A stretch of 64,000 nt of DNA from Tetramitus jugosus (Eukaryota > Protista > Heterolobosea), in NCBI GenBank assembly GCA_937625935.1, contig OW569347.1:434001-498000 (forward strand). The letters run 5' to 3'. Position numbers and translations under genes: made by a program. The first letter of the stretch is position 1; the number at the start of each line of letters is the position of its first letter. The notes beneath the pieces are model-generated. The model was not told where the DNA came from and made no database searches. It saw nothing but the letters and a program-made list of their open reading frames with translations. Of the stretch, positions 1 to 64,000 are shown one piece after another.

Positions 1-1
1 G

Positions 2-1244
2 CAAGTCATACAAATTATAGGACAGTAGCTCAAACACAATACACAAATGATTCTTCCACTCAAAATAATCCTTCATATGAATCACGTTGAACTCCTCATT
101 CTTATCCTTATCTCTCAAATCTTTTAAAATACCAATTTCAATCTTTGCCTGTTCAAAGAATTGAGCCTTGTTCTTGATGACCTTGATGGCCACTTCCTGA
201 GACGTATGAGTGTCAAAAGCTTTCACTACGACACCGAAACTTCCCTTTCCCAGGTTCTGTACAACTGAGTAACGACCTCCGATATCATCATTGATATGGA
301 CAATGTAGTTTCCATGCTCATCATCATATCCCTCATTGTAGCTCGATGTGGCTGGATGAGGTATGACTGATGATACGACCATTGGTTGTTGAGGTTGCAG
401 AATCGGAAGATTATGCCTCTGTTGTTGCTGGTGGTGGAGTTGCATTGCTGGTGGTGGAGGCATTGGTAGTGATGGTGGTGCTTGTTGTTGAGATGATTGA
501 TGATGAGAAGGATGATGGTGATAGGCAGTCGTTGCGTAATAGCCTGCTGCCGTATGGGGAAGTGCATTGGTTGAGTGATGCGCATTAGGCATGGCAAATG
601 GATTGGGTATGGATGAAGCGACGGATGACGTGTGATAGAATGGATTGTTGCTGACTATTGAATTGGTAAGATGATCATTGTTGTTGCTACTACCATTGTA
701 AGTGCCATTACTACTATTGCTATTATTGTTATTCCCACCACTACTACTGCTGTTACTGCTACTGTTGTTATTATTGTTGTTGTTATTAGTGTTGTTGTTA
801 CTGTTGTTCGTCATTGAGAAGGAGAATGGATTGGTAAACATGGATTGAGAGTAGTTGGGATAGGGTATCATTGCTTGTTGTTGTTGTTGATGTGGTGCAG
901 GTGGTTGTGGTGGAAAGGCTTGATTGGCAGCGATTGCAAACGGATGGAGTTGTGGTTGTTGTTGTTGTGTCGTCATGTAGGGCACTTGCGTATTTCTTGA
1001 TGAAGTCAATTGTTGTTGTTGCTGTTGCTGCTGCTGCTGTTGCTGTTGTTGCTTCATCAATGCTTCTCTCTTCTTCTTATTCTCATAATAGGATTGATTG
1101 ATACGCTTATACGTCCGAAGCACGTGTGTCGATAGAGCAAACACTGGCCGCCGCGTTGTTTCTCTATTCTTGTTGGATTGAACAGGAACGGTTGCTTGAG
1201 ACACTGGACAAACAACAGATTGAACAGAATACTCTTCTTTTCGC

Positions 1245-1278
<34 letters not shown>

Positions 1279-2251
1279 CTTCTTGATCCCATTCGCCATC
1301 TTCATGAGATGATGCATCGTAAGGCCGAACAACACTAGTTGGAGCAATTTCTTGATATTGAGAAAACATGGGTGGTTCGCTATTGGCTATATTACCCATG
1401 TGGCGAACAGGTGTTGGTTTGACCCATGAGGGATGATGAGGCTTGCTATTGTTGTATGGTTGTTGTTGCTGTTGCGATGATGGCTGCTGTAATGGCTGAG
1501 GCGTCTGATGATGATAATCGTACTGCTGCTGCTGTGAAAAATAATTGTTGCTGTTGTGACGATTGATCATTGCATTGTTGCCATTGCTATTGTTATAGTA
1601 CAGTTGTGAATTGTAGGGATGATGATGGTGATGATAACTCGGTTGTGGCTGAAGTGATGGATAAATGGGTGATGTTGTCAACGTCGTTGTTGTTGCCGTT
1701 CCAAATGCCGCATGCAAATGATTGTTCATCTCTTGCTTTTCAACAACATCATTGACTTGAAAAAAGCTTCCACTATTCACAACAGAAGTAGCACTGCCAC
1801 TGGCAGTTGCAACAACGGTTCCATACGGTTGTTGAGACTGCTGTGTAAATTGGCTATTGTTGTGCTGCTGATTTCCATTTTGATTATTGTAAATGTGCTT
1901 TGCACTTGCATTACTACCACTTGAACCAGTGCTATGATTGCTACTACTGCTACTACTACCACTATTAGTATTATTATTATTATTATTACACAGATGATTC
2001 ATCATTGATTGTTGCTGCTGTAGTGGTATAGGAAATGAGAATTGCTGCTGTTGCTGCTGCTGCTGTGAATAATTCATAGATTGAGAGCCGCTGGTATTGT
2101 TGTTGTGATGATGGTGATGGTTTTGTTGTTGAAAGTGAGGATGAGAGTTGTTGTTATTGTGGGAGTGATTGTGGCTCTGTTGTTGTTGTTGTTGTTGAGG
2201 ATGATGATAATAGGGATGTGTGTAATGATTTCTTCCTTGAACTTTAGCCAT
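2..2251 (-). CDS. DYRK1-like dual-specificity protein kinase, 5' part (runs off the left edge), with a long Q/N/H-rich N-terminus
   Basis: Not in the ORF track because no stop lies in the window. Manual translation of the ends and part of the middle (same frame) gives ATG at 2251 (MAKVQGRN...) and, near the edge, DH-box-like YNEGYDDEHGNYIV, then LGKGSFGVVVKA, VAIKVIKNK and HLCIVFELLSYNLYDL. Confidence 0.88.
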
Positions 2252-3165
2252 TCCGTGTGTGCTTGCTTATTTGTTTCAAATGTTTCTTTCCACACAAATT
2301 ACAGATTGAAATTGAGAAGTGTGTTGCAATGTGATGATATTATTAATGTAATACTCGTTTTTTGAATCACCTGGTGTGACTGAGGGTGGCTGTTTTTGAT
2401 GTTGGCAATGTTTGCTGCAGAGTGTGTTGTTATGGTGATGGCAGTTTGATGAATCACGCGCAAAGAGCGAGGTGGTGTTTCGTCGTTGTTCTTGTTAAGT
2501 GAGTCGTCTCTCAAATCAACAATGATGTATTGATAGCTGTGACTGCTGTCTTATTTTGAATTTGGCAAATGGATGAACACAACAAAAAAAATAGGAAGCA
2601 CACAACTGAATTCAATATTATATTGGAATAATGGAGAGAGATGCGTGTTCAACTTGCTGTGAGGTGTATTGTTTTTTTCGGCTATGTGTGCTGTTGTTGC
2701 ACAAAGATGCTCTGGGAAGAAGAAGGGCGAATGTGTATCTACGAAGGTCCAAGTTTGCACCTTGAGTGTTTCTTCCAGCCGAAAGAACATGAGAGACGGA
2801 GAGGTCGGATTATTGGAGGAGAGTAATTTCAGGCAGGTCTTTGCGAAGAATCGAATCCGACTTTTGCCTCTTCCCCTCCTTTCTGGTCTCATTGGTGACT
2901 TTACAATGGGAGAATTGATACAGAGTCACATATTTAGACGAAGCTGTTGTTTTTTGAAACCAAATAAATGTTCGATCATCTTCCCTGCAGGATTTGCTTT
3001 CCATCAGCACGTACGCACCGGTGCGTCTGCCAACGAGTGCTCACCGTTTGAGTAAAGTGGACGGTCCTTGATGGATATTATGCGTGTCTCCAATTGGCCA
3101 AGAGCCAAAATGCGTAATGCTTCCGGGAAGACGAAAGTCCTTTGTCGCCAACAGAAAAAAATCAA

Positions 3166-5551
3166 ATGAGCACGCATTGGTCCTACTTTCATGATTCATC
3201 ATTGGAGGATACGTCCAACAACAATCAAGCAATAGATTACGTTTACAGCGACTATGTGCCATTAAATAAGCGATCAAGGAAAAATGATGACTCATCATCT
3301 TCGTTTGCTGATCGAGCAATCATACTTGACGCTGGTTCTTTTGAGTTTCGCGCAGGTTGGTCGCATCAAGACTCTCCTCATGGTAAGTCACTCTACTATC
3401 ACCACCACTTTTGGTCATCACTTTTAATAATGTCAATCCGTTCATCAACCTTCTTGTTTGAACCATTTTGTGCTTTTGGCATTATATAGTATTGTCAAAC
3501 TAACAAACATTTTTCACACATGATCTTGATTCTTCATCATTTGTGTGTGTGCATTCAATGCTGCAGCTCAATTTAGACCGTTTGTTGGAAAGCTCAAGGG
3601 CACAGACCTCAAGAACTTGCACAACACTGTTGATTCTGAAGAAGATGAAGGTGAAGAGAACAATAATAAGAATTCTGCTCAATCATCCACTCAGCGCAAG
3701 AGAAAGAGACAACAACAAACAAGTAGTTCTTTGTCAAACGATGAATATGTGTACAGTGAGTTCACAAGGGGCTCTGGTGGTTACATGATTGGAGATGATC
3801 TACAACCTTATGATTTTTACAAATATGGCGCACGAACACCATTTGACAGAGAAGTTGTGTTCAATACAACTCTGCAAGAACACTTGTTTGACTACATGTT
3901 TTATCGATTGGGTCTTTCGAAATCAACCGAAGGAGTACCGCATCCAATTGTTATGACCGAGTGTATCTGCAATCCGAATTATGCTCGTAGTCAGATGAAT
4001 GAGCTATTGTTTGAAAAGTATGGAGTGCCTTCATTATGCTATGGTATCGACGCACTATTCAGCTACTATCATTTCAAAAACACGTCGTCGAATAAGACAA
4101 TGAACAATGGATTAATAGTTCGATCGGGGTATCACGCAACGCACGTCATGCCCATTTTTTCATTGGAGAATAGTAATAGCAATGATATGGATAATGTTTG
4201 TGGTCGCGGTCCATTCTATTTTGACTGTAACAATGTAAAGAGATTAGGTGTAGGTGGTTTCAATATGACAGAGTACTTGTACAAGATTCTACAACTCAAA
4301 TATCCGTTCACGAACTCGCATTTGGTCACAGCCAATCAAACAGCTGATTTGAATGTGAACACTCATCTCAATGGTGGTATCACTTTACAGAGAGCACAGG
4401 AGATCAAAGAGAAACACTGTTATGTATCGACGAATTATGGCGATGAACTGTACCGATTAGGATCCGATGAAAAATATTTCAATGAGCAAACACGAGTCAT
4501 TTTTGATAATTATGATGAATGGAAGCTGCAAAACGATTATTATGAGAGTCATAAGAGTGAGTTGGAGCAGAGCGGATTACCGACTGATGAATCAACTACC
4601 GCTACACCGGGAGAAGAAACGAAGAAATTTGAATCAAAGCAAGAGGCCGAGAAGTGGTTGCGTCAAGTGCATCTAAAACTTGTCGTTGCAGTACAGGAGT
4701 TGAAAACAGTGTCAGACGCACTTGTTGTGCGAGATGAACAACCAGCTGTTGATATTAAGAGTAAGAGATCAGCAGCAACAAAGCAGAGAAAAAAAGCTCA
4801 GCTTGCGGCTCAGATTCACGAAGGTGATGATGAAACATTCGGAATGGATGAGGATCACTGGGATTTGTACACGGAGATGGAATTGCCCGGTAAACCAAAG
4901 TTGGACTCAAAGCAGAGAAAACAATTTCAAAGGAGAAGGAAGGAACTTGAGAGTGAGGTCGCGCAGCTGACTCGTGAGATTCAACTCGTTGAACAAGATG
5001 TGTTTGGACATCAGCGCTCAACAGTGCCAACCTTTTTCTTGAATCAATATCAACATGGCAATGTAGCGAAGAAGAATAGAAGAGATAACATATTTTTCAA
5101 TGCCATATATGCGACTGTTGAGCGAATGAGAGCACCAGAGATTGTCTTTCAACCTGGAATGATCGGATTGGAGAATCCTGGTATCATAGAAATCATTCAG
5201 ACAATGATCTCTCAGTACCCAACAGAGAAGCAAAAACTGTTGTTGAGTAATGTATATTTATGTGGCGGAAACACACACTATCCTCAGTTTGCAGAGAGAA
5301 TTCAATCCGAAATAAGAGCGATCACACCATACGACTGGCCAACAGTTCAAGTGCATTCAGAACAATCTACAATGGATGTCTGGCGAGGTGCACGTGAGTG
5401 GTATGGATCGAACAACTGCAACAGGAAAGAAGCGTTTTTAACACGTGAAATGTACGATGAGTTCGGATCCAATCGTCTTCAACAGCATTTCCTGTCAAAC
5501 ATATTTGTCACAAAACCACCAACAATCGATGTAGAAGAACAAGATGAGTAA
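3166..5551 (+). CDS. ARP5: Actin-related protein 5 (INO80 complex); intron 3383-3566
   Basis: IILDAGSFEFRAGW, ELLFEKYGVPSLCYGIDALFS, charged insert with DETFGMDEDHWDLY, ERMRAPEIVFQP and NVYLCGGN. A GTAAGT...CAG intron joins the two ORFs in frame. Confidence 0.88.
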
Positions 5552-5808
5552 ACATGTTTGCAATGTATCTCCTCTTGTATTACAAAAAATATCTGACATC
5601 AACCATGTCGTTTTCGTCATTTTACAAAGTGCTTTTTCAATGATTTGATCGAGCAATGTTAGCGATTGCAAATGCGTCTCTCATCACAGGCCTGATTCTT
5701 CATCTGCCTGCACACTTATCTGCTGTTGATATTTTGTAGAGGGAGAAAAGCGGAATAAATTCCAACTACAAAAGGGATCACATCCATTGGTCACTCTCAC
5801 ACAAACAC

Positions 5809-6301
5809 CTACTCCAAGTCATCATCATCGAACATGTCTCCAAAATCTTTGTGATATTGCAGTGTTAGATACAAACAGATAACAAGAGCAGAAAACAAGT
5901 TGAATGATATGACGTCGTGACTTACTATTGTAGAAATCGGTATGTACTAAATTTCTCTCAATGTCCTTGATGGATGACTCTATTCCATTGTCCATGTAGT
6001 CAGCATCACCATAATCCATCATCATCATGTCAGATCTCCTCCTCTCATCGTCATCATGTTGTTGATGATCTGTTGTTATCATTGTTTGACTTGCATCGTG
6101 ATCATCATTCATCATGCCATTCTTGTTCTGTGAGTGTTCTCCATATTGTTGTTGATCTGCTGCTATTTTTCTTCTCTTGCTGCTCATGGATGCTGACGAT
6201 GACGCATCAGACGTTGTGCGATTGCTGCTGTTTTTGTTGTTTGACTGGGAGTTTGATTGACTGGATTCTCCATTCACTTTTCGCTTTTGATTCTCTCTCA
6301 T
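5809..6301 (-). CDS. COPS9: COP9 signalosome subunit 9 (CSNAP)-like protein with a long N-terminal extension; intron 5847-5925
   Basis: Splicing GTAAGT...CTAAC...AAG gives the C-terminus NLVHTDFYNNFGDMFDDDDLE*, which matches the CSNAP F/D-rich tail. Confidence 0.7.
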
Positions 6302-6512
6302 TGTTGAATTTCAGGTGTTGACGATCGTCTGTCTGAATTGCTACCTCTATTCTTCTTCCGTTTCGTGTGTGCTTGTGATTTTGGTCGGAAAAAAATTACA
6401 TGTTCTTTTGGCGGTCGAACCTGTTTTTCTCCGTCTGGGGAAATGTATGGAATTCCCTTTCCGTGCGTCACCCAAAACATTGTGCCTTCACCACAAACAA
6501 AACCATCTACAA

Positions 6513-7814
6513 ATGGAGCAACAACAACAGCTTCCCTTGCTCCAGCAACAGCAACATTTGGCCATTAACAATCAGATCATTGACAATCATGATCCCGAGG
6601 AGTGTGAGGAAGAGATTATCACTCGAAAAAAGTACACTACCGTTCTCATTGGAACACTGTATGCTCTCTTTCATTTCTTCTGTATTGGTCTCATCATATT
6701 CTACACTGTGAATAGCTTGGCAAAGCCATACACGGACCTGATTGCCATGAGCCATTACAGCAATAGCCACGTACATGTACAAGCAACGATTGCTGTTCAC
6801 CCGGAGAGTCATCCTGTTCATGATGACGGACGCACGAGTTCTTCTCAGGCGATGACAATGACCTACTACTTTGATTGGAATGATTACACGTCATTGAGAT
6901 TCCATTCTGTCATATTTTCTACCATTCAGCAACAACAACAGCAGCAGGATAACAATGATGTTGACTCATTTCAAATCATTCAATTGTCAAAGGCACCCCA
7001 GATTATCAGCAACAACTCAACAAACATCTTCTACAGTGGTAATATTACAATGGTTGTTGATTCAGATGATGATAGTAACAGCGATGACAATGGCCAATTT
7101 TATGTAGAGTCGTTTCACATGAACCCAGGGAGCACTGCACTGTTGAAATCTCAATTATCGCTCATGAACTCAAAGTACAGTCATCTTGTCTCTTGTGCCA
7201 TTATTGTGGGAGACGCTAATTACCGATTGTGGAGAAAGCATCCAACCAATTCTCTCTATCTCTTCAAGAATGTAAATGTGCAGCAGTCTGGTTCACATAT
7301 TGAATGGAGATTGCTGTTTGGTGATACGAAGTCATATCCACACTTTCCAACCAATGTACCATTAGGAGATGACAACTCTATTCGAGTTCCAATCTCTCGC
7401 TCCTCCATGATCTATATTGTATACTACGCCCCATTATCTACGGGTTCAAAGGGGGGTGAGATGATCGCAAATGGAACATTTGAATATGTGCTAAACACGA
7501 CTCAATATGAGATACCTTCATTGAGCAACGTTGTCTCTACATGTATCGTGTCCAATGTTTCAACATGTCAAGTACCAGCAAAGAACAACATTTTGATTGT
7601 ATCGAACTATACATCCGATGAACCAATTGTGAATAGCGAACTACAGTTCCAATATCAAGTATCCTATCCAAAGGTTTGGCTTTGGACCGGTGTGTTGATC
7701 TTCATACTGCTCTGTTTCGACATGGTATTGATATCTTGGAAGATTACTCAAGTTCTTCAACGCAAAAGCAGGGGATCAAGCATGGATGACTATGGGAATA
7801 TTTCACAACAATAA
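6513..7814 (+). CDS. Membrane protein of unknown function with two TM helices flanking a lumenal beta-rich domain
   Basis: Long ORF with hydrophobic segments near both termini (VLIGTLYALFHFFCIGLIIFY; WLWTGVLIFILLCFDMVLISW) and several N-x-S/T sites. The start at MEQQQ is assumed. Confidence 0.6.
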   Translation: MEQQQQLPLLQQQQHLAINNQIIDNHDPEECEEEIITRKKYTTVLIGTLYALFHFFCIGLIIFYTVNSLAKPYTDLIAMSHYSNSHVHVQATIAVHPESHPVHDDGRTSSSQAMTMTYYFDWNDYTSLRFHSVIFSTIQQQQQQQDNNDVDSFQIIQLSKAPQIISNNSTNIFYSGNITMVVDSDDDSNSDDNGQFYVESFHMNPGSTALLKSQLSLMNSKYSHLVSCAIIVGDANYRLWRKHPTNSLYLFKNVNVQQSGSHIEWRLLFGDTKSYPHFPTNVPLGDDNSIRVPISRSSMIYIVYYAPLSTGSKGGEMIANGTFEYVLNTTQYEIPSLSNVVSTCIVSNVSTCQVPAKNNILIVSNYTSDEPIVNSELQFQYQVSYPKVWLWTGVLIFILLCFDMVLISWKITQVLQRKSRGSSMDDYGNISQQ

Positions 7815-7834
7815 ACTTAAATTATTGAAACAGT

Positions 7835-10111
7835 TTAAGTGGCTGTTACACCATCACAGGGTTCGAAATATCTTCCTACATTCAATGATGGATTTGTAAT
7901 GAGTAGCCAACCAATCTTCGATTTGTTGTGTGATAGATGGTCTTGCCATTCTTCCACGACATCGGAGGATAAGTGGTTGTCAGTCAAATCAAAAATTTCC
8001 ATAATTCTAGTTGACGATTCACATTCGGTAATCGCTTTTAGCAAAGCGAGACCTCCAATATTAGTAATCCGATTGGCACTTAGATCTACGTCGAAACATG
8101 CCCTTTTGTTTGAATTGACAGCGTTTTTTACTCGATTTGATATTACTCGAGCTATTGAAGCTGCACCAGCGTCCCCTAACTTATTTTGAGCTAAGCGCAA
8201 AATCTTGAGGCTAGAGTTTTGTATTAGCGCCTGCTCAAGTTGCCCACTAATATCCGTAAGCAAAGTGTATCCAATATCAAGCATCTCCAATGTATTGTTG
8301 ATTGACAAACACTTGGCTATCGCCGCTGTTTGCATATAGGCATCATTACAACTAATTACGAGAGAGCGAACATGATTACAACTAGCTAAACTGTTAAAAA
8401 TATTTGCCATGTGATGCTGCTTCAGTTCACAGTTTGAAATATTGATATTGATGGGCTTGTGGTATTGGTCAGCTTCCAAAAAGCGGCAGAGCTCCACACA
8501 GGCACTATCTGACAACTCATTGTAACTTAAACATAGATATTCGAGGTCCATATTAGACAGGAGAGAAAATATCCCTCCTCCTGATATGCCACTCAGCGAT
8601 AGATCTAATATTTTCAGCCCTGACAAATAGGCTCCTTGGTTCATTCCGGCAGCTAGGACTGGCAGTATGTTGTTGGAGATAGTATTATCTGTTATTCTCA
8701 GCTCCTCGATCATTATGTTGTTGGTGGTACACGCTTCTTGTAATCCACTCAAGATAAATCTCACTGACTGCTCGTTGAGTCGATTGTCGGAGCAAATGAG
8801 TGTTCTCAGAGCTTTAGTATGACGTAACAGCTCTCCCAGTAACTCGCACGATGAAACATACATAGTTGTGGAGTAAAGGGCAATAGTATTAAGTTGATTT
8901 AGGATGTCAATAGTGCTCAACTTCATCCTTTTCGGCATCTTCTCACAATAAACCTCATTGGCGCGCTTTCTTTTACTTTCCACTACATTAGAATCACCAG
9001 CTTCGTTTTCTTCACAAAATAAGTCTGAATAGAGATCAAATTCCTCTGTTTGGTTATCCATTGTTGGTGATATACTGACAGACTGATCATACAAGGTATG
9101 TATCGATGACGCATAAAGATCAGATGATAAAAGAGAGGTTGACGCTCCTCTATTCAGCAATGAAAGTTTAATCATTTCAAACAAAAGAGAATTAAATGTG
9201 CTTTCTGATAGAAATCCATGAAACATCTTCAATTGCTTCATATTCGTACATTGAATCATATAATCTATTACACTAATTGAGGATGCGTCCCTTAAATCAT
9301 GAAATTCAACACTCTTAATGTCGCTGAGTCTTTCATTCATATCACGAAATATATTCTTTGACGAGCAAACCTCAATTGCATTATTCCCCAGCTTAATCTC
9401 ATGAACAAACTGACCATACATGTCGATTACTTGTCCGATCGTTTGTTGGTTGTAATGGTCGAATTGTTGATATCTATGATATGATCTATGTCCAGGTTCA
9501 TTAATATCAATACATTTCTTCCTCTGCTCCATGTGATGATCGAGATGAACCGTGTATTGGTTCGGTGTCTTGTAAGATCGACTGAGTATGGTAGGACTCA
9601 CTTTGACATCAAAGAATGATTCTTCATTCTCACCATTGTCGCTATAGTGCTCAAATGCAAAGTGCATACAATCCAATACGTGCCTCTGCCAATACAATTG
9701 CCGAAAATCGTGATGAATTTCATCGCCTGACGCATAATGGGTGAAGTGGTCTTGATTGCTTTGTGATAGAGATAAGTTGGGCCATCTGAGTGAAAATAAT
9801 CGATGCCACAAGTTATTGTCCTCAGTTGTGAGGCGATCAATGTCACTCTGAGCGTTCGTAGCGGCACTGTGATCTGATCGATTGATCGCGGTTGATTCAA
9901 TCTCATGCACACAGTTGAGCACATGGGCTGAACAATTCTGCTTTATGAGTTGTATTTCTTGTTTGGGTAGGCGTGCAATAAGCGAATGTAAATCGAACAA
10001 GTGAGCACTTTGGCCAATGAATTGCGAGCAGAAAAATGCTAGAGCATTTCCCTCCATTTTTTGTTCAATTATTTTTTGGGAAGAAAAATTCCGCTCTAGT
10101 TTTCTCGACAA
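7835..10111 (-). CDS. RNI-like leucine-rich repeat protein, possibly LRRC41/TCTE1-like at the N-terminus
   Basis: Repeated LxxLxLxxN motifs (LRTLICSDNRL, LEYLCLSYNEL, LKILRLAQNKLGDAGA). The true start may be the ATG near 10057. Confidence 0.75.
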   Translation of the reverse strand: MSRKLERNFSSQKIIEQKMEGNALAFFCSQFIGQSAHLFDLHSLIARLPKQEIQLIKQNCSAHVLNCVHEIESTAINRSDHSAATNAQSDIDRLTTEDNNLWHRLFSLRWPNLSLSQSNQDHFTHYASGDEIHHDFRQLYWQRHVLDCMHFAFEHYSDNGENEESFFDVKVSPTILSRSYKTPNQYTVHLDHHMEQRKKCIDINEPGHRSYHRYQQFDHYNQQTIGQVIDMYGQFVHEIKLGNNAIEVCSSKNIFRDMNERLSDIKSVEFHDLRDASSISVIDYMIQCTNMKQLKMFHGFLSESTFNSLLFEMIKLSLLNRGASTSLLSSDLYASSIHTLYDQSVSISPTMDNQTEEFDLYSDLFCEENEAGDSNVVESKRKRANEVYCEKMPKRMKLSTIDILNQLNTIALYSTTMYVSSCELLGELLRHTKALRTLICSDNRLNEQSVRFILSGLQEACTTNNIMIEELRITDNTISNNILPVLAAGMNQGAYLSGLKILDLSLSGISGGGIFSLLSNMDLEYLCLSYNELSDSACVELCRFLEADQYHKPININISNCELKQHHMANIFNSLASCNHVRSLVISCNDAYMQTAAIAKCLSINNTLEMLDIGYTLLTDISGQLEQALIQNSSLKILRLAQNKLGDAGAASIARVISNRVKNAVNSNKRACFDVDLSANRITNIGGLALLKAITECESSTRIMEIFDLTDNHLSSDVVEEWQDHLSHNKSKIGWLLITNPSLNVGRYFEPCDGVTAT

Positions 10112-10381
10112 TGTGATTCATAGGGTGGAAGACAATCGGTCCATTTTATAGTACTTTTGTGTTTTAAGGCCTAATTGTCCCAACAACGATTAGAGTGAAC
10201 CATAGTTAATATTGATGATCTGTTATCTCTGGAGACTTGAAGAATCTTGACATTGTCGGACTAAAAAAAGAATTGTAAGCGACAAGATTTTTTTTCGTGG
10301 CCAAACGAAAACACAAAAAAACGATCCTTTGAGGCAATCATCAACTCTGTACAAAAACACACGAATAGTAGGTGACAAATC

Positions 10382-11761
10382 ATGATTAGCGCTGTATTGA
10401 TTCTTAACGCAAGAGGACACGTTCTCATCTCTAGAGCTTACAGAGATAATGTTGACCCGTATGTGTGCACACATCATGATTACTTTTGGCCCCCAAAAAC
10501 AACAACAACAATTCTCACCTTTTTTTTCATACTTAGACGTTCGATTGCTGGTGCTTTCAGAACTCAAATCATCTCTGCCAAGTTGGCTGATCGTTGTCCA
10601 GTCAAAACCATTGGTTCTGTCTCATTCATGTTTGTCAGATATGAAGAAATGTTTGTCTTGGCTGTAACCAAGCAGAATGCACACGCTGCACTTGTATTTG
10701 AATTTTTGCACAAGTTGATCTTTTTGTTGAAGAGTTATTTCGATGGAAAGTTGACTGAAGAGAGCTTGAAGGAAAACTTTGCTCTTGTTTATGAATTGTT
10801 GGACGAAATTGTTGATTTTGGTTATCCACAGAATTGTGAACCTGCTGTATTGAAACAGATTATTACGTCTGGAGGTATGAAGGAAATCAAGCCTCATGAA
10901 GTCTCCAAGGCATTGAAGGAGATTACAGGTGCTGTCTCATGGCGTAAGGACGGTATCAAGTACCGTAAGAATGAAGTCTTCTTGGATGTGATTGAGAGTG
11001 TAAATATGCTCATGTCACCAAAGGGATCTGTCTTGAGCAGTGATGTGTCCGGAAAGGTTCAAATGAAGTGCTTCTTGAGTGGTATGCCTGAATGTAAGTT
11101 TGGATTGAATGATAAGCTCATGCTTCAAAGTGAGAACAAGACTGCTTCTCGTAAGAGATACAAGGAGATTGATATTGATGATGTGACATTCCATCAATGT
11201 GTCAAGTTGGGTAAATTTGACAGCGATAGAACAATTTCCTTTGTGCCACCTGATGGTGAATTTGAGTTGATGAGATATCGTATTACTGACAACATTGTAC
11301 CACCATTCCGTTTATTGTCTCCAATTGTGAGAGAGGTCAGTAAGACCAGATTGGAAGTCCAAATTACAATCAAGTCCGTGTTCCATTCCCGATTGTTCGG
11401 TAAGAATGTGGTTGTGAAGATTCCAACTCCAAAGAACACTGCCAAGTGTAAGATGCACGTTGGAAGTGGAAAGGCAAAGTACAGAGCTGAGGAGAGTGCT
11501 ATCGTTTGGTCCATTAAGAGATTCCCAGGTGATACTGAATTGAGCTTGAGTGCTGAGGTTGAGCTCATTGCATCCACTCTGGAGCAAAGGAAGTGGAACC
11601 GTCCACCAATCTCCCTTGACTTCCAAGTTCCTATGTTTACTGCATCTGGTTTGCATGTCAGATTCTTGAAGGTCTACGAGAAGAAGTTCCAATATCAGGC
11701 TGTCAAGTGGGTGAGATACATCACTCAAGCTGGTAGCTACGAGAATCGTATCACCCAGTAA
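10382..11761 (+). CDS. AP2M1: AP-2 adaptor complex mu subunit; in-frame intron 10459-10536
   Basis: MISAVLILN..LISRAYRD, YELLDEIVDFGYPQ, SWRKDGIKYRKNEVFLDV, FHQCVKLGKF and KWVRYITQAGSYE. A 78-nt GTATGT...TAG intron explains the inserted peptide. Confidence 0.93.
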   Translation: MISAVLILNARGHVLISRAYRDNVDPYVCTHHDYFWPPKTTTTILTFFFILRRSIAGAFRTQIISAKLADRCPVKTIGSVSFMFVRYEEMFVLAVTKQNAHAALVFEFLHKLIFLLKSYFDGKLTEESLKENFALVYELLDEIVDFGYPQNCEPAVLKQIITSGGMKEIKPHEVSKALKEITGAVSWRKDGIKYRKNEVFLDVIESVNMLMSPKGSVLSSDVSGKVQMKCFLSGMPECKFGLNDKLMLQSENKTASRKRYKEIDIDDVTFHQCVKLGKFDSDRTISFVPPDGEFELMRYRITDNIVPPFRLLSPIVREVSKTRLEVQITIKSVFHSRLFGKNVVVKIPTPKNTAKCKMHVGSGKAKYRAEESAIVWSIKRFPGDTELSLSAEVELIASTLEQRKWNRPPISLDFQVPMFTASGLHVRFLKVYEKKFQYQAVKWVRYITQAGSYENRITQ

Positions 11762-11769
11762 ATGTGTGT

Positions 11770-11878
11770 TATTTGCCACGGATAAACTATTAAGGTGGCG
11801 GTCTACTGTCGATCAAGCCATAATAAAAAAATTATGGTTTCCCGATAAGACACCTTAACGCTCCTACATAATCGGGAT
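11770..11878 (-). ncRNA. Predicted Fanzor omegaRNA: ~88-nt scaffold followed by a flank-derived guide
   Basis: Lies between the Fanzor stop and the element end. Stems TCCCGAT/ATCGGGA (11840-46/11871-77) and CCATAAT/ATTATGG (11818-24/11831-37). Loop sequence 11851-58 is complementary to terminal 11790-97. Confidence 0.7.
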
Positions 11879-13807
11879 TTACATAGCAGCTTGATGGAGT
11901 GAGCCTTGGAGGTGTTCCACCATTTTGATTAATTCTTTTGCGACCTTTTTCTTCCTCTTGAAGGCATCGGGACGTGACTGTCCATCCATTTCTGTTCTCA
12001 GTAGATGGAGCATGTTCTTGGCCGCATTGATGTCTCTGTTGTGAGTCACTAAACATTTAGTGGTTGCACACTGTTTAACTCCTCGGACGACAGAGACATT
12101 CAACGTTCCATTCTTGTCTATTCTCTTATGCTTGACTGGCTTCATGTGAGAATGGCAATGATGACATTTCTGACTTGTCATGAACTCGTCGATCATTTTC
12201 ACTTTGAAGTGCTCATTCAACTTTTTCAATAGCTTTCCTTTTGGTGTTGGAGCATGTCCTTTGTAACAATGACCAAAGCCAGCATTGCCCATCCCAATTA
12301 ACATGCTTCTTCCATTTGCTCTCTTTCGAAAGTCATTCATAACATTGGCAATCGTCTTATCTCTCATTATATAGCTATCCCAATTCAGTCTCTTCACCTT
12401 TGGGGTGCAATAAAAATTCAACAAATCGTCCTCGACTTTCAATACAGAATTGATGTGTTCAAGGAACAGACCACTTGTTGGTACACCGGCCTGTTTGATT
12501 GAGTTTTGGAGTTCATCCAAGTTCTTCTCATTCATTTCGTTCCATTCTGCTTTGTATTTCAACAATCGCTTGGAGTTTTTTGAATGGTGGGACAGATGTC
12601 TATATGTTTTGTTAGACAACTCCCACTTCTTGCCATCTGAATCAACACAACTCACCAACGTAACAATACCCGGGTCAATCCCAACCAAATATTCAGCACC
12701 TTCGTTCATACTTGTTTCTTTCTTTCTCTTCTTTGCTTCTTTCTGGCCCTTGGATTCCTTTGCCTTATTGTTCTTGTGACTGCCAACGAGTTGATGTCTG
12801 AGAACAACAGAGGCCTGAATACCGTCAGTTCTGATTGAGTCGATTTGAATCTTCTTTGTTCCAACATTCAAACACTTGAGATTGTATTTCAATTCAATGG
12901 GTTCAATTACTTGTACATTTCCCTTCTTTTGTCCTCCTGGTTTCTTCTTCTGTTGGAGCATGTCTATCAGGTCCGTTGTACCTATCTCCATGCATCTACA
13001 TTTAAAGTGGGACAAGGGCAACAATGCAAATGATTTAGTTCCATTGCCAATCAGAAACTGTTGAGCATGCCAGTAAAACTTCAGCATGTTATTGGTGTTG
13101 TTGTTCACAAACGATTCATCAATCACTTCGTCGGTTTCAGCACCAACAAGTGTTCGAACCTCTTGGATCAACACAGGAATAGTCTCTATCAACTCTTTTG
13201 GAGGCAGTTTGACAAAATCATAAACTGGAGTGACGAATGTCAACTTTCTGATGATGTATTCTACGACTCTTCTGTATTCAGACCTTGGTTTTGATTGACC
13301 ATTGTGCAATTGATTCATCCTCACTCTCAAATACTTTCTCAGTCTTTGTTCCAATGTGAACTTGAGCATGTTAGAAATATTGACATTGAGAGACTTTGCA
13401 ACGTAATTGATGGATTTGGATAACTTCTCACAAATCTTCCTTAGCTTGATTGTTACGTCATCCATGTTGACTGACCCGTTGATGAGGTTGACATTATCGT
13501 CTCTTGTCTTCGACTTGCGTCCAAACAACACTGAACCGATTCGTTGAATAAATCCTTGATTCAAGAGAGGGATATCACAATTGTTCTCCAAGTGCCTCAA
13601 AACAAATATGTTTATAAATCTTGTGAGTCGAAGAGCAATCCTTGTAATCTCCAGAGCTTGAGTTTGTATGATTGGTAACAGAGTTGGATGATGCAACAAT
13701 AGAGACTTCAGACCGACCTTGACCACGTAATGTGATGAGTATTCATCCTTTTTGACAGTCTCTCTCTTTCTCTTTCTCTTGCCGTCCTTAGGCACGCCTC
13801 GTGGCAT
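11879..13807 (-). CDS. Fanzor (eukaryotic TnpB-family RNA-guided nuclease), Fanzor1-like, 642 aa, intact
   Basis: RuvC-I VGIDPG, rearranged RuvC-II IDEFMTSQKC, Zn finger CHHC...CATTKC, RuvC-III NRDINAAKNM and an N-terminal basic NLS-like KRKRKR. Confidence 0.9.
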   Translation of the reverse strand: MPRGVPKDGKRKRKRETVKKDEYSSHYVVKVGLKSLLLHHPTLLPIIQTQALEITRIALRLTRFINIFVLRHLENNCDIPLLNQGFIQRIGSVLFGRKSKTRDDNVNLINGSVNMDDVTIKLRKICEKLSKSINYVAKSLNVNISNMLKFTLEQRLRKYLRVRMNQLHNGQSKPRSEYRRVVEYIIRKLTFVTPVYDFVKLPPKELIETIPVLIQEVRTLVGAETDEVIDESFVNNNTNNMLKFYWHAQQFLIGNGTKSFALLPLSHFKCRCMEIGTTDLIDMLQQKKKPGGQKKGNVQVIEPIELKYNLKCLNVGTKKIQIDSIRTDGIQASVVLRHQLVGSHKNNKAKESKGQKEAKKRKKETSMNEGAEYLVGIDPGIVTLVSCVDSDGKKWELSNKTYRHLSHHSKNSKRLLKYKAEWNEMNEKNLDELQNSIKQAGVPTSGLFLEHINSVLKVEDDLLNFYCTPKVKRLNWDSYIMRDKTIANVMNDFRKRANGRSMLIGMGNAGFGHCYKGHAPTPKGKLLKKLNEHFKVKMIDEFMTSQKCHHCHSHMKPVKHKRIDKNGTLNVSVVRGVKQCATTKCLVTHNRDINAAKNMLHLLRTEMDGQSRPDAFKRKKKVAKELIKMVEHLQGSLHQAAM

Positions 13808-14424
13808 AATGTTATTGTATTTGTTGTGTGTTGTATTTGTTGTGTGAGTTGAATCAAACAGCGAAAAAGACAGCGCTTTTTAAACCGAGGTAGATGGCCG
13901 TTGCCGTTGTAAAGACAGTCTCAACGGAAATTTTTACAACTGCACCAATTCCGCAGCTTAGAGGAAACTGAGATTTAGACAACAGAAAGATGACGTTACT
14001 CGTTGGCAAATGCTTTCTTTGCAATTTCTTCTTGGGTGGTTCAATCTCGCGTCTTGAAAGAAAACGTCCATCGTCCATCCTCTGAACCAATACACACAAC
14101 AACCGAAATCATCTACTGGAGGAGACTCCAATATGAAACTCTACCAAGTATTGCATCTTTGACTCAGAACTTGTTTAATGACAACGTGTGGATGACTCAT
14201 CATCCAAGTGTGTTTTTGTATTCTCCAGAGAGATTCAATGTTCCTGTCAACTAGCCCAAATAAAGAAGCCCGAACCTCCGCCGCAGAGAAATCACAAAGC
14301 ACGAAAGTGTTGCTTGTAACCGAGAATTCACAGTATTGTGGATGATTAACACTTGTGTATGGATTCTGATGTTTTTTGATCGACCCACATCTTGCTTCTT
14401 TTTTCTCAAACAAAAATCATGTTG

Positions 14425-14451
14425 TACGAGGAGCCCTATTTATACGAGGAG
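14425..14451. repeat. Subterminal direct repeat TACGAGGAG x2 next to the right TIR
   Basis: Copies at 14425-14433 and 14443-14451. Confidence 0.6.
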
Positions 14452-14641
14452 TTGGTAGACCGCCACCTTAATCGAACAATCTTTGTTTTTGTTGTTTCAT
14501 GTCCAGCGGCAATCAGAACAAGATTACATACACCATATTTACACTTTATTCTGATAATTTACAACGACATCCTTTGTCCATGGGTATAAACTGGAGGAGA
14601 ACTCTGCCAACTTATCATTCGATCACTTCTGAGATCATCCA

Positions 14642-15538
14642 TTATTCGCCTGGCATTGGTCCAGAGGAGCGAACGACTGGCAAGTAACGTTTTGGAATCA
14701 TCAGCTTTGATCCACATTGATTCGCTTGGAATCCCAGTGGCAACATCCTACCACATAATATCTTCTCGTTTGCCATGTAATACGGAATTAGTGGATATTC
14801 GCCCTTCTGCAGTTCCAACAAAATTTGCTTGTACTGCTGAATCTTCAAATCATTGACATGGTACTGAACAGTTGGGAAGCTGAACGCTTGGTCATACTCT
14901 TGACTTCTTCTGTTGCTTAATAATACATTGTTCATCCGTTGTTGTTGCATTGCCGTTCCATAGTTGTGCTGCGTGTTTTCACCTGAATTGTACGGTTCCA
15001 CGTGTTGTTTCTTTTGATGTTGTTGTTCCTCTCCTGTTGTTGCTGTACAACTTTCAGAGTAATAATAATGGTTGTCATGAGAGTGACTGAGTGCACTGCC
15101 ACCACCACTGCCATGATAACACGATGAAAGTAAAGACGACGATGAAGATGAAGATAGAGGTGTTGCGGCTGTTGCTGCCGACAATGACGATAATGAAAGT
15201 TCTTGAGGTGACTGCTGCTGCTGATGCTGCTGTTGTTGTCCATAGAGACTAAACATTTGTTGTGCCAGAATATCGAAAAGCTCTTGTCTTGTGATGCGAT
15301 CAAGGTGATTGGTTGTGTGACTTTGATCATAGTTGGCACGTTTATTCAACTGCACAGAATATTGTTGCTCATCACTGTGATGATATTCTTGTTGTTGTTG
15401 TTGTTGTAGCTGTTGTTGCTGTTGTTCATGGAACATGCACGTGTCTGAAAATCGTCTTTTTTTGGAGGGAGAGAGGTGGTTTCCATGGTTGTTGTGGTGA
15501 TGCTGTTGGTGGATGTGGTAAGGAGAGAAAGTGGACAT
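14642..15538 (-). CDS. Hypothetical Q/H/S-rich protein
   Basis: 298-aa ORF, mostly low complexity, with a basic KKRR motif and a short ordered C-terminus. Confidence 0.6.
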   Translation of the reverse strand: MSTFSPYHIHQQHHHNNHGNHLSPSKKRRFSDTCMFHEQQQQQLQQQQQQEYHHSDEQQYSVQLNKRANYDQSHTTNHLDRITRQELFDILAQQMFSLYGQQQQHQQQQSPQELSLSSLSAATAATPLSSSSSSSLLSSCYHGSGGGSALSHSHDNHYYYSESCTATTGEEQQHQKKQHVEPYNSGENTQHNYGTAMQQQRMNNVLLSNRRSQEYDQAFSFPTVQYHVNDLKIQQYKQILLELQKGEYPLIPYYMANEKILCGRMLPLGFQANQCGSKLMIPKRYLPVVRSSGPMPGE

Positions 15539-15664
15539 GGCACCTCAAGTTGTGGATGGATGTGTGTTGTTGTTGTGTTTTTGTTGTGTTTTATTTTTGA
15601 TGTGCTGTGCGAGAAATTTCTTGAAAATTGAGTTTCTCCATACTTGGTAATTCTCGAGGAGATT

Positions 15665-16352
15665 TTAGGCGGGAGATGACAAAGTCTCACTCAACCACTC
15701 GAGTCCTTGAAGGAGTCCATCACCCGTTATAGCGCAACAGCATTGGACGTGATACTTTCGTTTACTTTGTAAGTGACTTAGGCCAAATTCTTTGGCGATC
15801 TCTGCGGGAGTGGCAGCACCTTCCAAGTCCTGCTTGTTTGCCAGAATCAGCAAGGAAAGTTTATCCATTCGAACATCTCCCAGAACAACTTCCAGTGCAT
15901 GTTTTGCTTCTTGAAATCTCTCTCGGTTCGATGAATCAAGAACAAATATTATCCCATTGACATCTTCATAGTAGTGTCTCCACAAGGTCCGTATTCTTTC
16001 CTGACCTGCAGGGTTGTTGTTTGTGACGATACAATCGGAAATGAAGAAAAACAAAAGAGAAACGTCGTGTGAGATTTGAAACATTACAATCAAATAGAGC
16101 CCTAAACAGGATCACATGAAAAACTGATAACAAACCTCCGACGTCCCAGACATTTAGTTTCAAGTTGTTCAATTCGATGCATTCACAATTGAATCCCAGT
16201 GTCGGTGTCGTCGACACATGCTGATTCAACTTTAAACTGTAGAGTATCGAAGTCTTTCCTGCATCGTCTAACCCCAGCATTAGAATCTTTGCTTCTCTGT
16301 CGTTAAACATGGAGGAAAGGGTTTTGAAAGGTTTTGCGATTGTTGTGCCCAT
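15665..16352 (-). CDS. Arf/Arl-family small GTPase; intron 16006-16135
   Basis: Myristoylation-type start MGTTIAK, GLDDAGKT, spliced WDVGGQERIR, ANKQDL and CCAITGDGL. Confidence 0.9.
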
Positions 16353-16964
16353 GATAGCAAGGGATCTCTTCTTTAATTGTTCTCGTTCTTGTTGTGTTTG
16401 TACTTGGTTGGTCACCAAAGTCGTTGGAAGCTCTGTGTCACAAAACAAAACACAATAGATTAATAAAAGCAGAGTTCAAAAAGTATTTGAGATGACCACT
16501 TGATAAATACATACACTGGAGGAGGAGATCCGTTAGGTATTGTTTGTTTTTGTGCGTGCAAGAGTCAGATTTTCTTCCTCTCTAAAGTCTTTTGTTTGAA
16601 AGGGTTCCTTGTGTGTCTGTTTGTTGGTCCGACTGAGATTCGCTCAAAGCTAAAAACGCCATTTCAAGTGCCACGACAGATTCAGTTACAATTTTACGAT
16701 ACAACCACCAAACAAAGGAAAAAATGATGGATGAAACAATACTGCTATGAACACTAAACCACCATGGCACCTCTCATGCTTTAGCACCAGTGTTGCCAGA
16801 CCAAACATCCGCGGGCTTTGTTAGCACCCCAAAATAACTTGCCAGGAAAATTGGAGAAATTTGTCAATCCAATCTAATCCAAATTCTGATCATCAGCACA
16901 AGGAGAAAAAACAAACAACAAAAAATAAACAAGCCACACCTATTTTACTGTATCATAACACAAC

Positions 16965-19433
16965 ATGACGACTGCTACCGAACAGAGAAGGCAACAAGTT
17001 TTGTTGGGTCACTTGAGACCTCAATCAACTCAGACTGCACAAGCCAATGATATCAGTCATCATAGCTTTAATAATACTGATGTTGATCAGTTGTTGTTGC
17101 CTAGTGTCACATCTAGTGAACACCCTGAACAAGTTTGTAATCGTTGCTTGTGATTCTTTTTTGTTGTTGTTGTACAGCGCACTCACTCATGACATTGTTC
17201 AATTATTGTGATCTGTATTCGTTCATTCATTTATACTTGTTTACTGCAGAGAGTGTCCTATTCTGTTGTGTGTCACGAACCATCTTCTGTTCACGTGGCC
17301 GTACTGACATTGCACTCTGCTCCTGTGAATGCGTTGAGTGATGAGATGATGGATGCGATTCGTGCTCAGCTCGAGAGAGCATGGAACGATTCTTCTGTAA
17401 AGGCAATTGTCCTCTGTAGCTCCATTCCCGGTTTCTTTGTAGCTGGTGCCGATATTGCTCAAATTATGAAGAAGCAGCAAAAGGGAGGTGGTGCTGACTC
17501 CAAGGATGAAAACTTTGCAAAGTTTTTGCACTTGAACAATGGATTGATGAACAAGATTGAAGCTGGACCAAAGCCAACTGTTGCTGCCATTCACGGTGTT
17601 GCACTTGGTGGTGGTCTAGAGCTCGCAATGGCCTGTAATGCAAGAGTCTGTTCTCCAGAGAGTCGATTAGGTCTTCCAGAGCTCAATCTAGGAATTATTC
17701 CAGGATTCGGTGGTACACAGAGACTTCCAAGATTGATTGGTGTGCAAAAGGCGCTTGAAATGATGATTTCATCAGTTCCTATCCCTGGTAAGGTTGCTGA
17801 GCAACTCAAATTGGTTGACAAGTTGGTGGATGGTGCCTCTGTGTTGCAGACTGCGATTGATCTTGCCTCCCAGATTGCTCTATTCAAGTACAAGAGAACA
17901 AGAGCATTGCACATTAACAACAGACTTGAGTCACCTGACAAGTTGAAGTTCATTTTGGATAAGGCCGAGGCTGATGCCAAGAAACTTTACTCTCAATTGC
18001 CTCACGTGCAAGCATGTATCAATGCAGTGAAGGCCGGTTTGGAGTTCAATGGAGAAGTCGGATTGGACACTGAGGGAGCAGAGTTCTTGCGCGTGTGTGA
18101 TGGACCAGTGTCCAAGGGCATGATTCACTTCTTCTTTGCCGAGAGAGCCACTGGCAAAGTTCCATCCATGGGTAACGTCACTGGAAAGAAGATTTCCAAG
18201 TTGGGTATCATTGGTGGAGGTACAATGGGATCAGGCATTGCTATTGCTGCCTTGAGTGCTGGAATTGAAGTTACTCTGAAGGAAATCAATGATCAGGCAT
18301 TGCAAGCCGGTGTGAAGAGAGTCATGGATGTGTTGAATAGTAGACTGCAGAGAAAGAAGCTCAGTCAGCAACAATACGATAAAATGACCAGATTATTCAA
18401 AGCACAGACATCATACGATGGCTTCAAGGAGCTAGATATGGTTATCGAGGCTGTTTTGGAAATTGTGCCATTGAAGCAAAAGATTTTCCAAGAGATGGAG
18501 CAACAATGCAACAAGGATTGCATCCTTGCTTCTAACACATCAACCATTGACTTGGACCAGATTGGTGCATCCGTACAGTCAAAGGATCGTATTATTGGAC
18601 TTCATTTCTTCTCACCTGCTCATGTTATGCCACTGTTGGAGATTATTAGAACAGACAAAACAGCTGCAAGCACCATTGCTACTTCCTTGAATTTCGCAAA
18701 ACAAATCAGAAAGACACCTGTCGTTGTTGGAAACTGTCCTGGATTCCTCGTGAATAGAACCTTCTATCCATATGGAGAAGCTGCTCACTACTTGGTTGAT
18801 AGTGGTGTTGATTTGTATCAAATTGATAAGGCAATGCAAAAGTTTGGATTCAGAGTTGGTCCTTTCCTGATGAATGATATCGCCGGTGTTGATGTGATCA
18901 ACTTTGCCTTCAAGTCAATGAGTGAACCATTCAAGAACCGCACATACCCAGTATATTTGAATCAATTGTTGGTAGAAGCAAAGAGATTGGGTCAGAAGAC
19001 TGGATCAGGTAACTACAAGTTTGATAACAATACTGGCAGACCAACTCCTGATCCTGAGATTAGAAAGTTCATTGAACAAGCTAGAAAGATGTCAGGTAAC
19101 CCACCTCTCATTTCAGGCTTGTCCGATCAACAAATTGTTGAATATCTATTGTTCCCAACAGTGAATGAGGCATTGAGAGTAGTAGAGGAGGGACACGTTT
19201 ACCGAGTGTCTGACGTTGATGTTGCATGTACAATGGGTATGAACTTCCCAAGACACTATGGTGGTCTAATCAAATGGGCAGACACTGTTGGAGCAAAGTA
19301 CATTGCTGAAACTCTCGATAGATTGGCCAAAGAGAGTGGCCAGAAGATGTTTGAGCCATGTAACTATTTGAGACAATGCGCAAACTCTGGCGCTTCCTTG
19401 TACTCCATTGATAAGAAACTGATGAGCAAGTAA
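16965..19433 (+). CDS. Peroxisomal multifunctional beta-oxidation enzyme (enoyl-CoA hydratase / 3-hydroxyacyl-CoA dehydrogenase); intron 17133-17249
   Basis: FVAGADI, ALGGGLELA, PELNLGIIPGFGGTQRL, GIIGGGTMGSGI and GLHFFSPAHVMPLLE. Exon 1 carries PTS2-like RQQVLLGHL. Confidence 0.9.
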
Positions 19434-19461
19434 ATAAATTATGTTTTTACAGTCGAAATAG

Positions 19462-21598
19462 TCAATTTCCATGAGAGTTGTGACGCGGAGTCGCCAGATT
19501 AGAGAGCTCGCGGAAGGCTTCTCGCATTTGTGTGTGAATCGCTGCACTATTTCTAGTGGTGCCTCCAAACAAGCGATTATTGATTTGTTCGTAGATGTCC
19601 GTTGTATTCTGCGTTTGTGGCATTTGGTGCAGTGATTCTCCTAAAACTGGTTGTGGTGGGTCATACAGGCGGGAAACTGGTGGCGGCATAGTTCGTCCAC
19701 TATCAGAGGAGCGATGGACAGGAATATGAGGAGGAGCAAGAAATGGGTAGGTGGGTGAGATCTGTGGAACAAAATTCATGGGTGTGCTCGCTGGGAAGAA
19801 GGGTGTTGCCCGAAAATGAGTTTCTTGAGACTGTCGAGGTGGAGGAGGTAGTTGTTGTTGATTGATGTTACTATTTGAGCGCAAATAGAAACTCAAAGGA
19901 TCATGTGATAGCCTATCTGGGAGCTGATGCGATGGTGTTCCAAGGTTATGCGGAACAAGAGGTTCATAGTAATTTGGTCGTGGGTAGTATCGATTTGGGT
20001 CCAATGCTAGCGAGTGTTGACGACTTGGAGCAGTCGTCTGTTGCTGGGATGATGTTGTTGTCAAAGCACCAAGATGGATGTCATCTTGATCGATCAATCG
20101 ATTGACGGGAGATGGCACTTGCCGACTCTCTGCTACTACTGCAGTGTTCGGCTCTTCATTATCTGAATCGGAAATAACAATGGGATCCTCTGGTCGATTG
20201 GACGCTGCAGGAGCAGGCGGAAAGAATGGATAGATGAAACCAGGCAGATACGCCATCTGATGTTGTGTTGTTCCATTATTCATATTCATGTTTTCATGAG
20301 TCCGGAACCTTGACATTTGTTGATGATTAGGAAACAGAGGAAAGTTCATCATTGGCGCCATTGGACGCATTGTATGACCCTCTTCAAACAAATAGGTGGT
20401 ACCATCATTGGTCTCTTCTGAATCCGTATAATCCTCATCTGAATCCGAATCCGAATCAGAGCCATGATAGGCATTATCATAGGCATTATCATAGGGATCA
20501 ACATACACATCATGATACGGATTATATACATAACCTGCATTCAATCCACCATCGTTGCCTTCATCATCATCATCATCATCGTCATCTGACTCATCCGATG
20601 ATGATGACTCTCCTCCAAAGAATCGAATAAAGGAGATCATGCTGCGATGTGCTTGATGATCATCATCGTCATCATCGTCATCGTCGTCATATTCACCACC
20701 GTCATCTTCCTCGTCCACGAGTCGAAAGTTACGATGTGGAACATGAACTGTGGTTACATTGCTATCACTAGAATGATTATGAACGACACGACTACTGGTG
20801 TTATTATCAAGTGCAGATGATGGTGACTGCAGCTTCTCATCACATGACGACAATGACACCATTTTTGGTGTAATCGAAGTAAAACGTCGTTTACAAACGG
20901 GACATTCGTTTGATTTCTCCGACCATTGATGAATACATTCGAAACAGAATTCGTGTTGACAAGAGTCGAGACATCCTTGCTTCTCAACAGTGTCATAACA
21001 CACACAACACTCCATTTTACAATCATCATCATTATTATTATTGTTATTGTTGTTATTGTTGTCATTGTGATTCACTCTTTCAACATTCATGTTGTTCAAC
21101 TCACTACTCGCTTCATTATGATTATGATTATTGTTACTACTACTCTTATTATTATTATTGTTATTATGATGATGATGATGATGACTTGTTTCTTCCTCGT
21201 CATCATCACTGATATCAACAACTACAGTACTATCCATCATGGTTCTTGGTCTCTTTGTCCGATGATGCAAACAATCATCTTGTTGTGATTGTTGTTCATC
21301 TTGTTGTTCGATATTGTTGTCGTCATGTACAGGTGAAGAAGATGAGGAAGATGAAGATGTGGATGACGAGGAAGAAGAAGGCGAAGAAGATGACAATGCA
21401 TTATTCATCCATTTTCGCTTCCTGTTTGGCGATGATGATGCTGTTGTTGTTGTTGTGGTGGTGGTGGTGGTGGTGGTAGTGTCAGTGTGCTCCTCATTAT
21501 CATTCGTAGGAGTAGGAGCACTCATACTGTTGTTACTACTGTGATGAAGGTTATAGTTGTTGTTGTTCGGAATATGACGGTTGTTGTTGTGGGACATG
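19462..21598 (-). CDS. RING-finger (C3HC4) protein with extensive low-complexity regions
   Basis: CCVC..LDSCQHEFCFECIHQWSEKSNECPVCK. The start at MSHNNN is assumed. Confidence 0.8.
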
Positions 21599-21741
21599 GG
21601 TAAAAAACAACACAAAAGCCTTTTGCGCGCCAATACTCCTTTCGGCTGTGTTTGGTTGTGATGGGACGAAAAAACTCTGTGGGAGAATTGTTTCACGGTG
21701 CTGCGTGGAACTCAACAATAAACTCTTCTTTACGGGATGCG

Positions 21742-22839
21742 TTACAAAGCTCCACCAGTGTGGCGATTCAACCAATGGAGAATATCCTGTACAACATTAT
21801 CACTCTCTGGCTCTTGTAACAACTCGTGGTAAAACCCTGGATACTCGATAATCTCTTTGTCGGTGGAACCTGAACGCTCATAGAGTTGCTTACTGCCATC
21901 TGGACATACGGACTTATCGGCTGTTCCATAAAGAACGAGCAAAGGCTCTCTAACATTTGAGTAAAGATTGTCTCTGTCAATCTTCATGTAACTATTGAGC
22001 AATTTAGCTGAGAGGCCTGCAAGGAAAGGCCCCTTATAGATACGAGGATCAGAAGCGTACTCAGCAACACTCGACTTGTTTCGAGTTAAAAACTCGGGAC
22101 TCAACGGTGCTTGCACAGGCAAGCTTGGCAAAAATTTACCTATTATTGGTGCCAAGACACTAGACACAGGGAATAGTATCGAATCAGAAATGTCTTTACC
22201 AATCGCTAAGGCTGCATTGGACGTAATGATACCACTGATTACAAATGGTTGAACCATATTTGCCTGGAGACGCTGATACCCTTGATTGAGCATGTCATAT
22301 GTTACGACTGAGAATCCTCCGAGACTATGACCAAACAAAAAGAGGTTGTGTTCCTTGTTTGCATCGCACAACAGAGGTTTCACATACATGACAACACGCT
22401 CCAACAGTACCTGTTCCATATCTGCATAAATTTCCTCTAATTCTGCGTATCCAACTCGACCAGATGAATAACCATTGGATCGTTGATCATAGCGATAAAC
22501 GTGATATCCGTTCTGGGCAAGCTGATGACTGAATCGATCATAACGACCAGAGTGTTCGCCCCATCCATGCACAATCACAACAGTGGCATTCTTGGACTGT
22601 GGTGATGTACAGGGCACGAGACTTGGTTGAAAGAATTCAAAGAGAGTGATATTTGCATTTTCATTGGCAGTAAACCTGGCCACAGTGCAACCCTTGTTCA
22701 ATTGAGAGATTCGATCCAGATCAGGCACAAATCGATCAGTTATTTCCGGTAGAGAAGAGAACTGTGTATGAAGGAAAGAAAAGCCCAGAGCTAGTACGCT
22801 GATGAGAAGAGCGATCAAAGCAGACAGACGAGTTCTCAT
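21742..22839 (-). CDS. Monoacylglycerol lipase/lysophospholipase-like alpha/beta hydrolase with an N-terminal signal or anchor
   Basis: VHGWGEHSGRY, GHSLGG nucleophile elbow, GTADKSV and YHELLQE. Confidence 0.88.
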   Translation of the reverse strand: MRTRLSALIALLISVLALGFSFLHTQFSSLPEITDRFVPDLDRISQLNKGCTVARFTANENANITLFEFFQPSLVPCTSPQSKNATVVIVHGWGEHSGRYDRFSHQLAQNGYHVYRYDQRSNGYSSGRVGYAELEEIYADMEQVLLERVVMYVKPLLCDANKEHNLFLFGHSLGGFSVVTYDMLNQGYQRLQANMVQPFVISGIITSNAALAIGKDISDSILFPVSSVLAPIIGKFLPSLPVQAPLSPEFLTRNKSSVAEYASDPRIYKGPFLAGLSAKLLNSYMKIDRDNLYSNVREPLLVLYGTADKSVCPDGSKQLYERSGSTDKEIIEYPGFYHELLQEPESDNVVQDILHWLNRHTGGAL

Positions 22840-23174
22840 GCTTGTTTGTTTTCTTGGGTGGGGAGTTTTTCTTAGTGTTGTGGTTACCCAAAAATGTCTG
22901 ACAGAAAAAAGTGTTTTTTCAGGGAATGAGCAGAGGAGAGACTTTTTGGGACTGAGGATGCCGGTTGATTGGTTGTATGGCTGAAATTATGTGATGGGAA
23001 ACATGAGTTGTACAAATAGAGAAGAGAAATTTGTGGAATAGTTGATGATTGGCTCAGAAACGACAGCGACACTACTTTTATTCCCACAAAAAAAAAGAGT
23101 GGTCAACTTTGAGCGAATACAACTGCAATCAACCAACGATTGAAGAGTCAACTAACGAATAGACAACCTTACTA

Positions 23175-24179
23175 ATGTTGTATCTTCTACCAGAGGAACT
23201 CATTGTTCAAATTCTATCATTCCTCAATCCCAGATGGATTGGAAGACTGGCTCTGACGAGTTCTCACATGTATCGGCTGATTTTCAGTCAACAACAGCAA
23301 CAACACTACACTTCATTGAGCGACCACATTTGGAAAACGGTCTATGAACAGAGGAAATCATGTGATAAACAAATCATGAGGAAAGTCATTTCTGACATGA
23401 GATACTTGCCTCATCACATTGAACCAGATGAACCGACTCTATCTGTCATGAAACTCTCCAATGATACAGAAGAACAATGTCAATCCACTATGACAACTCA
23501 TCGTCGGTGCAGTTGGATAGACCTGTGCAAACAACTGTTCTCCTTTCAATTCTCTCCCAAAGTCTCACCGATGATCAATATTTACGACCACTTGATGATA
23601 ACTAACCATAACAGGACAATCAACTCTGATTCTCAAGCTTTTTGGAAAATGGTATACTTTCAACGACCTATTACTCGATACACACTGGATCAGTCGATTG
23701 ACTCAGTGTGCTGGGAAGTCGTATTGGACGAGTTTGAATCTCATCGTAACTACTTTAGTGTAGTCATAGGAGTGAGCACTAATCCCATCGGTGAGCGTTC
23801 AGAAGTAGTGAGTATCCTGGGCAACAGTAGTGGTGAGATTGGATTCTCTACTGGGAACTTGGGTCTCTTTGAAAATGGGACGTTTGTTCTCTCAAAGCTT
23901 TCCAATGGCGAATTGGCTTTTCCTTCTGAAGAGAATGGATTGAGAGCAGGAGATGCCATTGGAGTAAAGTTAGAACCCATATGGCCCACAACGGACAAAA
24001 AATCAACCTTAAGGTGGGAGATTACTTTTTATGTGAACGGGAAACCGGTCGAAGAGAGAACAAATGACAGCATGGATGTTGCTTCTCGAATCATTTCCAG
24101 CAACTTCGTTTGGCCTGCTATTTCGCTCATCTCCTCTCAAAAAGTATCGATAAGGCATGTCCAGCAACTACCGTATTGA
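23175..24179 (+). CDS. F-box protein with a C-terminal SPRY/B30.2-like domain
   Basis: LPEELIVQILSFL F-box; WEVVLD, GDAIGVKLE, TFYVNGK and WPAISL. Confidence 0.75.
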   Translation: MLYLLPEELIVQILSFLNPRWIGRLALTSSHMYRLIFSQQQQQHYTSLSDHIWKTVYEQRKSCDKQIMRKVISDMRYLPHHIEPDEPTLSVMKLSNDTEEQCQSTMTTHRRCSWIDLCKQLFSFQFSPKVSPMINIYDHLMITNHNRTINSDSQAFWKMVYFQRPITRYTLDQSIDSVCWEVVLDEFESHRNYFSVVIGVSTNPIGERSEVVSILGNSSGEIGFSTGNLGLFENGTFVLSKLSNGELAFPSEENGLRAGDAIGVKLEPIWPTTDKKSTLRWEITFYVNGKPVEERTNDSMDVASRIISSNFVWPAISLISSQKVSIRHVQQLPY

Positions 24180-24233
24180 AAGAGTAAACCAAGTATCTTG
24201 TTGACCACAACGAAATTTTCTTTATACAAAAAG

Positions 24234-25037
24234 TTAACCCCTTCTCATTCTGGGTCTCATTCCTCCACTGGGAACAAAACTCTTTGTCTCACCAAATCTT
24301 GTTCTCTTCATGAATTTAGTAAAGGGATTTTTCTGTGGTTGAACCATTGTGTAGAGTCTGTCCTCGAATTGAGGTTTAACCATTCTTCTACCTCTCTTTC
24401 TTCTTGGTTCCAAAAAGACTCCACCCACTCGGAAGTGCTTTGGATTAACGTACCAACCTTTGCGGTGATGGTGTCTTCTCTTTGGCTTTCTTCTCTTGTC
24501 CAGTTCGAAAGCAATCTTCTTGGACAACAGATCAAGATTATCTTCCTCCAAGTAATTAACCTTTTCTGCGCTAGCTGTGTCCATGTTGAAATTGAATTGG
24601 ATGCAAGTGAAGGTTCTACCCTTGCTATCAACCAATCGAGCTGTACCAGTGTAAGGACCACCTGGAGGAGCAAATGCAGGAACATCTTGAACAATAGTTT
24701 GATCCAACTTTCCAGCCTTGATAGGACAGGAAAGAAATCCTGGGGCACAAACCTTTTGTTGACCCTTAAAGAGTTGAACGCCACTGTATGCGACATCAAG
24801 ATCAACAAAAGCATCTCCTTCGATAGTTTCCTTGAGGTCACCCTTGACATGAACCTTGAATTGTGCTCCGATCTTGGGAGCTTTAGGTTCAAATGTCACG
24901 GAGTCCACTTGAATCAACCATGAAGGGTCTTGCTTCTCACCAGAACAAAAAGACCAAATCTTTTCTTGGGCTTGAACATCTCTTGTCGCAAAGAGTAAGA
25001 GAGTAGCCAGCAATGCTGTGAATACTAAAATTCTCAT
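24234..25037 (-). CDS. ML-domain (NPC2/MD-2-related) lipid-binding protein with a basic C-terminal extension
   Basis: Signal peptide, WSFC, C....SCPIKAG, VPAFAPPGGPY and TCIQF. Confidence 0.78.
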   Translation of the reverse strand: MRILVFTALLATLLLFATRDVQAQEKIWSFCSGEKQDPSWLIQVDSVTFEPKAPKIGAQFKVHVKGDLKETIEGDAFVDLDVAYSGVQLFKGQQKVCAPGFLSCPIKAGKLDQTIVQDVPAFAPPGGPYTGTARLVDSKGRTFTCIQFNFNMDTASAEKVNYLEEDNLDLLSKKIAFELDKRRKPKRRHHHRKGWYVNPKHFRVGGVFLEPRRKRGRRMVKPQFEDRLYTMVQPQKNPFTKFMKRTRFGETKSFVPSGGMRPRMRRG

Positions 25038-25524
25038 GTTATTGATTGTATTTACAAAGTTGGAGTGTGTTTTTCTTTTTCGTTTGCTTTCTGCACAGAC
25101 TTTTATGCATCCTTAAGTATTTGATGGGTTCATGCTCGGATCACATTTTTGTTCCAGCGGTTGGTATTTTTATCGGCAGACGAATGGGTAATTTGATAGG
25201 TCTTTACTTTTTGGAAGATAACTCCCTTTGAATGATTGTAATCTCCAACCTGTCGTATCATGTTCCGGGATCCAGGGATATGAACAATAACTACTATCGA
25301 TTTCCTCGGCTTATGGTGCTCACGATGATCAGATCGAAACCAACAAATGCGATCAGTTGTTGGCGGCGTTGTCAAAGAGTCAAAGGCACACTTAATGCAA
25401 CAAGATACACAACAAATCGGACAAGCTTGTACATTTTTCTCTTGTGGTCAAGAAACGATTAGTGTTGAACTATGTGAGGTTCATAAGCATCTTTGGTTGA
25501 TTGAAAAATAAATAAAATTGGTTT

Positions 25525-27087
25525 TTATATGGATTTCTTCATCGAGGTATTTACAATGCAAAGAAGAGCACCCTTGTTCAACATTTCCTTCGACATACGA
25601 ACATAGTTCTCAATAGGTGTTTGATCCTTGTTGTAGGTGTCAATTTCAGTCAGTCCATTTTTTTGGATATGTTCCTTGGCTTGTGCTGATAGATTGACCC
25701 ACCTGTTCAAGAACTTTGGGAATGTAGTTTGCTCCGTGCAACACATGCTCTTTAGTGCTTCAAAAGATGTTTCATCTTTAAAAGCAAAGGCTGTTGTTAA
25801 AATAGCTGGCGAATTCTTCTTTGATCTGTTGGGGTATCTGGACTTGACCAGATTGTGCTTTCTTAGCCACTTGCTGAGTAGTTTAAGTGCATCATTCATG
25901 TTGGCAGCAAACTGACTCAACTCTTGAGATTCGCACTCCTTTTCGTCGTGGTTCTCACACTCAACAAAAGTACTGTCAATTGTCACACAGAACTCATCGC
26001 CATGTGGCTCCAGATTGGCCATGTTAAGGGCAGATGCAGAGAGATTGGTGGTGGATGCATCCAAAATAACCAATACATTAAATGGTTGCAATCGAAGAGT
26101 ATGGGAATGCTCATGAACATTATCGTTCACTTCAAGCTTTCCACCATCTTCTACAATTCGAATCGCAATATGTCCAATGTTCGTGCTGTCATCTAATCCG
26201 CTGTGATGATTGCCTACAAAGGACATGTTCAAGTGACTCAACATGCCCAATAGACTGAATCCCTTGGTCTGATAAGTATCATAAAACGATTTTCTAATGT
26301 TGACCCAACGAGAGTAATAAATTGGCTTTGTTATATTCTTTCTTTCACACTCTCTGTGCAAGAAGCCATAAAAGTCATAGGGTCCATCTGTAATGAAGGT
26401 AAATGGCAACTTGTCCAATGCAGTTTTCACTTGTTCATAGTGCTTGAATTGATTGGGCATAAAGTCACTCATCTGATCTGCAGTGACCAATCCATGTTGG
26501 AAGAGCCAATGATGCACACGAGAGAATGCATCAGACAGTTCAATACCAGAATCGACATTATCCTGAGTAATCCCGGTCAATTGAGTACAGAATGTTGTGA
26601 GTTGAGTGTGCACCGTTGGCTTAATAAACAATCTCAATTGATCAACAATGACAATGGTTTGTTGTCTCTGGTCAACCTTGAGAAGCACCAATGGAAATTC
26701 AATAATCTCATTCTCAAAGTCTGGGCAATTCTCCTCGCATGTTGCTTCAAAGTCCACAACGACATAAAATCGGAATGGTTGTCTTCTGAAACGACACGCA
26801 TTCTTTTGAGTGCTTGTTTGCTCCATTTCGAGCGATTGTCTTCTGGATGTCAATCTTGGACCCAAAGTCGTAGTCGTAGTCGTAGTAGTAGTCGTAGTAG
26901 TCATAGTTGTGCCAGTGGTTGCACCTGGAGTGTAACGAATCATCTGACCATGATTACCATTGATTGATTTGCGTTGGTAAGAGGTGGGTGCTGCTGGAGA
27001 GGTTGATTCTTGCTTCCTCATCCTTGTTGTTGCTGTGGAGGACAAGAGTGATGCAGATGGGTGGAATGGTTGAGATGTGATCAACAT
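25525..27087 (-). CDS. ERI1-like DEDDh 3'-5' exoribonuclease
   Basis: VVDFEATC, EIIEFP, LTTFCTQLTGITQ, TDGPYD and HHSGLDDSTNI. Confidence 0.88.
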   Translation of the reverse strand: MLITSQPFHPSASLLSSTATTRMRKQESTSPAAPTSYQRKSINGNHGQMIRYTPGATTGTTMTTTTTTTTTTTTLGPRLTSRRQSLEMEQTSTQKNACRFRRQPFRFYVVVDFEATCEENCPDFENEIIEFPLVLLKVDQRQQTIVIVDQLRLFIKPTVHTQLTTFCTQLTGITQDNVDSGIELSDAFSRVHHWLFQHGLVTADQMSDFMPNQFKHYEQVKTALDKLPFTFITDGPYDFYGFLHRECERKNITKPIYYSRWVNIRKSFYDTYQTKGFSLLGMLSHLNMSFVGNHHSGLDDSTNIGHIAIRIVEDGGKLEVNDNVHEHSHTLRLQPFNVLVILDASTTNLSASALNMANLEPHGDEFCVTIDSTFVECENHDEKECESQELSQFAANMNDALKLLSKWLRKHNLVKSRYPNRSKKNSPAILTTAFAFKDETSFEALKSMCCTEQTTFPKFLNRWVNLSAQAKEHIQKNGLTEIDTYNKDQTPIENYVRMSKEMLNKGALLCIVNTSMKKSI

Positions 27088-28064
27088 TTGAATGAATATA
27101 GTAATAGAATGGGTGTTTTACGTTTATGTATAGGATGTATGCAGTGATACTAAGTATCTGAGAGGATGTTATGTTGTTATGTGTAGTAGGAAATAGAGAG
27201 TATAGTATACAGAAGGGACTTATCACTCAATTGTGCAATGAATGGAGAGGTAGAGAGATGCAGATAGGGATAGATAGATAATAAGTGCTGGAGAGCTATA
27301 GATAATAAATAAGAGATGGAGAGATCAATCTTTTGACAAAAGAAGATTTTGTTTTCGTTTGATTGGACGGGAAGTGTGTTTGGGTGATGATGATGTTACT
27401 TTTTTCAAATAAAAAACATCAAGTTCTAAAGGTCCAAACACGCACCTTAAAATGCATTGCGGCTAAGTAGCGAGCTTCTTTTTTGGATGACATCGAAATA
27501 CCATCCTGCATTTCTTGACCTAAAATAAACTGAGGTAGTTTCAGACCGCCACGTCAGAAATAGTCCCAACGGATACCCCGCTTGTGTGAACAAATTGGTT
27601 TCTAGGTATTTCGTTGAACAAAGTGGGGTCACCACACCAATCAATTTGCATTTTGACCGTGTGGACATTGATTGGAGTTGGTGGCGCTCTTGTTGAACCC
27701 ATTGCACGCTCAATTGCAATCGTCATCGCCAACAACAACAGAAAACAGAAACAAACTCATTCATCGAGTGCTCCACAACAGCAAGCTCAAAAATAACTGT
27801 GTCCAGCCAGAGGGTCCCCAGAATTTCCTTCTTCCGTGAAGACACCAAAAAACCTAGCACAAAATCTCTCTCTCACCACCTCTATTTCCAATCACTCGGA
27901 TTGTTTCCAAGCTTAGATCACCACTCAGGTAAGGCCATCACTTACCCACACGGCAACAACAATAAGATCTTTTATCTAACAGAAGAAGAACAAACATTAA
28001 AACAGCAAAATAGCTATTTACAAACACACCAAAAAGTAACGAACAACTTTTCGAGATTAACAAC

Positions 28065-29039
28065 ATGTCGACGTACAAGAAGAAACAACAACAACCAATT
28101 GCAGCTGTCGAACAACAGACGACAACACCAATTGCAGCTCAACAGCAGAAACAACAAGAAAAAGCTTTGAGCTCTTCAGGTCAATTCCTGTTTGGTGGCT
28201 TGTCAGGTATGGCTGCCATCTGTATGGTCTATCCATCTGATGTCGTCAAAACAAGACTTCAATTGAGCAGTATGGCACAATACAAGAATTCATTGGATGC
28301 CCTGCTCAATATCGCTCGATTGGAGGGATTTGGTGCACTGTATTCTGGATTGTCTGCTGGATTGTTCCGACAGGCCACATACACGACCGCAAAGCTAGGA
28401 GTGTTCAATGTGTTGATGAACAAGTGGACGCGAAGAGATGAGAATGGAAAGGTCATTCATCCATCATTTGCAGTCAAGACCATGGGTGGAATGGTGGCTG
28501 GAGCAATTGCAGCCATTGTGGGAACACCTGCTGAAGTGGCTCTCATTCGTATGCAATCTGATGGAAGATTGCCAGTGGAACAGAGAAGAAACTACAAGCA
28601 TGTATTTGATGCACTATTGCGTATTTATAGAGAAGAGGGATTGTTGACCATGTGGAAAGGCTGTAGCCCTACAGTAGGAAGAGCCGTTGCACTGAATGGA
28701 GCTCAATTGGCTGTTTATTCTCAGTCGAAACAGGTCATCTTGGAGAATTCAAGTATGGCAGATGGTGTGTTGGTTCATTTGATGGCTTCGTTGACTGCTG
28801 GATTCGCTGCTTCATTTGTCTCATTGCCACTGGATATGGCAAAGACGACGTTGCAAGCTGATGGACTTCACTACAAGAATACTGCAGATGTTTTGGTCAA
28901 AGTTGCACAAAAGGATGGTGTATTGAGGCTGTGGAGAGGTTTTACTCCATATTTCCTCAAAGTGGGACCTCACACTGTGTTCACTTTCCTCATCTTTGAA
29001 CAGTGCAGACAAATGTTCGGCAAGCACAACGACAACTAA
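28065..29039 (+). CDS. Mitochondrial carrier of the 2-oxoglutarate/malate (dicarboxylate) type
   Basis: Three Px[DE]xx[KR] repeats, RQATYTT, GTPAEVALIRMQSDGRLP and GPHTVFTF. Confidence 0.9.
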   Translation: MSTYKKKQQQPIAAVEQQTTTPIAAQQQKQQEKALSSSGQFLFGGLSGMAAICMVYPSDVVKTRLQLSSMAQYKNSLDALLNIARLEGFGALYSGLSAGLFRQATYTTAKLGVFNVLMNKWTRRDENGKVIHPSFAVKTMGGMVAGAIAAIVGTPAEVALIRMQSDGRLPVEQRRNYKHVFDALLRIYREEGLLTMWKGCSPTVGRAVALNGAQLAVYSQSKQVILENSSMADGVLVHLMASLTAGFAASFVSLPLDMAKTTLQADGLHYKNTADVLVKVAQKDGVLRLWRGFTPYFLKVGPHTVFTFLIFEQCRQMFGKHNDN

Positions 29040-29360
29040 TTATTATCATTAATTATCATGGGTCACTTTTTCATATACACTTGTCCAATGTACATACGAT
29101 TATCATCTTTCTTTCCGTTACTAATGTCCGTTTTTCAACCAACAAGCGACAAAAACTCCAACACCAAACTTCACCTCCTTGACACCAAGCAGGAAAATTC
29201 TATTTTTGCCCAATGCACATCCAACAGACACAGGAGAACATCGAGATTCTGAATCTCAAAAAAAGAACACCTCCAACCAATCAACACCATACCAAAAACC
29301 TCACACAAATCACACAAGAGCTCTCAACACAAACAATTTTGTAAAAAAAACATTTTCATC

Positions 29361-32300
29361 ATGAAAGGGTCGTCGTCACAACATCTCTTTCTATTATTGA
29401 CTGCTTTTGTGGCTCTTTTCTGTGCTCACTTGGTCATGGATCATGTTCATGCACATCAACCACTGCAATCACCTTCGCTGTCCTCCTCATACATGCCATC
29501 CTATGTTCACAAGATGCTCAAACAACAGTTTGGTGCAAGTGCTGATAGTTTCTTCATGAACAATCAAGCATCTGAGAAGAACAACAAGTACTGCACCAAT
29601 GATCGCATGTGTTTCAATAGTGGAACATGTGATGTTGACACTGGTGTGTGTCAATGCATTCCTGGCTTTAAGAATGATCTTGCACAAGGCGTCGTCAATT
29701 GCTCCCTGTTAGGTAAGAATTTGCATTTGTTGTTGTTGTTGTGTTTGTGATTATTTCTAACTGTAAGCTTTATTTAATAGATTGTGCACATAATGGAACG
29801 GGTCCAGACGCCAACCATCATTGTGGTTGTGCTCCAGGATGGGGTGGACTCAATTGTCTTCAATGTTTGTCTGATACTCCATGTCAAGTGCTGTACAATT
29901 CGACAAACACGACTGGTGTCTGTGATCGTACGTTGGTCACATTTTCTGAAAAGAATTTTGAGTGTAATATCACGAGTCCAATGATTCACGCATTGATTGG
30001 AAATGTCATGATGATGCAATGTGGTGGAATGAATGCTACTGAATCAAAGAATGGCACATGTACGATGCAAGTGTTTGATAATTATCCAAATGGAAAGTAT
30101 GATGAAACACTGTTTTGTAACTTTTACAATTGTGATATACAGGTGAGTGCTCAGAACACGATTGATTATCACTGCTCTGCATCCAGTTGCAACTGTTCTA
30201 CGTATGCTGCAAAGTGTCACAATCCAGTTGTTGAGTTTGTTGTGAAGAATATGAAGGGAAAGGCGTCTGTGCATTGTGTTGGTTCTAACTGCATCATTAC
30301 ACAAGCAGAGTTCCCAGGTGAGATTGGCTCCATTTGTCAAGGTGCAGAGTGTCTGGCCAATTATAGACCTCCTCCAATCCCACCTCCAGAGAGTCACTTG
30401 TTGGCCTATATCAGTGCTGGTGTCAGTGGTGGTATTATACTGTTTTGTATCTTGGTTATTGCGTCATCGGTCATTGTGTCATGCCTGCAAGATAAGGCTC
30501 TCAACAGAGAGTATCATTCTATGCGAGGTGAAACTCATGGAGCCAAGATTGAAGTCAAGAATTTGAACTATACGATGAATGTCATGGAAAAGGGAAAGAG
30601 AGTCAGAAGAAAGTTCTTGACCGATATCAATCATACAATTCTACCAGGGTCCGTCACAGCCATCATGGGCCCTTCAGGTGCCGGAAAGGTTTGTATTTGA
30701 ATACTCTTATCTTTTGTTGTCATTGTCCCCATTCACAAATATACATGTACTAACTCTCGCACTTCACACATCTATGCAATGACACAATGAACACAAAAGA
30801 CCACATTGCTCGATATTTTGGCAGCGAGAGCGAAAACAGGAAATGTTACTGGTCAGATTTTTGTCAATGGAAGATTGATTGATCGTTCATATCAGAGAAT
30901 CAGTGGATACGTGTTCCAGGATGACAATTTGATGAGCACAATGACTGTACGCGAATGTATCATGTTTTCTGCGAATTTGAGACTGCCTGACGCTATGGGA
31001 CAAGCAGAGAAGAATAAGAGAGTTGATCAGGTGTTGGTTGATCTTGGTATCGCACACTTGAGGGATAGAAAGATTGGTGATCACATGAACAGAGGTATCT
31101 CAGGTGGTGAGAAGAGAAGAGTTAGTATCGGTATGGAGTTGGTGACGAGTCCTCATATCTTGTATTTGGATGAACCAACCTCTGGTTTGGATAGTGCTAG
31201 TGCTTTCAGTGTGATGAAATCGATTGTCGACCTTGCAAAGCAAGGAAGAACTATCGTCTTCTCTATTCATCAACCTAGATCAAACATTTTTGCGCAGTTT
31301 GATGAGCTTATTTTGATGAGATCAGGTAGAATTGCATACGCAGGAAGAGCAGATAAGGCAGTTGACTCTTTCAAAAAATTGGGTTATGAATGTCCTGCAA
31401 ACTTCAATCCTGCAGACTATTTGATTGATGTGTTGACTCAATCTCAAGCCAACCAACTGTTTAATTATGAACCAGTTAATCAGCCTGATGTGAACAAGAC
31501 ACCTGTGAATGCCCCTCGATATGGTCCTGTGGATGATACCTTTGATAGTCAGTATCCAGAGGCAACATTGTACCAGAACGAAGAACTTCAACTTGGTAAT
31601 TCTGATGTCTTTGAAGGAGAAATTAGACCATACGCTACCTCTTTCTATTCTCAGCTCATGTCATTGTCCTCGAGAGCCTTCAAGAATTTCTACAGAAATT
31701 TCTACCTGATGCCTACTCATTTCCTCTCTGCCCTTATCATGGGTATTTTGCTCGGTTTGATCTACTATCAACTCGGTAACAACATTGCTGCATGTCAAAA
31801 CAGAATGGGTACCATTTTCTTCATGTGTTGCTTGTTGGCATTTGGTGCGATGAGTTCTTTGGAATTGTTTATCACAGAGAGAAGTATTTTCGTGAGAGAA
31901 AGAGCTAATGGCTACTATTACCCTTCTGCCTATTTCATCTCCAAGACGGTGTTCGATATTATTCCTCTCAGAATATTCCCACCACTTATCATGGGTGCCA
32001 TCTCCTACTGGTTGATTGGATTGCGACACACATCGGTGTCTCACTTCTTCTGGTTCCTGTTGATTATGGTGTTGTTTAACATTGTGTCTGGTGCGCTGTG
32101 TATTGCTATCGGTGCTATTGCACCATCTGTGGCCTCTGGTAACGTTACTGCAACACTGTTTATTTTGGCAAGTGCATTGTTTGGAGGATTTTTGTTGAAC
32201 AAGGGATCTATCCCTGTCTATCTCTCCTGGATCCAATACCTGTCTTATTGGAACTACGCATTCGAAGCGCTTTTGATCAATGAGCTCTACGGATTCAAGA

Positions 32301-32479
32301 TTATTATTGATCCAAAGGATATGCCACCAACACCTGGTGATGGTAACTTTTTCCTCAAGGAATTAGGCATGGATCACTCCAGATTCTACATTGATATCAT
32401 CATTCTATCCGTGTTTGCAGTTGTGTACATTATTGCATCAGGCATCCTGATGAAACTATTCGTCAAGGAAAAGAGATAA
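29361..32479 (+). CDS. ABCG half-transporter with N-terminal EGF/Cys-rich ectodomain (yeast ADP1-like); introns 29713-29780 and 30689-30799
   Basis: Signal peptide, EGF-like Cys repeats, a TM helix, spliced Walker A GPSGAGKTT, ISGGEKRR, LDEPTSGLD and an ABC2 membrane domain. Confidence 0.9.
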
Positions 32480-32546
32480 GCTTCTTGAAAACTTCACGTG
32501 TGAAATAATAAAAAAAACAATCATAAATTATACCAACAATAAAACC

Positions 32547-33365
32547 ATGTCGTCATCAACCAATAGCAAAAAGAATGCAACCAACACCAATAAGCCCTTT
32601 ACATTCTCTCCACCACCTCCATCATCACAACAACAACAACAACAACCATTTAGCTTCACTGCTCCCAAATCAAGCACAACAACATCATCGTCTACATTAC
32701 AACCTCCACCTCCACCCCCACCATTATTGGAACAAGTGAGACAATTGTTTCACAAGGACTTTTTGCGACTCGTCAACCAATGGAAGGACATTCATGAACA
32801 ATCTACAGAGACACTCACTGAATTTCTCTCATTTAAAAATTTGTTGCAACAAACAAGTGTTGTTGTTGTTGTTGGCAGTAGTAGTAGTAGTAGTAGTAGT
32901 AGTGAGCAGCAGTCATCATTGCAAGTGAAGCAATACCTGAGAAAGCTAGAGCAATTTCATACGATGCTCTCCCAGTGCATCACACGAGACTTGAAGCAAT
33001 TGTTGTTTGACATGAGAGCATTGGCACAAAAAATCAAGAGTTGTGTTCAGAGTCATGTACACTCTGCAAATCAAATGGAAACGGTGGCAATGGACAATGG
33101 TGACTATGGATTCTTGTGCAGTGCAATGGATTATGTGAGATTTGTGAGCATTTATGTGTCAATGCACGAGAATGATTATGATATGAAGTGTGCGATTGTT
33201 CAGTCGATTCACGAAGAAGAATCCAACTTTGTTCTCAACAGTTATCTCATCTCATGGAAGAAGCAACCGTTTAGGAATGTGGATGTGTTGAGAGGCATGG
33301 AAATGGAGTGGAACAGAGATGAGAAGATGAGAGCCAAATTGGGATTGCCAATCATGTCAAATTGA
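32547..33365 (+). CDS. Hypothetical helical protein, possibly CINP/C1orf109-like
   Basis: 272-aa ORF. The C-terminal YLISWKKQPF recalls the CINP tail; this is a weak resemblance. Confidence 0.5.
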   Translation: MSSSTNSKKNATNTNKPFTFSPPPPSSQQQQQQPFSFTAPKSSTTTSSSTLQPPPPPPPLLEQVRQLFHKDFLRLVNQWKDIHEQSTETLTEFLSFKNLLQQTSVVVVVGSSSSSSSSSEQQSSLQVKQYLRKLEQFHTMLSQCITRDLKQLLFDMRALAQKIKSCVQSHVHSANQMETVAMDNGDYGFLCSAMDYVRFVSIYVSMHENDYDMKCAIVQSIHEEESNFVLNSYLISWKKQPFRNVDVLRGMEMEWNRDEKMRAKLGLPIMSN

Positions 33366-33388
33366 GTTGTTGACGAACATGTTCAAGT

Positions 33389-34357
33389 TTATTCCAATGC
33401 CATGACATAGACATGAATGGCATGGTAGTGAACAAATGCGGCCACTACGGTGAACAAGTGCCAAATGGCATGACTGAACGGTATGGATCCATCGAGTCTA
33501 AAGAACACACATGCTCCAATCGTGTAAAACAATCCACCAAACATGATTTCCACGAGGCTCCACAATGGCAGTCGCGTCTCAAACGCACCTACTGCCATGA
33601 ACGAGAAGAATAGGATCATGTAGAGCACAGAGATCCAACCCATGAACAAGTAGACAACAAGTCCCTGTATGGACGGGAATACATTGGCCACACTCTTGAC
33701 GAGGCCAAATATCGCAATACCCCAGACCAATCCCAAGAAGATTTGAGACAGAGAAAGATGATAGACAGTAAAGTCCACGAGAGCTAACCAGGGAGTATAA
33801 CTACTGGCGATAAAGGTGTAGATCATGGTGTGATCCGCCTTTTGAAACACTCGATTCAATCGTCCTCGATAACCAAACAATAGACCTGTGCTGTGATAGA
33901 TGGCAGAGACAGAGAAGAGCATGATGCACGAACCACCAAACACAATGGCCGAAATCTTCTCTCTCTTCGTATTCACCACCGTGTTCAGCATGTTGTACAG
34001 TGTGTAGACAGCAATGAGAGCAGGTATGAGATGCGTGACAATGTTGGCACACTCTTCTGCATAGCTCGGCATGTAGTCGTCAGAGATAGAGAATGAAGAG
34101 CCGTCGGCCTTGGTGTTCATGACATGAATCGGTGCACAACAGGGACACGAGAAATAAACCTTCCGGAACACTGTGGTTGCTTGTTTGTCAATCTCGGAGA
34201 TTACTTCGGAACATAGTTCTTTGGGTAAGCTGGATTGCGAGGTAACATTGATCTGATCACTATCTCCTGCACATGTGGAGAGGGCACCAAGGTGTTTGTG
34301 GTCAGTCTTTTGCGCCTTCTGTGCATATTGGGATTTGTTCTTTGTTGAGTGAATCAT
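33389..34357 (-). CDS. PAQR/hemolysin-III family 7-TM protein (MMD-like)
   Basis: EECANIVTH, SAIYH, DHTMIY, SYTPW and HAIWHLF...H. Confidence 0.88.
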   Translation of the reverse strand: MIHSTKNKSQYAQKAQKTDHKHLGALSTCAGDSDQINVTSQSSLPKELCSEVISEIDKQATTVFRKVYFSCPCCAPIHVMNTKADGSSFSISDDYMPSYAEECANIVTHLIPALIAVYTLYNMLNTVVNTKREKISAIVFGGSCIMLFSVSAIYHSTGLLFGYRGRLNRVFQKADHTMIYTFIASSYTPWLALVDFTVYHLSLSQIFLGLVWGIAIFGLVKSVANVFPSIQGLVVYLFMGWISVLYMILFFSFMAVGAFETRLPLWSLVEIMFGGLFYTIGACVFFRLDGSIPFSHAIWHLFTVVAAFVHYHAIHVYVMALE

Positions 34358-34621
34358 TGTTGTCGTATTGTTATTGGGATCAATCGGAATTCTATGTTTT
34401 TGCTTAGGTCCATGCAGACTCTTTTTCAGCGAAACGAAGCCATAAATAAGAATCAGTGAACCGCTGCACAATGAGATAGCGGGGGTAAAATGTCGGGGGC
34501 CGAAAACGCCCCGGAATCTTGTAATGGAAGATTGATCGGTTCTATTCTTTCTTCCTCAAAAATAAACAACAAAATACAACCGACTCAGCCCTGATTCTGT
34601 CCAGAAAGATCATGCAAATAC

Positions 34622-37594
34622 ATGCACTCAATGAATGACACAAATTCTACCACACCACTGAACTTGTTCTGGACATGGTACCAGAACGAGCGTAAGTACT
34701 CTGTCAGCACTATCTATAACATGGGATTTGACAAAAAGAGATACAAGAACTTACGGTTGAACCATTTGGCACCCCCTGGAGAAACAGGATTGAAAATGAA
34801 TAGCATGACATTTGGTTCTCTCAAATGGTTGATCAAGTTAACGTATGACAAACGTTGCAATGAAGCTGTTAGCAATTCGCTCATTAACATTCTTGATGAC
34901 ACACTAGCACAACACTGCTACTTTAAAGATCCGACTGGATTCAACATTGAGCGAGTAGAATACAAGAGAAAAAGAAAGAGGTCGGATTGTGTGGAGAGAG
35001 AAACAATACAACCAGGAACCGAGGATGAAGTTCATCACTTCAATGAGAATTTATCATCTCAGCAAGCACCACTCGATAATTCCACACAAGCAATACCACT
35101 TTTATCTTCCAATCTTAGTTGCCCAGAGATCAAAGGCATTTTGTCCAAGGCAGATAAAATGATACCAGAGAAGCAATTTGACTGCTCAATTATGGATCTC
35201 CGATGTAGTAACTGTAAGCAGACAATCCTTGAAACCAAACCAGGTCGAAAGCATGACAAAGAACTTTCATTACTGTCAAACAAACAGCGCAACGCCAATT
35301 GTAACCGATTTGTTATATCATTCAAATGGATGTTGATGTTGCTATGTCAAATGTTCACGACAACATTAGAAGCATATTTCAAGCACTATCCGGCAGAGTT
35401 TCTTTCCATTTTAACAAGCTTTATTCATACTACACAGAAGCATCGCAAAATCGTGAATCAAATCCTAAGTGATGGATACAAAAGTTTCACTACTCATCAG
35501 CTTCTGTTTCACAAAGATAGATATTTCATATCTGATCTCACTTACTTCTCTTTCTATCACGCATTGTACCTCAACTGGCTATTCCCATCTAAAACTGAGG
35601 TACAGAATTTGAGAGGAAGTATCAACAAGACAATTTCAGATAACTGGGAAGTGAAAAAGGTTGTTGACGATCAAAACACTCATATCGGTTGGACATGCTC
35701 AATCCGTTCAGTACTGATGCATCTCATGCAAGTACAAATCCGTTACTCGCAGGATATATCCGAACCACCCAATCATATAGAGTTGGTACTCTCAGGAGAC
35801 GGACGCAAAAATGATGGAGGTCAAAATATCATTGCTCTGAAACCAATCGGTTTATCGCAGTTCGATTCTCAGAGTCGCGATTCTGTATTTCCTGTGGTGT
35901 TTTGGAAAGGAGCAGAAAAGATTGCGAGAGAGTGCCTCCAACCCGTAATTCAAATTGTTAAGCAATTATGTAACGATGGAGGATTGTCATACACCATACC
36001 AGTACCACGAGGTTCGTATGCCGCGGCATCGACTGCCTTTTCTTTTATCAAGTTCATTTGGTGCTCTGATCTTGCTTTTCTAGACACAGTATGTGATGGA
36101 GGTCTTTACAGCAGAAGTAACCATCACTTATTCTGTCCATATTGTCAGTGCAAGAAGATAGATTGTGATAAGCACTATTCAAGCAGTGACCCTAGAAAAA
36201 TCACATTCTTTGGCTTGGAAATGCCTGTTAAAATCTGTTCATTGCATTGCAAACAAGCAATAACAAGGAGATTGTTGTTGAATATGGCGTTATCCACAGA
36301 CTCCGTAGGTATCGCAGAGATAAGCAGTAAGATCCACTCTATCTCTGGTCTAGGCAACTTTGATTTCTTGATCAAGGAGAATGCGGGTCCTCGAGATGAT
36401 GATGATGATGAAGGGGCTGAATCTCAGCCTGACAGTGGAAGTGTCAGAGTGCCAAAACTCACTGGAAATCAGTGTGATGCACTGATAAAAAAGGCGGTCA
36501 TACTCTTTTCGTCATTGGATGGAACCACTGACCAAGCACTAGCCGATATATGGCTCCTTTGGTCTTTCATATGTTTTGGATACTTGGAAGCGACCAATGA
36601 TCTCTTACAGAACAAGAGAAATCTGCAAGAAGCAGAAATAATTCTCAAGAGGTTGGACACATTGGTGTACTCAAGGTTTGGAGCCGGAGCACGGATGGGT
36701 TACTACTTCCACATTGTTGTAAAGCATCTACCTTCGTTGTTGTCGTATGGATCGTTACAGCCATATTCTGGTCAAGCTTTGGAGGCACATCACCAAGTGG
36801 GCACCAGAATCCAGGAAAGAGCAGTTTTTAAAGGAACATCTGTTGGCAAAAGCAACACCCCTCATGATGTTCTCCTTCATATATTCCTTCATCCACTACG
36901 TGCTCTTTTCCTATCTGCAAATCACGATGGATGTAATTGGAATCTGCGAAGAAGTAGGAAACGGCGATGTGATGCGATCGATAGATCGATGAGAGCAGAC
37001 AACAACCTAGATACTACATTGTCAAGTGACGGTCTCATGGACTTATTAGGTGCGAACTATGATATTGAGGCCGATGAAACAGAGTCCTCGAATGATAGAG
37101 TGACTGTGGAAGAATTGTCTACAACAGAAGACATACAAGCGTCACCAACATCTTCAACTCAACAAATGGAAAGTTCACTACTCAATCATGCTAGCGAAGA
37201 ACTGGAAATCCTTGCTCAGAAGTTTGATAGACATCTCGAAAAGCGGAAGGCAGTCTTAGATATTGTTTTGAATAGAAATCTGGCATCTTACCGATTCACA
37301 ATACCACAACGTCTTCAATTTGCAAGCCAAGCTCGCCTAGGATCGGTAGAAAACTATTCCAATCCACTTCCCAATCCGGTCCTAAGTGAACGTAGAGTAG
37401 CAGATCATGTAGAGCTTGTGGAACCAGCGATTGCTCTGGAAACTTTTAGTGGAGAATCGATCGTGACTGTCACAAACCGGAGCACTAACATGGCTTTCGC
37501 ACAGCATCCATTGGGTGATCGATATCGATCTGAGATCCTCGGTCAGCACATCTGGTCCACAATCAGGCAGAAGCAGAATGGATCTCATTCTTGA
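34622..37594 (+). CDS. RAG1/Transib-like DDE transposase, 990 aa, intact
   Basis: Motifs in RAG1 order: NBD-like PGRKHDKELSLLSNKQ, SGDG (D1), CSDL (D2), CPYC, SLHC, YFHIVVKH (compare RAG1 YFHKTLAH) and SGQALEAHH (E). Confidence 0.8.
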   Translation: MHSMNDTNSTTPLNLFWTWYQNERKYSVSTIYNMGFDKKRYKNLRLNHLAPPGETGLKMNSMTFGSLKWLIKLTYDKRCNEAVSNSLINILDDTLAQHCYFKDPTGFNIERVEYKRKRKRSDCVERETIQPGTEDEVHHFNENLSSQQAPLDNSTQAIPLLSSNLSCPEIKGILSKADKMIPEKQFDCSIMDLRCSNCKQTILETKPGRKHDKELSLLSNKQRNANCNRFVISFKWMLMLLCQMFTTTLEAYFKHYPAEFLSILTSFIHTTQKHRKIVNQILSDGYKSFTTHQLLFHKDRYFISDLTYFSFYHALYLNWLFPSKTEVQNLRGSINKTISDNWEVKKVVDDQNTHIGWTCSIRSVLMHLMQVQIRYSQDISEPPNHIELVLSGDGRKNDGGQNIIALKPIGLSQFDSQSRDSVFPVVFWKGAEKIARECLQPVIQIVKQLCNDGGLSYTIPVPRGSYAAASTAFSFIKFIWCSDLAFLDTVCDGGLYSRSNHHLFCPYCQCKKIDCDKHYSSSDPRKITFFGLEMPVKICSLHCKQAITRRLLLNMALSTDSVGIAEISSKIHSISGLGNFDFLIKENAGPRDDDDDEGAESQPDSGSVRVPKLTGNQCDALIKKAVILFSSLDGTTDQALADIWLLWSFICFGYLEATNDLLQNKRNLQEAEIILKRLDTLVYSRFGAGARMGYYFHIVVKHLPSLLSYGSLQPYSGQALEAHHQVGTRIQERAVFKGTSVGKSNTPHDVLLHIFLHPLRALFLSANHDGCNWNLRRSRKRRCDAIDRSMRADNNLDTTLSSDGLMDLLGANYDIEADETESSNDRVTVEELSTTEDIQASPTSSTQQMESSLLNHASEELEILAQKFDRHLEKRKAVLDIVLNRNLASYRFTIPQRLQFASQARLGSVENYSNPLPNPVLSERRVADHVELVEPAIALETFSGESIVTVTNRSTNMAFAQHPLGDRYRSEILGQHIWSTIRQKQNGSHS

Positions 37595-37711
37595 GTTTTT
37601 TTTGGCAGATTCATGACAGTAGAAGAAGTTCTATTCTATGTCAAGGCCCTATTGTACATACGGTGCGACATCGAGAAAACTCTAGTGTGTTCGATATTGA
37701 AATTGTTTATT

Positions 37712-38212
37712 TTAGCCTGGAACGAGAAATCTTTGGTCGTTCCACATCATTGTGCAAATCTGGGTATAATTACAGTACACCCGATTGTTCATTGTATTTA
37801 CAATGAACGCAATGTACGTGTAGTAGGCGTGATACATGACTGTACCACGTTTGTAGTACTTTGATGCCCATCTACCTCCCAGATCTGGCATGCAATCGTT
37901 AAAAATAAACCACTCATGCGGCACGTTGTATTCAATTCCATCATAGGTGGCCTTTCTTTGTGTGGTTCGCACACAACATTCCGGTTGCATACGGAAAAAT
38001 TCTCGCAGTATCTCAACGGGGCAGGATGGCAGAACCAAATTTCTTCCATTCTTCAACTGTCGTGGTTGAATTCTACTCCACAATACGTCTCGTGCGTCTG
38101 CACAAAATTCGAGCATCCGATTGGTGATGTAAAAATCTCTGTACGACACATCGATAGTTTCATTTGCAACTCTGGTATCGTGGTCGGAGGGAATGTTGTC
38201 TGCACTGTTCAT
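37712..38212 (-). CDS. Unknown partner protein A of the RAG-like element (166 aa)
   Basis: Clear paralog of 38493-39278, sharing LEFC..R.VLW.R.QPRQ.K.G, MPDLGGRW.SKYYKRG..MYH.YYT.IAF.VNT..NRVY.NYTQ and FLVPG*. Confidence 0.8.
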   Translation of the reverse strand: MNSADNIPSDHDTRVANETIDVSYRDFYITNRMLEFCADARDVLWSRIQPRQLKNGRNLVLPSCPVEILREFFRMQPECCVRTTQRKATYDGIEYNVPHEWFIFNDCMPDLGGRWASKYYKRGTVMYHAYYTYIAFIVNTMNNRVYCNYTQICTMMWNDQRFLVPG

Positions 38213-38492
38213 CTTTTTGGTCGCTATTCATCGTTGTTGTCGTTAAATATCGTTGTATGGTTGGTTCGCTTTTCTTCTTTTTTTAATTTGTTGATGGTTG
38301 ATGGAATCTGAGCAAACTTCTCCCGGAGTAATTTTTTATCTCTCTGTGTTGTCACAACGAGATAATCTGATTCTCCGAGGGAAGATCCCATCAAACAAAA
38401 AAAGATGATGAATCATTGTAAAGTTGTCACTTTAACACAGGACGCAGTTTAAATTTTTTTCACCCACACAACAACAGATAAAAAGCAACAAA

Positions 38493-39278
38493 ATGCCTCG
38501 CACTAACTCTATACAAGTTGGGGTTTCGCCTCAAGAACCTTACGGTCGACCAGAAGAGAATTCATCTACTTGCACCTCCGGTGACCTGCAGGATATCATC
38601 AACCTGCTCTCTAACTCGAGAAACGACCTGCAACAAGAAGTTCGCGAACTTCACACCGAGCTTCAGCTGAAAGAAGAACTAATACTGCGTTTTCAACACG
38701 AGTATGTGAAATTGCAAGAATTAATCAGTCACATGAACGAGGAGAAAGGAAATCTAGATCAATCACGGAATTTACATCCGGAAACACCAGCAACCACACT
38801 GTCCCAGCCCGAAACGTCTCGAATTACACACGATGACCTCACTCCTTTTCGTAGGTACCATAACACACATCGCCTGTTGGAGTTTTGTGGAAACACAAGG
38901 AAAGTCCTGTGGAACCGGATGCAGCCACGTCAAATGAAGACTGGAAACGGACTACTTCTGGGTCAATGTCCAGCACCCTTACTCAAATTCTTCTTCGATC
39001 AACAGCCTTTCTACACTTCGAAGATATCGCGAAGAAAGGTGGTCCGCGATGGCTTGGAGACACACGTATCAATACAATGGTACATCTACAATGAGAAGAT
39101 GCCTGATCTGGGCGGAAGATGGTCTTCAAAATACTACAAACGTGGTAGTGAGATGTATCATTCGTACTATACTCGGATAGCTTTTGGTGTAAACACTGAA
39201 GATAACCGTGTTTATGTCAACTACACGCAGGTGACCACCTTGTTGTGGAATAACAGTTCTTTCCTAGTACCTGGCTGA
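38493..39278 (+). CDS. Unknown partner protein B: N-terminal coiled coil plus conserved ~140-aa domain
   Basis: Paralog of partner A with a heptad-rich segment LQQEVRELHTELQLKEELILRFQHEYVKLQEL. Confidence 0.8.
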   Translation: MPRTNSIQVGVSPQEPYGRPEENSSTCTSGDLQDIINLLSNSRNDLQQEVRELHTELQLKEELILRFQHEYVKLQELISHMNEEKGNLDQSRNLHPETPATTLSQPETSRITHDDLTPFRRYHNTHRLLEFCGNTRKVLWNRMQPRQMKTGNGLLLGQCPAPLLKFFFDQQPFYTSKISRRKVVRDGLETHVSIQWYIYNEKMPDLGGRWSSKYYKRGSEMYHSYYTRIAFGVNTEDNRVYVNYTQVTTLLWNNSSFLVPG

Positions 39279-39361
39279 TTCGATTGATAGTCTAACAATA
39301 CCTACGATGCTGCCATCAAAATTTTCAACGTTAATAGGTTGATTTACTTCTACCTTTCAAT

Positions 39362-42300
39362 TCAATATAAATCATTGTCAATGCCTTTTGCGTTGAATAG
39401 GAATTGAGACAAAATACCTTGAGAATGCTGGTACTGATCACCAGTCACAGGATCATTTGTGATTGCAACTAACTCTGAAGATGTCAAAGGAGATCCATCC
39501 CCATTGTTCGATACACGCACAACTTCTTCACACCCAAATGCCTGCTCTCCCGAATGATGATCAACAAGAGAATTATTATCAGTGTTTCGTTCTCCAATCG
39601 GTGCACCTTGACGCGGATTGGGGTATGTCATTTCATTCCCAAGACGCACTTGTTTCCTTACTTGGAGGCTCTCTGGAACGGTGCAGGTGTAAGTTGTTAT
39701 ATCTCGTTCCAATACAACTGAAAGAACTATGTTAAACTTATGTAGAAACTCATCTTTCTCCTTGCTTTGCGTCTCAAGTTCTTCAATATCGGTGTTCTCT
39801 AGATTGGACTGTGCTTGATTGTGAGTTTGACCGCGACATTGATCACTTTGATCTGTGTCTGGATCAGACAAATCGTCTAAGGTCACTCGAATTGCACCAT
39901 TTTCTTCCTCTTCCTCTGGTTCTAGTTCATAATTGACATCAAAGATTTCCATGAAGGAGTCGGTTGACAAGATGTTCTCCAGGTCAAGTTCACGAACAAT
40001 AAATGGTTCTTTTGCGTCCCGACGTCGCTTACGTGCTCTCCGTAGATTCCAGTTGCAACCATCATAGGAACCTGATAGATGGAGCTGGCGAATAGTGTGA
40101 AGAAATATCTGAAGCATCTTATCACAAGGAACCTTGGTGGTGCTGGATGACGAACCCTTGAAAGATGCTCTTTCCTCGATCATACAGCCATGTTGATGAT
40201 GCGCCTCTAGGGCCTGACCGGAATAAGGCTGAAGGGATCCGTGTTTTGCCAACAGTTCTGGAAGGTGCTTGACGACAATGTGGTAGTAATAGCCCATTCG
40301 GGCATTGGATCCGAAGCGAGAGTGAACAAGGATGTCCATCCGCTTCAGGATAGAGTCCAACTGATTGAGTCCTCTTTTATCCAGCTGTTGGTTCGTCGCC
40401 TCCAAATATCCGAAGCAAACAAAACACCACAACAACCATATGTCAGCCAAAGATTGATCACGAATGTTGGAGATGTTGGAGAACATAGTAGGAGCATTTC
40501 TTATTATTGCATCACATTGGGCCCCAGTTAATCTGGGGACTTCTATCTTTGCATTGTCTGGTTGACTTTGGTCATCGTCCTCAGATCCAGTGTATGAAGT
40601 GACAATTGAATCCATCTTAAATTCAAAATTGCTCAACAATGGTATCGAGCGTATTTTGTTCCTCAGATCTGAGATGCCATCAAAATCGAAACATAGAGCC
40701 ATGTTCAACAATAATCGTCGTGTTATGGCTTGTTTACAATGAAGTGTACAAATCACAACATCGATGGCATTTTGAAGGAAGATAATCTGCCGAGGCCCGT
40801 ATGGTTCAGATTGTTTGTTGCATTCGATCTTGGGACACACACAGTATGGACAGAATAGAGTGGAATTCTCCCTGCTGTACAACCCTCCATCGCATACGGT
40901 GTCCAGGAACGCCAAGTCTGAACACCATATGAAGGTGACAACAACGAACAACATCGCTCCGAGAGGATGAGTGCCATGAGCGACAGGAAGTATGTAAGAG
41001 AGTCCACCAGCCTGCATTACTTCCTTGACAACATTAAATGTTGATTCAAGCAGACCTCTGGCTATCTTCTCAGAGCCTTTCCAGAAAATAGTGGGAAAAA
41101 CTGAGTAGCGAGATTGAGTATCAAATTGAGAGAGTCCAATAGGCTTGACAGCAAAGATATTTTGGCCTCCATGATTGCTCCGTCCATCTCCAGAGAGAAC
41201 GATGCTAATTCTGGATGGAACAGAGCTGTATCTCGCTTGAACCCTCATCATCTCTTTTACAACAAACAAAAGACTACACTTCCACCCAATATGCTCACCA
41301 TCGACATCCCATACCTCTTTAACTTGCCAATTTTCCATCAGATACTTATTCAACTTCGACCTGAGACGCTGAATCTCGGTCTTTGATGGAAAGAGCCAGT
41401 TAAGAAATAGTGAATGATAAAAGCAGAAATAATTGTTATCCGAGATGAAATTTCGATCCTTGTTGAACAGCATCATATGATTGTTGAAGCTACTTGAAGC
41501 ATCTTGAACCATCTGATACACAAACAGTAGATGTTTCTTCGATGATTGAATGAATGCAGTAAGAATCGATACTGAAATCTTCAGGTTGACTCTTGAAGTA
41601 TGCGATCATCACTGTTAAAAAGCTTTGGAACAACAGAGCCAGTTGCCATTTGATTGCGATCACGAATCTTTTGGCATTAATCGACCACTGTTTGTCAGAG
41701 CATTTCGATAGTTCTTTGTCATGTTTTCTTCCGGGCTTTGGAACAAGGGTAGTACCTCCACATTGATCACATAGCATATCCAACGCGGAGCTGTCATATT
41801 CCCTTTCTTGAATCAACCGATTCGCTCTCTCGACAATATCCTTGAGTTCTTGATTTCCTGTCCTGTTGTTTCGTGTTGATAGTGATACTCGATACAGTGA
41901 TTGTTCATACTGCGAATTTTCTGTTTGTGAACCTTCAAGTTGATCATGATCCTGCTCGATTGAACCTCGCTTTCTCTTTCTTTGAATTCTAAAATTCTCT
42001 ACTTGATACCGAGTACAATCTAAATACTCACAATTGTTTGAAAGTGCCTCCTCTAAGTATTCAAGTAGTCGAGATCGAACAGATGGATCGCAGTGGGGGT
42101 CATACAATATTCTTGTCACCCATTTCAACGATCCAAACACGTGCCCATTCATTTTAATTCCTATCTCATCGAGTGGGATCAAACGATTGAATCTAATGTG
42201 CTTATGCTGCTTAAGGTCAAATGCAGCCTTAAATATTGTGCTGACAGAGTACAAGCGTTGGTTGTTGTGTATGATCCAGTAAACAGTGAATTGTGACTCA

Positions 42301-42422
42301 ATAGAAGGAGGAGGATGGATGTGTGGTGTGGTGAGTGAACTTGGTGAGGGTTCAGAGACAGATGGAAGAGTATAGCAACCAAATAGTTGAGGTGCGAATA
42401 GAAAGTGATTCATGTTTGCCAT
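39362..42422 (-). pseudogene. RAG1/Transib-like transposase B with a single +1 frameshift near 41573
   Basis: ORFs 41490-42422 and 39362-41521 together align with protein A. Removing one base restores ...EDFVSILTAFIQSSKKH..., versus EFLSILTSFIHTTQKH in A. All catalytic motifs are retained. Confidence 0.8.
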
Positions 42423-42815
42423 GGTCTTGTCTGCCTGTTTGATCTTCAGTCAACCGACAAAACATGCCCGTAAAAATAAGTTGTTTACAAAGATTCTGTG
42501 CAACTTTGCACAGAGCGATTTTCTCTCCCTATCTCATTGTGTGAGGGAAAAAAATATTCCTGTTCAGGAATACAAGCAAATAATTTACAAAGGAAGCTGT
42601 CTCTGAAGCATTCTGAGTCATGATCCTCAGGTGTTGAGAAGACTTTCACCAAATAGGTTCAGCCTTCGTCTCCCTCTACCACAGATCGATTGGCTGTGAA
42701 GGATAGAGTCCAATTGGGCTCAGCCTGACAAACTGAAGGGACCTCTCGTCTCCGTTTCATGTTGTGCACAAACTGATTTGCCTGCCTTTTTGCCGAAAAG
42801 CTGTCTATTGTCTTG

Positions 42816-43382
42816 AATACAACCATTTCGGTTGCTCATTTTTTTGTCTTGAATACTCAAGCATCTCTGGTTAGTTAATCCCAGTTGGCTAGCAATGGCG
42901 GTCGAAGCAATTACTCTTCTCCTTTGTTGTTGTGAACAGGTGGTGGAGTCTTGAAGCATCTCTGTCTCCGCTGCCACAGCTTTCTTCATTACATAAGACC
43001 CTCAATGATCTCCATGATGGCATCTGTTTCAACGCCTATCATTCCTTGCAACAAATCACGGCTGGACCAGTGCTCACCACCTTTCCTTCTTAGTCGCATC
43101 TCGTCAAACCCAATATCGTTCGTGCCCCTTTTTCTGCTCTTCAACTTGCTTCTTGCCACCCTTGCTAGTCCGCACTCCACAAGTAGATGCACGATGGTTT
43201 CTGGAGTTTTGCAATAGTGTGTGCAAGTGACATCGATCAGCGGATTATACAGCTGTCGAACACCAGTGCAGCAGCCAGCGCTACAGTCCTCTGTTCTTCT
43301 ACCTCCACTAGCTCAGGGATTCTCAACACAGCACACGGCGAAGGCTGTTGCCGGATGCCTTCACCAATTTTGTTGAACCACC
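42816..43382 (-). mobile_element. Old, 5'-truncated and decayed LINE copy (ORF2 C-terminus plus 3' UTR)
   Basis: ETIVHLLVECGLARVAR and GMIGVETDAI match the neighbouring LINE ORF2 tails. The 3' motif AATACAACC..GGTTGCTCATTTT is shared with them. Confidence 0.75.
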
Positions 43383-43520
43383 AGATTCCGTTTTTTTTTT
43401 TTTTTTTTAAATACAACCATTGGTTGCTCATTTTACTTCTTTGTTGATTCTCTGTATCGGTTTCGTGACGGCAGAATGCCGTCATTATTGATTCAAGTAG
43501 TTGCTAATGCTCGTAGAGCA

Positions 43521-46500
43521 TTAGCAACCAGCAATCTCCTTTGAACTCGTGAAGAGGCGTCGCATCACCTCCACACATCTCCTCTTTGTATGATCGACAA
43601 ATTGTTGGGACTTCTCCCTTGCCTTCTTCTTCTCTATTCCACTCTTCGTCAGTCCTTTGATCACTTGTTTCAGCGCCCTTGTTTCAATACCCAACATGCC
43701 AAGCATGTATTCCTTGCTAGTTTTCCTCCGCTTATTGACTAGTAATGCACCGTTGCTCCATCGTTGGTTGTCGAACCACATGTCTACTCTTTGGTCCTTG
43801 TGAAGACCCATTTTACTCAGCTTGGTGGAAACTTCCTTCACCAACAGCTTTCTGGCCATTATCGCCACCGGGCATCTAACGAGACAATGTAACACCGTTT
43901 CCTGTTCAAATTTGCATTTGGGACATAGCGTATCCATGTCCACTACTCCATAGAGATGTTGGACAACGGCCTTAGTGTGAATTGTGTGACTTTTCACCTG
44001 AGCCACAAACCATTCCAGTGCACGGTCGACCCTGAAAGGGCATCTCATAAATTTAAAATCTACAGCACCTCCTAAACACTTAGACTGTATCCACCATACC
44101 TTCTCCTCTTTCACCCTATCCCTATGTCGTCGCAAGAAGACTCGCCACAACTGTTCCTTCTCTACGACCTCAAAACTATCATTGTACATTAACCTTGGGG
44201 TAGTGTCGGCTGAATGCTCGTGATTTCCATTGCACTGTAGCATTTCAAGGTCACTTGTCAAGTAATGTATCTGCGAGAACTAATTCCAAAATTTCCATGC
44301 CTTTTGACCAATTCGCTATGCCTGATCCACTTTCCACCCACTGTCAATTGACTCCTCAGCCCTATTCCCACCTTGAACAACCTTTAGATGATGTCATTTG
44401 GCTGAGAGAGTGCCAGATTGCAACTCAGACAGTTGACCTCATTCCCACAAGAAATAGTGAGGTGGTTGGTGTGCATACGGACAGCACACCACTTAAGATA
44501 GCTATGTGCGACGAGCTCAATCCTGTTGTTGGATTGAAATACATTCTCTACCTGGAATGTTTGTAGATGCCTGATCTCCTCAAGCGTATCCAACAACAGT
44601 CTGTGAGCCTCGCCATCATGCTTCCCTTTCAGCATGTTGATGATGAACCAAGCAGTGTTCACCAGCAATGATTCCTCAAATCTACGGAGACCGAAGCCAC
44701 CATTATCGCACGCCACATGCAACAATTCTGAGGGGTACCTCCGCATTGCAACAGAACCCCGTTTGATCAATGCTTTGCCTATATGATTCACTCGGTTGAT
44801 CCACCCTGCCCCCCACTCAGTGAACTCGGAAGCGTAAAGAAACACCGGGTGGATGCATGTGTTGACGATCCTCGCTACTTGTCTGGCAGTTAGTCTCATA
44901 ATGTGGAGTCGCTTGATGACCCTTTCCACCTTGTCTCGGGCTTGCTCTTTCTGTTTGACAGTGCAACCATTTAGGTTCGTGAAGAGTCCTAGTGCCCTGA
45001 AAACTTTCCTACTTCCATTTGCAGCCACAACCACTCCATTGACCATTATATTATGGTCTGATGGTGTTTTTCCATGTTTTCTGACATACAATTCCAGCTT
45101 GGTGGGGTGCATGGTCATCTTTAACTTACCCAAAACCTCGTTCATGCGGTTTGCAGTCATCTCGATGTCATTTCTATCACTTGACATGAGATTACAATCG
45201 TCCACGTACGCAACATTCCAAATGTTTTGAGTCCCTGCCGGGTAACCCTTAGCAAGCCTGGCAGTATACAGTAGCACAGTTTGATGGACTAGAACGTACG
45301 TAGTTGGTGACAACGAATCACCCTGCCTTGTACCCTTACCTATTGGAAAACGTCGCGATAATGTTCCCGTCATCACCCGGGCCCAATTGTTTGTAACCAT
45401 ATCGTGTACCAGTCCGACGATACTACTTGGGAATCCAAAGAACGAGTACACTTCCCTGATGGCGTTGTGTGGGACAGAATCAAAAGCTTTCGCAATATCG
45501 GTCAGCAACAAATACAACTGGCTATCGTTCCTGTTTGCATGGTCGATTACACCCCTCATAATCGATAGCTTCTCTCTGATGTCCCTGAATTTCCTACCTC
45601 CTCCTTGAGTATTTGTGAATATCGAAGCCGCTTCCGCTGCCTTAGACACTCTGGTGTTAAGCAATCTGGTGAACAGCTTAGCCACTGAGCTGAGGAGGCA
45701 GATGGGCCTGTAGTTCGCAATGTCTTGTGCACTCCCTTTCTTGTACGCCGGAATAATCGTACACTCCTTCCACACGGTGGGGAACACCCCACTCACCAGT
45801 ATGTTGTTGAAAAGGTGGGCCAGCACTTCTGCTAGTTCCCAACTGTAATCTCTGCTTTCAGTCACTGGCATTTTGAGCATTTCGTTGTGAATGCCATCAG
45901 GCCCCGGGCATTTCCTATTCCTCAGCCATTTAACTTCATTACGAACTTCTTCCACCGTGATCTCCGTAAATTCCTTCTTAATCATTTCCTCCATTCTGGG
46001 AGCTTCAAGCTCACTAAGATAGCTCATGTCCGCATAGGAATGTGAGAAGGCCGACTCAAAATATTCTGCCGCCTTGCTGCTTACCTTTTCTGGGTCGGCG
46101 TGAGTCATGCCCTCTTCTTCAATGGTGTTAAGCCTGATTCGGTTAGATTTCTTTGCGCTTGCCGTAGAGAAGAACTTACTCGGGTTTACGAACTCTGATG
46201 TTCTTGCAACCCACTCCCACCGTCTGAATCTCTTACATGTGTGTCTAGTCCTCTCTTGATGCAATCTCTGATTGATTATTCCCAGTGTCGACCATACTGA
46301 CTCTCTTCCTATTTCTGTTTGTCCACCATAGTTAGTGAGTACTTTACACAAATGCTCGCCGACAGTACCGCTGACTAGATAATCGAGCACAAGTTTTCTG
46401 CTCTGGATGAGTCTTCTCACACGCCTATTATCCACCCAGCGCTTTGTAGTGCTCTGTTCGCCAAAGAACTCCACAGCCCGAGTAACCAGGACTTTGGTCA

Positions 46501-47350
46501 ACATTTCGCATTGTGTTTGTGGGTCACTCATATCCTCTATCCGTTGCTTAGACAGATCAGACAGCACTTCAGTGGCGTAGTTCGCCCATCTACTGTCCAG
46601 TTTGTTCTTGGGGAAGACCATGCTTGTTCTATCATCCTTGTCACAGCCATCAGTCTTGTGTTCCACTTCCACTGACACCTTCGTTGGTATGTGATCAGTC
46701 AGAGCCCCGTTTCTTGTGAACGCTTCTATATTTCGGACGACACTTAGAGCTGCCTTGTTGGCCCATGTAGAATCAATTCTAGATGACATAGTCCTCTTGA
46801 AGTAGGTGTGGAATTTATGCACTCCTAACACCTGGTTGATATCCTGCATGTTACAACTATACATGGAGCTGATCAGACAATTCGTATTCGGATCTTTGCG
46901 ACCCGATGTTCTGTCCTCCTTAGCGACCACTGCATTATGATCACCTCCAAATAGGACCTTACCAGATGATGCGATACTGCTCATTGTTTCTTTGACGTAG
47001 TTGTAGTGGGGAACATCAATCTTGTGTGGACCGTAATGATTAGCAATGTAAATGGTTTCACTGGCACATTCTACTCTCACCACTTGGAGGCGTTCCCCGT
47101 TGTGGACACTGCCATAACTGGTGACGTTCTTCGTGTTGATAATCGTAGCCAGATATCGACTGGGAAATTCGCATAGGATTGCATAATTCAGTGCTGCCAA
47201 TTGTTTTTGCAACCGCGTCAGTTGCGCCTGGTGTAATATTCTTGTTTCTTGCAGCAAAAGCACATCGATGTCCTCCTGCTCCAACATGTTGAGTATGTCG
47301 ACGGATTTACCAGGCAGTCCGTTGACATTGTACCACATGATTTCTAACAT
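43521..47350 (-). pseudogene. LINE ORF2 (AP endonuclease, reverse transcriptase, C-terminal CCHC); nonsense codon at 44384 and frameshift near 44265
   Basis: WYNVNGL, LLLQET, GGDHN, SRID, TDH; PGPDG, YRPICL, DIAKAFDSV, QGDSLSP, YVDD; CPKC..ETVLHCLVRC. Confidence 0.9.
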
Positions 47351-48448
47351 TGGTTCGGAACTCTCCTCGGCACTCCCGCTTCAGGTGCCCTTCTGCTTCT
47401 TAAAGACGGCAATCTGATCGGAGTGTTGACCAATTGCCTCTTTCTCTGATTTTGTTCATCCAGTTGCGTGGTGGAGCACCTCTTGCCGTTACTCTTCACA
47501 GGAGTGTCTCCGCCATTCACGAGACACATCTCGGCCAGTTCCTCGAAAGCTGACCTGCTTCCTAGTGCACTCGTGCTCTTACTTCTACGTCTTTGAGGGG
47601 AGTGGCCTAGATCATCTAGCATATCGTCTCTTACATCAGGAAGTAAAACTGAGTCCCAATTATCTGTTTCCACTGCTAGCTGCGCAGTGGTTTGTGTTGC
47701 TTCAGCCCCGTCTCTTGACTGGTTCGATGCTCGCTTCTTAGTCGTCCTCTTCTGTATCTTCCTTTGTGGCTCCTCTTGCTGAATAGAAGCATTTACTTTG
47801 AGCTTATTCAACTCCAGTTCCAACTTGTTCATTTTTCTTGTAAGAGACTCGACCATTAGAGTGAGTTGTTTTCTAGTGGTTTCCAATCTTCGGTTAACCA
47901 CCATGATTGGTTCCTCCCTTCTTTCAGTGTACTTGCTCACCTTCACACTGAGACGAGAATCTCCAATCAGTGCTTGCGCGTATGTTGGTGACCTCATTGT
48001 AACAAAGGCCGTATTACTGTTCTTCACCACTTGTTGTACTTTCTCAGTTCCAACAAGTCTCCTCCGTAGTTTTTCCTTCTACACCATGCATAACAAGCTT
48101 CTTGTCATTGTCTAATCCTCTCTTGATGAATGCCTTGGCATTTTTCACACACTTTGTTGTGTTGAAATGCTCCACAAACTCATAGATCTCGTCTTTCTTG
48201 ATGTTGAGCCATGCAATGTACTCATCTTTCTCCCATTTGATCACCTGGACTCTAGTGGCCCAAGGTGAACACCTGCTTGCGACATGCCTCGCAACCTCCA
48301 TGACCGAGCCCTGTTGGTTACTACCCTTAATGACCACTTCACGTTTGTTGACTGTACCTCCTGTGGGAAGTGTAGTCCATACCGCATGCCTGTTTTTGAC
48401 ATACTCGCGCACCCCTTGAGAGGATGGAATGATTTCGTTTGTTGGCAT
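47344..48448 (-). pseudogene. LINE ORF1 (basic, coiled-coil) with a frameshift near 48060
   Basis: Two consecutive ORFs upstream of ORF2, the second overlapping the ORF2 start by 7 nt. Confidence 0.7.
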
Positions 48449-48471
48449 CTGTTTTTTGAGATTCCGTTTTT

Positions 48472-49587
48472 GTTTTTTTTTTTTTTTTTTTTTTAATACA
48501 ACCAATGGTTGCGCTGTTTATTCTGTGTCTCTTCTCTTTACACAAGGTAACTAGTATGATTGTGGCGGCAGAATGCCGCCACTGTTAAATTATTTTCGTT
48601 GCTGATGCTCTGCGAGCATCAGCAACCAGCCATTTTCTTGGAGCTTGTGAAGAGGCGATGCATCACCTCCACACATCTCCTCTTGGTGTTGTCCACAAAC
48701 CGCTTAGCTTTCAGCTTGGCTACCTCCTTCTTGATTCCACTCTTCTTGAGCCCTTTGGTCACTTGCTTAATAGCTTGAGTTTCTACCCCTAACATTCCGA
48801 TCAAATAGTCTTTGCCTGTCTTTCTCTGCTCGTTCATTGTTCGTTTTCCATTGCACCACTGCTGGTTATCAAACCAAATATCAACACATTGCGACTTATG
48901 CAGACCCATAGAGCTTAACCTTTTTGAGACCTCCTTTGAGAGCAAAATCCTGGCCATTCGGGCAACTGGACAGTTCACAAGGCAATGCAAGACCGTCTCT
49001 TGCTCAAAATTGCACTTGGGACACGCCGTGTCCATATCTTCCACCCCGTAGAGATGCTTCACCACAGCTTTTGTGTGAAGTGTTTGGCTTTTGACTTGAG
49101 CAATGAACCATTCAAGCTTCCTATCAACCCTAAAGGGGCATTTCATAAAGGAGAAGTCTGTTGCACCTCCCAAACATGCCTTCTGAATCCACCACAACTT
49201 CTCCCGACCTATCAGATCTCGATACTGCCGAGTGAAAGCATGCCATATCTGCTTTTTTTCAACCACTTCAAAATTGTCCTTGTACATCAGTATTGGTAGG
49301 GTTGCAGCAGAACGATCGTGTGTGCCGTTGCATTGTAGGAGTTCAAGGTCCATGAGAATGTATCCATATCTCTTCGCACTGATGCCAAAGTTACCGTGCG
49401 CTTTGACAAGCTCGCCATGCTTGACCCATTTACCATTTCTTGTCAGCTGCTCCTTCAAGCTGACACCAATCTTAAAAAACTTCTTGGCCACATCGTTTGG
49501 TTGCGACATGGCAAGGTTACAGCTCAAACAATTGACCTCATCTCCATATGAGATAGTCAAATTGTTGTTGTGCATGCGCTCCGCACA
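48472..49587 (-). mobile_element. 5'-truncated LINE copy (ORF2 C-terminal 318 aa, 3' UTR, poly(A))
   Basis: ORF 48619-49575 is a diverged homolog of the adjacent ORF2 tail. T-run at 48473-48494 and the target duplication on both sides. Confidence 0.88.
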
Positions 49588-49640
49588 AGATTCCGTTTTT
49601 TTTGAGAATCACATATCACATATGCTTATCGTTAACAACT

Positions 49641-49711
49641 TCGGTCATGGTATAGGGGTAGCATTCCAGACTGTCACTCTGGCGACCCGGGTTCGATTCC
49701 CGGTGATCGAG
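49641..49711 (+). tRNA. tRNA-Asp (GTC)
   Basis: Acceptor stem TCGGTCA/TGATCGA, anticodon arm CCAGA-CTGTCAC-TCTGG, T arm CCGGG-TTCGATT-CCCGG, discriminator G and a downstream TTTT. Confidence 0.93.
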
Positions 49712-49787
49712 ATCTTTTGCCTGGTTGGCCAGTTTTCTGTTGCCTTGGGTGGAACATGTCAATTCGAACAAAAAGAACAAGTTTGCC

Positions 49788-50945
49788 ATGGTTTCCATCC
49801 GTCTTTTGGTGTTGTCTGATCCGTCTACCAACTTTTACACGGTATTTAAGGACGTTCTGGCCAAGAACAATTCTGAAGAGTGTGAGTTTGTCATGGAACA
49901 GGCATCCATGGCCAACGTATCCCTCAATCACTACAGCGATTCGAGTGGATTGCTTGTTGATCTAAACCCAGAGGAAAGACCATTTCCAAGTACGGACCAG
50001 CACAAGTTTCGAGTGTTCAAACCCAACTTTGTTCTCTTTCGAAACATTGTGTTTGGAGCTGGAGAGGCCGATTACAGGAACATATTGTACGGATTCATGC
50101 ACGCCAACATTCCCTCCCTCAATTCTCTGTTGTCAGTTTTTTGTGCAACACAGAGACCAGTTGTTCATGCTGAGTTGATAAAGATTCAAAAAGAACTCGG
50201 AGAAGATCAATTCCCTCTGATTCGCCAGAATTATTATTCCATGCCATGTCGAATGAACTTTATGCCCAGCTACCCGATTGTGCTCAAGGTGGCCCATGTT
50301 CATGCAGGATTAGGCAAGATCAAGATTGACAATGATGCACAAATGAAAGATGTGAAGAGCATTCTAGAAATTCGCAACAAGGATTATTGCACAGCAGAGA
50401 GTTACATTGCAGGACAGTATGACATTCGTATTCAGAAAATTGGTTCTTTGATCAGAGCATACAGAAGAATCAACTATCATGGATGGAAGGGAAATGTCGG
50501 CACCGCCATCCTTGAAGACATTCCAGTGGAGGACCGATACAAACTTTGGGTGGAAAAAGCGAGTCAGATGTTTGGCGGAATGGATATTCTTGCTGTAGAT
50601 GTCATCGTTGAAGAAGGCACGAACAAGGAATACATTCTAGAAGTGAATGATTGTTCTATTGGATTGGGACCAAATCACGAACAAGAGGACTTGGAGTACA
50701 TGGCAGAGCTGGTTCTTCACAGGGCGGCCAACAAAATTGGAGATGTAACACCTCCAGCCACACAAGTGATCAATCCACCTCTTCCTCTCCAAGAAAACAA
50801 GGACTCCATTGAGAAAAGAACACCCAAGCACTCCCGTATAGGAACTTTATTCTGGAAATCTCTTTCATTATTCGTTCTCCTGCTGGCCCTGTACTTTGCT
50901 TTAGAGCGCGAGAAATTGTGGAATTTGATCGGTTCCAGGTTTTAG
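49788..50945 (+). CDS. Synapsin-like ATP-grasp protein with a C-terminal TM anchor
   Basis: PNFVLFR, IPSLNSL, FPLIRQNYY, PIVLKVAHVHAGLGKIK, YDIRIQKIG, WKGNVG, FGGMDILAV and ILEVN, plus a hydrophobic tail. Confidence 0.85.
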   Translation: MVSIRLLVLSDPSTNFYTVFKDVLAKNNSEECEFVMEQASMANVSLNHYSDSSGLLVDLNPEERPFPSTDQHKFRVFKPNFVLFRNIVFGAGEADYRNILYGFMHANIPSLNSLLSVFCATQRPVVHAELIKIQKELGEDQFPLIRQNYYSMPCRMNFMPSYPIVLKVAHVHAGLGKIKIDNDAQMKDVKSILEIRNKDYCTAESYIAGQYDIRIQKIGSLIRAYRRINYHGWKGNVGTAILEDIPVEDRYKLWVEKASQMFGGMDILAVDVIVEEGTNKEYILEVNDCSIGLGPNHEQEDLEYMAELVLHRAANKIGDVTPPATQVINPPLPLQENKDSIEKRTPKHSRIGTLFWKSLSLFVLLLALYFALEREKLWNLIGSRF

Positions 50946-51108
50946 TCGCACTCGTTGTAAAAAGTTCCAGGGTGTTTTCGAATTCCAGCACCCGATCGAA
51001 GTTTCTCGACCTATAAATTCTCCCACTCATGACAAAACATCTCTCGATACAATAAAAGAAGCCACCAAAACAACTACACTCTGCAATACTCTATCAAACA
51101 TATTAATC

Positions 51109-51633
51109 ATGTCCCAAACTCAAGTCCAATCCATGACTGACATTATCCCTAAGAAAGCTAGTTCTCTGCCCAATGAGGATCTACCTGACTCTGCCATTGT
51201 TTGTGTGGAGACACCAACCACTCAAGAAATTGAACCACTCATCAACAGTGATGAGACTTCTTTGGAGGCAACTGAGTCACCAATTGAGAAGCATGTTGAG
51301 GATGCAAACACTGATGACTGCCTCCTTTCAGCTGAGAAGCAAGAACCTGAAAATGAACATTCTACTACTGAATTGACAACCAAGAGCTCTGAACATGAAA
51401 CAGAGGTGATGGAAGATGAGGAGAAGCAACAAGAAGAGGAACAGAATGAGAAGGACCAAGAAGAGAGCCACAGCAAACTTTGTATCAAGAGATCTAGAGA
51501 GCAAGAAGAAGTACAGGATGATGAAGTAGTAGCTGAGACCGAGAAGGAAGAAGTGGAAACCAATGAAGAGTCTCCAACAAAGAAGGCTAGATTGAGTGAA
51601 GATGTCCCAACCCACGATACGATATTGAGCTAG
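51109..51633 (+). CDS. Acidic disordered protein with an NLS-like PTKKARL motif
   Basis: 174-aa E/D-rich ORF. Confidence 0.6.
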   Translation: MSQTQVQSMTDIIPKKASSLPNEDLPDSAIVCVETPTTQEIEPLINSDETSLEATESPIEKHVEDANTDDCLLSAEKQEPENEHSTTELTTKSSEHETEVMEDEEKQQEEEQNEKDQEESHSKLCIKRSREQEEVQDDEVVAETEKEEVETNEESPTKKARLSEDVPTHDTILS

Positions 51634-51781
51634 CGTCTTCTGAGTAAGCACCTGTAACTCCCTTTGTACATAAATCCATACACTATCTTTTTCGTTTTAG
51701 TTTTTGGCGCCAAGGTTTTCGCGGGCTTTGTCGTTAAATTTTGGTGTTCGCACAAAAATTGGCACAAAAAAAAGTAAGAAC

Positions 51782-53397
51782 ATGATAGCTATTGGAAAGT
51801 CCAACAAGAGTGACAGGCAAAAGAGCAAGCTCTATGGTCCCAATGTCTCCAAAGTGCCAAACAGAATTATCCATCGTGACCACATATCCATTGATAAAAA
51901 GACGGATGAAAAGCACAGCTGGACATTCATGTATGCACTTCCACCTGTAGGTCAGATTACACTGGAGGATTTTGAATCGTCTACGATTGACCGTTTGAAA
52001 TGTAAGTCTCCCGCTTCATTTTTTCCCAATTTTTTGTGTGTTCTGCAACATGTCCGATTTAACAAACACGTTGTCACCTTGAAGTGCTGCGGTTGATTGA
52101 CAATTGGAAGACGAGAGGCAAAGTAGGCAAAGAGTTGTTTGAGCTCATTAGAGAAGAGGGAGTCAAGCTCTTTGGTTCAGATTCCTTGGACACTTGTGAG
52201 AGGGATTGGATCTCACATCACACGCTCCGATTGGCCTATAGCAAGAGTCAGAATTTACAATCATGGTTCAAGCAACAAGAAACAACCTTGTTCGAAGCAA
52301 GACTTCAATTTGTCACTGACGATGTGTTGTTGCAGATTGCTGTAAACAATGGACTGGATGTTGACATTGTGCCTCAAAACAAGGTTCTGGAGATGGGTGA
52401 CAAGCTATTGAAGACATTGTATCAACAGCAGTACTTTGATGAGAGAAGCAAGACAACTCCAAGCTTTAATATCGAAAACATTCGATTGTATCAAGTACCA
52501 TTCACCAGTGTGAACAATTTGGTTCGCTCAAGAAAAGTGTTGCTAGAAAGAGGAAAAGCTTATATATTTGGCATTCATCTAACCGAGTACATTAAACAGT
52601 GCTTCCGAATGAAGTTGTCTGAGCAGATGGCTCACATTTATCGAGTGTGGCCACATTTGGAGGAGAAGGAAAGTGACCGATTGTTGCCTTTCTTGACAAA
52701 TGTTGCCAATAAGGGACTTGAACCAGCACAAAACCTGTACAAGTCATTGAACACAAGTGGCAGAGAAATTACACCAGATATGATTGATGATTTATCCAAT
52801 CAATCATTCCCTCTGTGCATGCGTGTTTTGCATAAGAACTTGAAGAAAGAACATAAACTTAAGCATCAAGGTAGAATGCAGTACGGTTTGTTCTTGAAAG
52901 GCATTGGTTTGTCGCTAGAGCAGGCCCTTCAATTCTGGCAGAATGAATTCTCAAAGATTATGACCGAGAATGAATTTAACAAAAACTATGCTTATAACAT
53001 TCGTCACAACTATGGTAAGGAAGGTAAACAAACCAATTATTCACCATATGGGTGCATGAAAATTATTACAGGTATGAATAGACCTGGAGTTGATGAGCAC
53101 CATGGCTGCCCCTTCAAGAACTTTGACGAAAGAAACTTAAGAAACGAAATGGGCAATGTATCTGACAAAAATGCTGTTGACGAACTTATCAACTTGGTTA
53201 AGGGAAGCCATTACCAGGTAGCATGTCGACGCTACTTTGAACTTACCCACCCTGACATGAACAATGATAGAGAGTTGGCCAAAGAGGATGACGGCGCACC
53301 TTTCTTACATCCAAACGTCTACTTTATGAAATCAAGAAGATTGATCGAGGCTCACGATCGGCTCAGAGGAAAAGAAGCACCTGCTACTAACAAATAA
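51782..53397 (+). CDS. PRIM2: DNA primase large subunit; intron 52002-52084
   Basis: PPVGQITLEDFE..DRL, SHHTLRLA, FPLCMR, HQGRMQYGLFLKGIG, YNIRHNYGKEG and HGCPF (Fe-S cysteines). Confidence 0.93.
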
Positions 53398-53419
53398 ATA
53401 ATATTTATACGATATATAG

Positions 53420-55513
53420 TTACAGAAGACCAATTGATTTTAGGAAGGCGTTGTTGTTTGGTTCTCTTCCCAAAAAGTTCTTCAAAATGTCAATACCATC
53501 TTTCATTCCTCCTACTTGCAAAACCTTTTGTTTGTATCTTCTGCCAACCTCAGGGTTGAATACGGAACCACTCTCGAGGAATGCATGGAACATATCTGCT
53601 GAAAATACCTTTGAATACAAGTAACCATAATATCCTGCGTCATATCCGCCCATCAGATGACCAAAGCTTGCTGATGGATTGGTGCCAGAATGGTGATCAA
53701 TCAATGTAATGTCCTTTCTCAACTTAGCATAAAGCTCAGCACTGTTCACTTCACCATTGCCGGTGTGGACTGTCATATCATACAAACCAAAGAATAATTG
53801 CCTAAGAGTGAACAATGAAACACCAGAGTTCTGAGCATCAATAATCTTCTTGATCAATTCATCGCTCAATGGCTCACCAGTCTTATGATGTTTACTAATA
53901 CGCTTCAGACCCTCCACCTCGAAACAATAGTTTTCCATAAACTGAGATGGCATCTCGACAAAGTCTCTCTCAACTGCTGTTCCAGAAAATCTACCATACT
54001 TGGCCTTGGAACAGAACCCATGGCATAAATGACCAAATTCATGGAATAAAGTGGTGACATCTGAATGTTTCAATAATGCTGGTCTGTCTCCAATTGGTTT
54101 TGGGAAGTTACAAACCATTGCACTGACTGGATGTTGCTCTGTTCCATCTGGTTTGACATAGTGGACTTGAAGAGGGAAGGCAGCAAAGTGATTGTACTTG
54201 CCAGGTCTAGGGAACAAGTCCAAATAGAACTGACCAACAAATTCATCACTATCACCATCAAACACATTGAACAATCGAACATCTTCGTACCACACCTCTG
54301 CATTCTTGTCTTCTTCGAAGCGAAGAGCAAATGTATTCTGTGCAATCTCCAATAATCCATTGAATGTGTGCTCAAATGGGAAATAATCCTTAACCAAGTT
54401 GTCATCCAACTGATAGTCAGTTTCCTTCATTACGCGATCATAGTAGGCGTAATCCCAAGGATTGATCACATCCATATCACTCTCATACTCATTCAACTTC
54501 TTTAGTTGCTTCAATCGATTGATTTCTTCCTTTCCACCCTTGGTTAATCTGTCTCTTAAGTCATTCAGGAAATTGAACACATTGTCATTGTTCTTGGCCA
54601 TTCTGATATCGAGTACATAACTGGCATGGTTCTCAAATCCCAACAACTGGGCAATTTGATATCTCAACTTTAGTGCCTTTTCAAACAATGGCACATTGAC
54701 ATCTTGACACTGACTCGATCTTGCAAAGTCCAGTTTCTTTCTAGTCTCTGGCTTCTTTGCATACTTCATCACTGGAACGACATCTGGTACCTTGAGTGTA
54801 ACAACGTATTTACCACTATCAGCATCCTTGTTGAGTGATTGAATAAAATCATCAGGGCAACCTTCCAAATCCTCCTCACTGAACAGCAATTGGGTAGTAT
54901 CTTCATTTAAATTCTTTTGGAAATCAATGCTCAGCTTACTCAATTGTTCCTTGAGTTGTTTCACCTGGGATTGTACCGTGGTATCAAGAGCGAGACCACT
55001 ACGCTCAAAATCTCGAATCATGCGATCCAACAGTCTCTGCTCATCCGAAGACAGCGTTCCTTGTTGTTGCTGCTGTGCAACTGCCTTGAGAACTTGATAC
55101 ACATCATTTCTCATACTTGACTCAATGCTAAAATCCGATAGCTTTTGCTTGCTATTGGTCGATGCAGCTCTCACTGTGGCATCTGTGGAGACATAGGACG
55201 GAAAAACGACATTCTTGCTCAGAGTGGAAAAGATGCTCTCATCGTACGCCAGGGGCATGACGACACTATCGAACGAAATGGCAGGTGAATCAGACGATAG
55301 GGCAGCTACCTTGTCTTGTAATTCCTTTGAATCACGAATGAGCTGATCCGTGTACGTTTCAATCTGTGAGGCATCCAAATTGAATTGGAGAAGAGAAGGT
55401 TGTGCTTGTTTCTTGTTCAACATGCTAGTGTATGATCGGGTTGAGCTATACGGCAGAGACTTCTTTGTAATTGTTGTTGTTTTGGTGATGCTCAAAAGCT
55501 TTTGTGTAAACAT
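53420..55513 (-). CDS. M3A metallopeptidase (thimet oligopeptidase/neurolysin) with a presequence-like N-terminus
   Basis: FHEFGH, VERDFVEMPSQ and FGHLMGGYDAGYYGYLYS. Confidence 0.92.
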   Translation of the reverse strand: MFTQKLLSITKTTTITKKSLPYSSTRSYTSMLNKKQAQPSLLQFNLDASQIETYTDQLIRDSKELQDKVAALSSDSPAISFDSVVMPLAYDESIFSTLSKNVVFPSYVSTDATVRAASTNSKQKLSDFSIESSMRNDVYQVLKAVAQQQQQGTLSSDEQRLLDRMIRDFERSGLALDTTVQSQVKQLKEQLSKLSIDFQKNLNEDTTQLLFSEEDLEGCPDDFIQSLNKDADSGKYVVTLKVPDVVPVMKYAKKPETRKKLDFARSSQCQDVNVPLFEKALKLRYQIAQLLGFENHASYVLDIRMAKNNDNVFNFLNDLRDRLTKGGKEEINRLKQLKKLNEYESDMDVINPWDYAYYDRVMKETDYQLDDNLVKDYFPFEHTFNGLLEIAQNTFALRFEEDKNAEVWYEDVRLFNVFDGDSDEFVGQFYLDLFPRPGKYNHFAAFPLQVHYVKPDGTEQHPVSAMVCNFPKPIGDRPALLKHSDVTTLFHEFGHLCHGFCSKAKYGRFSGTAVERDFVEMPSQFMENYCFEVEGLKRISKHHKTGEPLSDELIKKIIDAQNSGVSLFTLRQLFFGLYDMTVHTGNGEVNSAELYAKLRKDITLIDHHSGTNPSASFGHLMGGYDAGYYGYLYSKVFSADMFHAFLESGSVFNPEVGRRYKQKVLQVGGMKDGIDILKNFLGREPNNNAFLKSIGLL

Positions 55514-55731
55514 CTTGGCGCTTGTGTTTGATGGTACGTTGTGACCTGATCTCTAAAAATAGTTGAGTACCATACATACAACCTTTACAACAACAGTATA
55601 CAGACCATCAGCGATACGACTGATTATGATTGCAGAAAAAAGATTATATTTTATTGTTAACATCGAATAAATAAGAACATAAAAAGCTTAGATTGGGTTC
55701 AGACATCATCCTAGTTGATATCCTTGAGTGT

Positions 55732-58700
55732 TTAATTGAATAGTGAGATAAAATCGAAGTCATCCTCAACGGGAGGTGGCTGTTCCACCTTTGTTTTTCT
55801 CGCTGGTGGTTCCTCCTTCATACGCATCCCTTGTTCATCCTCCTTTGGCCGTGGCCGCTTCAAACAACTGAGCTTCATTTCCTCCAACCTCTGGCAAATC
55901 TTTCCAACGATCTCCTGCACGTTGAATCCCAACTTAGCGAACATAATCTGATACGACCGTAGTTGATCCATGGTATCGGATACCAATTTGGTCTTCCTGT
56001 CAAAGGTTGGTCCGGGATCACACGAGCCTAGAGTGTTGAACAGAGTTTTGAGCACAAAGATAGGGAATTCTTGATTAGAACAAGGTGCATCACATCCACT
56101 CCATTGTGTTGCCTCAGATTCATCCTCTTGTAGTTCATAATCTGTATAATTCTCTGTTAAATTCTTTAGAATTGTCATGAGAATATTGACCTTGTTTTTG
56201 GATGAGAGAGCAGGCTTTTGAGACTTGGAAAACCAACTCAAAAGCTGCGAAACGCTATCTAAATGTTGGGGTATCCGTATTGGTTGATCCAGAATGAGTT
56301 GTATCTGTTGTACGACCTCTGTACTCTTGTTTGCCAACTCTAATAAAAGTGCCCTACATTGCTCATCACTCACCGAATCAATCATATCAACGATTGTAAC
56401 CGTAGTCGAAGAGTTGATTGGTGTGCAATCTGGCAATCCCTTTGTTCCATCATCCTGAGAGGGTGATCCTACAGGAGTGTCTGACTTTGTGGTCCGCTGA
56501 CTAGACTTGTTTTGTGACTCCATGTGCGACGTGTCCAGACAGTTTGTTTCCTTTTGTATAGGCACTTCTGTGATATTTGAGGGACCTGTTGTCGATGCTT
56601 GAGGAGCAACAGATGGCTGTTGAACTGACCGATTCAACAACTGGACTGGTATGGCTTGTGGGAGTGGTTGCGGCACAGGCTGGATCACATTCACAATCTG
56701 TGACTGAGAATGTCGATAGTTGTTCACAGAGGCACTCTGATTCATCATCGCTTCATACACCTTCCTGTTTTGATTGACTTGATATCCATTCACAGCAGCC
56801 AACAACTCATAAGGCAACGACTCACCCTTCATCAAATGATTCTTGAAGGCAAATATTTGACACTGCAACATGTCTTGTTGCTCAGGAGAAAAGAGGTTGA
56901 AGGAAGTAGGTGCATAGCCCGATGTTTGATTCATCATTGGTCCCATTGATGACATGTTCAAGTGTGACGTCTGTTGTTGTTGTTGATGTGATTGAGGGTG
57001 AGCATTCATCAATGCAGCAGTCGAGTATGACATGGCTGGCACAAAAGAATTTGCAACACCACCACTACCACTAGTACTACTAGGGTTCGTATTCGTATGA
57101 GCAGTAGTAGCAGTATTACTATTGTTCATTACATTGCCATGATACATGAGTTGATTAAACTGCTGCTGTTGCTGTTGTTGATGCTGTTGTTGTTGTTGCT
57201 GCTGTTGGAATTGAATTTGTTGTTGCTGTGAGAAGAATATTGCTTGTTGTTGTGGTGTGAGTCCAGTGTTTGGCATAACGGGTGGTTTTGATGTCAATTG
57301 TTGTGCATGTTGTTGTTGTTGTTGTGGATGACCCGAGTGTACAAACAGAGACGAAGGGGAAGGAGTCACAACACTGACACCACTCGCATTATTGGAGGAT
57401 GGAATCATGGACTGTTGTGCGGCATTAGTAGCAGCAACAGCAGTCGCGTTGGACGGCATGGATGCATGAGTAACAGCAGTAGCACCACTGTGCTGTTGTG
57501 ATGATGGAGCAGCACTGTTCATCATCATCATTTGATGGTACGACACTGGTTGTTGTTGTTGTAGTGATGACAATGATGATGATGGTGATTGACGCTGTTG
57601 ATAGGACATTATGGGTTGATGATGCATGGCAGTGGACGATGGATGAGTGATGTTACTACTACTGCCTTGAATGACATTGGAGCCATAGGAATGTGGATGC
57701 TGTTGTTGTGCATGGTGCTGTTGTGATTGATAGCCAGAGGGAGAGGCCATAAAATGAGTAGGCTGTGGTGTGGAGGAAGATGGTACTCTGTTTCCATCGA
57801 CAGCAGCACCACTACTACCACTACCTTGTAACGAAGAGGGAGAAGGCATCACAACACTTCTATTACTATTACTGCTACCTCCACTATTCGTACTATTATT
57901 ATTGTTGTTGTTGTTATTACTAGTGTTGTTACTGTTGCTGTTGTTGTTGTTATTTACATCTTGTGGTTGATACGATGAAAAGTTTTGTTGTGGTGTGCCT
58001 TGTGTTCGTTGTTGTTGTTGTGGCTGCTGGGAAAACTGCTGCTGCTGTTGTTGTTGTTCTCTACTACGCTGTTGCTGCTGTTGTTGTTCCTGTTTTGCTC
58101 TCAATGATTGCAGAGTGGTCATTTGTGCCTTGAAAAACTCTTGCAAAAACTTGAAATTGGGATTGTTTTGAATTGTACATCCCTTTCTCTTCAGAGAGTC
58201 AATCACATAGAGAACCTTCTTTAAATTTTCTCTCTTCATCAATTTTTTGTTATCTCCCAAGAGTGACCTCAGAAAATGAATCGCTTCCATTGCTTGTGCA
58301 CTCGTGCTTGCGACTGTTGAGGGCGACTCTTGTTGTGTGGTGGTAGTTGGTGTTGTAACGGTTGTCTGTAACATGCTCGAAACAATAGACTCCAGATCGA
58401 CCATGGACGAGTCAACCATGGTGGTGGTCACATTGTTGTTGTTGTTGCTATTGTTGTTATTGTTACTGTTTGTGGTCACTCCAAGTGATTGTTGTTGTTG
58501 TTGAAGGAGGTTATGAGTGGTCATCGTAGTATGGATACTGTTGTTGTTGTTGGCGTGTGTCGGGAGAGAGACAGTTGGTGTGAGCTTTTGTTGTTGTTGG
58601 TGGTGGTTGTTTGGTGGTGGGGGTGGTTGTGAGATCATACTAGACTCTTCGCAAATGTAGTTGTGAGGGAGGAGGTGCGTATGTTGTGTTGTTTTGTGGT

Positions 58701-58788
58701 TGTGTTCGTGTTGTTGGTTGGCCTCTTCTGTTTGCTGTTGTTGGTTTTGTTTGTGTCGTCTGAGGGCGAAAAGGAAATTGAGCGACAA
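55732..58788 (-). CDS. Large Q/N/S-rich protein with a QLQ-like domain (start uncertain)
   Basis: FSPEQQDMLQCQIFAFKNHLMKGESLPYELL matches the QLQ pattern. The C-terminus has basic motifs. Confidence 0.65.
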   Translation of the reverse strand: MSLNFLFALRRHKQNQQQQTEEANQQHEHNHKTTQHTHLLPHNYICEESSMISQPPPPPNNHHQQQQKLTPTVSLPTHANNNNSIHTTMTTHNLLQQQQQSLGVTTNSNNNNNSNNNNNVTTTMVDSSMVDLESIVSSMLQTTVTTPTTTTQQESPSTVASTSAQAMEAIHFLRSLLGDNKKLMKRENLKKVLYVIDSLKRKGCTIQNNPNFKFLQEFFKAQMTTLQSLRAKQEQQQQQQRSREQQQQQQQFSQQPQQQQRTQGTPQQNFSSYQPQDVNNNNNSNSNNTSNNNNNNNNSTNSGGSSNSNRSVVMPSPSSLQGSGSSGAAVDGNRVPSSSTPQPTHFMASPSGYQSQQHHAQQQHPHSYGSNVIQGSSSNITHPSSTAMHHQPIMSYQQRQSPSSSLSSLQQQQPVSYHQMMMMNSAAPSSQQHSGATAVTHASMPSNATAVAATNAAQQSMIPSSNNASGVSVVTPSPSSLFVHSGHPQQQQQHAQQLTSKPPVMPNTGLTPQQQAIFFSQQQQIQFQQQQQQQQHQQQQQQQFNQLMYHGNVMNNSNTATTAHTNTNPSSTSGSGGVANSFVPAMSYSTAALMNAHPQSHQQQQQTSHLNMSSMGPMMNQTSGYAPTSFNLFSPEQQDMLQCQIFAFKNHLMKGESLPYELLAAVNGYQVNQNRKVYEAMMNQSASVNNYRHSQSQIVNVIQPVPQPLPQAIPVQLLNRSVQQPSVAPQASTTGPSNITEVPIQKETNCLDTSHMESQNKSSQRTTKSDTPVGSPSQDDGTKGLPDCTPINSSTTVTIVDMIDSVSDEQCRALLLELANKSTEVVQQIQLILDQPIRIPQHLDSVSQLLSWFSKSQKPALSSKNKVNILMTILKNLTENYTDYELQEDESEATQWSGCDAPCSNQEFPIFVLKTLFNTLGSCDPGPTFDRKTKLVSDTMDQLRSYQIMFAKLGFNVQEIVGKICQRLEEMKLSCLKRPRPKEDEQGMRMKEEPPARKTKVEQPPPVEDDFDFISLFN

Positions 58789-59477
58789 AAACAGGAGTGA
58801 GAGAAGATAGGGAACTCTGAGAGAGGTTTTTTTGGGGATTTGGTGGTTGGTTGATGCCGCAAAGTTTTTTTTGTGATTTTTGAAGAACCTTGTCGTTTGG
58901 ATTGTGTTTGCTTTAGTGTTGCTGACCGAGTCTCAAATGGACGTTAAGGTAACGTTGGGACTTGATGGTTCGAGGAAACTCTGGTCTATTTTCGTTATGG
59001 TTATCTTTTTTCGCAATGCAAAGTGCCAGACAATGAGCAAGATAATCAGAGGGAGAGGCAACGGAAGATGAGTCCAATCACTTGTACGTACGAAATCGAT
59101 ACCAGATGGTGTTGGGTTTTCCATCCGAAACACGCGCACTGCACGGACATTGGTCTCCAGAAGAATAATTGTCGGATAAAACTGCATCACGGAGAAACAT
59201 TTGACAGGTCACTTCATTGAGAAAAAGTGTAATCTCACTTCTTGTGTTGTTGTAATAATGCGATTGGAATAAAACGTCGTCTGGTGTTTCTCCGTGGGAA
59301 GCGGTTATGGGATGCCCTTCATGGCACTGCTGCCCTTCTGTCCGAGCAACAGCCTTACACAATGTTTGGCCGTTCTGAACAAGAATCCAACACACGCAAA
59401 AGAAGTCCAATCCAAAGGTGACTTAACAATAAATAGGTTTATTGATACGCGAATTGTGAATGTGGGGTTGTTACATA

Positions 59478-60728
59478 TCACCTTTTTGAAATACATGGAC
59501 ATTGAACGTTCTGTGTGGAACCAAACATCTCATATGGTAACGCCACAGTGGATCCCGAGTTTGTCAGAGGCCAAATATATCCCTTTGCAGTCTTAAAGTT
59601 CTTCAATAGGTAGGTGCTCATGTGACTTGCGAATCGATGAGCATTGTGATTCAAATGAACAATCATCACAAAGTTTGTTGCATCAATCGCAATGCAATCC
59701 TTTTGGGCACCCGCGAATTGCAACATCCAATTGTCCCAGTAGGGAGCAGCCATAATAAACGATGGAATCGTATTGAGCGGATCCGATCCAAACAATCCCC
59801 TGTTGAAAGCAAACAAATCAATGGCTCTATCCATAAACAAATCCCCATGCTTGTAAACAGCATTGTACACATTCTGTTCATCAAAATCCGTTGTTGACAA
59901 CTTGGCCAACGAATCAACCATAAATTCTTGATCCAAGTTCCACCGCCGTGCCACGAGCAACACTTTTTCTGGTCTTTGCAAATAGACGGATCGTATCGAA
60001 TGGAACAAGCTCTCTGTTACAAAAATGTCTGCATTCAAATAGGCAAACATGGTTGTATCGTGCTGTTGCTGTGATGAGGGTGACGCGTAGGACATGACTG
60101 GCGGAACAACGTCCATTGCCTGCGTAAACAAGTAGTTCATAAATGGAAGTCGATTGCTGTCATTGGTCAATCCATCTTCGTTCAACTTGTGCTCTGTTGC
60201 ACAGCCCAACGATTGCACAAAATTCACAAAGTACTCTCGACTGTCCTTCCACTGAGTATCAAGATTGGTAAAGATGTGAATGTGAACTTGTCGACCATGA
60301 TTGATCGAATTCAATCGTGCCCATGACTTCAACGCCCAATAATGTCTCTGAGACATCACTGGACCCAGTGTAGTAAAAATGTGAAGTTGCATATCGTTTG
60401 CTCTTGAATCTACACTCATGGCCGCCGTCGTCAATAGCTCGTCCCTAAAGTTTCCACTAGAGGAACCACCTGAAGCTACAGCACCGCCAGCACCAGCAGC
60501 ACCTGTTGACAATGACTCAAAGTGATTCGATCGCTGTGCATAGAGTGTCTTTTGTTGAAAATTACTAATTTGTTGCTTGAAAATGTCCAATTGTAGATTG
60601 TAGTGATTCTTGGCTGTTGTCAGCAAGTAAAACAAAAAGAGGTTCAAAACTCCGAGACCAACAACGAAAATGGTCATTAGCTTGACGAGTGCTCTCACAT
60701 CCTTGTATTTTCGATTCAGTGGGAACAT
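59478..60728 (-). CDS. Type II membrane glycosyltransferase-like protein
   Basis: N-terminal TM helix and stem, YLNADI, ARRWN, IDLFAF, PYWDNW and HLNH. Confidence 0.65.
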   Translation of the reverse strand: MFPLNRKYKDVRALVKLMTIFVVGLGVLNLFLFYLLTTAKNHYNLQLDIFKQQISNFQQKTLYAQRSNHFESLSTGAAGAGGAVASGGSSSGNFRDELLTTAAMSVDSRANDMQLHIFTTLGPVMSQRHYWALKSWARLNSINHGRQVHIHIFTNLDTQWKDSREYFVNFVQSLGCATEHKLNEDGLTNDSNRLPFMNYLFTQAMDVVPPVMSYASPSSQQQHDTTMFAYLNADIFVTESLFHSIRSVYLQRPEKVLLVARRWNLDQEFMVDSLAKLSTTDFDEQNVYNAVYKHGDLFMDRAIDLFAFNRGLFGSDPLNTIPSFIMAAPYWDNWMLQFAGAQKDCIAIDATNFVMIVHLNHNAHRFASHMSTYLLKNFKTAKGYIWPLTNSGSTVALPYEMFGSTQNVQCPCISKR

Positions 60729-61083
60729 GACTATATGTATACGATTACTCTATTGTTATTTGATGTTGTTGTTGTTGTTGTTGTGATGGTTGAGAAATGG
60801 TAAAGCGAGCGGTGTTTGGAAAGGATGATTTTTTTAGTGTATTGATTGTGTTGTTGGTGCACGAGTTGTGTGTTTGTTCGGAGTGGTGCGTTTTTTCCGT
60901 TATTGTTGTTTGTTTTGTGTATTGTTGTTGTTGGGTTCTCGGTGAGCAGAGGGGTGCGAATTGCCTGTTACTTTCGATATTGCTGAGATGTGATGAACGA
61001 ATGGAATTTTTGGCTTTCTCAGGGTCCGTGTGAAAAGCGATGGTTGAAGATTGTACCGTTGGTAGAGAAGGAGCGCGCCAGTT

Positions 61084-62463
61084 TTGGAGAACGCTGCCGC
61101 TGAAGAATTGTTCTCGAATGAGAGAATTAGCGATGAAATTTACGGTCCACACTGGTGTCGAGACACAATCATGGAGAATGACTATAGGGTGCAAGAAAGT
61201 CCAAAAGTTCATGTCAGAATTGTGAACAAAAATGTAAGCTCTACCAGTAGCAAGGTGAAACCACTTGCACCAAAACGACCACCCATGAGTAGATACTCCT
61301 CAATGACCGAATCTTGGCAAAGGAAGATGAACGAGAAACCCAAAAAGCTTGAAGCAAAGTCAAGGTCATTTCAAAATGTGTTGTTCCATGAATCTTTGAT
61401 TTTTCAAGAAGATATTGCACAAGGATACACGACTCAGTACAAACTTGAAGATAGGATCGAGAAGATTTATCCAGAGACGCCGTCCCCGAAATCTCTGATC
61501 AATACTCCAATGAATGCCAGATACAGAAGAAATATGCAAAAATATAAGTTAGAGTACCAGTATGTGATGGGTGATATGAGGCCAGAAATCTCTTCCTCTA
61601 AATCCTTGAGTAATGATCCACTGGAGGAAATCACCAATCGACCGGTTATAGATCACAAGAACATAGTATACCTTACAATACCTGCTTTACCTTCTGTCAA
61701 AGCCACACCACTAGGTACTTCGAATCAGTTTAAGAAACCTTGCCCACATACTCCCTCGAACAAACGTGAAGAACCTCACAATCAGGTGATATCATTCTCC
61801 AACCATAATCCTCTCTTATTTCAAATGATGAAGAGACCAAACCTTCCCACCAAAGCACAACTGTTCAATAAGAACAGATATCGTTCAACTTATCAAGAGA
61901 AATCCCATGAACAATCCAATAGGCAACAGAACATGGTTTCCCAATCTTATAGAAATCGCAATACTTCAAGAACTCGAGAGCGTAAAGAGTGGGACAAAAG
62001 GCCGAGATCAGCTACATCTACTCGATCAGCGCTCAACCCGCAACACTCTGTTATAGAGTATGTGTCCAGAAACGAGCGAAACTTGGAGCAAAGGAATCTG
62101 GTTCAGTCCTTCCTAAGAGAAGCCAGTCCAACAACATTCTACCGTTTCCCTGGTCATCATTTATCTCCGGACGAATTTCCCTCAGGTGTGGTTCCAACAC
62201 CAGAGTATACTCTCCCAGGGAATACATTCATAGAGGTGACAGGTCGAGAAACAAGACTTGAAATTCCCAAGGCAGTCGTGTCAAACTTGAGCGTCGATCG
62301 AAGAAGCACAGAAGCGACCAGACGAGTGAAAACGATCCGAGTTGCCACTTCTCCAGCCAACCATCAAATATCGAGTTGGATCAGCACCTCAGACTCTGCC
62401 GAGCTCATGTCAGACCACTTTCTGATGAACAGGGCTGTTGACTCATCGGAATTATGGACGTGA
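61084..62463 (+). CDS. Hypothetical basic disordered protein (start uncertain)
   Basis: 459-aa ORF with no recognisable motif. Confidence 0.55.
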   Translation: MENAAAEELFSNERISDEIYGPHWCRDTIMENDYRVQESPKVHVRIVNKNVSSTSSKVKPLAPKRPPMSRYSSMTESWQRKMNEKPKKLEAKSRSFQNVLFHESLIFQEDIAQGYTTQYKLEDRIEKIYPETPSPKSLINTPMNARYRRNMQKYKLEYQYVMGDMRPEISSSKSLSNDPLEEITNRPVIDHKNIVYLTIPALPSVKATPLGTSNQFKKPCPHTPSNKREEPHNQVISFSNHNPLLFQMMKRPNLPTKAQLFNKNRYRSTYQEKSHEQSNRQQNMVSQSYRNRNTSRTRERKEWDKRPRSATSTRSALNPQHSVIEYVSRNERNLEQRNLVQSFLREASPTTFYRFPGHHLSPDEFPSGVVPTPEYTLPGNTFIEVTGRETRLEIPKAVVSNLSVDRRSTEATRRVKTIRVATSPANHQISSWISTSDSAELMSDHFLMNRAVDSSELWT

Positions 62464-62600
62464 GACATGAATCAATCGGACGGAGAAACATGACCAGAGA
62501 TCACCGTTTTATTTTTTGCTTTCACACACTGCACGGTTTCTTCTTCAAGAAACAAACAACCAACTCGCCTCACCAGCATCACAAATTTTTATTATTCACA

Positions 62601-63350
62601 ATGAGCTCAGAAAACAAGAGACTTTTCGTCAACAACTTGTCCTGGAGGACTAAGTGGTGGACTTTGAAAGACTACATGAAGAGTATGGAGATCAACCTTT
62701 TTTGTCGACGCTTTTTTTTGTAAGTGATTCTTCTCTCCAATTGGAGAGACACTGATCGCACAGACACATTTTGGATCAGTAAAGAATCAAGTCGTATTTG
62801 TCATCCACAAACACATGGATCTAACATGATTGTCTTTATAGCTATTGGACCTGTTTCATACGTCGATGTCTACTTTGACCGCAACGGTAAGTCCAAGGGA
62901 TGTGGTGTCGTTGAATTCGAAACTCTTGAAGACGCAAAGAGAGCAATTGCTGAATTGAACGATACTGAATTGGACGGAAGAAAGATTTTCCTCAGAGAAG
63001 ATCAACCAGAGAACAAGACAACCAAGACTACCCCTGCTGTCTCTGCCTCCTCCTCCTCCTCCACTGGAGCTTCCACTGCCTCCACTTCCTCCCCTGCTCC
63101 AGTCAGTGGCAAGAAGGTCTATGTCGGTAACTTGAGCTTTGAAACTACCAGTGATGACTTGAAGAAGGAGTTTGCTTCTGTCGGTACCATTGTCAATGCT
63201 GAAGTTGCTAGACACGCTGACAGCCAAAGATCCAAGGGCTGGGGTATCGTCGAATTCTCATCCGATGACGAAGCACAAAAGGCAATTGCTCAATTCAACA
63301 AGAAGGTTGTCGGTGGCAGACCTTTGTCTGTCTACTTGGACAAGAAGTAA
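62601..63350 (+). CDS. Two-RRM RNA/G-strand-binding protein (Gbp2/Hrb1/Gbp1p-like); intron 62683-62841
   Basis: LFVNNLSWRTKWWTLKDYM, SKGCGVVEF, VYVGNLSF and SKGWGIVEF. Confidence 0.85.
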
Positions 63351-63461
63351 ATGTTTATATCATGAAAAAGAACAATAAATATTTGTTGAACATGTTTTAT
63401 TCATGTTTGGTATCTACATTGTTACAAATCTGAGAAAGGTGTAAAATGAACAATCATTCAT

Positions 63462-64000
63462 TTACTCGCCCAATTCAGCTTGCTCTTGTCTTGCCTTGGC
63501 TCTCTTCTCAATTTCTTCCAAGTTGAAGGTTTCACCAGTGAATCTCTCATATAGGGAGATGACGTCCTTGCAGCAACTTTCAAAGTGAGCAGTTGGGTCA
63601 TAGGATTGGGAGATGAAGACACCATCAGCCTTTCCGTCAGCCAATGGCTCATTAGAGTCCAAAATGTAGACAAACTTCTCCATGATTGGTCCCAAGATGT
63701 CCATGGCAGGCTTAATTTCAGCTTCTGGGTTGTTGGTCTCAACTTCAGTGGAGACAATAGCAACATACATGCCTTGAGGTGCAACTTCGTGCTTGTTGGA
63801 GGTACAGTTAATATAAATATCGTGTTGTCTGTTGACTTGCTTCTGTGGAAGAATGATTTGAGCAGATTGAACATCGTTGGTTCCTGGAATTGGATGATTC
63901 ATCAAGCAAATGACACGAATCACCTTTCCAGTCTTCTTGACCTTCTCTGGGAAGTAAGATGGATCACCAATGATAAACTTGGTCTTGGCCAACTCACCTT
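63462..64000 (-). CDS. GDI: Rab GDP-dissociation inhibitor, 3' part (starts beyond the window)
   Basis: IGDPSYFP, SAQIILPQKQVNRQHDIY, VSTEVET and SYDPTAHFE. Confidence 0.92.
   Translation of the reverse strand, partial: GELAKTKFIIGDPSYFPEKVKKTGKVIRVICLMNHPIPGTNDVQSAQIILPQKQVNRQHDIYINCTSNKHEVAPQGMYVAIVSTEVETNNPEAEIKPAMDILGPIMEKFVYILDSNEPLADGKADGVFISQSYDPTAHFESCCKDVISLYERFTGETFNLEEIEKRAKARQEQAELGE

Follow-up and report, generated by a model that had tools for sequence, protein, structure and literature searches.

Heterolobosean two-gene transposons encode a predicted RAG1-fold transposase that travels with a small protein in place of RAG2

A window of 64,000 nucleotides of Tetramitus jugosus DNA (GCA_937625935.1, contig OW569347.1, positions 434,001 to 498,000) contains two mobile elements whose transposase, as modelled, is built like RAG1, the enzyme that shuffles antibody genes, and travels with a small protein instead of RAG2. 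Transib encodes a transposase alone, and ProtoRAG/RAGL elements carry RAG1L and a kelch-repeat RAG2L, a six-bladed kelch propeller plus PHD, tail-to-tail. We lean towards reading the window elements as two families of an undescribed heterolobosean lineage of two-gene cut-and-paste transposons, on the RAG1/Transib branch of CMCT, whose partner would be a dedicated accessory subunit.

Results

Two diverged elements inserted tail-to-tail

As a sequence-only reading had described, the window holds two diverged units, each with a transposase of about 1000 aa and a convergent small gene (Table 1). U1 and U2 are cut-and-paste transposons that share 63% DNA and 59% protein identity in the core and lie tail-to-tail, 4 bp apart. 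Transposase A is intact; as a correction to that reading, transposase B is frameshifted in this assembly, and the corresponding region stays in frame in P0001, a close relative from another sample. Transposase B carried an X at the frameshift in one analysis and was searched piecewise elsewhere.

Table 1. Features of the two elements, in window coordinates
Feature	Position	Strand	Remarks
Element U1	34467..38348	+	3882 bp; two-gene transposon of predicted RAG1/Transib fold; transposase intact
U1 partner-distal terminal block CACAATGAGATA	34467..34478	+	
Imperfect GC-rich palindrome, U1 partner-distal end	34493..34515	+	weak alone, z -0.9
Transposase A	34622..37594	+	990 aa, intact
Partner gene s1	37712..38212	-	166 aa; predicted alpha/beta fold without database match, no beta-propeller
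U1 partner-proximal inner conserved block CTCCG.G.GAAG.T	38315..38328	-	in register with U2 block
U1 partner-proximal terminal block CACAGAGAGATA	38337..38348	-	
Spacer TTGT between U1 and U2	38349..38352	.	4 bp
Element U2	38353..42541	-	4189 bp; second family
U2 partner-proximal terminal block CACAACGAGATA	38353..38364	+	
Partner gene s2	38493..39278	+	261 aa
Transposase B	39362..42422	-	~1020 codons; a single extra base at ~41573 disrupts the frame
Perfect palindrome, 8-bp arms, U2 partner-distal end	42495..42514	.	z -2.4
U2 partner-distal terminal block CACAATGAGATA	42530..42541	-	

The ends had been called CACA-led, and all four begin CACA-NN-GAGATA, with CACAATG at both 5′ ends and CACAGAG or CACAACG at the 3′ ends. 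Within an element the terminal 12-bp blocks agree at 10 (U1) or 11 (U2) of 12 positions, and the first 13 nt of the U1 partner-distal end are identical to the corresponding U2 end. The partner-side terminus of U1 was set independently, at 38348, by a second copy with a different flank. The position of the U1 palindrome is shared with the U2 and Naegleria lovaniensis ends, and the partner-proximal inner block of U2 occupies nt 25-35, a 10-bp shift relative to the matching block of the other end.

An element-free allele, represented by one contig from a diverged strain, has TTG/TGAGG at the U1/U2 junction. Because TTGT is present in that allele, the spacer is probably host DNA and not a signal joint. 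The same contig argues, provisionally, against a central signal joint and against a single 8-kb composite with a TG duplication, as TTG/TGAGG is already there.

The transposase is predicted to adopt the RAG1/Transib fold

The proposed series of RAG1-order motifs was largely borne out: SGDG, CSDL, CPYC, LHC, YxHIVVKH and SGQALEAHH were found, but PGRK is limited to the two window copies. The helical NBD-like stretch that follows PGRK is conserved beyond them. Transposase A comprises an N-terminal domain, a CxxC, NBD-like helices, an RNase H core with D393, D483 and E721, Zn ligands C505, C508, H697 and H702, an acidic hairpin at about aa 585-605 and an acidic C-terminal tail. Among homologues the catalytic residues are kept in 38/41 (D393), 35/35 (D483) and 41/42 (E721), and the Zn ligands in 37/38 (C505), 32/35 (C508), 46/47 (H697) and 47/47 (H702).

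RAG1/Transib had been expected as the top fold, and the model agreed, with D-D-E and Zn ligands intact and no sign of a non-RAG fold: the top 45 Foldseek matches were RAG1, HzTransib and BbRAG1L (E 2e-13). In VIA the model reached the same Z of 23.9 against RAG1 and against HzTransib, with the P element at 13 and Hermes at 7.9. It superimposes on HzTransib (6pqx) with an rmsd of 3.5 A over 413 residues, and model residues 15-579 align with RAG1 395-1007 in 6cim; structural identity to RAG1 and HzTransib is 12-14%. The C-terminal profile of the transposase had ProtoRAG RAG1L as its best PDB sequence match (E 8.5e-5). RAG1L and RAG1 match the transposase sequence profile, and HzTransib gave no match to it at E 10. 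On the strength of the model, the large protein is a predicted RAG1-fold DDE transposase.

Pfam recognised neither a RING nor any other N-terminal domain in the transposase. Pfam and single-sequence PDB searches with transposase and partner gave no match, nor did word-index searches with the window proteins. A KilA-N/Bro-N identity for the transposase N-terminus, suggested by eye, found no support in Pfam or the PDB and was set aside.

The partner is an alpha/beta protein without a structural match

Partner proteins of 166-290 aa are modelled confidently as alpha/beta (pLDDT 86), and, as had been proposed, they are not RAG2: the modelled fold and the fold searches rule out a kelch/RAG2 identity. 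The best PDB hit reached Z 4.7, and searches of the PDB, BFVD and the ESM Atlas returned no match; nor was a Pfam family or Atlas cluster found. The s2 protein joins an N-terminal coiled-coil-like extension to a conserved domain of about 150 aa that is 52% identical to s1. A likeness to phage capsid in ESM features (score ≤0.81) fell below threshold, found no support in fold searches and was rejected.

Recent mobility, bipartite ends and target sites

N. lovaniensis carries three copies that are 99.8-100% identical, lie in different flanks and have perfect 12-bp TIRs; the 950-aa ORF of N. lovaniensis L011 is intact. A second family has two copies, 98.6% identical. The element has thus moved recently in N. 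lovaniensis; it is a mobile transposon, and nothing points to a domesticated recombinase.

All 11 delimited copies have 5′-CA..TG-3′ termini, which differ among families (CACAAC, CACTAC, CAATAC, CAGTGC). The ends are bipartite, with spacers to an inner block that differ by 10-13 bp between the two ends, as in N. lovaniensis family A (12 + 11 bp blocks, 7/17 spacers). The best inner match is offset by 10-13 bp outright in 5/7 elements and tied in U1 (shuffle p ~0.001, with an offset band of 9-13 chosen post hoc and L006 and L012 mutually related). The U1 inner block is weak (6/9).

A 5-bp target-site duplication was found in 0/11 delimited copies, the three young copies of ≥99.8% identity included, and a TA duplication likewise in 0/11. 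Exact duplications were 2 bp (AT) in two copies, 1 bp in five and absent in four, so that no single fixed length fits. These mixed lengths leave several options for strand-transfer geometry, and on insertion the transposase may duplicate little of its target, or none.

Partner and transposase are kept together

The partner adjoins the transposase in 11/11 loci with sufficient flanking DNA (L001, L003 and L006-L013, and weakly L002), N. lovaniensis and Willaertia magna among them. Co-occurrence within the same ends, which had been predicted, was seen in several unrelated genomes; every partner homologue recovered by search adjoins a transposase, and none lay away from an element. The proposed ProtoRAG geometry applies to the window, where the genes are convergent, but is not fixed, since tandem arrangements also occur in Naegleria and Willaertia. 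The partner is under purifying selection (dN/dS ~0.26) and is kept at 15-30% identity across the testable lineages of the clade. In a tree built from within-family sequences alone, supported sister pairs of partner and transposase agree and deep nodes are not fully congruent; the identity levels of partner and transposase rise and fall together (Mantel rho 0.37, p 0.03), and in one pair partner dS is far below transposase dS. Cargo is carried as well: TET/JBP and FN3-like pieces in L003, and a chromatin-related TET/JBP dioxygenase in the Willaertia copy.

Internally deleted derivatives have lost the transposase and kept the partner ORF. In run X8 (library type not on record) no other form is covered as deeply, and they also occur in DNA run X4; one terminates in a poly-A run just within the far end. 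Their retention of the partner would suit a protein outside the transpososome, a trans-acting regulator or anti-silencing factor for element expression or chromatin, of which EnSpm TnpA, MuDR MURB and VANDAL VANC are the model. The basic, NLS-like N-termini of many partners, the Willaertia dioxygenase and a gene layout that shifts while linkage persists point the same way. However, co-divergence by family suits a physical partner at least equally, the X8 coverage comes from a library whose type is not on record, and fold searches matched the partner to no known DNA-binding or chromatin fold. We regard a regulatory role as a serious though somewhat unlikely alternative to the accessory subunit.

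A distinctly less likely alternative is that the lineage is already catalogued as Lanisha, or as another Repbase CMCT lineage, with the second gene as one of its known features. In the published tree Lanisha lies between Transib/RAG and CMC, and its hosts are a moss plus tree labels read as Rhizophagus and Stylophora (PMC12730594 Data S4; PMC8245031). In ESM features, the three top-scoring clusters consist of unnamed proteins from Streptophyta, Mucoromycota and Cnidaria, which resembles this host range; Lanisha (Repbase Reports 2020; GenBank MT647524) was compared by name and tree position alone. Against it, the named members of the 69 phmmer homologues are heteroloboseans bar one amoebozoan, the partner belongs to no Pfam family or Atlas cluster, and the literature searched describes neither a Lanisha partner nor a Naegleria element of this kind. 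The JGI metagenome and IMG/VR contigs scanned yielded no relatives.

It is very improbable that the small gene is cargo taken from the host that does nothing for the element: at least one relative (L003) does carry cargo, but partner conservation in every testable lineage, under purifying selection and never apart from an element, largely refutes this.

Discussion

For RAG1/Transib-fold transposases the literature searched describes no partner other than RAG2L, whose capture is regarded as the founding event towards V(D)J recombination. The elements described here have an unrelated partner, as conserved, in both RAGL gene layouts and with ends asymmetric by one turn, and they introduce a small protein family without a structural match. 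The partner may fill the RAG2 slot as a cofactor. More tentatively than the accessory-subunit reading itself, we suggest a mobile, early-branching RAG relative in Discoba that became two-subunit independently, through a partner of new fold, with 12/23-like pairing one turn apart and near-blunt integration. If true, the RAG1-plus-cofactor design would have a second solution in nature, and the two-component design and 12/23-like ends would have arisen more than once or before RAG2.

Judged from the fold, a transposase dimer would hold the terminal block by its core and the inner block by the NBD-like helices, pairing one short-spacer end with one long-spacer end in a 12/23-like manner. Excision would proceed via a nick and hairpin, and insertion with almost no stagger. 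The least certain step is that of the partner: as a dedicated accessory subunit of the transposition reaction, this small, mostly basic, aromatic-rich beta-sheet protein might bind the transposase and/or DNA and promote the pairing of ends or the capture of a target, as an analogue and not a homologue of RAG2. Since N. lovaniensis, a non-pathogenic amoeba that is kept in culture, has intact young copies, it becomes testable why an enzyme of RAG1 type needs a partner, what determines the 5-bp target stagger and whether the ends have to be asymmetric.

Other DDE transposons also have a dedicated second protein, as in Harbinger (Myb/SANT), Kolobok (KolX) and EnSpm (TnpA); KolX and TnpA are accessory proteins of two-gene DNA transposons. 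Harbinger and Kolobok, however, have another transposase class, and the folds of Myb/SANT, KolX and TnpA are unrelated to that of the partner.

The CMCT clade (ESTA, Lanisha, Chapaev, Mirage, EnSpm, Plavaka) has 5′-CA..TG-3′ termini and target-site duplications of 2-5 bp (PMC12730594). The window lineage resembles it in CPYC and HIVVKH (PMC12730594) and in CA..TG termini in 11/11 copies, but lacks the TA duplication of ESTA; as to the 2-5 bp duplications, two copies have 2 bp (AT) and no fixed length fits the 11. The literature searched describes no such partner family for CMCT lineages.

The assignment as a RAG/Transib-type element holds for the predicted fold but not for membership of Transib or RAGL: the elements are a separate lineage, because the 5-bp target duplication that defines both groups is absent in 11/11 copies, and structural identity is low, at 12-14% to RAG1 against a mean of ~26% across RAG1L plus Transib (PMC9435367). 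With Transib the elements share an RNase H DDE transposase of RAG1 type, a C2H2 Zn site and, at the 5′ ends of both window elements, the CACAATG heptamer, from which some relatives deviate (CAATAC, CAGTGC); 12/23-like ends also occur in some Transib families (PMC1131882). They differ in having a conserved second gene and duplications of 0-2 bp, as opposed to 5 bp in Transib (PMC1131882).

From ProtoRAG/RAGL (BbeRAGL, PflRAGL-A, AanRAGL) they differ in lacking the 5-bp duplication, a RING or any Pfam-recognised N-terminal domain, and in a partner that is neither kelch-PHD nor of known fold. They are like them in a RAG1-fold transposase (Z 21-24) with an NBD-like region, and in a second gene within one TIR pair, which either converges on the transposase, the ProtoRAG layout, or lies upstream in tandem, the layout of Aureococcus AanRAGL. 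Bipartite asymmetric TIRs are a further likeness, weak in U1 and measured with a post hoc band; those of AanRAGL have 13 + 10 bp blocks and 4/13 spacers (PMC9435367).

Two diverged two-gene elements

The sequence-only reading had described two diverged two-gene units with CACA-led ends, and both are present in the window (see table): U1, with transposase A, and U2, with transposase B, each accompanied by a small partner gene and arranged tail-to-tail. CACA-NN-GAGATA opens all four ends. The transposase-proximal ends of the two elements have 13 nt and a palindrome in common, and the partner-proximal ends a common inner block, in register. Core DNA of U1 and U2 is 63% identical and their synonymous sites are saturated; protein identity is 59% for the transposases and 52% for the partners. 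U1 and U2 are two separate families and did not arise by duplication. P0001, a close relative from another sample, reads uninterrupted through the U2 frameshift point, and intact copies of the U2 family therefore exist.

Coordinates of the elements and of other features in the window and at homologous loci
Feature	Location	Strand	Details
U1	window 34467-38348		990-aa ORF on +, 166-aa ORF on -
U2	window 38353-42541		261-aa ORF on +; transposase on -, interrupted by a single extra base near 41573 (this assembly)
RAG1 848-equivalent codon, U1	window 36455-36457		K612
Deeply covered deletion derivatives, partner kept, transposase lost	window 37723-38348 and 38783-39698		runs X8, X4
APE-RT non-LTR retrotransposon, together with the second 3′ fragment	window 43521-49575	-	ORF1 47344-48030; ORF2 44384-47350 plus 3′ piece
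Second APE-RT 3′ fragment	48619-49575		just upstream of tRNA-Asp 49640-49712
Synapsin-like ATP-grasp gene	window 49725-50945		Pfam E 6e-59
Transposases with C-terminal add-ons	L002:1594-4341; L007:4374-8072
TET/JBP-type dioxygenase gene	L003:12026-13077 (Willaertia magna)		E 2e-5 to Naegleria NgTET

Fold and homologues of the transposase

Neither Pfam nor a single-sequence PDB search gave a match to the transposase; ESM features pointed to RAG1 and DUF1280 (0.95-0.96). An exhaustive phmmer search returned 69 homologues. Those with names belong to the heteroloboseans Naegleria gruberi, N. lovaniensis, Willaertia magna and Pharyngomonas kirbyi and to a single amoebozoan, Planoprotostelium, so a heterolobosean is the probable host. 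When residues 200-790 were modelled with AlphaFold (pLDDT 85.6), the top Foldseek match was RAG1 (E 2e-13), as the RAG-like reading had anticipated, followed by HzTransib (4e-9), BbRAG1L (5e-9) and the P element (1e-3). With VIA, RAG1 and HzTransib tied at Z 23.9 (rmsd 3.3-3.5 Å over 413-432 residues, 12-14% identity), well above the P element (Z 13) and Hermes (Z 7.9). D393, D483, E721, C505, C508, H697 and H702 are near-invariant among the homologues. The only PDB entries matched by a profile of the C-terminal half were those of ProtoRAG RAG1L (E 8.5e-5) and RAG1. The fold search thus shows the modelled transposase to be akin to RAG1/Transib. We know of no solved EnSpm, Chapaev or Lanisha transposase structure; none appeared among the matches, so the search cannot rank those lineages.

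The N-terminal ~120 aa (window 34622-35000), beta-rich and then helical, are loosely conserved across homologues and match nothing in Pfam or the PDB. In some homologues the C terminus is extended by a Ulp1/C48 protease (P0007) or a Zn2Cys6 cluster (P0024).

A conserved partner that is not RAG2

The partner gave a confident model (pLDDT 86 overall, 94 in its core) comprising a long helix, a strand, a short helix and long beta-hairpins. The proposal of a non-RAG2 partner is borne out, as the predicted fold is no propeller and is unmatched in the PDB (best Z 4.7; Foldseek E above 0.06), BFVD, the ESM Atlas (TM by query no higher than 0.40) and Pfam.

Linkage was examined in DNA surrounding homologous transposases (loci L001-L013). 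The two genes do co-occur: the partner adjoins the transposase in L001, L003 and L006-L013 (held-out profile E-values 1e-37 to 8e-5), with a weak upstream candidate in L002 (E 0.009), and is missing only at L004 and L005, both truncated. A partner profile search found three homologues, all three adjoining transposases. The convergent geometry first proposed holds for U1, U2, L001, L006, L007, L012 and L013, but not for W. magna L003 and N. lovaniensis L008-L011, where the partner lies upstream in tandem.

Substitution patterns (dN/dS 0.26 in Naegleria; pN 0.32 vs. pS 0.80 between U1 and U2) indicate that the partner is under purifying selection. Its divergence follows that of the transposase (rho 0.37, p 0.03; sister-pair identities 59/52, 48/46 and 78/84%, transposase vs. 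partner). In a quick tree, partner-bearing transposases are scattered through the main homologue clade, so the two genes have long been paired in this lineage. Between the N. lovaniensis families L008 and L011, partner dS (0.3) is far under transposase dS (1.1), possibly reflecting inter-family recombination or extra constraint on partner gene DNA.

Mobility and asymmetric ends

In N. lovaniensis, three copies of 4.9-5.0 kb that are 99.8-100% identical over their aligned parts lie in unrelated flanks and are bounded by perfect 12-bp terminal inverted repeats (TIRs); a second family has two copies, 98.6% identical. L011 retains an intact 950-aa transposase ORF; the L009 transposase has no uninterrupted translation. 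Further TIRs were found at L003, L006 and, tentatively, L001. Within its TIRs (5177-13238), the 8-kb L003 element also holds the TET/JBP gene, separated from the transposase by FN3-like fragments, making this a TET-carrying transposon outside fungi.

The ends are bipartite, with a 9-11-bp inner block that is set deeper inside the element at the partner-proximal end than at the opposite one. The offset is 10 bp in L009, L008 and U2, 11 bp in L003 and 13 bp in L006 and L012 (summed shuffle p about 0.001, for an offset band picked after inspection). The block is an exact 11-mer in L009 (spacers 17/7), weak in U1 and ambiguous in L001. Partner-distal ends tend to carry a palindrome (z -0.6 to -3.2, vs. 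+1.0 to -1.0 for the partner-proximal ends). Judging by these landmarks, inverting only the transposase gene would convert a tandem layout into a convergent one or the reverse.

Target sites

Transib and RAGL target-site duplications (TSDs) are 5 bp long (PMC1131882, PMC10629977). None of 11 delimited copies had a 5-bp TSD: four showed no exact flanking duplication, five had one of 1 bp and two had one of 2 bp. Such counts would be expected if integration is nearly blunt and the short matches are due to chance, or if the stagger varies between 0 and 2 bp.

In one public-run contig the element sequence ends exactly at 38348, next to a different flank. A groundwater contig joins the left and right flanks without either element and already has the TTG-TGAGG spacer, so U1 and U2 are probably independent insertions 3-4 bp apart, with implied duplications of 0 and 1 bp; as evidence this allele is supporting rather than final, since its strain is diverged and carries 8-bp indels. 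Two families have inserted tail-to-tail around window 38349-38352, just upstream of a PAQR/HlyIII gene, which suggests a hot spot or targeting beside an existing end.

TLMMAG of BbRAG1L aligns with one transposase column (M in BbRAG1L), which we take to correspond to the target-contacting RAG1 residue 848. It follows a conserved acidic hairpin. Most homologues have Y, M or F there, whereas U1 has K and transposase B has R. Vertebrate RAG1 has arginine at this site, described in PMC9435367 as a change that came with domestication. Speculatively, an altered target-binding surface would suit the lost TSD.

Proposed mechanism and role of the partner

The analysis shows the fold and catalytic residues of the transposase, the termini and mobility of the elements, the linkage of the two genes and the lack of a 5-bp TSD. 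By analogy with the chemistry of RAG and HzTransib, the transposase would act as a dimer, its NBD-like helices would pair one short with one long end, and the element would be excised by a nick and then a hairpin.

We lean towards the partner being a direct accessory subunit. A trans-acting regulator is a less probable alternative, favoured by the derivatives that keep the partner after losing the transposase. In public runs X8 and X4 a U2 derivative joins 39698 to 42309, and in X8 a U1 derivative with nearly all of the partner rejoins U1 near 35019. That the partner is passive cargo is very improbable. A poly-A run at 42491 in one X8 contig may mark it as partner mRNA (library type unrecorded). 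Parts of both genes are also represented in soil metatranscriptome contigs, although this is no proof of transcription. The candidate accessory subunit has general precedent: accessory genes occur in other transposon superfamilies, which makes one here less surprising.

Comparison with known systems

The literature on Naegleria and relatives, searched with Repbase outside its scope, yielded no description of such elements, and the part of the Tao 2022 supplements available does not name them. The main risk to novelty is that the lineage may belong to Lanisha; it is set apart from Transib by TSD and gene content, from RAGL by TSD and the non-kelch partner, and from ESTA by lacking the TA duplication. 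The elements have the motifs and termini of the CMCT clade (PMC12730594) and would work like a RAG/Transib transposon. Their tandem loci are laid out as in AanRAGL (13 + 10 bp blocks, 4/13 spacers), and U1, U2 and five other loci as in the convergent ProtoRAG (PMC9435367). As far as checked, it is new for the RAG1/Transib branch that a non-RAG2 partner, conserved and with an unmatched fold, occurs together with the two RAGL layouts, ends whose asymmetry is one turn, and copies that are young and intact.

Follow-up and report, generated by a model that had tools for sequence, protein, structure and literature searches.

RAG1, the enzyme that cuts antibody genes, and RAG2 are the classic example of a transposase that depends on a further subunit, and the origin of this pairing is debated. 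RAGL and Transib elements both generate 5-bp duplications, the former carrying a kelch-type RAG2L gene and the latter being presented as having one gene (PMC7204232; PMC9435367). The hosts recorded in the survey of RAG1L and Transib are bacteria, fungi, plants, animals and a pelagophyte, with no amoebae (PMC9435367), and a partner of the transposase, RAG2L, is reported only for RAGL elements, amoebae being present in neither survey (PMC9435367; PMC7204232). Here, we describe two elements in which a small conserved protein, hereafter the partner, is encoded tail to tail with a large protein of RAG1/Transib-type fold. It is rather likely that, in amoeboid protists, this partner serves a family of two-gene DNA transposons as an accessory protein that has not been described before; in the literature searched, we found no description of the partner or of this transposon family.

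Two mirror-image elements in the window

The window, i.e., the whole stretch of 64,000 nucleotides that was analysed, comes from an intron-poor eukaryotic genome of 26 Mb (56 contigs, 41% G+C). It contains two mirror-image units, element A from 34467 to 38348 and element B from 38353 to 42541, whose features are listed in Table 1. The original prediction had described the two small proteins as partners, a relation borne out by the layout, in which a large ORF converges on each small one; these large ORFs are paralogous, with 50% identity across 720 residues. The large ORF of B is frameshifted, leaving two ORFs (39362-41521 and 41490-42422). Just to the right of element B, a 988-aa ORF (44384-47350, minus strand) was judged from its translation to encode a LINE ORF2-like endonuclease-reverse transcriptase.

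Table 1. Coordinates of the genes, domains and termini of elements A and B (positions within the window)
Feature	Position	Strand	Basis and remarks
Partner gene A, 166 aa	37712..38212 (including stop)	-	ORF list; short leader and conserved domain
Conserved partner domain, copy A, 144 aa	37715..38146	-	Family alignments
Partner gene B, 261 aa	38493..39278 (including stop)	+	ORF list, own-genome search
Partner B N-terminal coiled-coil-like stretch, residues ~29-93	38577..38771	+	Weak Pfam coiled-coil matches only; absent in A
Conserved partner domain, copy B, 145 aa, sequence modelled	38841..39275	+	AF2 model
Large protein A, 990 aa, RAG1/Transib-fold DDE transposase (predicted)	34622..37594	+	Convergent with partner A
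Large protein B main ORF, 719 aa, catalytic core intact	39362..41521	-	Convergent with partner B
Large protein B N-terminal part, other frame	41490..42422	-	ORF list; own-genome match to A residues 13-292
Element A outer end, starts CACAATGAGATAG	34467..34479	+	Compared with other ends
Element A inner end, reverse complement starts CACAGAGAGATAA	38336..38348	-	Contig of run X1 stops at 38348
TTGT, four bases between the head-to-head inner ends	38349..38352		End comparison and X1 contigs
Element B inner end, starts CACAACGAGATAA	38353..38365	+	Loose X1 contig ends at 38352/38353
Element B outer end, reverse complement starts CACAATGAGATAG	42529..42541	-	End comparison

Heptamer-like CAC... termini are present on both elements, the four ends beginning with CACAATG, CACAGAG, CACAACG and CACAATG, followed by AGATA. 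Contigs of a public sequencing run of the same organism (X1) end or change at exactly 38348 and 38352/38353, which fixes the borders of the inner ends. At 38336-38365, the inner ends of A and B therefore lie head to head with the four bases TTGT between them, and in an X1 contig a B-type end directly abuts another heptamer-like end (...CATTGTG, then CACAACG) with zero bases between. The ends look bipartite and asymmetric (34467-34525, 38300-38348, 38353-38385 and 42485-42541): the partner-side ends of A and B share CTCCG.G.GAAG approximately 21-32 bp in, beyond the 13-bp tip, and the transposase-side ends share GAATCTT(T)GTAA approximately 47-58 bp in. Repeated subterminal words were not found in the terminal 160-190 bp.

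A search of the genome itself returned 18 occurrences of the small domain and 34 of the large protein. Five copies of 4206 bp, 100% identical to each other and with unrelated flanks, are found on contigs C45 (C45:142914-147119), C3, C9, C10 and C40, their borders being derived from overlapping loci. Each holds a 310-aa partner gene and a large gene, read inward from opposite ends, and the termini (CAAT at the start, ATTG at the end) follow only the looser CA...TG rule. Decayed copies are scattered across the genome; in one copy of the large protein (C17:525913-528999), a long microsatellite of dinucleotide type, read as GL/GF/VW repeats, interrupts the sequence past the first catalytic region. 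The five identical copies suggest that the element is still active and that this activity is very recent. No direct repeat of any length was detected at their borders, and no target-site duplication was found around A, B or A and B taken together. For the five copies, this points to an unusual integration for a DDE enzyme, and the missing duplications raise the question of the mode by which these elements integrate. Together with the head-to-head ends, they would fit blunt excised DNA rejoined by host end joining, as for V(D)J signal ends, and not staggered strand transfer.

The absence of target-site duplications, together with the lack of a match between the large protein and any known transposase HMM, could also be understood if the two small ORFs were lineage-specific host genes lying by chance beside a duplicated large gene. 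Nevertheless, both genes are contained in all five identical copies, decayed copies are dispersed, the termini are inverted CA...TG sequences, and the same gene pair is found in distant taxa. A chance pair of host genes is therefore extremely improbable, and we rejected it on the five identical two-gene copies with unrelated flanks.

The partner domain, its family and its predicted fold

In a BLASTP comparison, partners A and B share 81 identities over 163 positions (50%, with 71% positives; E 3e-64), and the near-identical blocks previously read from the translations, including the C-terminal FLVPG, are visible in this alignment. At the DNA level, 57% of nucleotides are identical across the domain (144 aligned codons), with pS 0.89 and pN 0.30; as pS is saturated while pN is low, dN/dS is far below 1, although the saturation of dS does not allow a numerical value to be given. 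The domain is thus under purifying selection, as had been proposed from the conservation of the proteins despite the divergence of their DNA. For the core of the large protein, the comparison between A and B gave pS 0.87 and pN 0.28.

The description of the domain as unrecognised holds as well. Sequence searches of Pfam, NCBIfam and the PDB retrieved nothing with any of the proteins, Pfam gave zero family matches in 73 domain sequences, and a PDB search with the partner-family profile returned nothing. Neither kelch repeats nor a PHD finger, both of which had been judged absent by eye, matched in copies A and B or in the sets of homologues, and the profile searches retrieved no ordinary host family and no RAG2L. 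Similarly, plant En/Spm families and Myb/SANT were not found at E<=0.01 in the 73 domain sequences or in 71 full-length homologues. Protein searches based on a word index likewise gave nothing, whether the query was the partner, the large protein or the alignment of the large protein. This reflects a limit of the method, since the partner family was recovered when eight copies from this genome were used in an exhaustive profile search: 107 representative clusters passed E<=1e-3, and 63 passed E<=1e-10. The members all have 58-383 aa and none is embedded in a long protein. Those with a species name come from Heterolobosea (Naegleria gruberi and Willaertia magna) and Amoebozoa (Heterostelium album, Synstelium polycarpum and Planoprotostelium fungivorum), and all are annotated as hypothetical except for one UniRef entry labelled "SAP domain-containing protein."

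The partner domain is often preceded by a coiled coil and rarely by a SAP motif, the notable additions in the 71 full-length homologues being one SAP domain (E 3e-7) and one fascin domain. The extra N-terminal coiled coil proposed for copy B corresponds to a stretch with weak matches to ATG16, BRE1 and DUF1664 (E 0.004-0.2). The domain itself is basic, in agreement with the original prediction, with a median pI of 9.2 and a median net charge of +6 among 73 homologues.

The AF2 model of the copy B domain, built from the 73-sequence alignment, reached a pLDDT of 96.2 and a pTM of 0.88. The chain opens with a 25-residue helix, followed by one strand, a second, short helix and a run of five long antiparallel strands with an additional short one; the C-terminal 90 residues are modelled as beta strands, where a beta-strand-like C-terminal half had been anticipated. 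Foldseek against the PDB gave a best E of 0.04 with TM <0.32, and an exhaustive aligner (VIA) run on 48,161 PDB representatives gave a best Z of 4.7, the usual background of this aligner being Z 7-8 according to the tool's own notes. The re-examined top 1000 of Foldseek yielded a best Z of 5.1, the shape search of the ESM Atlas a best TM of 0.38, and a viral structure library no match at E<=0.001. A language-model search had provided a lead to Mog1/PsbP-like sandwiches, which was rejected because DcrB (Z 4.2-4.7) and PsbP (Z 2.9) fall below the background; in the Atlas, the PsbP-like lead had a feature score of 0.93 with only 132-140 features shared. Since the modelled fold is not a kelch propeller, the partner is not RAG2-like in structure. 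With a confident model and no structural relative, it is a candidate new fold and may represent one. Its most conserved polar positions are found in the loop after the first helix (R-L-Q-P-G-x-x-K-x-G), and the sheet contributes further conserved positions, namely one proline, one tryptophan, one tyrosine and one arginine.

Affinities of the large protein

Sequence profiles do not place the large protein. The large proteins have no Pfam match at E<=1 and no match to RAG1, EnSpm or Plavaka HMMs, a search of the genome with PF12940 retrieved nothing, and a PDB search with the large-family profile retrieved no RAG1 or Transib chain. The structural model, obtained from a six-sequence alignment, is poor (pLDDT 56), yet three independent lines of comparison are concordant. 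With this model, all 46 Foldseek matches at E<=1e-3 are RAG1, BbRAGL (the amphioxus RAGL) or HzTransib (best 8.5e-7), followed by the P element transposase at 8.5e-3. The top six matches of VIA are likewise RAG1, RAGL and Transib proteins (Z 9.5-7.3, with 264-343 residues aligned; Z values of 9.5, 8.7 and 7.3 correspond to 337, 310 and 264 residues), below which come generic helical matches. In the ESM Atlas, the nearest named clusters carry the RAG1 pre-RNase_H, RNase_H, ZnC2 and ZnH2 families, with scores of 0.95-0.97 and 187-204 features shared.

Two D, a CxxC, one H, an HxxxxH and an E are invariant in six distant members of the large-protein family. In the copy A core, D 114, D 204, CxxC 226/229, HxxxxH 418/423 and E 442 occur in the order of what we take to be their mouse RAG1 equivalents, D600, D708, C727/C730, H937/H942 and E962. 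The offsets between the two rise smoothly from 486 to 520, in agreement with the range aligned by VIA (7-411 to 459-929). An aspartate run (DDD...D) is found in the insertion domain of every large protein (residues ~585-600 of large protein A, 36350-36410); speculatively, it might make contact with the basic partner. In one foreign contig, the 1232-aa large protein (L064:1921-5619) has a fungal-type Zn2Cys6 cluster (PF00172) close to its C-terminus.

To our knowledge, RAG1 and Transib are the only members of the CACTA-Mirage-Chapaev-Transib clade with solved structures, and for this reason the large protein could, by fold alone, belong to another lineage of this clade. The C(2)C and H(3-4)H motifs and the CA...TG termini are common to the whole clade (PMC12730594). 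Nevertheless, a position on the Transib/RAG1 side is favoured by the result from the Atlas, by the spacing in H(4)H and by termini of the CACAATG type. The genome also has an EnSpm/CACTA-like transposase (L070, at C29:207704-211096 and also at C21:183979-184305), which is frameshifted, displays CGFC and H(3)H, and matches Transposase_21 at E 3e-5, below the cut-off; the hhalign comparison between this sequence and the large family was not significant.

Pairing, proposed role and relation to known systems

The convergent pair of small and large genes is present at 11 loci of the genome (A, B, C16, C25, C50, C26 and the five identical copies). Five foreign contigs (Willaertia, Naegleria, two Logan assemblies and one JGI metagenome) have the partner convergent to a gene of 738-1232 aa, in each case a homologue of the large protein of the window, with stop codons between 83 bp apart and 4 bp overlapping. 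Wherever the pairing is seen, its position and orientation are unchanged and the large protein has ~700-1200 aa, so that a fixed partner of a RAG1/Transib-like transposase within TIR-bounded elements is found both in this genome and outside it. No large gene was detected near the partner in three foreign contigs (Heterostelium, Planoprotostelium and one NCBI assembly), and one further Logan contig is too short to judge the pairing.

Maximum-likelihood trees were built for ten partner domains and for the cores of the ten transposases paired with them; every well-supported clade is common to both, namely (A,B) with C16, the five-copy element with the JGI contig, and Willaertia with Naegleria and one Logan contig. 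The pairwise identities of partner and transposase correlate with r 0.88 (n 45, the pairs not being independent). The agreement of the trees and the correlation of the identities show that the two genes have accompanied each other for a very long time, changing at a similar rate.

Two intact partner genes stand alone on contig C24 (C24:163753-164400, a 276-aa frame, and C24:446800-447219, a 188-aa frame), with no large gene within 1.5 kb downstream. These solo copies may be domesticated, or may be non-autonomous elements or remnants, and their existence implies that the partner might work alone. They would suit the idea that the partner is cargo acting on the host, for example an anti-silencing protein, a regulator or an addiction factor, outside the transposition machinery; other transposon lineages do carry enzymes for host DNA, such as TET/JBP (PMC12730594). 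However, cargo genes are usually patchy in a superfamily, whereas the partner is linked to the transposase and co-diverges with it across very deep splits, never changing position or orientation. We therefore regard a cargo role as quite improbable.

Regarding expression, three soil metatranscriptomes contain contigs 90-99% alike over the partner B domain and the 3' part of large protein B. One of them covers both convergent genes, the contigs have small indels, and an origin from DNA is possible; as they do not separate the convergent genes and may include DNA, they do not prove transcription of the partner. Contigs from soil metatranscriptomes and from groundwater and soil metagenomes are 90-99% alike to element B (38808-40500), indicating that the element, or its host, has close relatives in both soil and groundwater.

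Our reconstruction of the element is as follows. Bounded by short CA...TG inverted ends, it has its transposase reading inward from one end and its partner inward from the other, the two genes meeting tail to tail. The partner would be a helper in the transposition complex, touching the transposase and/or the ends of the element, and would probably be dimeric where the coiled coil is present. A complex prediction for the transposase core and the partner domain scored 0.01, in a run in which alignments were unused and the partner fold was uncertain, so that this score speaks neither for nor against an interaction. The basic charge, the occasional N-terminal SAP and the co-divergence fit, without proving, a role in target selection, end binding or regulation.

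A narrower proposal is that the partner is mainly a sequence-specific end-binding protein, comparable to TnpA or the Myb-like protein of Harbinger, which recruits or aligns the ends with no effect on catalysis. The basic domain, the coiled coil ahead of it in many members (which would give dimers), the SAP DNA-binding motif of one member, and the second conserved block in the ends of A and B, at differing distances from the tip, are in line with it. In contrast, the fold is unlike any known DNA-binding fold, the terminal 160-190 bp have no repeated subterminal words, and copy A is devoid of the coiled coil, so that we consider this purely end-binding role unlikely. Taking the gene pairs and the models together, we think there is a reasonable case, somewhat better than even, that the partner is a new accessory subunit of a two-gene RAG1/Transib-type transposon, an analogue of RAG2 and not a homologue; it is probably the transposon's own helper in place of RAG2.

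More tentatively, and in our opinion doubtful at present, Amoebozoa and Heterolobosea could carry an old, active RAG1/Transib-type branch with its own obligatory cofactor of new fold, in a convergent layout like that of RAG1-RAG2. If true, enzymes of this kind would have acquired a small helper on at least two occasions.

Among known systems, the Myb-like protein of PIF/Harbinger offers the example of a small second protein needed beside a DDE transposase in a two-gene element (PMC12730594), but the partner has another fold, without a Myb/SANT domain, and accompanies a transposase of another superfamily. TnpA of En/Spm likewise assists a transposon as an accessory protein, in the wider CACTA-Mirage-Chapaev-Transib clade, whose transposases have C(2)C and H(3-4)H motifs and CA...TG termini in common (PMC12730594). 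The partner, however, does not match the plant En/Spm Pfam families and is encoded by a separate convergent gene. TnpA is made from the same transcription unit as its transposase. Transib elements such as HzTransib resemble the present ones in the structure match, in the order of the catalytic and zinc-binding residues and in the CACAATG-like heptamer ends of A and B. They differ in having a single gene and 5-bp duplications (PMC7204232; PMC9435367), whereas here there is a second conserved gene, no duplication and no HMM similarity.

A further parallel is with RAG2 and RAG2L, which are likewise encoded by a second gene in the element, tail to tail with a RAG1-type gene, and retained together with it in the long term (PMC7204232; PMC9435367). 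In contrast to their six-bladed kelch propeller of ~350 residues, the partner is a 145-residue alpha+beta domain with one long helix, and in contrast to their animal or pelagophyte hosts, it is found in amoebae, in elements without 5-bp duplications. If it acts as the proposed helper, the partner would be functionally analogous to the RAG2 of RAGL or the TnpA of En/Spm, unrelated to both, and a second, unrelated partner on a RAG1-type enzyme would provide an independent system in which to study the function of helper subunits.
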